Part shown: in pieces, positions 1 through 64,000 of the stretch
Numbering within the stretch: position 1 is the first letter of the stretch
Layout: the number at the start of each line of letters is the position of its first letter
Assembly: GCA_965240325.2 (NCBI GenBank)
Contig: OZ251250.1
Location: 496,001 to 560,000, forward strand
Reading direction: 5' to 3'
Source of the DNA: Rebecca billardiae RCC1528
Lineage: Eukaryota; Protista; Haptophyta
Length of the DNA stretch: 64,000 nt
Made by a program: the position numbers and the translations under genes
Notes under the pieces: generated by a model
Told to the model about the DNA's origin: nothing
Database searches by the model: none
What the model saw: only the letters and a program-made list of their open reading frames with translations

Positions 1-354
1 TCTCTCCTCTTCGGGTTCCATCTCACTCGCACTGCCCCACCTGCCCAGCCCCCGCTGGCCGGCCCTCGTGCGTGCGCGACTCACACGTGCCTTGCCCCTT
101 TCCTTCCCATCACTCAATGGGATTTCTCCTCCACGCGGTGCTCCCCAACACACCATGAAACGGGATCACTCACGCACCGCGTCTCGTCGACGGCGAGCGG
201 CATGCCCACCGCATCTGCTGCCGCTCGCCAAGGCATGAGGACACGTAAATCCCACTGAGTAGGAACACACGCAGCCGCCTCGGCATCGACATGCCAGGCG
301 GCGTGCCCACCTTCGGCCAGCAGTTGGCGTCGGCGTTCACGAGGACGGCTAGAC

Positions 355-1082
355 GTGGGGTTATTGGTACAATAACTGATTGTCTAAGAGGACGACAAGA
401 ACGCCGGGCGCCAGCGCCGCTCATCAGCCACATCGCCCTCTACCAGACCATCGCCTCAAAGCGCTGCTCCCGGACAAACAGTCTGTCCGGGTTTGTCGCC
501 GCGGAGATCTGCTGTTTCCGGCGCCCCCTGGCTGCTTCGCCAGGCGCGGGCGCGCGAGATGGCTGCAGCCGGGCTCGTGGCCCTGCGTCGCCGGCGGCGG
601 CGGCTCGCACGCGGGTGGCGCGTCGCGTGCACCGACCAACATCTTTCGGCAACCCGCCCACCCAGGGCCCGTTGGTCTGGTGCTCGGGCGGCGGGACCAC
701 AACACCCGCCGTCCGACCGCCCGGTCCTGCGGCGCTGCACTTAGGGCTCATGTGACCCCCTGCCTCCCAACACGATTGGGTTTTTCAGGTTAAGATGTTG
801 GTCGGTGCACGCGACGCGCCACCCGCGTGCGAGCCGCCGCCGCCGGCGACGCAGGGCCACGAGCCCGGCTGCAGCCATCTCGCGCGCCCGCGCCTGGCGA
901 AGCAGCCAGGGGGCGCCGGAAACAGCAGATCTCCGCGGCGACAAATCCGGACAGACTGTTTGTCCGGGAGCAGCGCTTTGAGGCGATGGTCTGGTAGAGG
1001 GCGATGTGGCTGATGAGCGGCGCTGGCGCCCGGCGTTCTTGTCGTCCTCTTAGACAATCAGTTATTGTACCAATAACCCCAC
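355..1082. repeat. Long inverted repeat (fold-back): 291-bp arms 355-645 and 792-1082, 146-bp spacer; right arm abuts a (TA)n tract
   Basis: 355-645 (gtggggttattggtacaataac...accgaccaacatctt) is the reverse complement of 792-1082; I found one mismatch. The ORF track shows mirror-image ORFs (380+/785-, 493+/741-). Confidence 0.92.
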
Positions 1083-1176
1083 ATATAGCTATATATATAT
1101 ATATATATATATACTACGGTTCGTCGAGTCTGAAACGCACGACGCTCCAGACGCCCAAGGTGCGCATCTCGCGGCC

Positions 1177-1528
1177 GCGCGCGCGTTGGCGGGCGCGGCG
1201 CGTGGTCGGACACTCACACGGCATCACGGCCACGGGCACGGGCGCGGGAATATAAGGGGCGTGAACGCGGACCGCAGCAGCAGTGACATCCGCGGAGCCA
1301 CCGGCAAGCGCGCCGGACAGCGCGCGGGTGCACCCGACCAAATGCCCGACCTCCAGCTGGCGCACAAAATCGCACACGCATCCGCAGCCTTATCCGGGGG
1401 CGCGCGCGTTGGCGGGCGCGGCGTGGTCGGACACGGGCGCGGAAAGGGGAACGCGCACCGCAGTGACATCCGCAAAGCCGTCGGCAAGCGCGCCGGACAG
1501 CGAGCGGGTGCACCCGACCAAATGCCCG
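1177..1528 (+). repeat. Imperfect direct repeat pair (~1177-1348 and ~1400-1528)
   Basis: Both copies share gcgcgcgttggcgggcgcggcg..tggtcggacac, tgacatccgc and cggcaagcgcgccggacagcg.gcgggtgcacccgaccaaatgccc. Confidence 0.8.
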
Positions 1529-2373
1529 CCCCACACCTGTCGCACACTGGCGTGGTACGGCTCACGTCGTTGACGGATGCCCTAAGACTGCCTCGGCACC
1601 TTGTGTAGTCTGTAGATCTGTGTTCAAATGCTCACCAAGCTGGCTCGCAGAGCTTGTGGCAGTGCCTAGCGTGCAAGAAGCTGCTACCAGTGGTGCCATA
1701 GCACTCAAGACCCGGCCGTGACGCATGGGGCTAGTCGGGTAGGCTGATCTGTGCTATCGGTGACCAGAAAAGCAGTTCGATCAGTGATCTGTGACTCTGG
1801 AAGTGTCGTGCGGCACACACCGTTTGAAACGCGAGCCGCGGCGCGTGCCAAACGTGACCACTTTCAGGCGGCGTGCGGGGTTGGACGTCCAGCGCGCGTG
1901 TACGTATACATTGTGCACACATATCCCCACCTCCCCGAGCCATCTCCTCGCGCCCAGGCTGCCCATATGTCGAGTCGGCTGGCAGGAAGTGACCGCTCGC
2001 ACAAGGTCAAGCCCGCAAGTGGTTGCGCGCGCCAACCGCAAGGGCGACGAGCGACGAGAGACATCAGGGAGCTGGTTTGTCGACGTTCCCCTGCGTCTTG
2101 GGGCCCGCCCCGCCCAGCGTGCCGCCACGGAACGCCCCGCAATCGACCGCTAGGACGCTCGGCGAGCACGCACCCACCGCCGCCACGGCAGCCCCGAGCC
2201 AGGCGTACGTTTAGGGGACAACCGGACCTGGCCGTAAAATAGGTGATCGTCCGGTCGGCCGCTGGCGCACGCCCTGGTAGGCCAGGCGCGTGTGTCATTG
2301 GCGGGCGCACCCTTCGGGCGGGCGCGAGTCGCGACCCAGGTTCGTGGTCGCCTTGCCGGCCAAGCTAGCCGGC

Positions 2374-3885
2374 ATGGTCGACCTGAAAAGCCGCAAGTGT
2401 GATCACACGGGCTGCACCACGCAGCCTCACTTCGGTCTGGCAGGCGACGCGCGCGCCAGCCGGTGCGCTGCGCACAAGCTGGCTGGCATGGTCAACGTTA
2501 CGAACCGCAAGTGCGATCACACGGGCTGCACCACGCAGCCTTCATTCGGCATGCCGGGTGACGCGCGCGCGAGCCGGTGCGCTGCGCACAAGCTGGCCGG
2601 CATGGTCGACCTGAAGAGCCCCAAGTGCGATCACACGGGCTGCATCACGCAGCCTTACTTCGGCATGCCGGGTGACGCGCGTGCCAGCCGGTGCGCTGCG
2701 CACAAGCTGGCCGGCATGGTCGACCTGAAGAACCCCAAGTGCGATCACACGGGCTGCACCACGCGGCCTCACTTCGGCATGCCGGGCGACATGCGTGCCA
2801 GCCGGTGCGCTGCGCACAAGCTGGCTGGCATGGTCAACGTTACGAACCGCAAGTGCGATCACACGGGCTGCACCAAGGAGCCTTCATTCGGCATGCCGGG
2901 TGACGCGCGCGCGAGCCGGTGCGCTGCGCACAAGCTGGCCGGCATGGTCGACCTGAAGAGCCCCAAGTGCGATCACACGGGCTGCACCACGCAGCCTTAC
3001 TTCGGCATGCCGGGTGACGCGCGTGCCAGCCGGTGCGCTGCGCACAAGCTGGCCGGCATGGTCGACCTGAAGCACCCCAAGTGCGATCACACGGGCTGCA
3101 CCGCGGGGCCTTCATTCGGCATGCCGGGTGACGCGTGGGCCAGCCGGTGCGCTGCGCACAAGCTGGCCGGCATGGTCGACCTGAAGAACCCCAAGTGCGA
3201 TCACACGGGCTGCACCACGCGGCCTTCATTCGGCATGCCGGGCGACGCGCGCGCCAGCCGGTGCGCTGCGCACAAGCTGGCCGGCATGGTCGACCTGAAG
3301 CACCCCAAGTGCGATCACACGGGCTGCACCACGCAGCCTTACTACGGCATGCCGGGTGACGCGCGTGCCAGCCGGTGCGCTGCGCACAAGCTGGCCGGCA
3401 TGGTCGACCTGAAGAGCCGCAAGTGCGATCACACGGGCTGCACCACGCAGCCTTACTTCGGCATGCCGGGTGACGCGCGTGCCAGCCGGTGCGCTGCGCA
3501 CAAGCTGGCCGGCATGCTCGACCTGAAGCACCCCAAGTGTGATCACACGGGCTGCACCACGCAGCCTGCGTTCGGCATGCCGGGTGACGCGCGCGCCAGC
3601 CGTTGCGCTGCGCACAAGCTGGCCGGCATGAAGAGCCATCGGAGTTCAGGTCGGCACAAGCGCGGGCTGCAGCAGGACATGAAGAGCCCCAACGAAGTGA
3701 CGAGCGCCGCCAAGCGACAGCGGAAGCGCGCCAGCAGCACAGCCACTGCTCCGGACGTTGTGGCAGCGCGGCGGCCGCGATCATCGCAGCTGCCGCAGCT
3801 GGTCACAGCCAGCGTCGTCTCGACGCCGTCGTGTGAACGACCCGTGGTGATGGCCAGGCGTGTGACCGGGGGGAGCCGGGCCTGA
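2374..3885 (+). CDS. EsV-1-7-like Cys/His repeat protein, copy 1 (11 repeats of C-x4-C-x16-C-x2-H, basic NLS-like C-terminal tail)
   Basis: ORF 2290-3885; first in-frame ATG at 2374 (start uncertain, an upstream exon is possible). Unit CDHTGCTTQPxFGMPGDARASRCAAHKLAGMVDLKxxK resembles the EsV-1-7 cysteine-rich motif. Tail contains KRQRKR. Confidence 0.8.
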   Translation: MVDLKSRKCDHTGCTTQPHFGLAGDARASRCAAHKLAGMVNVTNRKCDHTGCTTQPSFGMPGDARASRCAAHKLAGMVDLKSPKCDHTGCITQPYFGMPGDARASRCAAHKLAGMVDLKNPKCDHTGCTTRPHFGMPGDMRASRCAAHKLAGMVNVTNRKCDHTGCTKEPSFGMPGDARASRCAAHKLAGMVDLKSPKCDHTGCTTQPYFGMPGDARASRCAAHKLAGMVDLKHPKCDHTGCTAGPSFGMPGDAWASRCAAHKLAGMVDLKNPKCDHTGCTTRPSFGMPGDARASRCAAHKLAGMVDLKHPKCDHTGCTTQPYYGMPGDARASRCAAHKLAGMVDLKSRKCDHTGCTTQPYFGMPGDARASRCAAHKLAGMLDLKHPKCDHTGCTTQPAFGMPGDARASRCAAHKLAGMKSHRSSGRHKRGLQQDMKSPNEVTSAAKRQRKRASSTATAPDVVAARRPRSSQLPQLVTASVVSTPSCERPVVMARRVTGGSRA

Positions 3886-4012
3886 GCAGCAGCATCACAG
3901 CTGCGTCGTCGTCAGGACGGCACGGGCACCCGGCACCGTAAGGCAATCTCGCCCGCCCGCTGAGCTGTGAGTGCCGGTCCGTCTTCAGTCTGCCGTTAGG
4001 CGTAGTTAGTCA

Positions 4013-4376
<364 letters not shown>

Positions 4377-4574
4377 TGCATGCAGCGATCGGGAGGGATC
4401 GTACGCGCGGCGCTTTCTCATCGATCGCGCCGATGAGCACGAGGGGCAGGTACTACGGCTCTGTTTACTGTTGACGTTGGCGGATGCTCAACGACTTAGA
4501 AGGGGACTCAGCAGCGCTGGCTCGCGCAATCGGCGAGCAGGCTGGCGGCGCTTCCGGCGGGGCAAGGTGCTACG

Positions 4575-7010
4575 ATGTCCGCACTGAACGGCATCATCGT
4601 GACGCACGGCCCGAACGCGGAGCACCGCATCAACACGCTCGAGGAGTACAACTCGACGTGGGACACTTACAATCCGATGGCGGCGAAGATGATCAAGGTC
4701 AGTGACGAGCGGATGGACCTGGCGCGTGAGAACTACGCGCTGCAGCAGCGGCTGCTCGACCATCGCCACGAGCACGAGCGCCGCGAGCACGCCGAGCGCC
4801 GGGCCGCGGCGGAACGCGCGGCGGCGGCGGCGGGGGCGAGGCAGGCGCCAAGCTACGCGCAGGCTGCCTCGGCGGGCGCGGGGAGTGGTTTAGCCACTCC
4901 GGGTGGCCCGACGGCGACCGGACCGGGTTCAGGTCCGGCGGCGGGCGGCGGATCCGGAATTTCTCCGGGTCCGGCGGCCGGCACACCCGGTCCGGGTGTG
5001 GGCACAGGCGGCGCGGCAGGTGCGCCGGCTGGGACTGACGGCGCGACGCCTGTGGGCGGCGCCGGCGTCGGCGCGGCGCCTACGGGCGGCGCCGGCGGGA
5101 TCGGTGGCGCGGCGCCCGCGGGCGGCGCTGCCGTGACGCTCGATCCGCGCGCGCGCGAGCTCTACCGCCGCGAGCGCGAGACCGAGGAACAGATGTATGA
5201 GCGGCAGGCGAGCGAGCACGCCATGCTGGACATAAAGCTCCGACAGAGCGTGTTGGAGGCAGCGCCGGACGGCGACGAGGCGGACCCCGCCAAGTACGCC
5301 GGGGCGCAGTACGAGAAAGGGACGGCTTTCTTACGCACAGAGCTGCGGTCGTGGGTGACGGAGGCTGCGTGGCAGCACATCAACCGCCTCATGGAGACGC
5401 AGCCGGAGGTGCAGGAGGAGCGCGCGCGCCGGGGCGCACTTACGCCGGGGCGCGAGTTTCTGTACCTGTGGAAGACGATCCTGCGCATGCGCAAGCCCGA
5501 CGACATGCGGAAGTACATGTCGGTGCGGGCACGCTGGCATCGGACGGTCCTGCCGGACTGCGGCAAGGACGGCGTCGGCGCCCTCGAGCTCTTCCAGGTG
5601 CTACAGCACAACCACGTGCTGCTGCAGGAGCTGAGTGACGCAGCGCCAGCGGCGGAGATGCTTGCGCGGCTCATCGAGTTCATTCCGTCGGTGGGCGCGG
5701 GCATCGAGATGCGGACGCGGTACGAGTCGAAGGACTACAGGACCGTGACGAACTTCGACGTGCAGGAGCTCGTGCACGAGCTCAACGGCAAGTTCGAGGA
5801 CTGGGACTTCTCCAAGGGCAAGCGGGTTGACCGCGGCGGCCCTGGGCGCCCAGGGGCGGGTGGCCGCACGCCAGGAGGCGGCGGCGCTACCCGCGCGCAC
5901 CCAATCGACGGGCTCCGCCTGGCGCAGGCGGCGGCGGCGTCGGCGGGTGGCGGCGGCGGCGACACGACGTCGCCGGCTGGCCGTGGTGGCGGCGGCGGAG
6001 GTCGTGGCGGCGGCGGCGGCGGCACTGGCCGCGGCGCCGGCCGCGGAGGCCAGGACGACTCCGACGACGTGCACGGGCCGCGCTGCTACAAGTGCGGCGC
6101 CGTGGGGCATATCAAGCGTTACTGCCCGCAGGTGACGCAGGCTGATCGCGACTCGAACGCTGGCGATGACGCGGCGTCGACGCGGTCGGATCGCAGCCGT
6201 GGCTCACATCGGAGCGGCGGCGGCGGTGGCGGCGGCGGTGGCGGGGGCAGCACCCGCGCCGTGGTCGGTAATGGCAACGGCGGCGGCACGGTCCGCACGC
6301 AGGTCGCGTTCGCTCCCGAGCAGGGTGACGAGCCCGACGGCGCCGTTGGTGGCGACGGTGACGCTGACGCCGGATACGGCGGCGGCGCCGGCGCCGGACT
6401 CGGCTTGGCGCCTATTGGCGCGGCTATCGGCGGCAGGGCGCAGCGCGACGAGGACATCGAGATCGTCGCGGCGCGGGCGGCCGAGGCACGTGTGGCGCCG
6501 CCGGAGGACAACACGCGGGCGTTGGTGTTTGACACTGGCGCACGGAAGAACATCGCCATGGCCGAGGATTTGACGAATCTCACCCCGGTGGACGGCGCAT
6601 CATGTCAGATCGAGTGGGGGAACGGTGCGCGGGAGCGGGTCACTCACAGCGGGACCCTGGTGGTCAAGCTTGCGGCGGACGACGACAGCGACAAGGTCCT
6701 CACGCTCGAGATCGAGGCGTGGGCGTCGCGGCGCGTCACGGCGCCGCTGCTGTCGGTCGAGCACTGCGCGGACGCAGGCATCGAGTTCCACTACTCGCAG
6801 CGCGGCAACACTGCGGACTTTACGGCGCTGGGAGGCGGCGTCGTGCAGCTGCCGCGCGATTCCACGCTGCGCGCCGAGATCGTACGGCGCCAGGTGGGGC
6901 CGGACGTCGGCGATGCGCCGGCGGAGCCGCGCGCACGGCGCAGGGCGCCGGTGCGGCGTGTGGGCGCGGGGCGGGGGCGCATTGGCGCTGCGCCGCCCCC
7001 AAACGCCTAA
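4575..7010 (+). CDS. gag: Copia Gag with zinc knuckle and aspartic protease
   Basis: 811-aa ORF with CYKCGAVGHIKRYC (CCHC knuckle) and LVFDTGA protease motif. Confidence 0.9.
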   Translation: MSALNGIIVTHGPNAEHRINTLEEYNSTWDTYNPMAAKMIKVSDERMDLARENYALQQRLLDHRHEHERREHAERRAAAERAAAAAGARQAPSYAQAASAGAGSGLATPGGPTATGPGSGPAAGGGSGISPGPAAGTPGPGVGTGGAAGAPAGTDGATPVGGAGVGAAPTGGAGGIGGAAPAGGAAVTLDPRARELYRRERETEEQMYERQASEHAMLDIKLRQSVLEAAPDGDEADPAKYAGAQYEKGTAFLRTELRSWVTEAAWQHINRLMETQPEVQEERARRGALTPGREFLYLWKTILRMRKPDDMRKYMSVRARWHRTVLPDCGKDGVGALELFQVLQHNHVLLQELSDAAPAAEMLARLIEFIPSVGAGIEMRTRYESKDYRTVTNFDVQELVHELNGKFEDWDFSKGKRVDRGGPGRPGAGGRTPGGGGATRAHPIDGLRLAQAAAASAGGGGGDTTSPAGRGGGGGGRGGGGGGTGRGAGRGGQDDSDDVHGPRCYKCGAVGHIKRYCPQVTQADRDSNAGDDAASTRSDRSRGSHRSGGGGGGGGGGGSTRAVVGNGNGGGTVRTQVAFAPEQGDEPDGAVGGDGDADAGYGGGAGAGLGLAPIGAAIGGRAQRDEDIEIVAARAAEARVAPPEDNTRALVFDTGARKNIAMAEDLTNLTPVDGASCQIEWGNGARERVTHSGTLVVKLAADDDSDKVLTLEIEAWASRRVTAPLLSVEHCADAGIEFHYSQRGNTADFTALGGGVVQLPRDSTLRAEIVRRQVGPDVGDAPAEPRARRRAPVRRVGAGRGRIGAAPPPNA

Positions 7011-7027
7011 GCCCGGAACCCGCGCAG

Positions 7028-8980
7028 GTGCGAACCACAAACACAACCACTACGGTATCTGATACCACTACTACTACAGAGGCGGCGCGAGGCGCTGATC
7101 CGGCGTGGTTACGCACTTGGTCGGTTCGAACGGGCACCAATGACCAACGTCTACTCGAGCGCACGCGACGCGTGGCCGAGGGGATGGAGGGGGCGAACGC
7201 GCGGCGTGAGCCGCTCGACGAGCAGTCGGCGGCGGGCATGACGCGGCGGTCGTTCGCGGACGCGATGCCGACGGCGCACTACCCTGGGCAGGTGACGCAC
7301 GTCGACATCTTCTCTATGGCGCGCATCGACTTACCAGTTGGGGCCGATGGCGCACGTGGAGGGTATCCTCATGGGATCATATTCGTCGATGGGCATTCAC
7401 GTCGATGGCAAGTGTACGCGCTACGCAGCTTGGATGACGCCGAGGTTGGTCGGGCATTCCGCTGGTACGCGCAGTTGCTTGGAACAGGGGCCATGCACAT
7501 GTCGCATTGGGTCCTGGCGTCGGGGTGTACTATGGCGCGACGCCATATTCACACCGACGGTGGCTCGACGTTGCTGAGTACGTACGTCGAGGGTGAGCTG
7601 GCGAAGCTTGGGTTCTCGTCGACGGTCACGTCGGCGCCCGACTCGCCGAGCTCGAATGGCGTGGCGGAACGCGCTATCCGCACGCTGAAGTCGAGACTGC
7701 GCGCCACGGTCGTTGCGCGTGGAGTCTCGCGGGTCGATTGGCACTACGCGGCGTGGCACGCATGCGCGTCGCGCAATCGACTGGCGTCACGTGGTATCAT
7801 TCGTGACGATGGAGACATTGAGTGGCTCACGCCGGATGAGCTGTTCTTTGGCAAACGTCCGACGTGGAAGCATCACGTGGCGTTTGGCGCGCGCTGCCGC
7901 GTGCTGATGCTGGGCGCACGGCGCAATGCATTGGGGCAGCTGAAGCAGCGCGCACTACCCGGACGTGTCTATCTCTGGGGTGGGCACGGCGTGCAGTGGC
8001 GCGGTACATGGCGCTACGTGCTTGGGTACGTATGTCGTTTAGACGACGGACGTCTCGTTCACTCACGTGACGTACGCATCGACGAGACCGACCTGGTCGA
8101 GGGGGGGCACTCGTCGCTGGGCGCACCTGACGGTGGCGCGTACGTGGGTGATGGTGACGGCGCCGCAGTAAGCGGCGGACATCGTCCAGTCGGCGGTGAT
8201 GCCGACGGTGAGGACGAGGACGGCGACGACGGCGAGACGCCAGCCGACGCCGGGAATGACGACGCGACAGAGTTCGACGTCGGGTACGACGACGACGCAG
8301 ATGCGTCAACGTCGGGGCGCGGGCGCAGCAGCGTAGACGCGGGACAACGCGGGTGCAGCAGCGCGGGCGCACAGCCGTCGACGCCGACGCCGCAGGGCGG
8401 GCGTGGCGGGGCAGGCGCGTCGATGACGCAGCCGGGTCGGCAGGATCAGATACCGCCGACGGAATCACGGCGCGGGGCCGCAGCAGATGCTGGCGGGCCG
8501 CCGCGCGGCGCAGACGGTGACGACGGCGTGATCGAGGACGCGCCGCCGCCCGGTCTGGATATGGGACACGATCCGCTTCGCAGGGATCGGACGTCGCGCC
8601 GACGGCCGCAGCTGCTGACTGCCGTCGTCAGCGCCGCGTCGGTGTTCCAGAAGATCAACGTGAAGGTGCCGACGAACTATCGCGAGGCGATGCGGTCGGC
8701 GGAGGCGCCCCAGTGGCAGGGCGCCATGCTCGAGCACTTGGAAGGTCACAAGTTGCTCGGCACCTCGGAGGAGGTGGTGGTTCCGGAGGGCACGCGGGTG
8801 TTGCCGAGCCAGTGGGTCTTTGACGTCAAGTCGAACCCGGAGGGCGAGGTGACGCGCTTCAAGGCGCGGTCGGTGCTACTGGGGAACCTACAGCGGCCGG
8901 GGATCGACTTTCAGGAGGTCTTTGCTCCGACGATCCGGCCGGAACAAGTGCGACTACTCGTGGCGATCGCCGCTCAGCAG
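7028..8980 (+). CDS. pol: Copia Pol part 1: integrase core and RT N-terminus (-1 frame relative to gag; boundaries approximate)
   Basis: ORF 6602-9088: THVDIF, IIFVDGHSR, HIHTDGG, SNGVAERAIRTLK (DDE integrase); VPTNYREAM, WVFDVK, RFKARSV..G..QRPGIDFQEVFAP (copia RT). Confidence 0.9.
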
Positions 8981-10313
8981 GCTGGCGCGAGGGTCGACTT
9001 GGGTGCAGGCGTCGGTTGCGGCGCTGGGCATACTGTCGAAGGACGACGTCAAGGACGCGTACCTCAACTCGGAGTTGAAGCCGGATGAGCGGCCTCTCTT
9101 CTCATTCCCGCCGGGCTACGTGCCGAGCACGCAGGCGCCGCCGGGGCACAAAGTCGTGGGCCGGAGCCTGAAGGCGTATCCGGGCCTACGCCAGTCTGGG
9201 CGCGCGTGGCATCGCACGCACCGCACCCAGCTGCTCGCGCGCGGCTTCTCGGAGTGTCCGAGTGCGCCGTGCATCTACGTCAAGGAGTCGGCGCCGGGCG
9301 AGTTCATCATCGCGGGCGGCTTTGTCGACGACTTGCTGTTTCTCAACCTGACGCGCGACGCGCGCGCGGTGGAGAAGCTGGCGGCTGACCTGAAGGAACA
9401 CTACGAGATCAAGCTGAGTGAGCGGCTCGATAAGTTCCTGGGCGCCGTGTTTGAAGTTCATGACGACGGCATCCTGATGCATCTGGGGCCGTACGTCGAG
9501 AGCGTGCTTCAGCGGTTCGGTTTGAACGCGAGCACGCCGGCGCGCACGCCGGAGCCGGCGGCGCGGGCGCAGCTGAGCGACGACGACGAGGCGTTGCTGC
9601 AGCGCGCGGAGATTGAGAACTACCAGGCGATGGTGGGATGTCTCATGTTTGCGATAGTCACGGCGCGGCCGGACATCGCGCACGCGGTGAACATGCTGAC
9701 TCGACGCATGTCACGTCCGCGGGCGGTGGATCTGGTAAGTGCGAAGCGCGTGCTGCGCTACTTACGTGGATGCCCGCGATTGGGAATCTTGTTCAAGTTT
9801 GCGACAGATTCCGAGCACCCCGACCTACTTGCTTTCGCTGACTCCGATTGGGCAAGCAATCCGGTGGAGACCAAGGGCAGGTCGACGGGTGGATACATTG
9901 TGTTCTACAATGGGGCGCCGGTGTCGTGGCACAGCGGGCTGCAAGGCACAGTCTCGCTGAGCTCGACGGAGGCGGAGTACGTCGCGCTGAGCGATTGCTG
10001 CCGCGAGGTGAGCTACTTGCGGAGCATACTCGAGTCCATGCGGCAGCCGCCGCGGGGCGCGACGGAGGTGCGAGAGGACAACAAGGGGGCTATCGACCTC
10101 GTGGAGAATCCTGTGCACCACAAGCGCTCGAAGCACATCGAGATCAAGCATCATTATGTGCGCGACGCGCAGGAGGGCGGCAAGGTGAAGGTGGTCAAGG
10201 TACACACCTCACTCAACCACTCTGACATCATGACGAAGGCGACGGACGGTGCGACGTTCAAGCGGCACGTCGACGCCATCATGGTGGAGCGACACCCGAC
10301 GCGCGCGCGGTAA
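8981..10313 (+). CDS. pol: Copia Pol part 2: RT core and RNase H, separated from part 1 by a frameshift near 8980-9040
   Basis: ORF 8922-10313: DVKDAYLNSEL, YPGLRQSGRAW, FVDDLL, AFADSDWA, SSTEAEY, EDNKGAI, KHIEIKHHYVRD. Confidence 0.9.
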
Positions 10314-10348
10314 GCGGCGCAGCTCGCGGCTATGGCTGTCGAGGGGGG

Positions 10349-11200
<852 letters not shown>

Positions 11201-11353
11201 TTATAAATAAACTCTGGTCGGGCTGCTGTCATCCGATATTTGAGCTAGTCCGAACTGACTACCGTCATCTCACTACCGAGTCCCTGAGTCTCCGTGCCAC
11301 TCTGAGTCTGAATCTCACCGCGGAGGACTTCACGGACAGCATCACGGTGAGCT

Positions 11354-11529
11354 CATTATTCTATACATATATGATGATGATTTAACGACACAGGTAGGAC
11401 GACGCGGGTCTGGCCTGAGACCTGATTCGTCGGTGCCCGATCGTCGACACGAAGTCGGCGCTGGTGGCAGAGCATAGCCTGCACCGCGAAGTCGTAAAGC
11501 TTGACGGCGCGGCCGCCCGCGCGCGGCCT
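11354..11529 (-). mobile_element. Short SINE-like or heavily truncated LINE insertion, putative TGAGCT target duplication
   Basis: Interrupts a diverged copy of the gene-family spacer between two tgagct (11348-11353, 11530-11535). Carries a diverged version of the ...cctgtgtc(g/t)ttaaatcatagaat terminus. Paralogous copy at 30747-30954. Confidence 0.6.
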
Positions 11530-11613
11530 TGAGCTGCTGTGTCTGCTGAGCCCACGGCCGTGGAGCGACGGCGATATATACGGCGCCGAGGATACTGTAT
11601 CAAGGGGCTTACA

Positions 11614-14311
11614 AAATACCACTTATGGGGGCGAAACACCGAGCTGTCGGATGCGAGGCTCCTGGGACGGACAGTGTCTGGTCAGTGGAAAACACTGTAC
11701 GTGGGGGAAGTTTGAATCCGGGAAAGCGGGTAATCTGTCGAGCGCCATCAGTGGCAAAGGAATCACGCACACTCAGGGGGACCATCACTGCACTGTCAGC
11801 CAACACAGTGTGGCGGCTTTGCGCCAAGCAGGGATGAACCCCAAAACCCTGCTCAACGCATGCAGCGATGCTGGGGCCAAGCTATGCTGCTCTGACCCCA
11901 CAACCCCCTGTGTGACTCACAAGAGAGGTGGCCACCCAAATGCGGGTTCTCATGCGCTGGTACAGCTGGCCAACGGAGAGCCAGTGGCAGGCAGAATCAA
12001 GCCCCTTGTGTATGACAGTGTGCTGTCACAAAGGGCAACGCACCTGCAAGCCACCAAGTCCAGCTGTGACTTGGTGGGTGAATGGACTGGCGTGTGGCCA
12101 GAGGCCTCCACTGGCATCCTACGGACCTGGCAGGCCAGCACTGTGCCTGCCTACTACATACTCCACCACGGATATGAGTTCCTGCAGCCGGCTGCCCTGC
12201 GAGACCCGACGTTGTTATCTGTGCGATTCCAGTCCGGGGCTGCATTTAGCGATGCCTGCCCCCTCTGTGATCATACTCCACTGCTACATCCAGCGCCAGA
12301 TACTGAACACCACCTCTTCTCCGAGTGCCCTGAGGTCGATGCCTACCGCGAGGCTGCTGCCAGAAGCATATCGCATATAATTGAGCCCTTCATGCAGGGA
12401 CAGGCTGCAGCATGGAACTTGGCGCGACATGTGTGCTCTGGGGCTGCCCTCTTGGGCAGGGTGCCCCGGAGCACACTGAAGACCACTGTGGGGGGCAACG
12501 TGCATCTCGGCAGGACCATGCACGTGGCCTTACTGAAGGCAGGGCTAGGCATCATGCAGGCCCGCAAGGACGTGGACTCCCAGCTGTCAAAGGCAGGGCG
12601 TCTCCTCCGACATGCCAGGGAGCTTCGGCCGCCGCCTGGGCACGACCAGGGGGGGCAGCCCCCGCCCCCACAGGCACAGGCAGGCCCAGGAGGGGCGATT
12701 GCCATGAATAATCAGTTACAGGGACCACCTGTCATCCAGCAGCAACCCCCTGCCCAGGCTGGCCAGGGCTGGCAGGCAGGCGCGGGGCAGGCCAACCTGC
12801 ACCAGCCAATAGCGCGCGGTCACCACGTGCGCCCTCAGCTACTCTTGCGGGCATGGCCCCTACAGCGTGCTCGCCCCCTCCCTATGGTGATTGCGTGGCC
12901 TCTGCAGCCTGCCACACCTCTTGTGGCATGGCCGCTCCAATATGTTACCCCACTGGCTCGCCGCGATGTGCGTCCGTCGGACAATGTGTTGACACATGGG
13001 GGCCCTGAGATTGAGGCAGACCCTGCTGCGGGCAGTCGCACTGGTCACGGAGCTCACAACGGCATTACACAGTCAGACACTGGACAGCAGGCCACACAGC
13101 CACCTGCTGGCTCTGCCAAGACACTGGCAGCCCCCAGGCGCAGGCTGCCTCCTCCTAGTCAAGCTCAGCAAGACAGCCCCCCGCCCAAACGACACTGCCC
13201 ACCCCACCAGGCAAATGTGCCTATCCTAACACCAACTGGCAGGCAGGCTCAGCCTGCGCAACGAAGTATGCAACCCCCTGCAAAGAGCAGCAGAAAGAGG
13301 CGCGCAAACGACACCTCCCCAGGCGTATTAGCCATCGCCACCACTCTGCTTGCGTCCTACAGCGGCCCACGCCCTGACTTGATGCCCGATATCGCACACA
13401 TGTCTGACATGACACCATCTGCCTCCATAGCAGTGTCACGAGTGAAATACAGGCGCCTCACTGCCAGGACCAGTGGCCCAGACCCCGGCCCAGCTACTGG
13501 GCTCGCTGACAGCCCCCTCCGTTCCCTCCCCCGCGCAGGGATCGGCTAGTGGCTGGCCCTCTGCCCACACTGGGGCGCCCTAGGGGGTGCCCAGTCTGCC
13601 GACTCGGCTCAAACTCGATGATCTCGAATTGCAAGGCAGTGCACTGCTGGTACCTGGGACCACCCCACAGTGTTGGGCTTGTATGCTGTCGGCAATGGCA
13701 TACCCCCGCCCCCTCTGGAGGCGGGCTGTCCACAGCGGAGTGGTGTCAAGGCACTCGGTGTATCGGTCAGTGGTCATGAGGTTGGGTGAGGGTGGTGGTT
13801 GGTTGGGGGCTGGCCAGGGTAGGGCTGGAGGCTTCGGCCGCCAGTCTGATCACCCGGAGCCCGTTATTCTGGAAACCCACGAGAACAAAGGCACGACTTC
13901 ACGCTGGGGACCAGCCCGTCGCACCCCTTTTTTTGACGCCCCACTCACCACCGGCCTACTATTAACTTCGGCCACAACATCACCCACCAGCTGCTGACCA
14001 AGAACAGGCTACACCATCGTCCACCATGACCTGCCACTGACCAAGTAGGCGACGACATCATCCGCACCAGCTGCTGACCAAGTAGGGGACGGCCTGGCCG
14101 ACGCCAACATGCTCACTCGCCTTTGATTTCGTACCCATGCACTTCCTGGTGGGCCTGACGACGTCCGGACGACGACAACAACGACATCCGCCATGGGGAC
14201 CAACATCAACGCGCTCACACCACTGCCACTGCTGCAAGCTTCGACCAGTACCACTACAGACGAATCAGGAGAGCTGCGCCCTCGTGCCTGTGTCTTTAAA
14301 TCATAGAATTA
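11614..14311 (+). mobile_element. 5'-truncated non-LTR retrotransposon (ORF2 C-terminus plus 3' UTR)
   Basis: ORF ending 13549 contains CPLC-x11-HHLFSECP, the CCHC/zf-RVT-like motif found downstream of LINE RT, then a Pro/Gln-rich tail. No RT motif is present. Homology to the paralogous flank (31021-31032) stops at 11613. Ends tctttaaatcatagaatt. Confidence 0.72.
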
Positions 14312-15425
14312 GTCTGTCTGTCGCCGGGTCACATAAGCGCAATTCGCGTACCCACTTACGCGCTCGATAGGACAAAAGCCGCTCGTCGTTCGGTCAAAAG
14401 CCGCTCGTCGTTCGGCGGTTTGCGTACTCACATTCGCGCGAATCGCATCGGCCCATTCGTCGTGTCGCGAGTTCACACTTCACATTCACACGATCCGTCA
14501 CTTTCTCGCTAGACATTTCACGAGCAGAGGGGCGCGCTGATATTGGCACGCGGGTATCATCTTGCATTGGACTACGAGCATCGGAGCAACCGCGCCTCGC
14601 ATCGACGAGTCCCGTCCGAAGGACGACAAGGCCGAGAGCCCACGCCATTCCAAGGGTCGCCCTTGCGATTGACGTCTCGTTCGGTCGCGCGACGAGCGGC
14701 TCGCGTGCGGCGCCAAGCGAGAGACGCGGGGCGCGCGGCGGGCGCACGCGCGAGGCTGCCCACCACGCGCACGCGCGCGACCCCGCCGGCTCGGGCGACA
14801 CGCCGCTGCCTCAGCTCGAGCACGAGCGCGAGGCGTGGCGCCGGCTCGGTGGGCGGCGGACGGCTCGACCTGCACTGCGGTGCCAGCGGATGAAGCGGCA
14901 AGCCCGGCGGGCGCATACGCGCAGGTCCGCCCTCCACGCGCGAGCGCGCGACTGCGTGTTCCACGAGCTGCAGCAGGCGGCCGCGGGCTGGTCGGCGGCC
15001 GGCGAGGTCGGCGGAGTGCCGCCCGGCCCGCGTTCTCGCTTGGGCGCGGGCCACACTCTCACTCACAGCGCGGGGCGTGGTGCTGCGGACGGGCCAGTCA
15101 TTGCAGCGCGCACTCCGTGGTCAGACGTGCACACGCGCGCGCGTCGTCAGCCCCGCCGCTGCGCCCCTGTGGCGCCGTTGGCAGCGTCGGAATTCCGAGC
15201 TCGGGCTACCGGCCCGGCGTGCCATCATGCGTTTCAGAAACAGGTTTCCAGCCCAAGTTGACGCGCAGCGCCAACCCATATTTAAAAAAAAAAAACTGGT
15301 ACGTCGTACAGGGGAAGTGACGTTCGAGTCTGAAAAGCGTCGGCGTGGGTGCTCGTCAACTCGAGGCGCGCGCGACGGCGGGCGCGGCCAGGGTCGTGGT
15401 CGCCTTCCCAGCCAAGCTGGCCGGC

Positions 15426-17048
15426 ATGGTCGGCCTGAAGCACCGCAAGTGCGATCACACGGGCTGCACCACGCGGCCTTACTTCGGCATGCCGGGTGAC
15501 GCGCGTGCCAGCCGGTGCGCTGCGCACAAGCTGGCCGGCATGGTCGACCTGAAGCACCCCAAGTGCGATCACACGGGCTGCACCGCGGGGCCTTCATTCG
15601 GCATGCCGGGTGACGCGCGTGCCAGCCGGTGCGCTGCGCACAAGCTGGCCGGCATGGTCGACCTGAAGAGCCGCAAGTGCGATCACACGGGCTGCACCAC
15701 GCAGCCTGCGTTCGGCATGCCGGGTGACGCGCGTGCCAGCCGGTGCGCTGCGCACAAGCTGGCCGGCATGGTCGACCTGAAGAACCCCAAGTGCGATCAC
15801 ACGGGCTGCACCACGCGGTCTGCATTCGGCATGCCGGGCGACGCGCGCGCCAGCCGGTGCGCTGCGCACAAGCTGGCAGGCATGGTCGACCTGAAGCACC
15901 CCAAGTGCGATCACACAGGCTGCACCACGGGGCCTTCATTCGGCATGCCGGGAGACGCGCGCGCCAGCCGGTGCGCTGCGCACAAGCTGGCCGGCATGGT
16001 CGACCTGAAGCACCCTGAGTGCGATCACACGGGCTGCACCACGCAGCCTGCGTTCGGCATGCCGGGCGACGCGCGTGCCAACCGGTGCGCTGCGCACAAG
16101 CTGGCCGGCATGGTCGACCTGAACAGCCGCAAGTGCGATCACACGGGCTGCACCACGCGGCCTTACTTCGGCATGGCGGGTGACGCGCGCGCCAGCCGGT
16201 GCGCTGCGCACAAGCTGGCCGGCATGGTCGACCTGAACAGCCGCAAGTGCGATCACACGGGCTGCACCACGCGGCCTTACTTCGGCATGGCGGGTGACGC
16301 GCGCGCCAGCCGGTGCGCTGCGCACAAGCTGGCCGGCATGGTCGACCTGAAGAGCCCCAAGTGCGATCACACGGGCTGCACCACGCGGCCTTCATTCGGC
16401 ATGGCGGGTGACGCGCGTGCCAGCCGGTGCGCTGCGCACAAGCTGGCCGGCATGGTCGACCTGAAGCACCCCAAGTGCGATCACACGGGCTGCACCAAGG
16501 AGCCTTCATTCGGCATGCCGGGTGACGCGCGCGCCAGCCGGTGCGCTGCGCACAAGCTGGCAGGCATGGTCGACCTGAAGCACCCTGAGTGCGATCACAC
16601 GGGCTGCACCACGCAGCCTTACTACGGCATGCCGGGTGACGCGCGTGCCAGCCGGTGCGCTGCGCACAAGCTGGCCGGCATGGTCGACCTGAAGAACCCC
16701 AAGTGCGATCACACGGGCTGCACCACGCGGCCTTTATTCGGCATGCCGGGTGACGCGCGCGCCAGCCGTTGCTCGGCGCACAAGCTGGCCGGCATGAAGA
16801 GCCTTCGGAGTGGTGCGCACAAGCGCGGGCTGCCGCAAGACATGAAGAGCCCCAACCAAGTGACGAGCGCCGCCAAGCGACAGCGGAAGCGCGCCAGCAG
16901 CACAGCCACTGCTCCGGACGTTGTGGCAGCGCGGCGGCCGCGATCATCGCAGCTGCCGCAGCTGGTCACAGCCAGCGTCGTCTCGACGCCGTCGTGTGAA
17001 CGACCCGTGGTGATGGCCAGGCGTGTGACCGGGGGGAGCCGGGCCTGA
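15426..17048 (+). CDS. EsV-1-7-like repeat protein, copy 2 (12 repeats)
   Basis: ORF 15345-17048, first ATG 15426; tail type KSLRSGAH. Confidence 0.8.
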   Translation: MVGLKHRKCDHTGCTTRPYFGMPGDARASRCAAHKLAGMVDLKHPKCDHTGCTAGPSFGMPGDARASRCAAHKLAGMVDLKSRKCDHTGCTTQPAFGMPGDARASRCAAHKLAGMVDLKNPKCDHTGCTTRSAFGMPGDARASRCAAHKLAGMVDLKHPKCDHTGCTTGPSFGMPGDARASRCAAHKLAGMVDLKHPECDHTGCTTQPAFGMPGDARANRCAAHKLAGMVDLNSRKCDHTGCTTRPYFGMAGDARASRCAAHKLAGMVDLNSRKCDHTGCTTRPYFGMAGDARASRCAAHKLAGMVDLKSPKCDHTGCTTRPSFGMAGDARASRCAAHKLAGMVDLKHPKCDHTGCTKEPSFGMPGDARASRCAAHKLAGMVDLKHPECDHTGCTTQPYYGMPGDARASRCAAHKLAGMVDLKNPKCDHTGCTTRPLFGMPGDARASRCSAHKLAGMKSLRSGAHKRGLPQDMKSPNQVTSAAKRQRKRASSTATAPDVVAARRPRSSQLPQLVTASVVSTPSCERPVVMARRVTGGSRA

Positions 17049-17414
17049 GCAGCAGCATCACAGCTGCGTCGTCGTCAGGACGGCAAGGGCACCCGGCACC
17101 GTACTAGGTAATCTCGCCTGCCTGAGCTGTGTGCGTCTCTTAGTCTTAGTAAACTGTAGGGCTGTCATCATTTGTCAACCGTCCCTGAGTCTCTGGACTG
17201 TGATGTGACTCTTGATCACCGGTCTGACCGGAGGACTCACGGACAAGGTGAGCTGTGCGGCCGGAGCGACGGCGATATCGAGCCGATACCGTCGTACAAG
17301 GGGAAGTGACGTTCGAGTCTGAAAAGCGTCGGCGTGGGTGCTCGTCAACTCGAGGCGCGCGCGACGGCGGGCGAGGCCAGGGTCGTGGTCGGCTTCCCAG
17401 CCAAGCTGGCCGGC

Positions 17415-18356
17415 ATGGTCGGCCTGAAGAGCCGCAAGTGCGATCACACGGGCTGCACCACGCGGCCTCACTTCGGCATGCCGGGTGACGCGCGTGCCAG
17501 CCGGTGCGCTGCGCACAAGCTGGCCGGCATGGTCGACCTGAAGCACCCCAAGTGCGATCACACGGGCTGCACCACGCAGCCTTACTACGGCATGCCGGGT
17601 GACGCGCGTGCCAGCCGGTGCGCTGCGCACAAGCTGGCCGGCATGGTCGACCTGAAGCACCCCAAATGCGATCACACGGGCTGCACCACGCGGCCTCACT
17701 TCGGCATGCCGGGCGACATGCGCGCCAGGCGGTGCGCTGCGCACAAGCTGGCCGGCATGGTCGACCTGAAGCACCCCAAGTGCGATCACACGGGCTGCAC
17801 CGCGGGGCCTTCATTTGGCATGCCGGGTGACGCGCGCGCCAGCCGGTGCGCTGCGCACAAGCTGGCCGGCATGGTCGACCTGAAGCACCCCAAGTGCGAT
17901 CACACGGGCTGCACCGCGGGGCCTTCATTCGGCATGGCGGGTGACGCGCGTGCCAGCCGGTGCGCTGCGCACAAGCTGGCCGGCATGGTCGACCTGAAGA
18001 ACCCCAAGTGCGATCACACGGGCTGCACCATGCGGCCTTCATTCGGCATGGCAGGCGACGCGCGCGCCAGCCGGTGCGCTGCGCACAAGCTGGCAGGCAT
18101 GAAAAGCCATCGGAGTTCAGGTCGGCACACGCGCGGGCTGCAGCAAGACATGAAGAGCCCCAACGAAGTGACGAGTGCCGCCAAGCGACAGCGGAAGCGC
18201 GCCAGCAGCACAGCCACTGCTCCGGACGTTGTGGCAGCGCGGCGGCCGCGATCATCGCAGCTGCCGCAGCTGGTCACAGCCAGCGTCGTCTCGACGCCGT
18301 CGTGTGAACGACCCGTGGTGATGGCCAGGCGGGTGACCGGGGGGAGCCGGGCCTGA
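17415..18356 (+). CDS. EsV-1-7-like repeat protein, copy 3 (6 repeats)
   Basis: ORF 17334-18356, first ATG 17415; tail type KSHRSSGRH. Confidence 0.8.
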   Translation: MVGLKSRKCDHTGCTTRPHFGMPGDARASRCAAHKLAGMVDLKHPKCDHTGCTTQPYYGMPGDARASRCAAHKLAGMVDLKHPKCDHTGCTTRPHFGMPGDMRARRCAAHKLAGMVDLKHPKCDHTGCTAGPSFGMPGDARASRCAAHKLAGMVDLKHPKCDHTGCTAGPSFGMAGDARASRCAAHKLAGMVDLKNPKCDHTGCTMRPSFGMAGDARASRCAAHKLAGMKSHRSSGRHTRGLQQDMKSPNEVTSAAKRQRKRASSTATAPDVVAARRPRSSQLPQLVTASVVSTPSCERPVVMARRVTGGSRA

Positions 18357-18693
18357 GCAGCAGCATCACAGCTGCGTCGTCGTCAGGACGGCAAGGGCAC
18401 CCGGCACCGTAAGGTAATCTCGCCTGCCTGAGCTGTGTGCGTCTCTCAGTCTTCGTAAACTGTAGGGCTGTCATTTGTCAACCGTCCCTGAGTCTCTGGA
18501 CTCTGACTCTCACCGGAGGACTTCACGGACACGGTGCGCGGCCGGAGCGCGGCGATATCGAGGACACCGTCGTACAGGGGAAGTGACGTTCGAGTCTGAA
18601 AAGCGTCGGCGTGGCGGTGCTCGTCAACTCGAGGCGCGCGCGACGGCGGGCGCGGCCAGGGTCGTGGTCGCCTTCCCAGCCAAGCTGGCCGGC

Positions 18694-19695
18694 ATGGTCG
18701 GCCTGAAGCACCGCAAGTGCGATCACACGGGCTGCACCACGCGGCCTTACTTCGGCATGCCGGGCGACATGCGTGCCAGCCGGTGCGCTGCGCACAAGCT
18801 GGCCGGCATGGTCGACCTGAAGAGCCGCAAGTGCGATCACACGGGCTGCACCACGCAGCCTGCGTTCGGCATGCCGGGTGACGCGCGTGCCAGCCGGTGC
18901 GCTGCGCACAAGCTGGCCGGCATGGTCGACCTGAAGCACCCCAAGTGCGATCACACGGGCTGCACCACGCGGCCTTCATTCGGCATGGCGGGTGACGCGC
19001 GTGCCAGCCGGTGCGCTGCGCACAAGCTGGCCGGCATGGTCGACCTGAAGCACCCCAAGTGCGATCACACGGGCTGCACCAAGGAGCCTTCATTCGGCAT
19101 GCCGGGTGACGCGCGCGCCAGCCGGTGCGCTGCGCACAAGCTGGCAGGCATGGTCGACCTGAAGCACCCTGAGTGCGATCACACGGGCTGCACCACGCAG
19201 CCTTACTACGGCATGCCGGGTGACGCGCGTGCCAGCCGGTGCGCTGCGCACAAGCTGGCCGGCATGGTCGACCTGAAGAACCCCAAGTGCGATCACACGG
19301 GCTGCACCACGCGGCCTTTATTCGGCATGCCGGGTGACGCGCGCGCCAGCCGTTGCTCGGCGCACAAGCTGGCCGGCATGAAGAGCCTTCGGAGTGGTGC
19401 GCACAAGCGCGGGCTGCCGCAAGACATGAAGAGCCCCAACCAAGTGACGAGCGCCGCCAAGCGACAGCGGAAGCGCGCCAGCAGCACAGCCACTGCTCCG
19501 GACGTTGTGGCAGCGCGGCGGCCGCGATCATCGCAGCTGCCGCAGCTGGTCACAGCCAGCGTCGTCTCGACGCCGTCGTGTGAACGACCCGTGGTGATGG
19601 CCAGGCGTGTGACCGGGGGGAGGCGGGAGCCGGGCCTGAGCAGCAGCATCACAGCTGCGTCGTCGTCAGGACGGCAAGGGCACCCGGCACCGTAA
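18694..19695 (+). CDS. EsV-1-7-like repeat protein, copy 4 (6 repeats; 7-bp insertion near 19621 extends the C-terminus)
   Basis: ORF 18475-19695, first ATG 18694; reads gaccggggggaggcgggagccgg where other copies read gaccggggggagccgg. Confidence 0.78.
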   Translation: MVGLKHRKCDHTGCTTRPYFGMPGDMRASRCAAHKLAGMVDLKSRKCDHTGCTTQPAFGMPGDARASRCAAHKLAGMVDLKHPKCDHTGCTTRPSFGMAGDARASRCAAHKLAGMVDLKHPKCDHTGCTKEPSFGMPGDARASRCAAHKLAGMVDLKHPECDHTGCTTQPYYGMPGDARASRCAAHKLAGMVDLKNPKCDHTGCTTRPLFGMPGDARASRCSAHKLAGMKSLRSGAHKRGLPQDMKSPNQVTSAAKRQRKRASSTATAPDVVAARRPRSSQLPQLVTASVVSTPSCERPVVMARRVTGGRREPGLSSSITAASSSGRQGHPAP

Positions 19696-19993
19696 GGTAA
19701 TCTCGCCTGCCTGAGCTGTGTGCGTCTCTTAGTCTTAGTAAACTGTAGGGCTGTCATTTGTCAACGTGACCGTCCCTGAGTCTCTGGACTGACTCTCAGT
19801 CTCACCGGAGGACTTCACGGGTGGACGGTGGTGCGGCCGGAGCGCCGGCGATACCGAGGATAGTGGATACGTCGTACAGGGGAAGTGACGTTCGAGTCTG
19901 AAAAGCGTCGGCGTGGGTGCTCGTCAACTCGAGGCGCGCGCGACGGCGGGCGCGGCCAGGGTCGTGGTCGCCTTCCCAGCCAAGCTGGCCGGC

Positions 19994-21388
19994 ATGGTCG
20001 GCCTGAAGCACCGCAAGTGCGATCACACGGGCTGCACCACGCGGCCTTACTTCGGCATGCCGGGTGACGCGCGTGCCAGCCGGTGCGCTGCGCACAAGCT
20101 GGCCGGCATGGTCGACCTGAAGAGCCGCAAGTGCGATCACACGGGCTGCACCGCGGGGCCTGCGTTCGGCATGCCGGGTGACGCGCGTGCCAGCCGGTGC
20201 GCTGCGCACAAGCTGGCCGGCATGGTCGACCTGAAGAACCCCAAGTGCGATCACACGGGCTGCACCACGCGGTCTTCATTCGGCATGCCTGGCGACGCGC
20301 GCGCCAGCCGGTGCGCTGCGCACAAGCTGGCAGGCATGGTCGACCTGAAGCACCCCAAGTGCGATCACACGGGCTGCACCACGCGGCCTTCATTCGGCAT
20401 GCCGGGCGACGCGCGCGCCAGCCGGTGCGCTGCGCACAAGCTGGCCGGCATGGTCGACCTGAAGCACCCTGAGTGCGATCACACGGGCTGCACCACGCAG
20501 CCTCACTTCGGCATGCCGGGAGACGCGCGCGCCAGCCGGTGCGCTGCGCACAAGCTGGCCGGCATGGTTGACCTGAAGCACCCCGAGTGCGATCACACGG
20601 GCTGCACCACGCAGCCTCACTTCGGCATGCCGGGCGACGCGCGTGCCAGCCGGTGCGCTGCGCACAAGCTGGCCGGCATGGTCGACCTGAAGAGCCGCAA
20701 GTGCGATCACACGGGCTGCACCACGCAGCCTGCGTTCGGCATGCCGGGTGACGCGCGTGCCAGCCGGTGCGCTGCGCACAAGCTGGCCGGCATGGTCGAC
20801 CTGAAGAGCCGCAAGTGCGATCACACGGGCTGCACCACGCAGCCTGCGTTCGGCATGCCGGGCGACGCGCGTGCCAGCCGGTGCGCTGCGCACAAGCTGG
20901 CCGGCATGGTCGACCTGAAGCACCCCAAGTGCGATCACACGGGCTGCACCACGCGGCCTTCATTCGGTATGGCAGGCGACGCGCGCGCCAGCCGGTGCGC
21001 TGCGCACAAGCTGGCCGGCATGGTCGACCTGAAGAACCCCAAGTGCGATCACACGGGCTGCACCACGCGGCCTTTATTCGGCATGCCGGGTGACGCGCGC
21101 GCCAGCCGTTGCTCGGCGCACAAGCTGGCCGGCATGAAGAGCCTTCGGAGTGGTGCGCACAAGCGCGGGCTGCCGCAAGACATGAAGAGCCCCAACCAAG
21201 TGACGAGCGCCGCCAAGCGACAGCGGAAGCGCGCCAGCAGCACAGCCACTGCTCCGGACGTTGTGGCAGCGCGGCGGCCGCGATCATCGCAGCTGCCGCA
21301 GCTGGTCACAGCCAGCGTCGTCTCGACGCCGTCGTGTGAACGACCCGTGGTGATGGCCAGGCGGGTGACCGGGGGGAGCCGGGCCTGA
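19994..21388 (+). CDS. EsV-1-7-like repeat protein, copy 5 (10 repeats)
   Basis: ORF 19913-21388, first ATG 19994; tail type KSLRSGAH. Confidence 0.8.
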   Translation: MVGLKHRKCDHTGCTTRPYFGMPGDARASRCAAHKLAGMVDLKSRKCDHTGCTAGPAFGMPGDARASRCAAHKLAGMVDLKNPKCDHTGCTTRSSFGMPGDARASRCAAHKLAGMVDLKHPKCDHTGCTTRPSFGMPGDARASRCAAHKLAGMVDLKHPECDHTGCTTQPHFGMPGDARASRCAAHKLAGMVDLKHPECDHTGCTTQPHFGMPGDARASRCAAHKLAGMVDLKSRKCDHTGCTTQPAFGMPGDARASRCAAHKLAGMVDLKSRKCDHTGCTTQPAFGMPGDARASRCAAHKLAGMVDLKHPKCDHTGCTTRPSFGMAGDARASRCAAHKLAGMVDLKNPKCDHTGCTTRPLFGMPGDARASRCSAHKLAGMKSLRSGAHKRGLPQDMKSPNQVTSAAKRQRKRASSTATAPDVVAARRPRSSQLPQLVTASVVSTPSCERPVVMARRVTGGSRA

Positions 21389-21543
21389 GCAGCAGCATCA
21401 CAGCTGCGTCGTCGTCAGGACGGCAAGGGCACCCGGCACCGTAAGGTAATCTCGCCTGCCTGAGCTGTGTGCGTCTCTTAGTCTTATTAGTAAACTGTAG
21501 GGCTGTCATTTGTCAACCGTGACCGTCCCTGAGTCTCTGGACT

Positions 21544-22723
21544 AATTCTATGATTTAAAGACACAGGCACGAGGGCGCAGCTCTCCTGATTCGTCTGTCG
21601 AAGTACTGAATGGAGTTAGTGGAGGATGTCGCTGGAGCGCGTTGGCCGCGGGTGAGGGAGTCGTCGTAACCGATGCTGATCACACGGTCACTGAGGTAGT
21701 AGGCGCCCGGGGATGCCGCTGTTTTGCAGTCGTCGTCGGCCTTGGTCATCATGTAGTTGCCCGCGTCGTCGTCGTCCCGAGGCTGTTCAAGTTGATGCCG
21801 TAGTGCGGGTAGTGGATGTGGTCGCCCGGGCCGGTGTGCGCGGCCTAGTGGCCTTGCCGAGTTGAGGGAGTAGTCGCCCTTGCCGTTGAGGAAGTCGTCG
21901 TCCTTGCCGTTGAGGAAGTCGTCGCCCTGGCCGCAGAGGAAGTCGTCGCCCTTGCCGTTGAGGAAGTCGTCGTCCTGGCCGCTGAGGGTGCCTGCGCTGC
22001 CCAACCGGGCGCGTCTGGCGCGCCAGCGCCGCGCGCGGCTCTACGCCAGTGACGGCGGCACGGCGGCAGCCAGGTCACGGGGGGGGTCGGCGAGGGACGC
22101 GGTGCGAGCCTGCTTGGCCGGCTTGGCGTCGCTCCCGCCAGCGGAGGAGGGCCCATCCTCCTCCGCCGGCGTGGACGGCTCGGTCGCCGCGCGCTTGCCG
22201 GCTGCCGCGGCGCCGGGGGGCAGGACCAGGCGGTAGTTGGACTCCCCGAGCGCCGGCCTGGCCTGTTGCACCTCGGGCCCGTCCGACGGCGCGGCCGCGG
22301 TTGGCGGCTGGGGTGGCGGGATGGCATCGTCGGAACCCTCCCCCTCGGGCTCCTCCGCCTCCGGGCCGGCGGGGTCCGCCGCCTGTTGGTCGGCCGGCTG
22401 AGGAGCAGGGCGGCGCGCAGCGGCGGGCGGCGCGGGCGGCACAGGCGGCGCGGGCGGCACGCCCCACAGGTTGTGTGGGACGCGGGCGGCGCCGGCGATG
22501 CGGCGGCTCGGCTTGAGCGGCGCGAAGAAGATGGGGTGCTCGGGGTCGATGGGCATGAAACGGAGGCGGAGGAAGATCAGGTTCACACCGCCGGAGTAGA
22601 TGTTGGTCTCGACGTGCTCACCGTTGGTCACGTACTTGTTGATGTCGGGCACGATCTGCTCGTAGAGGGCCCTGTGGAACTGCACGAGCGTCATCGTGGG
22701 GCTAACCGGGAGCGTGAGGGACA
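21544..22723 (-). mobile_element. 5'-truncated retroelement-like insertion with GGACT target-site duplication
   Basis: Flanked by ggact at 21539-21543 and 22724-22728. 21540-21598 is the exact reverse complement of 14256-14314, the LINE 3' end. Contains an ORF remnant ending at 22041 (SLTLPVSPTMTLVQFHRALYEQ...). Confidence 0.7.
21852..21988. repeat. 24-bp minisatellite (ccttgccgttgaggaagtcgtcgc), about 5.5 copies
   Basis: Direct reading; appears as (G/D)DDFLNGK repeats in ORF 21555-22004. Confidence 0.85.
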
Positions 22724-22731
22724 GGACTCTG

Positions 22732-25198
22732 AGAGCAGCCCACAGCGGAATAAGGGGTTGGCCACTGCGGCGCGCCCTTCCCGCGGGAGGGTTGGCCACT
22801 GGCGCCGCAGTGGCCAACCCCCCCCCCCGGTGGCCAACCCCCCTTCGCCGCCGACGGAGCGCTCCGGGGGCGGCGCGGGCGGTTCGGGTGGGCCCACCCG
22901 ACCACAATGACCCGCGCCGGCCACCGCAACACCGCCTCGCGACCCACTTCGCGCCCCGCGGGCACCTCGCAGAAGCGCGCGGCCCCACTGTGCTGGCGGC
23001 GCGTGCCCAGCGCGCGCTGCCGAGCGAGTGTGCGCGGATGGCGCGGGTTCTCCGCGGCGCGGAATGTCGGGGATGATGCAGTCGGTCGTGTCGCTGTGCA
23101 GCGCCAGGTCTCCGGCAGGTTCGCGCGCTGTCACGACGCTGCCCACCACCGAGCGCGGATCCTGCGCTGGGACGGCCAGCTGGGTGCCTTGGCGAGTGCG
23201 GCGGATGGCGAGAGGGATACGGGCGCGCTCGACCGTCGCGAGCGTGGAGAGGAAGCACGTACCTGCGCGCAAGCTCACCCTGGTATTCGTCCAGCTGGGC
23301 ACACTTGACGCGCTACTGGCCACACGAGCACACGGCGACAAGCCGACCCGGGCACTCAGTCTGAGCTCAGCTTGCCGTGCGCACGGTTGACGTCGGTCGG
23401 TGCTCAGGTGTCGCAGACTCTGCGGGCAGGCCGGTCTGGAACGGTATGAGGGGTGCCTGCTGAGTCGCGCTCGGGGTACCGTTGCCAGCACTCACCAGTA
23501 CTAGCAGCTACGGCTTGCTGACTGCGGCACATGTAGCAGCAGTACTGAGTATGCTGCCGCGACCGCCCAACTGTGTGGTAACAGACCGATTCTATGATGT
23601 ATAACGACACAGGTATACGACGGCGCAGGTCTCTTTATTTGTCGTCGGCAGTGCTCGATCGTCATCGACAATATTAAGTCGGCGTTGGTGGGCAGAGCTC
23701 CGCCAGCACCGCGATCGAACTGCTGCGGCGGGATCCACCTGCACCGTGCGGCAGCTCGCATGGGCCCGTGCTGCGCCGGACTCCGCCCCTAGTCAGGGGC
23801 GAGAGTGCAGGGCTAGATGTCATCAGGCGGCCGTCTCAGCGGCTGGGCCTGGCGAGTGGTCCGACGGTGATGTAGTCGTCCCCGTGTGCCCTGCGCGGCC
23901 GCGTGCGCGCTTGCCGCTCTGCTCATCTAGCTGCATGTCTGTGTGAGTGTGTGACACCGCCTGACAAATCGGCGACTTATTTTCGACTTTTCGTCAGTTT
24001 TATTCTTTTTGTTTCCAATCGTCCTGATATTACGCACGTTAAGCGCGCGCGAGGCGTGAGGCGCTGCGGCCGTCGAGTTGCCGTGCGAAGGCGGCGCGTT
24101 GCTTGCGTGGCATAAGCGCGCTCGTCATACTGCTCTCTGCTCCCCGCGGCTTGCTCCTCGTCGACTTGGCCGCGCCTATGATCAGCGCGCATGCAAGCGT
24201 CGCCTCAGAATGAGCAGTCCGCGCCGGCCTCAGCCGTGTGCGCCCGCCTGGCGCGCGATGCGATCATCTCGGGACACGAGCTGAGAATGAGCGAGGAAGC
24301 ATATCTATGTCGCAAGCCGCGCCGCCTTGAGCCACCGATCGTGCGTTTTGATGCAGCTTTAGACGGCTGTTGATGAGTGCGAATCAGCCTGCACGAGCCA
24401 TGCATGCGATGGAGATGAACCAACCGACCGTAAGCGCCTTGAAGCGATGAATCGGAGTCTTCGGGTTGTGTGTGGGCGCATCAACTTGTGTACATCTGTA
24501 TGCAACGCCTGCGCACGTGGCTGTTGTCATGCCATGCCTGAGTAGTTACTCGAACGAGTAGTCCTGTCAAGGGCTCGGCGCCATTCGCAAGGGCAAGAAG
24601 AAAAGACGCGTGCGAGGTGCATGGCATGCGAACGATCGGTAGCTCAAGCTGGCGCGGCTTGCGCGCAGGTACATGCTTCCTCTCCACGCTCGCGACGGTC
24701 GAGCGCGCCCGTATCCCTCTCGCCATCCGCCGCACTCGCCAAGGCACCCAGCTGGCCGTCCCAGCGCAGGATCCGCGCTCGGTGGTGGGCAGCGTCGTGA
24801 CAGCGCGCGAACCTGCCGGCGACCTGGCGCTGCACAGCGACACGACCGACTGCATCATCCCCGACATTCCGCGCCGCGGAGAACCCGCGCCATCCGCGCA
24901 CACTCGCTCGGCAGCGCGCGCTGGGCACGCGCCGCCAGCACAGTGGGGCCGCGCGCTTCTGCGAGGTGCCCGCGGGGCGCGAAGTGGGTCGCGAGGCGGT
25001 GTTGCGGTGGCCGGCGCGGGTCATTGTGGTCGGGTGGGCCCACCCGAACCGCCCGCGCCGCCCCCGGAGCGCTCCGTCGGCGGCGAAGGGGGGTTGGCCA
25101 CTGGGGGGGGGGTTGGCCACTGCGGCGCCAGTGGCCAACCCTCCCGCGGGAAGGGCGCGCCGCAGTGGCCAACCCCTTATTCCGCTGTGGGCTGCTCT
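22732..25198. mobile_element. Non-autonomous PIF/Harbinger-like DNA transposon with ~543-bp TIRs and CTG target duplication
   Basis: Arms 22732-23274 and 24657-25198 are near-perfect reverse complements starting AGAGCAGCCCACAGCGG; ctg on both sides (22729-22731, 25199-25201); subterminal GGTTGGCCACTG repeats; no transposase seen. The superfamily call rests on the 3-bp CWG TSD and the GAGCA terminus. Confidence 0.8.
23588..23750 (-). mobile_element. Diverged copy of the short element family, inside the Harbinger-like element (right boundary approximate)
   Basis: attctatgatgtataacgacacaggtatacgacggcgcaggtct...aagtcggcgttggtgggcagagc aligns with 11358-11475 and 30757-30892. Confidence 0.55.
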
Positions 25199-25213
25199 CT
25201 GACTCTCACCGGA

Positions 25214-28200
25214 GGCTTGGGGAGCAAACCCTCGGGATCGGGCGATGGCGACCAATCTGACCCGCACCACGCGCGCTGCGCAGGCTGATGCGCGGCCCTC
25301 GCGGCGCGCACGCCCGCGCGCGCCGGCCGGATGGCCCCGGGAGACATGGAGGATCATCCCCGCCCCTTCTCGCCCCGCACTCTCGCCTCTCTCCGCCGCG
25401 CAGGCCTGCTGCATTCCGCCCGGCCCGGCCCGGGCTGCGGCCGCGCGCTCTCGAGGCTGCGCGCGTGGCCCATCCAGGGCGAGTTTCGAGGCGCTCTCGG
25501 GCTTGGCACGTCGGGGCACATACATGGGCAACTGCTGCAAGCGCGCTCGCCCGTGCGCGCGGCGAGTCGCCGGCGCTGGGCGATCTGCTGAGGGTCGCGC
25601 AGTGTCGCCAACCGCTGCCATCTGAGACGAGTTGCGTACGCGCCCACTGATCGGTCACGTCGGCGCGTGGAGACGGGCAGATTGCGGCCTAGATACTACG
25701 CTCACACTAGCCGTCGATCGCGGGCGTGCGGGCGGTGCAGCCTAAGCTGAGGCGCCGGTCGGGCGCGCCGACCGGCCCGGCAGGCCGGGCAGGGGCGGTC
25801 CGCGGCAGACAGGTTGCCAGCCGTTGGTAGTGCGAAGTTCAGGCGGCAGTCGTCGGCGGCGGCGGGGCCGGCCCTAGTAGTGCGTGAGGCCCGCTGGACC
25901 CGCAGCCTCGGCGCGCGTGCGCTGCTTCACGCCGACGTGCGGGATGAGGATCGACCGGCCGCGGCGAGCCTCGGCGGCCTAGTGCGGTGCGCGGCCTGAA
26001 GGCTGAAGCTCGCGCGGCCGCGCCCCATGTTGGTGAATGGGCATCGGAGTCGCTGGCTGCGACGAGTATCGCCCGCGCCGCTCAGGCGGCGGCACTCCAG
26101 CTTCAGCGGGCAGCGCGCGGCGTTGTGCGCGTGCTTCACCACCATGACCAGCGCGAAACCGAGCAGCGGCACTCGCGGTGCAGGTTGGCGCGCCGCCGCC
26201 TTCGAATCGCCCGCGTGACTAGTTTGCTGAACGTTGCTGCGGCGGGGCTGCGCGCCGTACGGTCGGCCCCGGCCAGCGCGGCGCTGGGCGCGCTGGACTG
26301 CTCGAGGCCGAGCCGCCGCGGCAGCGCGCCAACTACATTATTCCCGCCAGTTTAGTTACTATACTACGACTATATATACATATATGTATAGCAGGGCAGA
26401 TAGGAACAGCAGCTAGCAATACTGCTGTTATTATTACAGTGTGCCGGTGCGCCCGCACCGTCGAGAGCTCAGCTAGACGCCCGACTGCCCACCGACAGGC
26501 TGCGCGGAGCCGGAGCCGGAAGCGGCGTTGCCTGCCGCCGGAGGCCGGGGGGGCGTGTCGACGCCCAGGAAACGCTTCTGCGCGCCCTTCGGATCGAGGT
26601 GCCGCGTCGCCGGCGGCGTCGGCTCGACCGACGACGGCGATCGACCGAGCAGCTCCTTCTGCATAGCGTACGTCCGTTCCGGCGTGAGCGTCACGGCCTG
26701 CTCCACGTCGAGAGGCAACTTGCGTAGCTTCGCGCGGTTGTACTCGTTCAGCGGCGTGGCCTCGCGCTGGAGCCGTGAGAGGCGCATGCGCTCCTCGCGC
26801 ACCTCCTCCTCCAGGACGGCCCGCCTCCGTGGCGTGAGCGCCGCCACCTCGGCGTGGATGTTAGCCATCGTCTCGGGCATCGTCGCCTTGATTGGCGCGT
26901 GAAGGGCGACGAGAGCCGGCACGTCGTTGACCTGAGGCCAGCTCGGGCGCATCGGGTCGCGCATCGCCCGGCGCAGAGGCTTCACCGCAGCTTGCCGGGC
27001 GGCCCACCACTTCCCCGCGTCCTCGTACCGCTTGCGCTCCGTCGCCTTGCCCTGCACGTGCTTCCGGTGCGCCTCCTCCGCTCGCGCCATGCCGCCCGGC
27101 GAGAGGTTGGCCCAGGCCTCCTTGGCCTTGCGCTGCGCAGCGCCGACATCCAGGGAGCCCGACGCCCCGCTCACCCGTCGCTGCTCGCTGACGTGCGCGT
27201 TGCGGAAGAGCGTCGCCGCGTTGATGGCGAGCGTCGGCGTCGGGAGCGGGTTGAAGGCGGAGAAGTCGCGCGTGTCCTTCTCCGACCGGCGGATGGCGCC
27301 GCGCGCGTAGTTGGCATGGCCAGCGTTGGTCGCGGGCGGCAGCTTCTCGAGAGGCAGAATGGCGACGATCGTCGAGGCGATGAACTTGGCGCGCGTGTCG
27401 CCAGAGAGCTGCGCGGTGCCGCCGTCCCACTGCACGCAGAGGTGCACGTTGTCCTTGATCAGTGCCGACTGCACCTCCGCCTCGAGCTTGTCCGACGAGG
27501 TGTGCTTGGATGGCCCGCGCCGACGAGCCGAGCGACTCGACTGCGCGCGCGGCCGCGTCGTCGCCGCTCTCGCCGCGGCTGCGCAGGACTTTGCCCACGC
27601 CTTTCAGCAGGCGGGCAAGCTGGTTCGGTGTGGAGTCCATGATGCTCAGCAGCTGCACCTCCTTCGCGATCGCCTTGAGCGGCAGCGCGTTGTTCTTGGC
27701 GCGCTTGCGCGCGGGTGTGCGCGCGTCGTCGTCGCCCTCCGAGCTGCTCTTCTCGTAGTCGGCCTCGTCACCCGAATGCTCCGAGGACTCGCCGGAGACG
27801 GAGCCGCCGTCGTCGGCGGCGGGCGCGAGGGCCATGATCTGGCGGAGGTACGACGCGAGGCGCGCCTGGCCCAGCGGCACGCCGCTCTGCACGATCTCCT
27901 TGCGCATAGCCTGCACGCGCGCTCGCGACGCCTCGACCGCTTCGGGCGAGAGCGCGAGCAGCCGCGCGTGCATGGCCGCGCCGTTGCAGATCGTCCCGAT
28001 GCCAGCGAACTCGCGCTCGAAGTGCTTGACGGTCGCGTCGGCGTCGCCGGTCGGCTGCGCTGTGAGGAAGAGAAGCTCCTCCTCCACCGCTGCCGGCAGC
28101 AGCTTCTTGGTCGCAAAGCCAACGAGCGCCTCGACTGTCACGCGCGAGCTCTCCACAGCTACTGTCTCGAGGACTGGGAGCTCACGCGATGCGGTCGGCG

Positions 28201-29064
28201 CGGCCGGCCGCACGCCCGACCGACGCGCCGCCGGCGGCTGAGGCGCGACGGCGGCTGCGCGCGCCTGCGCGCGCTGCTTGAGCGCGCGCACCTCGACCGG
28301 GAAGCTCGCGTCCATGCCGCAGAAGGCTGCGTCGATCGCGTCGAGCTCTGCGGCGCGCGCGGCGCGCAGCGCAGCCGCAGCCTGGCCGACAATCTTGTCG
28401 TGCGCGAGCAGGTGCTGCACGACGGTGAGCACGGCGTCGGCGGTCATCCATGGCACATGCGACAGATGCGGGCGACCGAGCTTATGCTTGCCCGCACGCT
28501 GCGCTTCGGTCAGCTGCCTGCGGTGCGTCTGGGTTTTGAGCAGCAGGTAGTGAGTCGGCGCCGTGAGTGCCGCGGCGCCAATGCGCACGGCTTGCAGGAG
28601 CCGGCCGTCCACAAAGCGCACGGGGCTGGTGAAGCTGTGCGGGAACCAGCACGGGGCGAAGATCGCAAAGAGTAGGCGGTCAGACGCCTGCGCATGCCAC
28701 GCGCTCGGCAGTATGGCCTCGTTGTCCGCCGTGAGCGCGAGCGCGTACACGTCGAGGCCGCCGGCCGAGATGACGAGCTCGGCGTCCCACTCTTCAGGGT
28801 TGTCGTCTTCGAGGAGGAGGTCGATCTGGGGCAGAGATGGCAGCGCGGCGCTCGCCTGGCCCTCGTCAGGCTGCGAGCTCATCCGCGCGGCAGCTTCGAG
28901 CAGCGTACCTCCCGCCGTCAGCGCCGCAGGGCAGCGGCGGCCACAACCTCGCGAGGGCCGAGGTCCAACGGACTCGCAGAGGCGGGCAAGGGGTGCGCCG
29001 CGACGGGGGGGGGGGGTCGCGGCGCACCTCGCTCGCCCGATCCCGAGGGTTTGCTCCCCAAGCC
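25214..29064. mobile_element. DNA transposon-like element with perfect 32-bp TIRs
   Basis: ggcttggggagcaaaccctcgggatcgggcga (25214-25245) is the reverse complement of 29033-29064. Target duplication is GGA, or CGGAG/CCGGAGG if the ends are drawn 1-2 bp further in. Confidence 0.85.
26473..28882 (-). CDS. Element-borne hypothetical protein (~783 aa) with HMG-box-like C-terminal region; putative intron 27541-27598
   Basis: MSSQPDEG starts at 28882. A 58-nt GTGGGC...GCGCGCAG intron joins it in frame to ORF 26473-27474, which contains P..AINAATLFRNAH...AQRKAKEAWANLSP...ERKRYE (HMG-box pattern). Confidence 0.6.
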
Positions 29065-29256
29065 GGAGGACTTTCAACTTCACGGACACGCTGAGCTGCC
29101 CGGCCGGAGCGCCGGCGATATCGAGCCGATACCGTCGTACAGGGGAAGTGACGTTCGAGTCTGAAAAGCGTCGGCGTGGGTGCTCGTCAACTCGAGGCGC
29201 GCGCGACGGCGGGCGCGGCCAGGGTCGTGGTCGCCTTCCCAGCCAAGCTGGCCGGC

Positions 29257-30426
29257 ATGGTCGGCCTGAAGAGCCGCAAGTGCGATCACACGGGCTGCAC
29301 CACGCAGCCTTACTTCGGCATGCCGGGCGACGCGCGTGCGAGCCGGTGCGCTGCGCACAAGCTGACAGGCATGGTCGACCTGAAGAGCCGCAAGTGCGAT
29401 CACACGGGCTGCACCGCGCGGCCTTCATTCGGCATGCCGGGTGACGCGCGTGCCAATCGGTGCGCTGCGCACAAGCTGGCCGGCATGGTCGACCTGAAGC
29501 ACCCCAAGTGCGATCACACGGGCTGCACCACGCGGCCTTACTTCGGCATGCCGGGTGACGCGCGTGCCAGCCGGTGCGCTGCGCACAAGCTGGCCGGCAT
29601 GGTCGACCTGAAGAGCCCCAAGTGCGATCACACGGGCTGCACCGCGGGGCCTTCATTCGGCATGCCGGGTGACGCGCGTGCCAACCGGTGCGCTGCGCAC
29701 AAGCTGGCCGGCATGGTCGACCTGAAGAGCCGCAAGTGCGATCACACGGGCTGCACCACGCAGCCTTACTTCGGCATGCCGGGTGACGCGCGTGCCAGCC
29801 GGTGCGCTGCGCACAAGCTGGCCGGCATGGTCGACCTGAAGAGCCCCAAGTGTGATCATGCCAGCTGCACCACGGGGCCTTCATTCGGCATGCCGGGCGA
29901 CGCGCGCGCCAGCCGGTGCGCTGCGCACAAGCTGGCAGGCATGGTCGACCTGAAGCACCCTGAGTGCGATCACACGGGCTGCACCACGCAGCCTTACTAC
30001 GGCATGCCGGGTGACGCGCGCGCCAGCCGGTGCGCTGCGCACAAGCTGGCCGGCATGGTCGACCTGAAGAGCCGCAAGTGCGATCACACGGGCTGCACCA
30101 CGCAGCCTGCGTTCGGCATGCCGGGTGACGCGCGCGCCAGCCGGTGCGCTGCGCACAAGCTGGCCGGCATGAAGAGCCATCGGAGTTCAGGTCGGCACAA
30201 GCGCGGGCTGCAGCAGGACATGAAGAGCCCCAACGAAGTGACGAGCGCCGCCAAGCGACAGCGGAAGCGCGCCAGCAGCACAGCCACTGCTCCGGACGTT
30301 GTGGCAGCGCGGCGGCCGCGATCATCGCAGCTGCCGCAGCTGGTCACAGCCAGCGTCGTCTCGACGCCGTCGTGTGAACGACCCGTGGTGATGGCCAGGC
30401 GTGTGACCGGGGGGAGCCGGGCCTGA
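29257..30426 (+). CDS. EsV-1-7-like repeat protein, copy 6 (8 repeats)
   Basis: ORF 29176-30426, first ATG 29257; tail and 3' flank most like copy 1. Confidence 0.8.
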   Translation: MVGLKSRKCDHTGCTTQPYFGMPGDARASRCAAHKLTGMVDLKSRKCDHTGCTARPSFGMPGDARANRCAAHKLAGMVDLKHPKCDHTGCTTRPYFGMPGDARASRCAAHKLAGMVDLKSPKCDHTGCTAGPSFGMPGDARANRCAAHKLAGMVDLKSRKCDHTGCTTQPYFGMPGDARASRCAAHKLAGMVDLKSPKCDHASCTTGPSFGMPGDARASRCAAHKLAGMVDLKHPECDHTGCTTQPYYGMPGDARASRCAAHKLAGMVDLKSRKCDHTGCTTQPAFGMPGDARASRCAAHKLAGMKSHRSSGRHKRGLQQDMKSPNEVTSAAKRQRKRASSTATAPDVVAARRPRSSQLPQLVTASVVSTPSCERPVVMARRVTGGSRA

Positions 30427-31032
30427 GCAGCAGCATCACAGCTGCGTCGTCATCAGGACGGCAAGGGCCGACCCGGCACCGTACTAGGCAATCTCGCCTG
30501 CCTGAGCTGTGTGCCCGGTCTCTCGGTAGTCTGCCGCCGTTAGTCGTTACGGACACGGTATATATATATATATATAATACAGTAACTGCTCGGTCGGGCT
30601 GCTGTGAGCCTGTGAGCTGTCCGATATTTGAGTCCGAACCGACTACCGTCTCACTACCGAGTCCCTGAGTCTCCGTGCCACTAGCTGAGTCCGACCGTCT
30701 CACCCGTCACCGGAGGACTTCACGGACAGCAGAGTCACGGTGAGCTCATTATTATATTCTATATATATATATATATATATGATTTAACGACACAGGTAGG
30801 ACGACGCGGGTCTCCTGAGACCTGAATCCTGATTCGTCCGGGGCGGCAGTGCCCGATCTGCGTCGACACGAAGTCGGCGCTGGTGGCAGAGCATAGCCTG
30901 CACTCCGCGAAGTCGTAAATAAAGCTTGACGGCGCGGCCGCCCGCGCGCGGCCTTGAGCTGCTGTGTCTGCTGAGCCCACGGCCGGAGCGACGGCGATAT
31001 ACGGCCGAGGATACTGTATCAAGGGGCTTACA
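30427..31032 (+). repeat. Paralogue of the copy-1 3' flank (3886-4016 plus 11197-11613): empty site for the copia insertion, with the short element at 30747-30954
   Basis: Shared ggtcgggctgctgt, ccgatatttgag, ctcactaccgagtccctgagtctccgtgccact, ggaggacttcacggacagca and gatactgtatcaaggggcttaca; only a short (TA)n at ~30559-30576. Confidence 0.85.
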
Positions 31033-31356
31033 TATTGTCTGCTCAGTAGAATTAGATGCCGGAGGACTCTACGCACTCTGAGACTCTACGGTGAGCAGCC
31101 GGAGCAGACGGCGACATCGAGGTCAGCGCTACTATTACTATAATACTAGTAGTATATAGTTATACTACTAGTGAGTACTGATGATGCTGCGCGATTTACG
31201 GTGGGGCGAGGACGACTGGCGCTGGCGCGCCGCGAGGCGGCCGCCGCCAGCCCTCATCCAGGCCTCGCAGCCGCAGGCGGACGGCTGAACGATTTTTTCC
31301 GGCGGCGCTACCATCGGCGACGGCTTCATGGGCGGTGACAGTTGGCGGGCGTCAAC

Positions 31357-31462
31357 TCTCGCCTGCCTGAGCTGTGTGCGTCTCTTATTCTTAGTAAACT
31401 GTACCGAGTTTACTAAGAATAAATAAGAGACGCACATGTACAGCTCTAAGGGGCAGGCGAGA
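31357..31462. repeat. Imperfect hairpin built from the 3' flank of the repeat-gene family
   Basis: tctcgcctgcctgagctgtgtgcgtctcttattcttagtaaact / gtaccg loop / agtttactaagaataaataagagacgcacatgtacagctctaaggggcaggcgaga. Confidence 0.8.
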
Positions 31463-31524
31463 TTAGTCACATCACGGCCACGCGATAGGACGCACCGCAG
31501 GCTTCTGAGACAAACGCGTGAAGC

Positions 31525-31538
31525 GAGTGCCTCAGGAG

Positions 31539-31579
<41 letters not shown>

Positions 31580-31592
31580 TCCTGAGGCACTC
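31525..31592. repeat. 14-bp inverted repeat enclosing a C38 homopolymer
   Basis: gagtgcctcaggag-(C)38-tc-ctcctgaggcactc. Confidence 0.85.
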
Positions 31593-32453
31593 TTCGAGTC
31601 CGGGCGCGGCCGCCGCTGCCGCGGGCGCTGCGAGGTTTGAGTCCGGGTCGGGCCTTCCCACGTCGCGCCGCCGCGCGAGAACCCGACGTAGGCCGCGATG
31701 ACGTCCCCGCGCGCGCGGCGCGTGGTGCGCCGAGCAAGAGCACGTGTACTGCCGCCCTCTGCCGCCGCTCGTCACCTCATCTCACCCGCGTTGCTCAGCA
31801 CGGGCGCCGTGCGACGCCGGCGACGTGACTCAGCTTGCACGCGCCGGATGTGAAGCTGCACCCAGAGGCCGAGCTGCGCTCTAGCCCCTCGTGCGCCCGG
31901 TGGGCAGCGTGCACATGGATGTTATGCGTTTTCCCTGCGCTCAGTGGTCTGTCTCGAGGCGTCTCTAGAGTGAGTTGTTGGCTCTGCTACACGACTGCGT
32001 TTGAATTGCGTGTGTCGACGCACTCTGTCATGCCCGTGCGTGGGCAGTGTACGTCCTCAGGTTGCGGGCGCACGCGCGCGCCTGGTCGCAGGAAGCACAG
32101 GCCTACCCGACACCAACGATTTTGGGTCCTGCACGGTCATCAGGTGGGTGCAGTGCACGTGCGTGCGCGGTGCGAGTTGCATCCAAGCCGCGACGCCTTT
32201 GCGCGCACTGCTCGCGTTGGCGGAGAGAGGCGAGGAGCGACCGCCGACGCGTACCCGGTGGCTACGTATGACCTTGGTCGACTACCAGGCTCGTCGCGTC
32301 CGCGCGCACGGGCCGTATTCGTCCGCACCGACGCTCGCGAGGTACGCTCGCAGCGGCACCGGGGGCACGGTGCCGCCCTTCAGGGGTTTGAGTCATAAGC
32401 CGCACCGGCAGGCGCCAACCGGTTTGCCGGCTTGCCGCTCAAGTCCTTGGGCG

Positions 32454-33323
32454 ATGGCGCCCGCCGCGCACGCCCTCCGCGCGTACAGAGTGGCGACGCC
32501 GGCTGCGGCGGGGCTGCCCGCGGGTGCGGCGACGGAGGTGCTCCTCCTCGCAGCGTCGTCCCTCCCGGCCAGGCGCCACGTCCTCTTCTTCCCCGGCGAC
32601 GCGCAGATGCGTCGAACCGAAATGGAAGCCGACGTGCGCCACGGCACGTTCGAATTTTCGCACCACTCGCTCGACGACACGCTCCCGCGGCTGCAGGCGG
32701 CGTTCGGCGCGGACGCGCACGTGTGGGCGGTGCGCCCGCTGCGCATGGTCTACCAGTTCGCGTGCTACCAGCAGTTCGCGCGCGTCAGCCTCATCGGCGC
32801 TGCGCAGTACGACGGCGGGACGGCGCGCGCGGCCGACGGCATCAGTGCGCTGCTGGAGGGCGCGCTCGCGCAGGCGAGCGGCGAGGGCGCGGTGGACGGC
32901 GCGGCGCGCGAGCTGCCGCTGGTGCTCGCGGGCTTCTCCAAGGGTTGCGTCGTGCTCAACCAGCTGCTCGCCGAGCTCGGCGCGGGCGCGGCGGGCGCGC
33001 GCGCGCTGTTCACGCGCGCCGAGGCGGCGCACTGGATCGACGGCGGCAACGGCTCGGAGCGCGGCGCGCTGTACGCCGAGGCGGGGGCGCTCGACGCGCT
33101 GGCGGAGGTCGCGGCGCGCACGCGCCTCGCCGTGCACGTGCACTCCTCGCCGTACATGCTCGACTCGCCCAAGGCGCCGTGGGTGCGCGCCGAGCGCGAC
33201 GCGCTAGTCTCGGGCCTCCGCGCGCGCGGCGTGGCAGTCCGGGCGCTCGACTATTTCGAGGACGAGGAGCCGAGCCTCGAGCGGCACTTCGAGGTGCTCG
33301 GCGCGCTGGACGTGGAGGGCTGA
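32454..33323 (+). CDS. UPF0565 / C2orf69-like protein
   Basis: VLFFPGD, FACYQQF, LAGFSKGCVVLNQLLAEL, HWIDGG, VHVHSSPY and SLERHFEVL are motifs I recognise from this family; start codon chosen by eye. Confidence 0.85.
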   Translation: MAPAAHALRAYRVATPAAAGLPAGAATEVLLLAASSLPARRHVLFFPGDAQMRRTEMEADVRHGTFEFSHHSLDDTLPRLQAAFGADAHVWAVRPLRMVYQFACYQQFARVSLIGAAQYDGGTARAADGISALLEGALAQASGEGAVDGAARELPLVLAGFSKGCVVLNQLLAELGAGAAGARALFTRAEAAHWIDGGNGSERGALYAEAGALDALAEVAARTRLAVHVHSSPYMLDSPKAPWVRAERDALVSGLRARGVAVRALDYFEDEEPSLERHFEVLGALDVEG

Positions 33324-33533
33324 TGGCGCCGGGGGGGTCTCTGAGTGGCATGCCCTGCGCACGTGTGAGGCTGTGAGCATGGTCCGCCTCCACCCCGTAC
33401 CCCGGGCGTACGGCAGTACGGGCGAGAAAAGGCCCGTGAGTCGGACGTCCACCACGTTGCCGCCGAAGCGGCACCCGTTCGTCGTCATCACGATGCCGGT
33501 TCGCGAATGAAGTGGTGATGAATTGCTGGCACC

Positions 33534-34385
33534 ATGGGCGCGGAGTGCGAGCGGCTGCCGCATGAGCTGCTGCAGCTCGTGGTGCTCGAGGCGCACCGGG
33601 CGGACTGGTCGGCGCTCGGCCGCCTCGGCGCGTGCTCCAAGCGCTGGGCCCGCGCGTGCGCCGAGGTGCGCGAGCTCTGCGCCGAGCACAGGTTTGATTC
33701 CCTCGCGCCGGACGTGTGCGCCGCGCTGCGCGCCGCGGACGCGGGCGCGCGGCCGGCCGACGGCGAGGGCGGGGCGTGGCAGGCGCCGTACGCGGCGCGC
33801 ACGTGGCTCGAGCGCACGCGCACGCTCCTCTCCGAGCGCGCGCTCGTGCGCTCGCACGGCCTCGAGCCGCTCTGGGCTGCGGATGCCGCCGAATCCTTGC
33901 CGCTTGCGCACGTGCTTCGGGTACGGCTGGCGCGCGTGCTCGCTGCGGCGACGGTCGAGGACGCGGGCGTGCTCGAGCGCGTGCGTGCGCAGATTCGCGA
34001 GCATCTGGAGGCGCACGCCGGCTCCGATGCCCTGAGCGCGCTGCGCTGGCGCCGCATGCGCCGCTGGGCCGCGGAGCTCGCGCCGACCGCGCCGCTGGGC
34101 GCGGGCAATGCGGGTAATGCGGGTAACCCCGGCAGCCCCGCCGTGCCCCCGGATCTCGTCAACGTGCTCGCGCTCGAGGTGTGCGACCTGCCACGGCTGC
34201 CGCGCTCGGCGGGGATCACCGCGCTCCTCCTCGCCGCCGTGCGCTCGCACGACCTCGAGCTCGCCTACGCCTCCCTGCTCAGGACGCAGCGGCCGCTGCT
34301 CAGCGACGCGCTCGCGTCCGCGCTCGACGCCGAGTTCCGCGCCACGTTTGACGCGGCGCTCAAGTACGGGCTTGAGAACCACTGA
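33534..34385 (+). CDS. Hypothetical protein with F-box-like N-terminus
   Basis: 283-aa ATG ORF; LPHELLQLVV...LGRLGACSKRW resembles an F-box; GC3-rich codons. Confidence 0.65.
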   Translation: MGAECERLPHELLQLVVLEAHRADWSALGRLGACSKRWARACAEVRELCAEHRFDSLAPDVCAALRAADAGARPADGEGGAWQAPYAARTWLERTRTLLSERALVRSHGLEPLWAADAAESLPLAHVLRVRLARVLAAATVEDAGVLERVRAQIREHLEAHAGSDALSALRWRRMRRWAAELAPTAPLGAGNAGNAGNPGSPAVPPDLVNVLALEVCDLPRLPRSAGITALLLAAVRSHDLELAYASLLRTQRPLLSDALASALDAEFRATFDAALKYGLENH

Positions 34386-35728
34386 CGTGCGCGGGCCGCC
34401 CCGAGCGCGGGCGAGCTGCTGGTCGAGCAGCGTATGCGCTGACGGCTGAGGCCGCTCTCACAGCACCGAGCTGCTGACGATATGATTCATGATGCCGATC
34501 ATCGTCCGATTGGCGATTAAATATCGATTAGTGCGCTGTGCGGTCATACACTCATAAGTCATATAGCTTCATACGACATGCGATGACGACCGATCAGTCC
34601 GATGCCGATGATATGGTCATGCCTGCTGCTTATGCCTCATGAGTCATGGCAGCCATCTGCCAGAGTCATGACATGACCATCACGGTGTGATCGGCTAAGA
34701 GCAACGCGACCAACGCTGCGGGTGCCGGAGTGCGACTACGGACGCTGAGTGCCCGACGTGGCCCGGGCCCTGACCACTTGAGCTGGCGGCGTCGTGCCGG
34801 TGCGGCGTGCGGCGCTGGCGCCTGGCGGGCGGGCGCGGACCGTCTGCTTACCGAGAGCAAGGGCGGCAAGGGCTGTCAACTCCCAGTGGCGCCGAGTGGC
34901 GGAGGTTCCGGGCCCCTCAACTCGTGCGGCCTCGCGGCCGGGCAGCGGCTAAGCCCTCCGCTCACCGGCCCGGCCGCCCTGGAGGGCGCGTGGGGTGCGC
35001 ACGCCGCGGGCTCCTGCGGCCGCGGCAGCGGCCGCGGACACGGCGCGCGTGGTTGGTCGCCTGATAGGCAGCACGTAGTAGCCTCCCACGCCGCGCGCCG
35101 CGCTCGCCGGCGCCCCTCGCCGCGCCTCAGGCCAGCCCGCGCCCGCGCGCCGCACCAAGAGCCAGCCGTGGCCACGCGCCAGCCGCCGGCGCGCGCGCGG
35201 TGCGCGGTGCGATCGGCGCGGGTCGGGCGCGCGCCCGGGCCGAGGCTCACGTATGATGGGCGCGCGTCATGCCGCCTCGCGCCGCCGGCGCTGACGCCCG
35301 CATGGGTCGGCGCGCACGCGTTTTAGCCCGCCCCCCTCCGTCACATTCCTTTGATTGCGATGAGTGCGAACCGTGGGGGTTGGTCCGGTACGGTCCGGCT
35401 GCGGCGGCGGGCTAAACCGCTTCGATGAGTTCTGGCGGGCGGAGCTCTGCGAGGACACCGCTGCAGTTGCAAGCACCCCTTGCAGGTGGGCGCAGCCATC
35501 TCCCCGGCGGGCGCGCCGCGGCCCGGCCGCGACGGGGGCACAGCACGTGTGCAAGAATGTTCGGGGCGTGTGGCGGCAGTGCTGGTCAGGGCGGTCGACG
35601 CGGCACACGCGCCCGTGTGCCCGGCCCGGCCGCATCTGACGCGCCCGATCCGCTGCCGCCGCGCGTTGCCCCCCCCCCCTCCCCCCCGGCGCTGGCCGCA
35701 CGTTCGGTCTGCCCGGTGGCAGGGCACA

Positions 35729-36185
35729 ATGGCGAGCAACAAGATGATGCTCTTCCTGGCCGTGGTCGCGCTCGTGCTCGCGCTCGCCTCGGCGCTCCCC
35801 GTCGTGCAGGACGTCGAGCAGAAGGCGAAGGAGCTCGCAGGCAAGATGAACCATGGCGGGAACAACTACGGCCCGGGCGAGTGCCCGCTCTTCTACAAGG
35901 CCCCGTGCAGGCTCTACGTACGCGCGCCGTGCGCGTGCGCGCAGCGGCGTGCGGTGCACGGGAGGCCGTGCTGAAGCGACCGCACGCCGCGACCCACCTC
36001 GGCCGCACCCGTCTGCTGACCGGGCCTTTGCGCGGCCGTCTCTTCGGCGCCCACCTTCGCGTGCGCAGAACCAGGGATGGAACCGCGTGGGAGGGTTCCG
36101 CCAGCGGCTGCACGACCAGCTCTTGTGCCGCCCCCCGTTCGACTACTGCCCCGACTGGCTGCTGAACGATCGCGACGAGTCGTAA
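35729..36185 (+). CDS. Small secreted 4-Cys protein (~101 aa), intron 35918-36068
   Basis: Signal peptide MASNKMMLFLAVVALVLALASA; a GTACGC...GCGCAG intron joins CPLFYKAPCRLY to NQGWNRVGG...CRPPFDYCPDWLL in frame. Confidence 0.75.
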
Positions 36186-37425
36186 GCTCGACGCCAATGG
36201 TCCGCTGACCGAGCCTACGCTCCTGTACTGATGACGCCGCTACGATGGTGCTGTACGGGTGCCGGCATCGGGCGGTGCCACGCCGCCAGCGTTCGACGGA
36301 CAGTTTGGGCTCGGGCACCGCGAGCCGCGGCGTTGCTGCGTCGGGCGCCGCCTCGCCGCCACGGCTGTGGGCAGCGCCTGGGCATTGCGGGAAGGCCCAG
36401 CCTCGAGGCTCGAGCTGACGGCGCGCCGCCCGGCCCGCCGCAGTGCCGCGGGGAGCCGGCCCAGTAGGCAGGACGGCCTGCCGTGCCGCGGCGCTGTCGC
36501 TGACAGTTCCGAATTCATATCGCCGCAGCAGATCGGTCATCACTCATCAGAATAGATTCTGCGTATAGCAGTAGTCCGATTCGTCGCTGCTGCGCTGTGA
36601 ATGATGAGTGAGTCTGAATGTGATGCCTGATGGCCGCCACTGTTGACTGTAGTCTGAATACTATACTGGGCGGGCCAAAGAGGCACTGTAGCGTTACTGA
36701 CGGCCACGAGCGCGCGTCCTAGCGAGTGTTTAGAGCTGATTTCGGGCTGGATCATTAGTGCCCTCTGGAGGGGTCTGGGCCGGCCATGTAAAAAAATCTA
36801 AGGTGCACATACCCTGAATATAGGGCGTAACGGCTAGCTATATTTACTTATATTAGAATAATGAGCCTGAACTTATTGGAAACGGCATGTAACGGCCGTC
36901 CTATATGTGACATATAGACCATGTCGACCTCACTTTGATAGAGCATCTCAGCGAGATCGTTCTGAGTCCCCAGCAGCAGCAGGTCCGCCACCTCAAAGAT
37001 GTGCGGGTGCCTTTTCCGGCCACGTTCCACGAGATTTTCTTAAAACTGCACTAGCAACCGACGGCCAATCAACGCCCGGCCTGCACCAGGGGCGGTGGAG
37101 GGCATGAATAGGTTTTTGAGCAACCGCCGAGCCTGGTTGAGTCGCTCCGTTCCGGCTGAGCGCCGGTCGAACGGCCCCTCGCGGTTTGTCGAAGTCATGG
37201 ACGGAGCGGGGAGCTCCCGCCGGCCACCGCGCCGGAGCTCGTCACCGCCGCCACGCGGGGAGGACGATTGCGGAATGTCGGCGTCATCTGGCGCGGCATC
37301 AATATCGGAACCGGAGACCATGTCGTCGTGCAGTGGCTGCAGAAGAACGGCAGGCCTTCGGAGCGCGCCGGGCTCGCGCAGGTGCGCCGCGTCGTCAAGA
37401 AGTCGTCGCGGGGTCAGTGACCCTC

Positions 37426-38828
37426 ATGGTAAAGTGGTTCTACTTCGTGGAGGACTTGCCTGGCAAGACGCGCACCGCAGACTACCACCCTGCGGAGGTC
37501 TACGAGCACGTCGGCAACTGGAAGGAGGAGGAGATCGAGGTCGAGACGGTGCATGGCAAGGTGATGGTGTGGAAGAACCTTGCGGAGTTCATCGCGCGCG
37601 GGGGCGCACTGGACTTCTTCGTGAATGCATGGACCGCGTTCAAGCGCCCGAGGTGCGCCGCCCCGCCCGCGATCCCTCCCTGCGCGCGCATACCCGCGGC
37701 GCGCCAACACCGCGTGTCGTCGTCCGCCCCGTCGTCTGTGATGCCAGGCAGGGCGAGTCCGAGCCGCAGCCGTTCAAGGCCAAGCGCAACGTGCTGCATG
37801 TGGCGAACATGAATCTGACCGAGCCACCCGAGGAGGTCATCGCGCAGCTCCCGACCGCCCGCATGCCATTCGAGTTCGGTGTCGGCCTGAAGGCCTGGAA
37901 GCAGCCGGACGGCGGCATCGTGCTGCCGACGACGACAGGGGCTGCGGAGGACGGGCAGCAGCGCGGCTACCCGCTGCGGCCGTGCTTGCTCGGGGAGGCG
38001 GACGAGCACGTGCTCGATCTCGGTACGATCGGATCCCGCTGCGCGCGCGCCGTGCCCGCTCCCCCCCGCCGCCCGTGTTGACGCGCGTCCTGCGCGCGTG
38101 CCCGCGCGCGCCGCGCAGGGCGCGATGAGATTGGCATCGCCGCGGACGCCGATCTGGTTGCGGCGTGCGTCGAGTCCGAGCGCCGTGTCGCGGGCTGCCT
38201 CGCCAGCAGTAAGGTGTATCGCCACGTCACCATCGTCGCCATCGAGCACGGCGCGAAGCTGTACCGCCCGCCGGCGGAGGCTGTGCACAACCTCGTCGCG
38301 CGGTACCGTGAGTTCCTGTGGCGGGAGCCGATGCACATTCGCGTCCGCCAGCAGCAGCAGGCGGCGATCTTCGATCGGCTGCTCACGCGCGTCGTCGCGC
38401 ACTGCCGAGGCTTGCACGCAGCCGAGCGCGCATCGGTCCAGGTCGATGCCACCGCGTACGATGCTGCCGTCATCGACCTCTTCGCCGAGGACCGCCTGGG
38501 CCGCTGGCTGCGCGGCCGGTACGAGCTCGAGCTCGCATCTCACGCGAGCTTGCCGCTCGCCCCCGGCTGGCCCTTCTTCTCGATCGCTCCGCTGAACGGC
38601 AACGCGTCGGACAACTACGCCGAGATCTTCTCTCCCGCCACGACGCTCGCCGAGAGCCCGCACCAGCTCGTCCTGTTCACCGACTTCCAGTCGGTCATCG
38701 GCCTGCGCTTCACCTGGCGTAAGTGGAAGGATGTCACAGCGACCGGCGGGACAATCATCGGCGGCTCGCCGCCGCCGACCGCGGGCTACCATCCGAATAG
38801 TGGGCGGGGATGTACGTACGGCTGGTAG
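37426..38828 (+). CDS. Hypothetical protein (~403 aa), introns 37653-37747 and 38023-38118; start may be further upstream
   Basis: Three coding-like blocks joined in frame by GT...AG introns; no family recognised. Confidence 0.65.
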
Positions 38829-41800
38829 GCATGACGTAGTCAGTCACGGCTCAGCACTCCAGTCGCACTATCCCGCATTGGCGCCATATTCGTTCGTGAT
38901 ACTCGTCAGTCTTATTCGTCGGATGAGGCCCGCGCTCGCGGGCCGCGCGGCGGCGCGGGCCGCGCGGGCTGCGCGGGCCCGACGCGTGCCACCGCCACCG
39001 GCCACTGTGGCAGCGCGCGGCGGCGCGGGCCGGATACGGTCGTGCCAGGCTCCGGTTCGGGCGGGCGGCCGGCTTAGACCCCCCTGCAAGCCCGGCGACG
39101 CCACTGCGGGTCACGCTCAGGGACGGCGGCAGAGCCGGCCCACTGACTGGTCTCGCCGCCCGCGGGTGCGCAACCGTGACCGTCAGTTCCGCGCGGGCAC
39201 CAGAACTGCGGAGCACGGCCGCGGCGGCGCGGCCGAGTCGCTGTTACTGGCTGCTCGCGATTGGGATGCAGCAGCTCTACCAGCGACCAGCCACTTGAAG
39301 CATGTACACACTCACCAAGCCTTGCCGCGCGGCAGTCACGTTTGCCCGCCACGCGTGGCCCGTGGCCGTGCCCGTGGGGCGACCGGCTCAGGCAGCGCAG
39401 CGGGGCGGCTCGCGCTCCCTGACTGTCGTTGCGAGCTAGCACTTCTGTGGTCTCCCTGCTTCCTCTCGAGACCTTGCCCGCTCCTTCAGACGTGCTCGCG
39501 CAGCACCCGTGTCGCGAAAGCTCTCGGGCTCGCGCTTGGATGGCGCATCGCATTCGTGTCGGCTGCCCGCGTGCAGTACAGCCCACGCGAGGCGCAGCCA
39601 CGGCCCCTTGTCGAGAGGCTCAGATACCCCTGGGATGGCCCAACGACCCCGCTGCCGCCGCGGCCACGGCGGGCGCGCGCCAACGCTCGCCTCCCCGAGT
39701 CGCCGCCCCGGCAGCCGGGGCGCGGCGGCCCCGGGCCGCCCGCAACCAGACCGGGCTCAGAACGCGTATTACCGGTTTGGCGGCCGTAGGTAGAGGGCCC
39801 ACCCCTTGCCCTCGCGAGTCCAGGATTTGATGCAAGACCGCCAGACCAAGGGCCGTGGCCAGACGAGAGGATAGGGATTTCGTGCAAGACGGCGCCTAGT
39901 CGTGAGGAGCCTTGATTGAAGAAAAAGTTTAGTCAGTCGACTGACTAAACTCATCTCCCCTACAAATGTTCAGGAGATCAAGGCTAGAAGCGTCCAGAAA
40001 CGGCACCCGCACATCTTTGAGGTGAACATGCGATATAGGCTGTGTACTGGCAGGCTGTCAAATATGTAGTTTCCTGGAAGCCACTGGTCGTTACATACCC
40101 ACCGTGTATATAGCCGCCATGCTGATGAATACAGTCTCGCCTGATCTCGAGCTGCGAGATACGTTTTCAGACTGTGTATACGGCCACGCGTACGGCATAT
40201 TGCAGACATGATGGACCCAAAGCACCGGCCCCACGTCCTCAGCCTGGGAGTGCTCTCGGTCATAGTCAAGGTTTAAAGTCACCCGAGCCAACCGCCACCG
40301 CTCCCTGGCCGAGACCTACGAGGCAGGTCAAATCTGTCGTCGTCGCAGTGCGGCACAGTGCCGAGCATGCGATTCGGCAGCAAACGCCTGCTCCAGGCGG
40401 TGGCTGGCGTCTCTGCACCAAACCAGGCTGGATGGGATCGGTCCATATAGGTACGCCCTACCCTGTTCCGCGCTATTTCTGGGCTTTGGGGCGGATATTC
40501 GGCCTACAGAGGCTGATCCGGCGTTGTTCGGCGCTCCTGGCTGGCTGCGCGGAGCCCAACGGCAAGCGCCGGCGTGTGCAAGGCGTCAAGATTGAGACGG
40601 TCTCTGACGCTCCCGCCGGTCTTGGGCGCACCAGGGTGCATGGGGGCCCATCTGCATCTGCTTCTGCAGGCATGAGCGTCACAGGGGCGCGCTTGCAGGC
40701 ACGGTCCAGTGCTAGTCGGACCTGTCGAATGAGCCAACCGCTGCCTGCGAGCACGTCCGCGACGTCCTGAGAGGCAAATGGGAGGCGTCCCGACGCCATC
40801 AGCGGGCACACGTGACCCATACCCAACGTGCTGACCATCGCAAGTGCCACGGCAGGTGCAAACACGGGCCCTACGAGCGGAAGATGGCAGTTGCGGGCTC
40901 CGCGGAGGTGTTGCGCGCGAGCTCGCGCCGGTCTGCTGACGGCGATTCCGGCGCAGTAGGGCAGGTTAGGCGAGTTGACCATGCACATACATACCTAGAC
41001 ACCTGCTCCGAGCACCGATCTCACCACTCCGAGTTGATCATGACCCACACCGAGCGGTAGCGTGAGAGGCGCACGCAGCGCGCCAATTCAAGCCGGCCGA
41101 CGCGCGCCGCGCACGGCGCAAGGTGGCCAAGAAGCGGGTGGTGAGCCGCTGGTGGCGCAAAGGCACGGGTCAGTAGCGCCCACCAGCGTCACGCGCGCGC
41201 GCACCCGAGACCATCTCGGCGTCTCAGAGGTCGCGAGCGCGCGGCGGTCCACTGCCTCCGGCCGCTCGTCTGGAGCGGAACCGAGCTCTGCTGCTGAGCG
41301 CCCGAAGGCGTCGGAGCTCGATTTTCGAGCGGGGTCCGAGAAAAAGGCTCCGCGCCACCCTAAAAGCCCGAGGGCGGAGCGAAAATGCGCCGCGGCTTTG
41401 ATTTTCTTTTTTAAATGGGCGGTTTGGCCCCCCTATGACTGTACCGTCAGGGCTCAGGGGGGCCCTCACTTACTCACTTAGCACGGGGGCTCACTCTAAC
41501 TAGTAACTTGCATCCGATGCGGACCGGTACGCGGTCCGACGTATCTGCTGAATCATCATGATGTCGAATGCTGACGGTGTCGTACTATACTCCGTACTCA
41601 GACAGCAGCAGAGTGAGCAGTAGTCTGTGCCACTAGTGTCTGAGTGACACGGACTGACAGAGGGTGTCCGAGTGCCGCTGCAGTCGGTCCGGGACTTGGC
41701 TAATGAATGGCCGTTGTGAGTTCAATAGCTTCACTTACTTACACTCGTGGCCGCTCCGCGCGGGGCAGGCCGGCGCGCGCCCGGCGGCGCGTCACCGAGT

Positions 41801-42352
41801 GACCGCGGCGCGGGCACCGTGTCCGTGATGATTGACTGGTCTGCCTCCGAGTGACGATGCGCATTATACTCGCGCCCGAATTAGTAATTATACTAATTAC
41901 GGCCCGAGCGGGCCGAGACTAATCGCCGCCCCCGCGGAGTGAAGTGACTGCATGCTTCGGGCCAGTCAGCATGATAGTTCCAGTGGAATCGCGGGCCTGA
42001 CGCTCGTCCGGCGCGCCCTCTGACTACTGTATATCAACTTGATATGCTGGCACGCACAAGACAATTATCGTCAGCACGAGCGACTGCTGCTACTATATGG
42101 TCGTCTGCTACTACTCATACGATAAGTACAGGCATAGTCATCATATTCTCTAGCTGCTTATTACTACTCATACTATATATATATATATTATTGCCGATGA
42201 TGACTCATACTAGCTAGTCATAGTACGTCCGACGACGATTGACGACGCCGGCCTGCGCTCAGCGCTGGCGCCGGCGGTCGCCAGCAGCCGCCAGCAGGTC
42301 GTCAGCGACTCAGCGAGTTCATCCGGTCGTCGTCATCGGACCGACTCTTCTG

Positions 42353-42356
<4 letters not shown>

Positions 42357-42409
<53 letters not shown>

Positions 42410-42596
42410 AGTATTAGTATTAGTATTAGTATTAGTATTAGTATTAGTATTAGTATTAGTATTAGTATTAGTATTAGTATTAGTATTAGTATTAGTATTA
42501 GTATTAGTATTAGTATTAGTATTAGTATTAGTATTAGTATTAGTATTAGTATTAGTATTAGTATTAGTATTAGTATTAGTATTATTATTATTATTA
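42357..42596. repeat. Compound microsatellite: (TA)n, then (TTAGTA)29 at 42408-42581, then (TTA)n
   Basis: Direct reading. Confidence 0.96.
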
Positions 42597-42772
42597 ATAT
42601 ATTCCGGATCGATCGCTGCGGCGGCGCGCATGCAGTGCCGCGCTGCGCTCTCGGGACCATCGGGCCACTCGGTTGAGAGTGCCGGATGGGCGGATGGCAG
42701 CCGACGTCAGACTGTCACGTCAGACGCGCGGACCGGCTGAGGCAGGCGTCAGAGTGAGAGTCGTCGTTGCTC

Positions 42773-43240
42773 TCAGCTGCTCGGCGGCAAGGGGCCCTCC
42801 TCAATCTCGGGCCGCGGCTCGTCATCCAGCAGCGCGTCGAGGAGGCGGAGCGCGGCCACCTTGTCCTGCCGCGCGTTGTACTCGGTGCAGCTCGCCGAGT
42901 GCGTGCAGAGCACGCAGCCGTTGGCGCAGCCGCACGCGCGCACGTGCGCGCGCGCGGCCTCGAGCAGCGCGGGCAATCTCGCGTGGATCTCGGCGCTCAC
43001 GCCCGAGCCGCCGCGCGCCTTGTCGTAGAAGAGCAGCCGGCGCGGCACGCGGCCGTACCGCTGCGGGCACTCCACGCCCACCTCGGCCACGTCACAGCCG
43101 AGCGAGACCGGCAGCAGCGCGACCACCGCGTGCGCGGCCGCGTGGATGCCGTCGCGAAGCGCGTCCGCAGCGCACGCGCCGGGGCGGGCGCCGCCGGCTG
43201 GCTGCTCGTGCGGCGCGGCGTCGCTGGCAGGGTGCACGGC

Positions 43241-43271
<31 letters not shown>

Positions 43272-44390
43272 AGCCGGGTGCTTGGCGTGAGCCCGGCGGC
43301 CGCCGCCCCGCCGCCCGCCGTCCAGTCGGCGTGGCGAGCGACTGCACCCGGCGAGCCGCAGCCGCCGCAGCCGCCGCCGCAGCCGCCGCCGCAGCCGCCG
43401 CAGCCGCCGCCGCAGCCGCCGCAGCCGCCGCAGCCGCCGCCGCAGCCGCCGCAGCCGCCGCCGCAGCCGCCGCAGCCGCCGCAGCCACCGCAGCCGCCGC
43501 CGGGCGCGCACGGACCATCCCCAGCCGGACCGCTTCCGCCATCCGCGCCGCCCTCGGCCTCGCCGCCGCCGCGCCCGCGCTGCGCCGCCCCAACCCCCGC
43601 GACGGCCGCGGCGTGCGCCTCGTCCAGGTCGACCCAGCACGCGTACGTGTCGAAGCGATGGTCGGGCATGCAGATTTGCTCCTCGTCGAACGTGGCGCCC
43701 GATCGCTCGTGCACCCTGTAGAAGCCGGTGCACGCGAGCGTGGCGAGGGCGGGGCCGAAGCGCGCGCGCGCGAGCGCGGCCCGCGCGCCCGCCGGCGGCG
43801 GCAGCGGCCAGCGCCCGACCGTCGTCAGCTTCACCTCCGACCACGCGCGCGTGTAGTAGCGCAGCTCTGGCGAGTAGCGCACGTGCACCACCTTGGCGCG
43901 TCGGTCGATCTCGTGCACGAGATACTTAGAGCCCTGGTTCAGGTACACCGCGCCGACGTACAGCTCGTAGTAGAGCCGCGAGATCTCGATCTCGTCGATC
44001 ACGTCGGTCGCCGCGCCTCCGCCGGAGGATGACGAGCCCGGGCCGCCGCGGCCGCGGCCGCCGCCGCGCGCGTGCGTGTGCTGCCGCGCGCCCGTCCCGC
44101 CCGGCGTCGCGCCCGCGAGCGGCGCGGGCTGCGGCGCCCCGTGCGCGTGCGCCAGCACGGCGTACCGCTCGTCGTCGATGTTCCGGAGCGAGACGCGCGA
44201 CCACGGAGGCCCGCCCGCCGACGTGTCGGCGCGCCACACGCCCGCGCCGCAGGGCACGAGCTCGGCGGAGGCGTGGAGGGCACGCAGCGAGCGAGACAGC
44301 ATGGCTGCCGCCGTGGCGCGCGGCGGCGGCGGCGGCGCGGCGACCGACGCCGCGACGCCACGTCCGCCGCCGCTGCCGTCGGAGCTGCCC

Positions 44391-44428
<38 letters not shown>

Positions 44429-45573
44429 AGCGCAGGTGGCGGTGTCGCCGCCGCCTGCGCCGCCGCCACCGCCGCCGCCGTCCGCCGCCGCGCCCGCTCC
44501 GCCGCCGTGCGCCGCGGCCCCCGGCGGCGCATTCTCCTCGGCCGGCTCGCCGAGCCCCGCCGCGCCGCCGTCCGGCGCCCACCCCCACAGGGCCGCGTCC
44601 TCCGAGCCCGCGCAGAAGTGCAGGGGCTCCTCGCGCGCCGCGCACCGCAGGTGCGCGCACTGCACGGCGTGCGCGTGCGGCTCAAGCGCCACCGCCTCGG
44701 CGCCCGACGAGCTGAGCAGGAGGCCCGGCCGCTTCATGTAGTACGCGTCAATAGGAGATGGGTACGGCACGTAGAAGACGCTCGCCTGCCGCTCCACCTC
44801 GCGCCCCGCGCGCCCCGCGCGCTGCCACAGCGAGGAGAGCGAGCCTGGCCACCCCAGGATGATGACGGCGTCCTGCAGGCGGGTAGGGGTACAGTAGGGG
44901 TAGGGGTACATTAGGGGTAGGGGTACAGTAGGGGTAGGGGTACAGTAGGGGTAGGGCATAGGTGTACACAGGAGAGGGGCAGGGGTGAGGGTGAGGGCTA
45001 GTGGGCTGCAGGTGCAGGTGTGCGGGTGGCGGCGCGTGGGCGGGCGCGCGCGCGCTTGGCGCGGCGCATGCGGCACGCCGGCCGCCGCCTCCCGCGCGGG
45101 CGCGCGCGCGGGCCGTCCCGCGCCACGCGGCCACGCGCACCACGTGGCGCGCGCGGCGCACGGGCGCGTTTTGTCAGAGGCGGGCGCGGGGGCGCGGACC
45201 CCAACCCTAACCCTAGCCAGAGCCCTAGGCGCGCACCAGGCTGGTCAGGTTGATCCCGAGCTCGAGCGTGGAGGTCGCACACACGCCGAGCAGCCGCCCG
45301 TCGAAGAGGCGCGCCTCGATCGAGCGGCGGTCGCGAGCGCACAGCCCGCCGCGGTACACCGCGACGCGCTCGGCCAGCTCCGGCGCCGAGAAGCGCAGCT
45401 GCCGCCGCACGTACTCGCAGACGAGCTCGGCGATCTTGCGCACGGACGCAAAGCACAGCGTGCGCACGCCCGCGCACAGGAGCGCCGACATCAGCGCCGC
45501 CGCCTCCACGTTGGACGAGACGCGGTGCTGCTGCTGCGGCGGCTGCTGCTGCTGCTGCTGCTGCTGCGGCGGC

Positions 45574-45621
<48 letters not shown>

Positions 45622-45690
45622 GGCGGCGGCTGCTGCTGCTGCTGCTGCTGCTGCTGCGGCGGCTGCTGCTGCTGCTGCTGCTGCTGCTGC

Positions 45691-45771
<81 letters not shown>

Positions 45772-45798
45772 GACTGCTGCTGCGGCGGCAGCTGCGGC

Positions 45799-45831
<33 letters not shown>

Positions 45832-48821
45832 GGCTGCTGCTGCGGCTGCTGCTGCTGCGGCGGCGGCGGCTGCTGCGGCGGCGCGGCGGGTGCGGCGGCA
45901 AGCGTGGCTAGCGGCGCGCCCGCGCCGCCGGCGCCGCCGCCCGCCGGCTGCGCCGCCGTGCCCGCCGGCTGCGCCGCCGCGCCCGCCACGTCCGCCGCGC
46001 CCGCCGCGCCCGCCGCGCCGCCCGCCGCCGCGCCTCGGCGCACTGGTGGCTGCCACAGCGCGAATGTGGTCGTGGCGCGCGGCGAGCCGTCATCCGCCAC
46101 GACGCGGATGTCGGCGGGCGGCAGCGCGGTGAGCCGCGCGGCGTGCTCGGCCGCGTTGCCGATCGTCGCGGAGCAGAGGACGAACACGGGCCGCGCGCCG
46201 TGCATGCCGCACAGCCGGCGCAGCCGCCGCACCACCTGCGCCGTGTGCGCTCCGAACGAGCCTCTATAATAATGGACCTCATCAATCGCCACCACCGCGA
46301 GCCCGCCGAGGAATCGGGACCATTTTGCATGCGCGGGCAGGATCGAGGCGTGGAGGATATCGGGGTTGGCCAGGAGCACGCGCGCCTCGCGCCGCGCCTC
46401 GTCGCGCGCGCCGTGCGGCGTGTCGCCGTCATACGCCACCGCGCGCGCGCCCGCGCCCAGCCCAAGCCCGCTCCCGTCCAGAAGCGACTGCGTCGCGCGC
46501 AGCTGATCCTGGGCCAGCGCCTTGGTCGGAAACAGAAAGAGGGCGGTGGCACCCGCCGAGGCCGCGAGCGCCTCGAGCGTGGGCACCGCGTACGCGAGCG
46601 ACTTGCCCGACGCTGTGCCGGTGCAGAGCAGCACGTGCCGCCCGCCGAGCGCCGAGTCGATCGCCTCAGACTGGTGCGACCAGAGGGCCGCCGGCGGCAC
46701 GCCGAGGTGACCCAGCGCTCGCAGCGTTGGCTCACGGAGCGGCGCGCGCGGCCGCCGGTGCCGCGGCGCGCGCGCGGGCAGCTGCGCCGCGTACGCCAGC
46801 TGGTCCGTGTAGCCGGGGAGCGCGCGTAGGTACCCGAGCACGTCCAGATTGCACCTCGGCGCGCCGAGATCGGGCTCGAGGCTGGGCGTGCCGGGCGCCG
46901 CGCCGCCCGCCGCGTCAAGGGTGCCCGCGCCGCCGCCGCCGTGCCGCTGGCTGCCGCCGCCGCCATGGGACCTGCCACCGGCCGCCGCCGCCGTCACCGG
47001 CGGCGGCGGCGGGCCGAGCAGCGCGGCCCCAAAATCAACCGGCGGCCTCTTGGGACGGCCGCCGCGCCGCCGAGATGCAATCTCGGCGGCGGCGGCGGCG
47101 GCCGAGATTGCAATCTCGGCGGCGGCGGCGCCAGCGGTGCGCGTGGCGCCGCCGCCCGCGCCGCCCGCGCCGCCCTCGCCCGCGACGAGGAAGCTCGCCT
47201 CGCCGAGCGCGCACGTGACGCGCGCCGCCACGGCCGCGGCGGCGCACGGGGTGCCCCGCGCCGTCTGCGCGGCCGCCGCCGCCGGCGGCGGCTGCGCGGC
47301 GCCTGGCGCCAAGCCAGGCAGGGGGCGCGCAGAGGCAGCGGGGCAGCGCGCGCCCGCTGGGAGGAGGCGGCGCGTGAGCGGCTCGCTCGGCGAGCGCGCC
47401 GCGCTGTCGGCCGCGCCGCCTGCCGCCCTCGCCGCCGCGTGGCTCTCGCGGTCGGTCTGTCGAATCGGCGAATCCGCCGCCGCCGCCGCCGCCGCGGCCG
47501 CGCCCAAGCCCACGCCGCCGCCACCCGCGCCCGCTGCCGCGCCGCCGCCGCCGGCCGGCGCGGGCCCGCCGGCCGCCGGCCAATCCGCTGCGCCGCCCGT
47601 GGCGGGCGAGGCCGGCGGTGACGGCGGCGCGCCGAGCGCGGGCGCAAAGTGCGCGCGCAGTCCGGACGGGTCCGGGCCGTCAGTGATTCCGGCGCACTCT
47701 GCGAACCCATCCGGCAACGGCGCGAGCGGAAGCGGAAGGCCCGCCGCAGCCGAGGGCGCGCGCGCGCGCAGCGCTGCGCTCAGCTGCGCGCCGAGCTTGG
47801 CGGCGGCGGTGGTGCCAGGCGAGACGCGCTTGCCGCGCACGACCAGGGCAAGCCTGCTGTCCACCGCCGGATCCGGGAGTGCGCCGGCCGCCGCGCTGCC
47901 GCTGCTGCCGGCCGCCGCGCCGCCGCCGGCCGCGGCGTCAGGCAGGTCAGCAGCGGCGGGCGCGACCGGCTCAGCCGCCTGCACCGCTGCCGTCGCAACC
48001 GGTGCGTCCGGCGCGACTGCCAGCGAGAAGAGCGCGGGCTGCAGCGCGGCGAGCTGGCGCAGCTGTGTCTGGCTGCGCCGCGGCGAGCGCGGGGGGGTGG
48101 CGCGCGGCGCGCGGCGCGTCGCACGAGCGTGTCAGGCGCAGGGCTTCGGCACTGCTGCGCGGCGGGCAGCCGTGGGCCCGCCGCCGAGTGGGCCACACGC
48201 TCGGCCCAGGAGCGCTGCCCGCAGTGCAGCCACAGCGCAGGGCCCTCCCTCGCACGCAGGTGACGAAACACGGCGCAGGCGACGAAACGCACAGGCCGGC
48301 CGGCCGAGGTAGCGCCGCGTGGCCGAGCGCGGCCGAGCGGCGGCAGGCGTGGGGCGGGCGGTCGCGCGTGCGGCGTGGGGGTCGCGGTGCGCGACGCGTG
48401 GCGGTTCACGGCGCGGCGCGCACCTCACCGCCAGGCCCATCGGCGCCAGCCCCGCGCGCAGCCGCGCCACCGTCAGGGGGACATCGCGCGCGCTGAAAAT
48501 GGAATTGAGCGCGAGCAAAGGTTGGAGAAGGTTCTCAAGCATCGCGAGATCGGGCGGGAGCGGGGGCTCGGCGGCGGCGGCGGGCGCGTCCGATTTCTTG
48601 CGCCGCTTCCGCGCGCGCGCGGGCGGCGTGCCGGCGGCGGGTGCATCCGCCGCGCCGGGCGCGTCTGCGCGGCCGCGCGCCGCCGCGCTCGCGGCCGCGG
48701 CCGCCGCCGGCCGCGCGGACGCGCCCGAGCCGATGGCCCTCCGGCCGCGCCTGCTTGTCGGCTGCTGACCCGCCGCGAGCGCGTGCAGGTCGTGCGCGCT
48801 GAGTAGCGCGTCCACGCCCAT
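42773..48821 (-). CDS. HRQ1: HRQ1/MrfA-type DEAH-box helicase with C-terminal DUF1998 Zn site; exons about 48821-48424, 48072-45237, 44872-42773
   Basis: TGTASGKS, PTKALAQDQ, DEVH, SAT, ATSTLELGI, QRAGRAGR, C-x-C-xx-GC-xx-C; splice junctions keep the frame. Confidence 0.9.
44880..44960. repeat. Intronic G-run repeat (taggggtacagtagggg-like), potential G-quadruplex
   Basis: Direct reading; lies at the 3' end of the last helicase intron. Confidence 0.75.
45526..45880 (-). repeat. Coding CAG/CCG trinucleotide repeat (polyQ/P) in the helicase
   Basis: (ctg)n on + strand, interrupted by cgg; in frame as polyQ between helicase motifs III and IV. Confidence 0.95.
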
Positions 48822-48956
48822 GAGCGCGGCGCGTGCCGCGGACAGCCGCGGGGGCGCCCGGTCGAGTCGGTCGAGAAGGGCCCGTTTACGCCCGGGCCGC
48901 GGCGGCACGCCGGACCCTGCTGGGCGTCCGGGCCGCGCGCCCGCCCCGCTGCGAGG

Positions 48957-51900
48957 ATGGCTGCTCGGCTCGCGGCGGCGGCGTTGCTGCTGCTGCGCCT
49001 CGGCGCGGCGGCGGCGGCGGCGGCGGCGAACGGCACGACGGGCAACGTCTTCGTGGACCGCGGCCCCGCGCGCATCGAGGACATCCTCTTCGGCACCGAC
49101 GCCTCGCGCCACGCCGCGCCGTCCGCGTGCGCGCACTCGCTCGGCCTGGGCTGGGTGTCGCAGCTCGGCGCGTCCGTGTACGCGACGCCGGTGATCTCGC
49201 GGCTCCCCGAGGAGTCGTCGCCGCGCGTGGTCGCCGCGACGTACGCGCGCTTCATCGAGGCCGCGCGCGGCTCCGACGGCCACGAGCCGCGCAACTACCC
49301 GCTCGACGCCGGCGCGTCGTTGTTTCACGCCTCGCCGCTGCTTTATGACGCGGACGGCGACGGCGTGGACGACCTGGTGCTCGTGGCGTACGACGGGCAC
49401 GTGAGCGTGGTCGACCAGCGCACCGCGCTGCCCATGACCGCGATCAACCCGCGCGTCGGACGCCACGAGGTCCTCGCGCTGCAGGTGCGCGCGCCTGCAG
49501 CGCTGATTCCGCGCCCGCCCAGCGGCGCCGCGCGGCGCCGCGCCGGCGCGCGGCCGCGCGCGCGCTGAGAGCCTAAGGCGCGTGCTGCGCGCGCGCAGGT
49601 GCCGCGGCTGCGCGTCAAGCGCGGCTGGTACACCGGTCTGCACGACCCGAGCACCGAGCCCGCGGTGCGCGTGGCCGGCACCGACGGCCTCGAGAGTCCG
49701 GATGCGCACCTCCCGGACTCGGACGGTCCGGACGGTCCGGGCTCGGACGGCTCGGACGGCGGCGGCGGCGACGACGACGACGATGGCGGCGAGGACGACG
49801 CGCGCGCGCGCGCCGCGCTGCGCGCGCGGCGCGCGGCCGCCGAGGCCGCCTCGGGCGGCGGCGCGGCCGCATCGCGCGGCGCGGCCGGCAGCTTTGGAGA
49901 GCACTCCCGCGCCGCCGAGCTCCCGATCGGCCCGTTTGGCGGCATGACGGTTGAGGCGGCGCGCTCGTTCGAATTATTCTCGACGGACGCGGAGGACGAG
50001 GGCGGCGGCGGCGGCGGCGGGCCGAGCACGGTGGGCCCCGAGACCGAGCGCCGCCGCGCCGCGCGCGCGTCCCGCGCGCGCGTCGACGCGACCCATATCT
50101 ACATCGACCCTCATGTGCTGGGCACGCCCGCGCTCGCCGACACGGACGGCGACGGGTACGCGGAGGAGCTGGTCGTGGCGGTGTCGTACTACTTCGACGC
50201 GTCGGAGGGCGGCGCGGGCGGCGGCGCGGAGGACGCGGTGGCCGAGCTCGAGCGCGCGGGCGAAGACGCCCACAAGTACGTCGCGGGCGGCGTCGTGGCG
50301 TTCAAGCTGCCGTCCGCGCGAGCCGGCGGCGGCGGCGGCGGTGCGGAGGGCGCGCTGGGCGGCGGCGATGCGGAGGGCGCGGGCCGCGCGTCGAGCGCGC
50401 CGCCGCCGCTCAAGTACACGCTCCCCTCCGCGCCGCTCTGGTCCACGCAGCTCGACCTCACCACGGGCGACGCGGCCGAGCGCGCCTACATCTACTCACC
50501 GCCGACGGTGGTGGACTTGGAGGCGGACGGGGAGAAGGAGGTTCTGGTCGGGACGTCGATGGGCTTCGTGTACGTGCTCTCGGCGCGGGGCGGCGCGACG
50601 CGCGCGGGGTGGCCCGTGCAGATGGCCGAGGTGCAGGGCAAGGTGTGCGCGCCGCGCCGCCCCGCCGGCGGCGCGCGCCGCGCGCTCGCGCCGCGCGCGC
50701 AGCTCACGCGCGAGCGAGCGCGCGGCGCGCACACGGCGCGCGCAGGTGGTCGCGCATGACGTGCTCGGCGACGCGTCGCTCGAGGTGATCGCCACCGACG
50801 CGCACGGCCACGTCGCCGTCTACTCGCCCGCCGCCACGCTGCACTGGGAGCGCCAGCTCTCCGGCCTCGCCGCGCACGGCGTGGCCGTTGGCGACGTCGA
50901 CGGCGACGGCGCCGTCGACCTGGTGCTGGCCACGTCGGCGGGGGCGGTGCACGCGCTGCGCGCCGAGACGGGCGAGGAGCTGCCCGGCTTCCCCGTCCGC
51001 GCGGGCGAGCGCATCCTCGCGCCGCCGCTGCTCATCCAGCTCGCCCGCACCGCCGAGGCCGGCGGCGGCGGCGGCGGCGGCCGCGGCGGCGCGCGCGGCG
51101 GCGCCGGCGGCGCGCTCGGCGGCGGCTCGCGCGCACCTCGGTCGCTGCCGTCGGCGGACGAGATCGACTTCACGAGCGACGCGGTGGGCTCGCGTCGTGG
51201 CGCGCTGGACGGCGTGATCGTCGTCCCCGCCTTCGACGGCCGGCTGTACCTCATCCGCGGGCGCGACGGCTGCACGAGCTCGCTCGACCTGGGCGAGCAG
51301 GCGTATGCGCAGCCGCTGGCGACGGACCTCGCGTTCGATGGGCGCGTGGAGCTCGTGGTGGCGACGATGCACGGCGGGCTCTTCGCGCTGGAGACGAGCA
51401 CGCCCGTCCACCCCGCGCGCGTGCCCGTCTCCGGCGGCCGCTCCGCCGCCGTCGACGCCGCCGCGCCGCCGGGCGCGCTCGCGGGCGCCACCGTGAGCGT
51501 GCACTTTGCGGGCGCGGGCGGGCGCGCGCGCGCGCGCGAGGTGGTGGGGGCGAGCTTCTCGGTGACGGCGGTGGTGGGCGACGGCACGTTCGCACGCGCG
51601 CTCTCCGGCGCGGGCGGCTCCGCCGGCTTCGGCGCGCGCGCCGCCGCCGCGCCGCGGTACACGCTCCGCCTCTTCCTCGGCGGCCGCGAGGTCGGCCACG
51701 AGACGGCGCCCGCGCCGGGACAGGTCGAGTTCCGCTCGATCGGCTCGCTGCCGGCGCGCACGCGCGCGCCGCTGCGCGTGCGGCTGACGGACGCGCACGG
51801 CCGCGTGGCGGAGGACGAGATCGTCCTCGCGTTCAACACCTCCTTCCACCGCGCGCTCAAGTGGATGCTCGCCGCGCCGCTGCTCGCGCTCGCCGCCGCG

Positions 51901-51960
51901 ATCGCGTTCGCGCCCGCCGCGCCGGACGGCGACGCGGAGGCGACGCTGCTCGGGCTGTGA
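48957..51960 (+). CDS. DEX1: DEX1-like (defective in exine formation 1) FG-GAP repeat membrane protein; exons 48957-49484, 49599-50642, 50746-51960 (~928 aa)
   Basis: Signal peptide; SVYATPVI, FHASPLLYDADGDG, VPRLRVKRGWY, DPHVLGTPALADTDGDG, VVAVSYYFD, YIYSPPTVVDL; C-terminal transmembrane segment; all exons phase 0. Confidence 0.88.
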
Positions 51961-52240
51961 GCGCGCGCGGCGCGTGCAAGCCCGAGCCCACGGGATGTAC
52001 ACCTACGTACTACTACACCGTGCGTGCAGGCAGGGCAGCCGCCATCGTGGAGCGAGCCGACAGCAGTATGGCGGGAACCCAAATCGAAAGCTAGGCTAAA
52101 AAAGGCAAGCTGAGCAACCCGGAGAGTCGCCGCCGCCGCCATCGTTCGGTCGTGCGGGTGAGAATTCCGACAAATAAAGCACCCGCTCACATCCGCCGCC
52201 GCTGCCGGCACGCGCGCGTGCTGTCATCAGCGAGCGAGCG

Positions 52241-54007
52241 ATGGCGCCCGCGGCGGCGGCGGAGGAGCAGGAGGCCGGCCCGGCAGCTGCGAGCCTCCCC
52301 GCAGCGTCGGGTGCCGCACCGGCCGCTCTCGCGTGCCCCACCACGGGCGCGGCTCAGGCGGCCGAGGCGGCGGCCGCGCCGCCCGCGGCTGCTGCGGCAG
52401 TGGCAGATGCGAATGGTGGGCACGCTGTGTCACGCCCGAGCACGACGCCAGCGAGCGCCGCGCCGGGCGTCGCGCCGCCCGTATGGCCCGCACGCGCCCC
52501 CGCCCCGCCACCGCCCGCCGCGAGCCCGCCAGCGGACGCTGCCACCGCTGGCGGCTGCGCGCCGGGCGGCGGCGCGCAGGCGCGACCCGTGCCGGCGCGC
52601 GGCGCGTCGAGCCCAGCTGCCAGCCCGCCGCCGCCTCGAATCGGCCCCGCCGCCGCCGGGCCGCCGCCCGCCGACGAGCCCGCGGCCGCGCCAAGCGACG
52701 AGATCGCCGTGTTACCCGCTCCCGCTGTTTCTCCCGCGGCCGCGCGCGCTGCCGGCCGCGATTGCCCCTCACTGCCGCCGGACTCTGCGGCACTCGCGCC
52801 GGGCTCTGTGGCACTCGCGCCGGGCTCTGTGGCACTCGCGCCGGGCTCTGTGGCACGCTCGCCGGGCGTGGCCCCGCCGGCGGGCTTGCCGCGCGCTCGG
52901 TCGCCCGGCGGCGCGCGGCGCGATGCGTCGGCGGCGGTGCCGGCGGTGCGCGGCTCTGCGAGCGCTGACCTGCTGCACGCCGCCATGGCCGGGCTCGTCA
53001 CGCCGCTTGCGCCGCGGGCGGCGATCGGGGCGCGCGCGCACACGCCCGCGCGCGCGCGCGGCGAAGGCGGCGGTGACGACGTCGGCGGTGACGCTGGCGA
53101 CGACCGCGGCGGCGGCGGCGGCACTCGGGAGGCGGACGATGTCGCGAGCCTGCGCGCACGGCTCCAAGCGCAGGAGGCGGTGCTGGACTATCTCCGACAC
53201 GAGATGACCGAGCTCAACTCGCTCCATCATGCCGCGATGGCGGCGGTGGGCGTGGGCACGGGCGGCGGGACGGGCGGCGGCGGCGGGAGCGCTGGCGGCC
53301 GCGGCGGCGGCGGCGGCGGCGACGACGAGGACGAGGACGCGTCGGCGGCGCTCGACGGCGCGGACCTGCGAGCGCGCTTTGCCATCTCGCGACTGCGCTT
53401 CGAGCACAAGCTGCAGCAGCAGGAGCAGCGGCGGCGCGGTGAGGAGGCGGACGCCGCGTCCCGCAAGCTCGCCGCCGTGCGGCGCGCGACCGTGCGGCGG
53501 CGCGGCCAGCTGTGGGCGGAGCGGCTGCTGCGCCGGACGTTCCTCGGCTGGGCGGCGGCGGTGGCGGGCTCGGCGCGCGCGGATGCGCAGGCGCGCGCGA
53601 GCGCGGCCACGCTCACCGCGCGCGAGCTCGGCGCGCTGGTGTGCTCGCAGCGGGAGGCTTTGGCGTCGATGGCGGCCGAGCGCGCGCACTGGCGGACGAG
53701 CGCCGCGCGCGCGGCGGACGCCATCGTGGCGGGGTGCGTCCGGCTGCGCGAAGTCCAGCTGGCGCTCGTCGCGAGCTCGCGCGCCCCCGCGCTCAGGCTG
53801 GCGCCGGCCGTGGCCGAGCGGTTGCGCGCGCTCGCCGCGCAGCTCGAAGCGGTTTCCGACGGCTCGTGCGCCGCGGTGCACTCGGAGCTTCTGTGGGCGA
53901 CGGGGCCGGCCGCGCCGCCGGCCGCGGCGGCCGCGGTGGCGGCGCCGGCGGACGACGATCGAGGCGTGGCGGCGGTCGTGGCGACGAGCGCGGCGGCGTG
54001 CGCATGA
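52241..54007 (+). CDS. Hypothetical protein, Ala/Pro-rich N-terminus and coiled-coil-like middle
   Basis: 588-aa ATG ORF; internal 21-bp repeat (SVALAPG) at ~52783-52860. Confidence 0.65.
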   Translation: MAPAAAAEEQEAGPAAASLPAASGAAPAALACPTTGAAQAAEAAAAPPAAAAAVADANGGHAVSRPSTTPASAAPGVAPPVWPARAPAPPPPAASPPADAATAGGCAPGGGAQARPVPARGASSPAASPPPPRIGPAAAGPPPADEPAAAPSDEIAVLPAPAVSPAAARAAGRDCPSLPPDSAALAPGSVALAPGSVALAPGSVARSPGVAPPAGLPRARSPGGARRDASAAVPAVRGSASADLLHAAMAGLVTPLAPRAAIGARAHTPARARGEGGGDDVGGDAGDDRGGGGGTREADDVASLRARLQAQEAVLDYLRHEMTELNSLHHAAMAAVGVGTGGGTGGGGGSAGGRGGGGGGDDEDEDASAALDGADLRARFAISRLRFEHKLQQQEQRRRGEEADAASRKLAAVRRATVRRRGQLWAERLLRRTFLGWAAAVAGSARADAQARASAATLTARELGALVCSQREALASMAAERAHWRTSAARAADAIVAGCVRLREVQLALVASSRAPALRLAPAVAERLRALAAQLEAVSDGSCAAVHSELLWATGPAAPPAAAAAVAAPADDDRGVAAVVATSAAACA

Positions 54008-54145
54008 AGGCCTTGGGCGCGGACTCCACTCGCCATCGGCCGAGCTCCGACCGTTATTACTGTACGGTCATCCGCTATGATACTACTATTGGACTGTGTA
54101 CTGTAACCGTATATCTTTCCGCAAGTTCGTGGGCCGCACGCCGCG

Positions 54146-55201
54146 ATGGCGCTCGGCGCGGCCGCGCTCGTCGCGGCGGCCGCCGGGGCCGCGCCCCCGC
54201 ACCTCATCCCCCCGTTCGTGCTCGCCTCCGCAGCGTGCTCGGGCTCCACGTGGATTGTGGCGACACTGAAACTGCTGCTCGAGCAGGCCGCCGGCGTCAA
54301 GATGTGCGACACGAACCGAGAAGCGGGCAAGGAGATGCTCCACCTGCACCCGGAGCAAGAGTGGCGCGGCGTGCGGCTGGACAAGGCAGGCACGCTCAGG
54401 CGGATGCGCACGCTGCACCGCGAGTGCTCTGCGGCCAACGCGACCATGCTCCTCAAGGTGCCCACAAGTCTCACCCGCTCGTCCAATGGCATTCCGTACA
54501 CAGACGCCGCGCACGTGCTGCAGGGCATGCGCGCGCGCGCGGCGATGACCTACCGGATGAACCTGATCGACCGGTTCGTCTGCGCGGCGAGGGACTGCAT
54601 GGCCTCGGCCTCGGAAGGGGTCGAGCGCGTGTGGTCGAACAACGGCAGCGTGATCCCGACGCCAACAAACGAGCACGAGTGCTTTGCGCGGCGCAAGCAG
54701 GTGGCGGCACCACGCGACGGACCACACCGACAGCAGCAGCGCGGTCACAAAGACGCGGCCGCGGGCCCGCCGCCCACGGAGATGATCAAAGTCGTCCGCG
54801 CGCAGCGCTTCTTCCGCAAGCTCTCCGCCTGGCGCGACGGCGAGGGTGCGGAGGTCGCCCTGAGGATGGACGCTCTCGGCTACGGCCCGCGCCCCCTCCT
54901 GCCGGTGCCGTACGAGCAGCTCGCGCTCTCCGGGCACACGCCCGAGCGCATCGGCTGGAGCGTGGCGGGCTTCCAACAGCTGCTGCGAGCGCTCCTCGGG
55001 CGCGAGGTGGGCGCGCGCGCGATCGAGCGGGTGCTCGCGAAGGGCGCGGGCACGCGGCCGAAGCCGGCGTCGCACCGCGCCGCGTTTTACAACTTCGACG
55101 ACGTGCGGAGGGCGATGCGCGACTCGAGGGAGCTCGCCCCAGCCATCAAGGCGATGCTGCGCGACGACCTGCTGGGCCGCCGGCCGACTGGCGGGGTGTG
55201 A
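54146..55201 (+). CDS. P-loop sulfotransferase-like protein
   Basis: FVLASAACSGSTW (5'-PSB-like), YRMNLIDR (3'-PB-like) and YEQL motifs; hydrophobic N-terminus. Confidence 0.6.
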   Translation: MALGAAALVAAAAGAAPPHLIPPFVLASAACSGSTWIVATLKLLLEQAAGVKMCDTNREAGKEMLHLHPEQEWRGVRLDKAGTLRRMRTLHRECSAANATMLLKVPTSLTRSSNGIPYTDAAHVLQGMRARAAMTYRMNLIDRFVCAARDCMASASEGVERVWSNNGSVIPTPTNEHECFARRKQVAAPRDGPHRQQQRGHKDAAAGPPPTEMIKVVRAQRFFRKLSAWRDGEGAEVALRMDALGYGPRPLLPVPYEQLALSGHTPERIGWSVAGFQQLLRALLGREVGARAIERVLAKGAGTRPKPASHRAAFYNFDDVRRAMRDSRELAPAIKAMLRDDLLGRRPTGGV

Positions 55202-56439
55202 CGACGTTGCCAGCGCGCACGCGTGCGACCATCGCCCGCCGCGGTTGTACCGGGCCGTGCCGCGCTCGACGTCCGGTACGACTACGAGCCGTGGCAGCGC
55301 CTCAGGAGAGTCCTGAGCTGCACTGCAGGCCTCAGGCCTGTCTGGCCGAGACGCGCTCGCGCTCATCGTCACTACATCAGTACTACTACTCCGCTATCTA
55401 GCAGCGGCGCCGATACGGGCCAGCCGAGCGGCGGGGCGGGCAGTGGCCGAGTGGGCGTGGCTGTGGCTCACATCACTACAGTGCGGCTGCCGCCGCGGGG
55501 CGGGAGTGCCGGGAGTCTGCCCGGAGGCGGAGTGCCGGCGTGCGACAGCGAGTGGCAAGCCCCATATATATATATAGATAGCAGTCGTGCTGGCGCACAA
55601 CGGCTCTCAGTCAGCGCGAGCGCAGCGCTCGATCCGCCGGGCAGTCCGCGCGGACCGTGGCTCATTCCACTAGCCCTCCGCACCAGCACCGCCCCGCCGC
55701 ACGTACTCGGTACTGACAGTACTCAACTCTCAAGCCAGTAGACTCACTGTCAGGATATACTGCCGCCGGCGGCTTCGGTCTTCCTAACGCGCGCAGGCAG
55801 CAGGCGCCATCATTCGCACGTGTGCGCTCCCAGCCATTCCCAGCATGGCCCAGTGCACTAATTACTGCGTGCTCGAGAGCGGCACTTGCGGTGCTTGCGC
55901 CGAGCGGCAAGTAGGCGGTCGGGCGGTCGTGCAGGGGCGTGGCCGCATCATCCCCCGCGCGGGTCGCGCACAGGCGCCTGCTCACTCCACAGGCGCTGTG
56001 TCAGCGCAGCTCGCGCATTGCCTCGCGATCGGCGATGCCGACAGCGGCGACTTGGCAGATTCAGCTCTCAGCGGCGAGCTGGTGGGCGAGCGACGCAATG
56101 ACAGAGCGCGGCGCGAGCAGCAAGACGCACGTGGCGCCCATGCCCAGCGCCGGGCGCGCCTGCCCCCGACGGGCATCGAGGCCTCCGCTGAGCCCGGGTG
56201 CACGCCTCTCAGGCACGGGCTGCGAGCGTGCGAGCGAGGTGCCAGTCGCCGAGCTACGAGTGTGACGCGCTCATATGCGCGCTGCTCGAACTCTCGAAGG
56301 CGCGGCCATCTCTTGAACTGAGGTTGGCGGAGCCTGTCGTCATGGACAGTGGGCAACTTATTCCAGTCCGGTGGCAACGGTACAGTATTGCTTCGGACAG
56401 TGCCGAGTGCGTGTTGAGGGCGCCCCCGGGCGGCCGGGA

Positions 56440-57747
56440 ATGATGGCGGCTCGCCTCCACCTAGCAGTGGCGGCTGTTTGCCTCACAACCGTGCAGTGGC
56501 ATGGCTCCGCAACTCACGTCGTGAGCGCTGCCGCTTCACATGCGCGGGCCGCCGGTGCGAGGCCCAGGCCCAATAAGGGCTCTCGTGCCCAACAGCAGCG
56601 CGTCGATGAGCGCTGCACGCTGCGTGCCATCATCGCTGCGTTCAGACGCCACCCTCCAAGCACCCTGCACGCCTATCTCGATGCCGTCTACGGCAATGCG
56701 AGCGACTGGCATGCGGCTGTGGAGCGTGCGAGCGACTTCCTCGACCGCTTGGATCGCGACATAGTCATTGTATGGACGAGCCATCTGCCACAGGACATTG
56801 TCACTCACTGCGACTGGCCGGCGAGCTTGGCTAGTCAGCAAGTCCCGCGGGCTGGCGAGCTGTACCTTCTCATGGGACTGCAGATGAGACCCAGGCTGGC
56901 CTTGTACATCTATCGCCGCACTGCTTTGTGCAACAGCATTTCGACCGGGGTGCGGTGCGAGAGCCCCCGTGAGCCAATGGCGCCGCCCGCCTTTGCGACC
57001 CCTTTGGGGCCGCGGAATGAGACGAGTGCTGAAGCCGTCCGCATGTACGGGCTCGCTGACGCGGCGCGCTGGGTGGAGGTCCAGCACGTGACGTATGATC
57101 TGATGACGCCGCACAGGTGGTACTACCGGACGCCTGGCTCTGGCCTGTGGTACAGGATGGGCCGCACGCTCGTGTTGGACTCCCACTTGGACTTACTGAG
57201 GTGGTCCAATGCCCATTACGACCCTTTTCCGCTGAATGCAGAGCTGTGCCGCTGGAACTTGACTCACGCATTGAGCAATGCACATGCTGCAGGATACGAC
57301 ACCGTCATGTTCGTGAACCGCTGTGATCATGAATTCAAGCCAATTCTGGAGGAGATTGTGGAGCTCGGCATCTACTCTGGTGGCCGTCATCGCTGCGGGA
57401 ACAGGCTGTACTCAGGGTACGCCCCTCTCACTGCTCTCGTCAACGACTCGCTCGATCCCGCCGCGCACGTGCTCACCCCGTGTGAGTGCGAGTGGGTGTC
57501 CAGACGCACAGCTACGAGCACACTGATCGTGGCTCCGGCTTCACTGAGGCGACAGCGCGGTGCCAAGAATATTAATGTGCGCTCTGCTGCGACTACTGCT
57601 ACTGGCGATTTCCACCATCGGACGACAACCGAAATGAGCATTGGTGATCCGCATGGCCTCGTGGCAACCATTGGTCGCATCAGCCGTGCTGCTGGAGACG
57701 GCGGATTGCTGGGGTGCCTGCGACGAGCCGGCGGACGATATTGCTGA
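56440..57747 (+). CDS. Hypothetical secreted protein, intronless
   Basis: ATG 56440, signal-like N-terminus; conserved-looking WVEV, WYYRTPGSGLWYRMGRT, GYDTVMF and EIV motifs; function unknown. Confidence 0.7.
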   Translation: MMAARLHLAVAAVCLTTVQWHGSATHVVSAAASHARAAGARPRPNKGSRAQQQRVDERCTLRAIIAAFRRHPPSTLHAYLDAVYGNASDWHAAVERASDFLDRLDRDIVIVWTSHLPQDIVTHCDWPASLASQQVPRAGELYLLMGLQMRPRLALYIYRRTALCNSISTGVRCESPREPMAPPAFATPLGPRNETSAEAVRMYGLADAARWVEVQHVTYDLMTPHRWYYRTPGSGLWYRMGRTLVLDSHLDLLRWSNAHYDPFPLNAELCRWNLTHALSNAHAAGYDTVMFVNRCDHEFKPILEEIVELGIYSGGRHRCGNRLYSGYAPLTALVNDSLDPAAHVLTPCECEWVSRRTATSTLIVAPASLRRQRGAKNINVRSAATTATGDFHHRTTTEMSIGDPHGLVATIGRISRAAGDGGLLGCLRRAGGRYC

Positions 57748-58706
57748 CGACGATGTACGTCCGGGACTGTCACTGGCGCATCAAATTCTGAATTCACTAG
57801 CGCATCAATGATATATGACGCGCGATGATTAAATTAGTCATCCGCGCGCGTTTACGACTCTGCACCGGCGGCTGCGCGCCGAGCCAAAGGTCACCCGGCC
57901 GACGAACCGGCAACTACCCGCTCACACCCTGACGAGTCATCTCGTCACGGCTTGTGATCAGAGCGAGTCCGGCGGCGTGGAGTGCAGTCACGCCGCCCGA
58001 TTACCGGGGGTGACCCGCAATAAGTAGCAGTTCGCGGAGGCTCAGGCGACAGTGCGATGCGCATCAGGCCCGACGACGGATTCGCCCTCCATCGAGCGGC
58101 CGCTCCTCGACCGGCGCCGCGCCGTCAATAAGGGCGGGCGCTAGGCGAGTGGCAAGGCCGCCGAGCCCGAGTGAACACTGAATCACTGCGACTGAAGCAT
58201 GATGACGAAGGCGGCCGGCCCCGTGAAATCTGAATGAAGGCCGGGCGCGGCGCCACGGCGCTGCGGGCTGCGCGGGCGTCCTCGTCTAGTATACGGAACT
58301 GTTGCGACGACTACTAGTGACGGGCACGACCGCTGCTGATGTGGCGTGTTGCCGCCTCCCCCGCGCGCAGGCGCCACACGTGACCTTGAGGGCTGAGTCG
58401 AAGTATACTTACTACGCGTAGTCGAACGTTATACGAGAGGGCCGGGCGCCAGTCTGCAGGCGGGAGGGAGCGCAGCAGGCCCGGGGCGCCGCCGGCAGTC
58501 GTAGCAGCAGTGATGCTTCGTAGCGCAGTCGCGCGTTCGCGATGATGACGAGGACAGGCCCTGATGACGATCGCGAGGGTTGGTGACGATGCGCCGTGGC
58601 CGTCGTCGGCCAGGCGCCGCGCCGCGAGTGGGCGCCGAGCGACACAGCACCGCGCCGCCTCCGCCGCCCGCGCCGCCCTGACGCGGGCCGCAGGCGACTG
58701 CGCGCC

Positions 58707-59813
58707 CTAGCCGTAGCACCGGATCTTGTCCGCGCACCCCTTCTCCGCCGACTGCGGCCGGCTGTAGCCGCCGCCCTTCTCCAGGTACTGCTGGTGCACC
58801 TCCTCCGCAGGCCAGAAGACAGCGGCGTCCTGTACCTCCGTCTGCACGCGCAGCCCGGGCGGAGCGCGCGACTGCAGTGCAGAGACGGCTGCCTCGGCGG
58901 CGGCGCGCTGCTCGGGGCTGTGCGGGTAGATGCCGTGGCGGTACTGCGGGCAGGGGGAGGGGGCCGCAGGATCGCGCGCGCCGGGGCGCCGGGCGTCGGC
59001 CGTCACCGATCAACCAGAGTCGATGACCAGAATCGCACGCGTGGGCGCGCGTGCATCGATGATGCAGTGTCCACTGTTGACGCGGTCGGCAGGGGCGTCG
59101 GGGTGGCTTCGAGGCGCGCGGCGCACCTGTGGGCCACGGTCGTTGCCCACCTGGTCCTTCAGGTACACCGAGCGGCCCAGGTGCTCGAGCAGCGCCTCGC
59201 ACAGCGCCGCGTACGAGATCTCCTCCGGCCTGAATAAGATCTGAACCGCCTCCGTATGTCCCGTGCAGCCGGTGCAGACGGCGCGATAGGTGGGCCGCTC
59301 GAGCTCGCCCTGCGCGTAGCCGGCGGCGGTCGCGACGACGCCGGGGATGCGCTGGAAGAGCAGCTCGATGCCCCAGAAGCAGCCGCCCGCAAACGTCGCC
59401 ACTTCGCACCCGTCCTCCGAGGTGAGCGGCACGCGGCCGGCGAGCGCGCTCGCCGCCGCCTCCGCGCCCCACGACGGCCGGCCCGCCAGCCGTTCGTAGT
59501 GCGCGGCGGCCGGCCCCGGCCCCTGCGTGCGGTACTGCAGCGCGCCCGAGGCGCTCTTGCCCAGCTGCAGCAGCTCGCGGAAGAGGAGCAGCGGCAGCAC
59601 CCAGTTGATGACGTCGCCGACCGGGCCAAGCTTCTCATGCAGAATCGGTCCGATCACGGGGAGCACGATGCCGGGCGCCCACGGGTCGACCTCGGGGGCG
59701 GCCATACGCACGGGCGCCGTGCGCGCGCGCCACGGCGCCACGGGCCGGCTCAACGGCGCCATCGCCGCGGCCGTCGGCACCAGCAGCGCCAAAAGCCCCA
59801 CCGACGGCGCCAT
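58707..59813 (-). CDS. msrA: Peptide methionine sulfoxide reductase A, probably plastid-targeted; intron 58944-59126
   Basis: FAGGCFWG, TGHTEAV, DRGPQ|YRHGIY, FWPAEEVHQQYLEKGG, IRCYG; bipartite signal-plus-transit-like N-terminus. Confidence 0.95.
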
Positions 59814-59924
59814 CGTCTTTTCCCGCGCTTTGCGACGAACCGGTCGTCATCCCTTCGCCTCTGAGCCGGGCTGGACGCTTCGGTGGATCCTGGTCAGGAT
59901 CCAGGCGAGCAGGAGCGTCCAGCG

Positions 59925-61466
59925 ATGAGCGCGGCCGGGAGCGCGAGCGCTCCGGGCGGCGTGCCGCTGACGATGGCGTGTCTGAGGTGCAGACGTCTCA
60001 AGAGCAAGTGCACGGGGGTGCCCTGTGCTCGCTGCATGCAGATCGGGCTTCCGTGCACGCCGGTGCCAGCCGCGAAGCGCGGGCGGCCACGGCGTGTGCC
60101 GACGGCTCGGCAGCCTGCCGCACGCCTCCAGCCCTTGAGGCCATGCAGCGTGCCCGCTACGGCCATCAGCAGTGCCCTCGCCGCGCACGCGAGCGCGCGC
60201 GCCGAGTTGGACGCCCGCCCCCGCCTCCAGAGCGCAGAGGCGCCACCCGTGCTCCTCGCCGATAGCACCGCGGAGCTAGCGCTTCCGATGCCGGTGCCGC
60301 ATTGGGCGTTCGCCATGAACTTCAAGCAGATCGTCGGCATGGCAAGCGGCGAGCGCAACGCGCACCTCGCGGTGATCATGCAGTGCGCCGGCGTGGCCGT
60401 ACACAGCCAAGTCTGCGGTGCGTGAGCGGGCTCCCAGCGCCGCCGCGCGCGCGGCCGCGCACCCGGCACTTGACGAGGTTCGATAGAGTTTCTCTTCCGG
60501 CTCTCTCTCCCTTGGCGCGATGGGGCGATGGCATGGGGCGGCGACTGGCTCGCTGATCGCGCCCGCGCACCGCGCCGCCGCCCTCCCCTCCGCCTGCGCT
60601 CGTCCCCGCTGCGCGCCGCCCGCGCGCCGCCCGCGCGGCCGCCCGCGCGCCGCCCGCGCGCCGCCCGCGCGCCGCTTGCGCGCGTTCGTTCTACAGAGAA
60701 CCTCATGCTGGTGATGCTCGAGGCGGGCCGGATGCAGCTCTCGGTGGGTGACGTGCTCCGGCAGCTGGCGCACCGGCAGGGCCCGGCCGCGCCCCGGGCT
60801 GCCGCCGAGGTGCGCCGCTGGCCACCCTACGTGCTGCAGTGGCTGCGCGGCGATGACAGCATCTGCCTCGTGCGCGCCTTCGACGGCGGCCGTCTGTTCG
60901 TCAAAGCGAGCGCGCGCTTCGTCGCGGAGGTCGCGCGCCACTCGGAGCCGGCGGTCCCGGGCTGCGCCATGTCGTTGTTCGCGCAGTCTGACCAGCAGAC
61001 GGAGGCCATCGCGGCGATGGAGGGCGCCGCGTGGCGCGCGCTCGGACTTGAGCTCCGGCCGTGCCAGCCCGGCCCCAAGGCGGACGAGCTGGCGTGCGCG
61101 TCCCAGGCGTGCGAGAGGCTCGTCTTCGTGAGCGACCCGGTCGGGCGGCCGCTCGGACCGTACCGCATGGCCGTGCGCGCGTGCGCGCGCGTCGACGGCA
61201 GCGCAAGCTGGTTCGCGTACCGGCTGCAGCCGCAGCTCGAGCTGGGTGCGCCGGCGGCACTGGCGGCGCTGGCGGCGCCGCAGCCCACGCCGGCGCCCTC
61301 GCCCGGGCTGCCAGGTGGGCCTCAGGCGGTTGCCGAGCTCACGGCGCTACCGTCGGCGGGTGCCGCGAATCTGGCCGCCCTTGGAGCCGTGGGCGATGGC
61401 CTCTCGAGCGCGCCGGGTGCTGATGCCAGCCGCCCGGTCTGGGCAGCGTCAAGCAGGCTGCGCTGA
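59925..61466 (+). CDS. Zn(II)2Cys6 binuclear-cluster transcription factor with AT-hook-like KRGRPR; intron 60418-60696
   Basis: ACLRCRRLKSKCTGVPCARCMQIGLPC; a GTGCGT...TACAG intron joins it in frame to ORF 60528-61466. Confidence 0.82.
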
Positions 61467-61675
61467 ACCGTATAACTACATATACGCTTATATTATACGT
61501 CACAGCTGATCAGCAGAGTATGATGATCATACTCTGATCAGGCGGCAACATATATATATATATATATATATATAGTATATGTAATATTATTAATGTCGTC
61601 GTATATAGCGTCGTAATAAAATCGCCGCGTCGGGCCGCACCGTCGAGTGCCGCGCGGTGTAAACTGACATCACGG

Positions 61676-62149
61676 TCAGCCGGCAACATAGTAGGAGTAC
61701 TCGTCGATGCGAATGAGCGCCGGCGTGACGGTGATGCGCGCTGTCGCGGATGCGACCGCGTTGACGTCCTTCCAGTCCCACTCCGCCGTTTTCTCGCACG
61801 CGAATACCGCGTCCGCGCCGACCGGCTGCGCGGTGGCCCCGTTGATGACCCAGTGCCTGCCCGGCATGAAGTCGCGCTGGAAGAGCGCGGTGATGATCGT
61901 GCGCGCGAGCGCTCCCGCGTCTTCGCCGGAGCCACTCGCGTACTGCCCGAGCGCCTCGCGCATGCCGGGGAGGCCCGCCAGGTTGAACGCCTCCTCGCGC
62001 CTCTGCTTGTCGCCGCGGTGCTGTGGCAATCGCGGCGGTGGGTGCGGCGCGCGCGCCGGCCTCGGTGCGTGCGGCGCGCGCGAGGGCGGGGCAGGCGGCG
62101 TGGGCGCACGGCCTCACAGCACCCGCACCGTGAGGACCACCTTGGGCAT
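61676..62149 (-). CDS. Small hypothetical protein (~121 aa), one intron with acceptor at 62021
   Basis: MPKVVLT exon with GTGCGG donor, CCACAG acceptor, then coding-like HRGDKQRREEAFNL...YSYYVAG. Confidence 0.6.
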
Positions 62150-62477
62150 TGGCGCGCGAGCCCCCTCTGGGGCTCGCCGCCTCGCGGCGGGCGCCTTGCG
62201 CTGCGGCGCATGCATTATCGGCCGGCGGCTTTTGCGGCCGGCATCCGGTGATTGGCCACTAGGCGCCGCCCCCGCGCACGCGGACAGAGCACACTGGCGG
62301 ACTACTTGGCGAGCGCGATCCGGAAAGCGCGACGGCGCTCGACCGTCACGGCCCACTCAGATCTTGACGAGGCGGGCGTGCCGCCCAGCTTGTCCTTTCG
62401 CGCGCGGGTGGACGCCGCGCGAGTGCTCGAGGCGTCGACGCGCCGATCGATCGCGGCGCGGCGCGCAGCGCGCAGCC

Positions 62478-63318
62478 ATGGAGCGCCGGTCGACACGCAG
62501 TGACCCGGCGCCGGCGGGCGCAGGCTACAGGTGCGCGCGCGCCGCCCGCGAGCGCGCCGCGCGCCCCTCGTTGACGACGTGGCGCACGCGCCGCGCAAGC
62601 CGGACCGCATCGCGCGGCAGCCGGACGCGCGGGCGCGCGATGGCCCCGCACGCGTGTGCCGTGGCCCACCGGCCGGTGTGCGCGCGCCACTCACGTGCGC
62701 TGCTACGCCCGCGGCCGCCGCGCGCGCGCCGCTTTGCCCCGGCTGTCGTGATCCGCCGCGCCGGCGCGCGCAGCCTGCGCTCAGCCGGGAAGCGCCCAAT
62801 GCCGCCGGCCGAGCTGCCCGCGGCAGGGCCGAAGCGGTGTGCGCCGACACGCTGCTCGCGCGCCGCGCCGCGCCGCGCACGCCGGCTCGCGCGCCGGCGC
62901 GGCCGGCGCGCGGCGGTGGGCGCGCATGCGCGCGGCCTGCTGCCGGCGCGCCGCTGAGCCGTGCCTTGCCGCGCCGCGCGCGCGCGCACGCCGCGCCGCG
63001 CCGCGCCTCCGCCCGCCGCCGCGCAGGTCGAAGCGGCCCGTGCCCACGCCGCGCGGCAAGATGGCCGCCACGCCGCCGCCGCCGCTGCCTCCCAAGAGCG
63101 CTCCCAGCGCGTCGCTGCCACCGACGCAGCCGCCGCCGCCGCGCGCCGCGGCCGCAGACGGCGGCGGCAGCGGCGGCGGCGGCAGCGGCGCGGCGCGGGG
63201 CCTCCCGCCCGCCCACGAGCTCCCGCCCGAGCTGCGCGCGCACCTGCCTGCGCTCGACGCCGCGCTCGCGGCGGTGGGCAGCTCGGTGGCGGAGGTGACT
63301 GGCGGCGGCAGCAGACTC

Positions 63319-63349
<31 letters not shown>

Positions 63350-64000
63350 GCGGCGGGAGCAGCAGCGGCGGCGGCGGCGGCAGTGGCAGTGGCGCGGGCG
63401 GCTCGACGCTGCACTCGCTCCTCCGCCGCCTCTCCGCCGTCGAGCCCTCCCTCCTCGCCGCCTCCCAGGTGCCGCCGCCCGCAGCCCTCGAGGCGCTTCT
63501 GGAGGCGACGGGCGCCGGCGGCGGCGGCGGCGGGAGCGGGAGCGGCGGCGGCTCGGGCGGGCGGCTCGGCCTCGCCGACGCGGCCGCGTTCCCGCCCTTT
63601 GGCGCCGCCGCCGGCGGCGGCCACTTCCGCCAGCTGCTCCCACGCCTCCGCGCGTCCGGCGACGAGTCCGTTCAGCTCGCCGCCCTCACGGAGCTGTGCG
63701 ACCGGCTGGCGATGGCGACAGAGGACACGCTGCTCGTGGGCGGGATGAGCGTGGAGGAGTACGCGCCGGCGCTCGTCGCGCTGCTCAAGGCGCCGCACTC
63801 CGCCTCGCTCATGCTCCTCGCCTCCCGCGCCATCTGCCACCTCGTCGACCTCGTGCCGTCGGCGACGTCCGCGCTCGTGCAGGTCGGCGCGGCGAGCACG
63901 CTTTGCGAGCGGCTGCTGTGCGCAGAGTACATCGACCTGGCGGAGGAGGTGCTCGGCGCGCTGCGCAAGCTGTCGACCGAGCACGGCGGCACCGTCCTCC
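62478..64000 (+). CDS. TRIP12/UPL3/Ufd4-like HECT E3 ubiquitin ligase, N-terminal ARM region (runs off the window); intron 62531-63026
   Basis: QLAALTELCDRLAMATEDTL, MLLASRAICHLVD, LCERLLCAEYIDLAEEVLGALRKLS match the UPL3/TRIP12 N-terminus. Missed by the ORF track because there is no stop within the window. Confidence 0.88.

Follow-up and report, generated by a model that had tools for sequence, protein, structure and literature searches.

The window, by which we mean the whole stretch of 64,000 nucleotides analysed here, belongs to the nuclear genome of a haptophyte alga, and the closest named relatives of its neighbouring genes are those of Pavlovales sp. CCMP2436 and Diacronema lutheri. 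The interval 15426-21388, which the sequence-only reading had taken for one array of 53 units, consists of four separate genes, intact and duplicated in tandem, whose 34 units lie in three reading frames; two further copies elsewhere bring the window to six genes, and it is to these six that the 53 units belong. The gene models listed below are putative coding sequences predicted from sequence.

2374..3885, + strand: gene A, 11 units (2398-3615) and a tail; PF19114 E 8.6e-151; outside 15426-21388
4575..10313, + strand: Ty1/copia-type retrotransposon with zf-CCHC and RVT_2 matches, three overlapping ORFs in two frames
15270..15425, + strand: conserved upstream block of about 150 nt, found by alignment to recur ahead of genes B to F
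15426..17048, + strand: gene B, putative CDS of 540 aa; PF19114 E 1e-164, 12 stretches
16782..17048, + strand: C-terminal tail of gene B, basic and non-repeated, with equivalents in all six genes
17415..18356, + strand: gene C, putative CDS of 313 aa; 6 units (17439-18086) and a 90-aa tail; PF19114 E 5.7e-79
18694..19695, + strand: gene D, putative CDS of 333 aa; 6 units (18718-19365); PF19114 E 6e-84
19994..21388, + strand: gene E, putative CDS of 464 aa; 10 units (20018-21121) and a tail; PF19114 E 2.4e-138
29257..30426, + strand: gene F, 8 units (29281-30156) and a tail; PF19114 E 8.3e-108; outside 15426-21388

The six frames are intact and have a common start context and common tails. In gene B, the first Cys codons of the 12 units lie from 15450 to 16704 with a period of 114 nt, the frame is intact, and the ATG stands in the context ctggccggcATGG; we infer that this is the start codon because no in-frame ATG is present upstream. 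The 150 nt ahead of genes B-F are 84-98% identical to one another, likewise lack an in-frame ATG, and presumably contain the promoter and the 5' leader. The open frame 5' of the first unit extends over 27-72 ATG-free codons, and the start Met would most likely lie inside the first linker. The tail of gene B, 89 aa long and basic, contains a KRQRKR stretch which is likely to be a nuclear-localisation signal. At the DNA level the tails of the different genes are 96.6-100% identical, and those of genes B and E encode the same protein sequence; in gene D, the usual stop has been lost through an indel close to the tail's end, which adds about 20 residues. The pI of the window proteins is 9.6-10. 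The retrotransposon separates gene A from genes B-E and is context rather than a part of the repeat system.

[quoted passage not shown] This family identity was absent from the sequence-only reading, as were the four-gene structure and the cluster-wide extent of the homogenisation described below. A motif scan finds C-x4-C-x16-C-x2-H in 53 of 53 units at an exact 114-nt period, with the four Cys/His ligands unchanged throughout, and Pfam scores the six ORFs at 260-534 bits (gathering score, 25 bits; E from 1e-164 to 6e-79) over 6-12 stretches apiece. The commonest repeat spacing among 120 homologues is also 38. The AlphaFold model of the repeat units (pLDDT 86.5) has almost no helix, and the four ligands would coordinate zinc. 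No relative was found for this model among solved structures by Foldseek (best E 0.85), nor for the repeats by a sequence search of the PDB. Pfam reports no zf-C2H2, SET or KRAB on the six ORFs, and no zf-CCCH or TAL match; the CCCH fingers that bind RNA (PF00642 type) have the spacing C-x7-8-C-x5-C-x3-H, unlike the units of the window. Gly at position -6 (the first Cys being position 1) is found in first units only, and Ser at 24 is confined to the units that close the arrays of B, D and E.

The EsV-1-7 proteins (PF19114 / IPR043822), which include Ectocarpus IMMEDIATE UPRIGHT (IMM) and phaeovirus EsV-1-7, make up a gene family that ranks among the largest in brown algae, with the developmental regulator IMM as a member. 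They have the motif and the 38-residue period of the window genes, and share with them arrays of several repeats, the lack of any other Pfam domain, an organisation in tandem clusters and a link to giant viruses. The window genes differ by their haptophyte host and by a unit identity of about 90%, against 50-77% in most other members. They are not orthologues of IMM, because the IMM-specific N-terminal domain, the published criterion, is missing ahead of their repeats.

The 99-nt backbone of the unit is homogenised across all six genes: backbones differ by 0.044 within arrays and by 0.043 between arrays. Units B3, B10, B11 and B12 recur without a single base change as D2, D4, D5 and D6, respectively, and nine units from five genes have one and the same 99-nt backbone with six hypervariable combinations that differ by at most 8 bases. 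The two stretches that had been quoted as invariant are each exact in 48 of the 53 units. Silent sites, which had been described as near-invariant, are less uniform than this, with a diversity of 0.10 and two polymorphisms at intermediate frequency (GGT/GGC 36:15 and CGT/CGC 28:24). The concerted evolution previously likened to that of PRDM9 is thus borne out by the distances, except that its scope is the whole cluster and not a single minisatellite. As in PRDM9 and KRAB C2H2 arrays, a coding minisatellite of zinc modules is homogenised at the DNA level, dN exceeds dS only at a small number of positions in each unit, and the number and order of units differ between copies. In contrast to these arrays, the fingers of the window are of the CCCH type (C-x4-C-x16-C-x2-H) without SET or KRAB, the variable residues lie beside the zinc knuckle rather than in a recognition helix, homogenisation extends over six genes, and the variation is among paralogues and not among alleles.

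The variation that escapes homogenisation is concentrated in five codons. Amino-acid entropy is highest at position 11 (2.08 bits), followed by 9 (1.70), -3 (1.50), 8 (0.99) and -2 (0.94), and 16 of the 38 positions are invariant. The residue sets listed from the letters are all present (T/A/K/M at 8, Q/R/G/E at 9, S/Y/A/H/L at 11, F/Y at 12), as are the triads SRK, HPK, NPK, SPK, HPE, HRK and NRK ahead of Cys1. The five codons -3, -2, 8, 9 and 11, first picked after inspection of the data, have 0.298 differences per base over their 15 bases versus 0.043 over the other 99 (about sevenfold), and a dN of 0.45, with a dS of 0.108 and an omega of 0.24 for the remaining codons. Their first and second bases reach a diversity of 0.367, whereas third positions elsewhere stay at 0.075 (p 1e-4), and the hypervariable sites assort almost freely. 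Positions -3, 9 and 11, which were fixed in advance on the evidence of other organisms, have a pN of 0.41 versus a pS of 0.10 elsewhere, a ratio of 4.1 (bootstrap 3.3-5.4); the units on which it is based, like the viral arrays, do not count as phylogenetically independent. The elevated dN/dS expected at the variable codons is therefore found, non-synonymous diversity being about four times the silent diversity; codon bias in this GC-rich genome may lower the latter and inflate the ratio.

The same positions are variable across the family. Positions 9, 11 and -3 are the three most variable in 12 homogenised arrays from other organisms and again in 70 giant-virus arrays, and the window and viral arrays use common alphabets: S/N/H at -3, R/Q at 9, and S/T/N with others at 11. 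In all 17 unsaturated viral arrays (pS below 0.25), these positions surpass the silent level, with ratios between 1.6 and 4.6. Positions 8 and -2 show no special variability in other lineages.

The viral relatives also carry a partner domain. Of 123 viral repeat ORFs, 108 (88%) carry a conserved C-terminal domain that goes undetected by Pfam, PHROGs and NCBIfam; it is also present in 73 of 120 homologues from the database. The top 50 PDB matches of its model (pLDDT 88.7) are all PD-(D/E)XK nucleases, among them McrC, Hjc, Bax1 and BstEII, with a modest best E of 5.7e-4 and with cap-snatching endonucleases among the weak matches; the domain is thus predicted to be a restriction-endonuclease-like PD-(D/E)XK nuclease. 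The array of P0005 is joined to a different, Vsr-like nuclease. Elsewhere, the PD-(D/E)XK-like domain, which is carried by 6966 clusters at 50% identity, is preceded by seven classical C2H2 fingers (P0229), by Bro-N or by HTH, modules which occupy the same N-terminal slot as the EsV-1-7 array. A six-frame profile search of the window with the alignment of the viral C-terminal domain detected no nuclease, so the fusion argument applies to the window genes only through the homology of their repeats. Our literature search found no description of hypervariable positions or of nuclease fusions for EsV-1-7.

The model we propose, which on balance we consider probable as a whole although by a small measure, combines a homogenised paralogue cluster, selected variable residues and arrays that would bind DNA unit by unit. 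The cluster consists of six young or homogenised paralogous genes of a haptophyte nuclear genome, built on one plan: a Met in the first linker, 6-12 CCCH modules of 38 residues and a basic tail of 90 residues. Unequal crossing-over and gene conversion would hold the 99-nt backbone near-identical cluster-wide, and selection would keep residues -3, 9 and 11 (in this lineage also 8 and -2) diverse among units and the order of unit types distinct between genes. Each unit would fold into a small zinc-knuckle finger whose recognition patch would be formed by the residues flanking the knuckle: -3 ahead of Cys1, and 8, 9 and 11 past Cys6. The array would then read a long DNA site one unit after another, in the manner of C2H2 arrays or TAL effector repeats. 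In giant viruses it would aim the C-terminal PD-(D/E)XK nuclease, and the algal genes would be nuclease-free derivatives or relatives acting as sequence-specific DNA binders in the nucleus. DNA targeting is proposed because the viral arrays are fused to nucleases and the nuclease is elsewhere paired with C2H2 arrays; that the reading is probably modular is suggested by the variation of the same residues in the nuclease-fused relatives. The contact positions and the RVD-like code of the sequence-only reading stay putative, with indirect support from the positions and alphabets that recur across the family, the nuclease fusions and the C2H2 fingers in the same slot.

Several alternatives have to be weighed against DNA reading. 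The arrays could be scaffolds for proteins or other ligands, comparable to ankyrin or leucine-rich repeats, with a patch recognising fast-evolving proteins, for instance in host-virus conflict. A non-synonymous excess on a homogenised backbone suits any recognition surface, the family is common to giant viruses and their algal hosts, the literature gives its biochemical function as unknown, and the window genes have no nuclease. We nevertheless judge this unlikely: it leaves aside the PD-(D/E)XK domain on 88% of the viral arrays and the independent joining of a second nuclease type, the replacement of the array by C2H2 fingers, Bro-N or HTH in other proteins, the polar, hydrogen-bonding alphabets (S/N/H, R/Q, S/T/N), and the basic proteins whose tail resembles a nuclear signal. 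Less probable still is a reading of RNA, with one unit per nucleotide or per few nucleotides, as in pentatricopeptide or Pumilio repeats or CCCH fingers. Many CCCH fingers bind RNA, and the ligand set of the units is CCCH; the 38-residue period is near that of PPR (35) and PUF (36), and some PD-(D/E)XK enzymes, including the cap-snatching type among the weak fold matches, cut RNA. But the spacing is C-x4-C-x16-C-x2-H and not C-x8-C-x5-C-x3-H, Pfam zf-CCCH is absent, the fused nuclease is closest in fold to enzymes acting on DNA (McrC, Hjc, restriction enzymes), and the modules found in the same slot are DNA binders.

Could the variable codons be merely unconstrained or hypermutable, by CpG deamination or at some other hot spot, in a repeat that has been amplified recently? 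The five codons were chosen after the fact, and CpG transitions could yield R/Q at 9, T/A and T/M at 8 and both common silent polymorphisms. CpG mutation, named beforehand as a possible cause, accounts for only a minority of the changes: no CpG transition explains those at -3, -2 and 11 or the C/G change at 9, the codons of position 11 are 2-3 bases apart, and CpG observed/expected is 1.22 in the window, with no depletion. Moreover, neutral sites in a homogenised unit are expected near the silent level of 0.10, whereas the preset positions reach 0.41, and unrelated viral arrays show the same positions and alphabets. Mutagenesis by a diversity-generating retroelement is excluded as well, since the changes are not confined to adenines. 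This evidence largely refutes an origin without selection for diversity, which we hold to be very improbable.

Returning to DNA reading, the broader proposition that EsV-1-7 arrays are an unrecognised natural system of modular DNA recognition, with specificity in -3, 9 and 11, targeting nucleases in giant viruses and taken up by algae, this haptophyte included, as nuclease-free, sequence-specific regulators in the nucleus of which IMM would be one, is put forward tentatively, as a possibility rather short of probable. One parallel is with the TAL effector repeats, which share with the window near-identical tandem repeats and a few variable residues used combinatorially; these are, however, helical repeats of 34 residues (33-35) with the RVD at 12/13, whereas the window has 38-residue Cys/His units predicted to depend on zinc, and the two are unrelated in sequence and fold. 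TAL repeats use two variable positions and one repeat per base, against three to five positions and a putative code here. Zinc-finger nucleases and homing or restriction enzymes offer another parallel, since the viral relatives likewise place a modular array N-terminal to a restriction-endonuclease-like domain, and the viral-type nuclease occurs naturally with the C2H2 fingers of P0229; the window genes differ in having no nuclease, and the viral one is known from sequence and model.

The selected variable positions, the viral nuclease fusions and the C2H2 fingers in the same slot make the function of EsV-1-7 directly testable. If the proposition holds, it would explain the mode of action of IMM-type regulators, reveal a very large class of site-specific nucleases in giant viruses whose proteins would be natural counterparts of engineered zinc-finger or TAL nucleases, and could give a new programmable DNA-binding scaffold. 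The arrays of the window are the cleanest natural case because they are so strongly homogenised: almost only the candidate specificity residues differ between units.

The EsV-1-7 repeats of the window (PF19114, 38-residue units) are distributed over six paralogous genes. A six-frame scan of the whole window detects 53 C-x4-C-x16-C-x2-H units, all on the + strand, in six arrays, listed here with their first-Cys range:

Array A: 2398-3615, + strand, 11 units
Array B: 15450-16781, + strand, 12 units
Array C: 17439-18086, + strand, 6 units
Array D: 18718-19365, + strand, 6 units
Array E: 20018-21121, + strand, 10 units
Array F: 29281-30156, + strand, 8 units

The span 15426-21388, under which the sequence-only reading counted 53 units, contains 34 units in the four genes B to E and not one array of 53, which is the count for the whole window; the boundaries of the span are the putative ATG of gene B (15426) and the stop codon of gene E (21388). 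Tandem Repeats Finder reports the 114-nt units at 15413 to 21136 as three separate high-identity blocks, and the ORF listing places four + strand open frames, which occupy three different reading frames, at 15345-17048, 17334-18356, 18475-19695 and 19913-21388. A conserved block of some 150 nt, devoid of in-frame ATG, lies upstream of every array; downstream come a common basic tail of about 90 residues containing KRQRKR and a stop codon. The presumed start codon, which is the first ATG, encodes the Met of the first KLAGM linker and is found in all six genes in the context ctggccggcATGG; in these putative gene models, the ATG-to-stop frame is intact in 6/6 cases. A single gene with introns spanning the four arrays is ruled out, since each array has its own tail and stop, upstream block and ATG context. 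Antisense open frames such as 15121-16947 (minus strand) have no Pfam match and were discarded as by-products of the GC-rich repeats. In the tail of gene D (18694-19695), an indel near the end loses the stop common to the other five genes, and the protein is about 20 residues longer.

The 53 units align without gaps in a register of 12 linker codons and 26 core codons, the position number of the sequence-only reading being the alignment index minus 12. Every residue set which that reading had listed is found in the alignment; the observation is confirmed and its anatomy corrected. By entropy, position 11 ranks first (2.08 bits), followed by 9 (1.70), -3 (1.50), 8 (0.99) and -2 (0.94), and sixteen positions never vary. 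At the DNA level, 48 of the 114 sites are variable, among them 11 of the 15 bases of these five codons, and the mean pairwise difference per base is 0.298 in these 15 bases versus 0.043 in the other 99. The 99-nt backbone does not differ at any base among nine units of genes A, B, D, E and F, yet these units display six combinations of the variable codons that differ by up to 8 bases. Silent sites do vary, against the implication of the sequence-only reading, silent diversity being about 0.10 with two silent polymorphisms at intermediate frequency. The second and fifth units of gene A (A2, 2476-2589; A5, 2818-2931) have a distinct linker, MVNVTNRK and not MVDLK..K, with four linked base changes, which would fit a second, minor type of backbone that homogenisation has not removed.

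The Nei-Gojobori estimates on the window units give a dN of 0.45 for the five variable codons, and a dN of 0.026, a dS of 0.108 and an omega of 0.24 for the other 33. The variable positions were also taken from other organisms, which avoids a post-hoc choice of codons: in the 12 arrays with the strongest homogenisation out of 120 database homologues, variability is greatest at positions 9, 11 and -3. The elevation at the variable codons expected by the sequence-only reading is found with this triad, whose pN in the window is 0.41 versus a pS of 0.10 in the other 35 codons, a ratio of 4.1 (3.3-5.4 by bootstrap over units) to be read with the reservations that codon bias in a GC-rich genome may depress pS and that the units are related and hence non-independent samples. 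Restricted to genes B to E, the same ratio is 4.7. Diversity is also greater in the variable codons at their first two positions (0.367) than at third positions elsewhere (0.075, p 1e-4).

The backbone is as uniform between arrays (distance 0.043) as within them (0.044), the tails, which are not repeated, share 96.6-100% identity from gene to gene, and several units have identical DNA in different genes (B3, D2 and E7; B12, D6 and E10; A9 and C2; A10 and F5), which indicates exchange or recent duplication across the whole cluster. The homogenisation by concerted evolution previously proposed is therefore upheld, and it acts cluster-wide. Within gene B, the neighbouring units B7 and B8 likewise have the same DNA sequence. 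The variable sites assort almost freely, with 8/8 possible combinations of positions -2 and 9 and 12/15 of -3 and 11, and the order of the unit types differs in each of the six genes, the first and last units being common to B, D and E. At another locus (L006:1001-3779), two adjacent EsV-1-7 array genes encode 592 aa and 586 aa, the latter running off the contig end; tandem duplication thus also occurs outside the organism of the window.

The same signature is present in giant viruses. A degenerate DNA pattern for C-x2-H-K-x2-G-M-V-D-V yielded 120 giant-virus contigs with 123 repeat-bearing ORFs. The within-array entropy of 70 distinct viral arrays is again highest at positions 11 (1.91), 9 (1.75) and -3 (1.66), and in the 34 arrays whose units are at least 60% identical it amounts to 1.76, 1.56 and 1.44, respectively, the next position reaching only 1.08. 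The viral arrays and the window have matching residue alphabets, with S/N/H at -3, R/Q (plus I) at 9 and T/S/N/V at 11. In all 17 viral arrays with unsaturated silent divergence (pS <0.25), the ratio of pN at the triad to pS is 1.6-4.6, with an omega of 0.3-0.7 for the remaining codons; this ratio is only 0.9-2.5 in a first set of five more diverged non-window arrays, owing to near-saturated silent sites. The units do not fall into a small set of discrete "letters", the triad being combinatorial with 412 triplets in 969 units.

The dominant viral architecture begins with the array, at residues 1-3, and ends in a conserved domain of about 166 residues, whose alignment (A3) contains the invariant residues R-P-D, D, E-x-D-E-x-Q-H and R-x-N-P-D. 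This domain has no match in Pfam, PHROGs, NCBIfam or PDB sequences. The best 50 PDB fold matches to its confident AlphaFold model (pLDDT 88.7, pTM 0.83) are all PD-(D/E)XK nucleases, with McrC at an E-value of 5.7e-4 and a probability of 1.0; the others include Hjc resolvases, Bax1, Can1, BstEII, PspGI and one "restriction endonuclease-like fold" protein, and one member of the family matches the Hjc Pfam model. Some of the viral models retrieved by a structure search carry the name "Endonuclease", and one is called "DNA primase". The A3 profile detects the domain in 108 of the 123 viral ORFs, most of the others being cut by a contig end, and in 73 of the 120 database homologues, including the closest relatives of the window proteins; it does not detect it in the named eukaryotic proteins (Effrenium, Ectocarpus, Coccomyxa, Scytosiphon, Laminaria) or anywhere in the window. 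Among 1.84 billion representative proteins, the profile matches 6966 clusters at 50% identity (4650 at E <=1e-10), always C-terminally. In the absence of Pfam, PHROGs and NCBIfam models, this viral domain (L007-L126, A3, P0143-P0291) is a candidate new family. Of the best 149 matches, 104 have 1-11 EsV-1-7 units ahead of the nuclease domain; where these units are lacking, the N-terminal slot is occupied by classical C2H2 fingers, Bro-N, a transposase HTH or other zinc fingers. Two proteins look like natural array-nuclease chimeras: in P0229 (438 aa), this nuclease domain follows seven classical C2H2 fingers with a 28-residue spacing, and in P0005 (L003:549-2057), six EsV-1-7 units are fused to a nuclease of another type, which is Vsr-like and carries the motif VDGY...FHGDFWHGNP.

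The four-unit model of the repeat, built from a 77-row alignment, is of good confidence, with a pLDDT of 86.5, but is elongated (pTM 0.54) and contains little regular structure: a bridge at F12-G13 and R22, a one-turn helix A24-H26 and a bridge from the V-D of the next linker. The first two ligands form a knuckle and the last two begin a short helix, a predicted layout that we read as a treble-clef-type finger. Structural relatives of the repeat were found neither by sequence in the PDB nor by fold, the weak PDB fold matches (nsp13 zinc domain, zf-GRF, LIM, B-box, GATA and PHD) being all at chance level. The alternation of positions 9 and 11 with the conserved P10 and F12 suggests an extended segment that carries 9 and 11 on one side; position -3 is found across the same zinc knuckle, on its opposite flank.

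The window belongs to the nuclear genome of a haptophyte near the Pavlovophyceae, with a G+C content of 59-80% and a C2orf69 homologue (32001-33323) whose best named relatives are Pavlovales sp. CCMP2436 (58% identity) and Diacronema lutheri (54%). Its array genes are new members of the described EsV-1-7 family. In the accessible published descriptions, these proteins are greatly expanded and tandemly clustered in brown algae, include the developmental regulator IMM and are common to algae and giant viruses. The literature searched contains no mention of variable code-like positions or nuclease fusions in them, and there appears to be no earlier description in it of the family-wide triad or the array-nuclease architecture. 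The most similar nuclease-free homologue, P0035 (61% identity), has the layout of the window genes, namely repeats, a KRQRR-type signal and a low-complexity tail, which resembles that of a transcription factor. Queried with the P0055 repeats, a word-index homologue search for long fusion proteins returned only 9 brown-algal proteins.

We propose that the window genes would encode nuclear, nuclease-free, modular DNA-binding proteins, whose target specificity would be set by the order of the units and by residues -3, 9 and 11, and in this lineage also by 8 and -2. Concerted evolution would keep the scaffold uniform, and selection would keep the reading residues diverse. The variable codons could alternatively be neutral or hypermutable sites. 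CpG transitions could yield R/Q at 9 as well as T/A and T/M at 8, but they cannot yield the changes at -3, -2 and 11 nor the C/G change at 9; the codons of position 11 lie 2-3 bases apart, and the observed/expected CpG of 1.22 reveals no depletion in the window. CpG hypermutability, which the sequence-only reading had named as an alternative, explains only a minority of the steps and was rejected as the cause. Mutagenesis by a diversity-generating retroelement, considered with a copia reverse transcriptase nearby, was also rejected because the changes are not adenine-specific. Under the other rivals, the arrays would be protein-binding scaffolds in a host-virus conflict, or they would read RNA. 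The domain architectures point to the array as the DNA-targeting module. The evolutionary interpretation of the sequence-only reading is supported, and its "contact code" is strengthened, but not proven. The variable triad and the array-nuclease architecture make the function of the EsV-1-7 family directly testable.

Several other features accompany the arrays in the window. Between gene A and genes B to E lies a Ty1/copia-type retrotransposon (4575-10313, + strand; zf-CCHC, RVT_2), which is probably frameshifted since it comprises three overlapping ORFs in two frames, and between this element and gene B is a 682-codon open frame without Pfam match (11501-13549, + strand). A 24-nt tandem repeat (21852-21987; 5.6 copies, 86% match) is located just 3' of gene E. 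The G+C content rises to 78-80% at 44000-54000 and 62000-64000, versus 59-73% in the remaining window, and the first of these blocks overlaps a DEAD-box helicase with an MrfA zinc-binding domain (42776-47984, minus strand) and an ORF with beta-propeller and DEX1-like matches (49951-51957).
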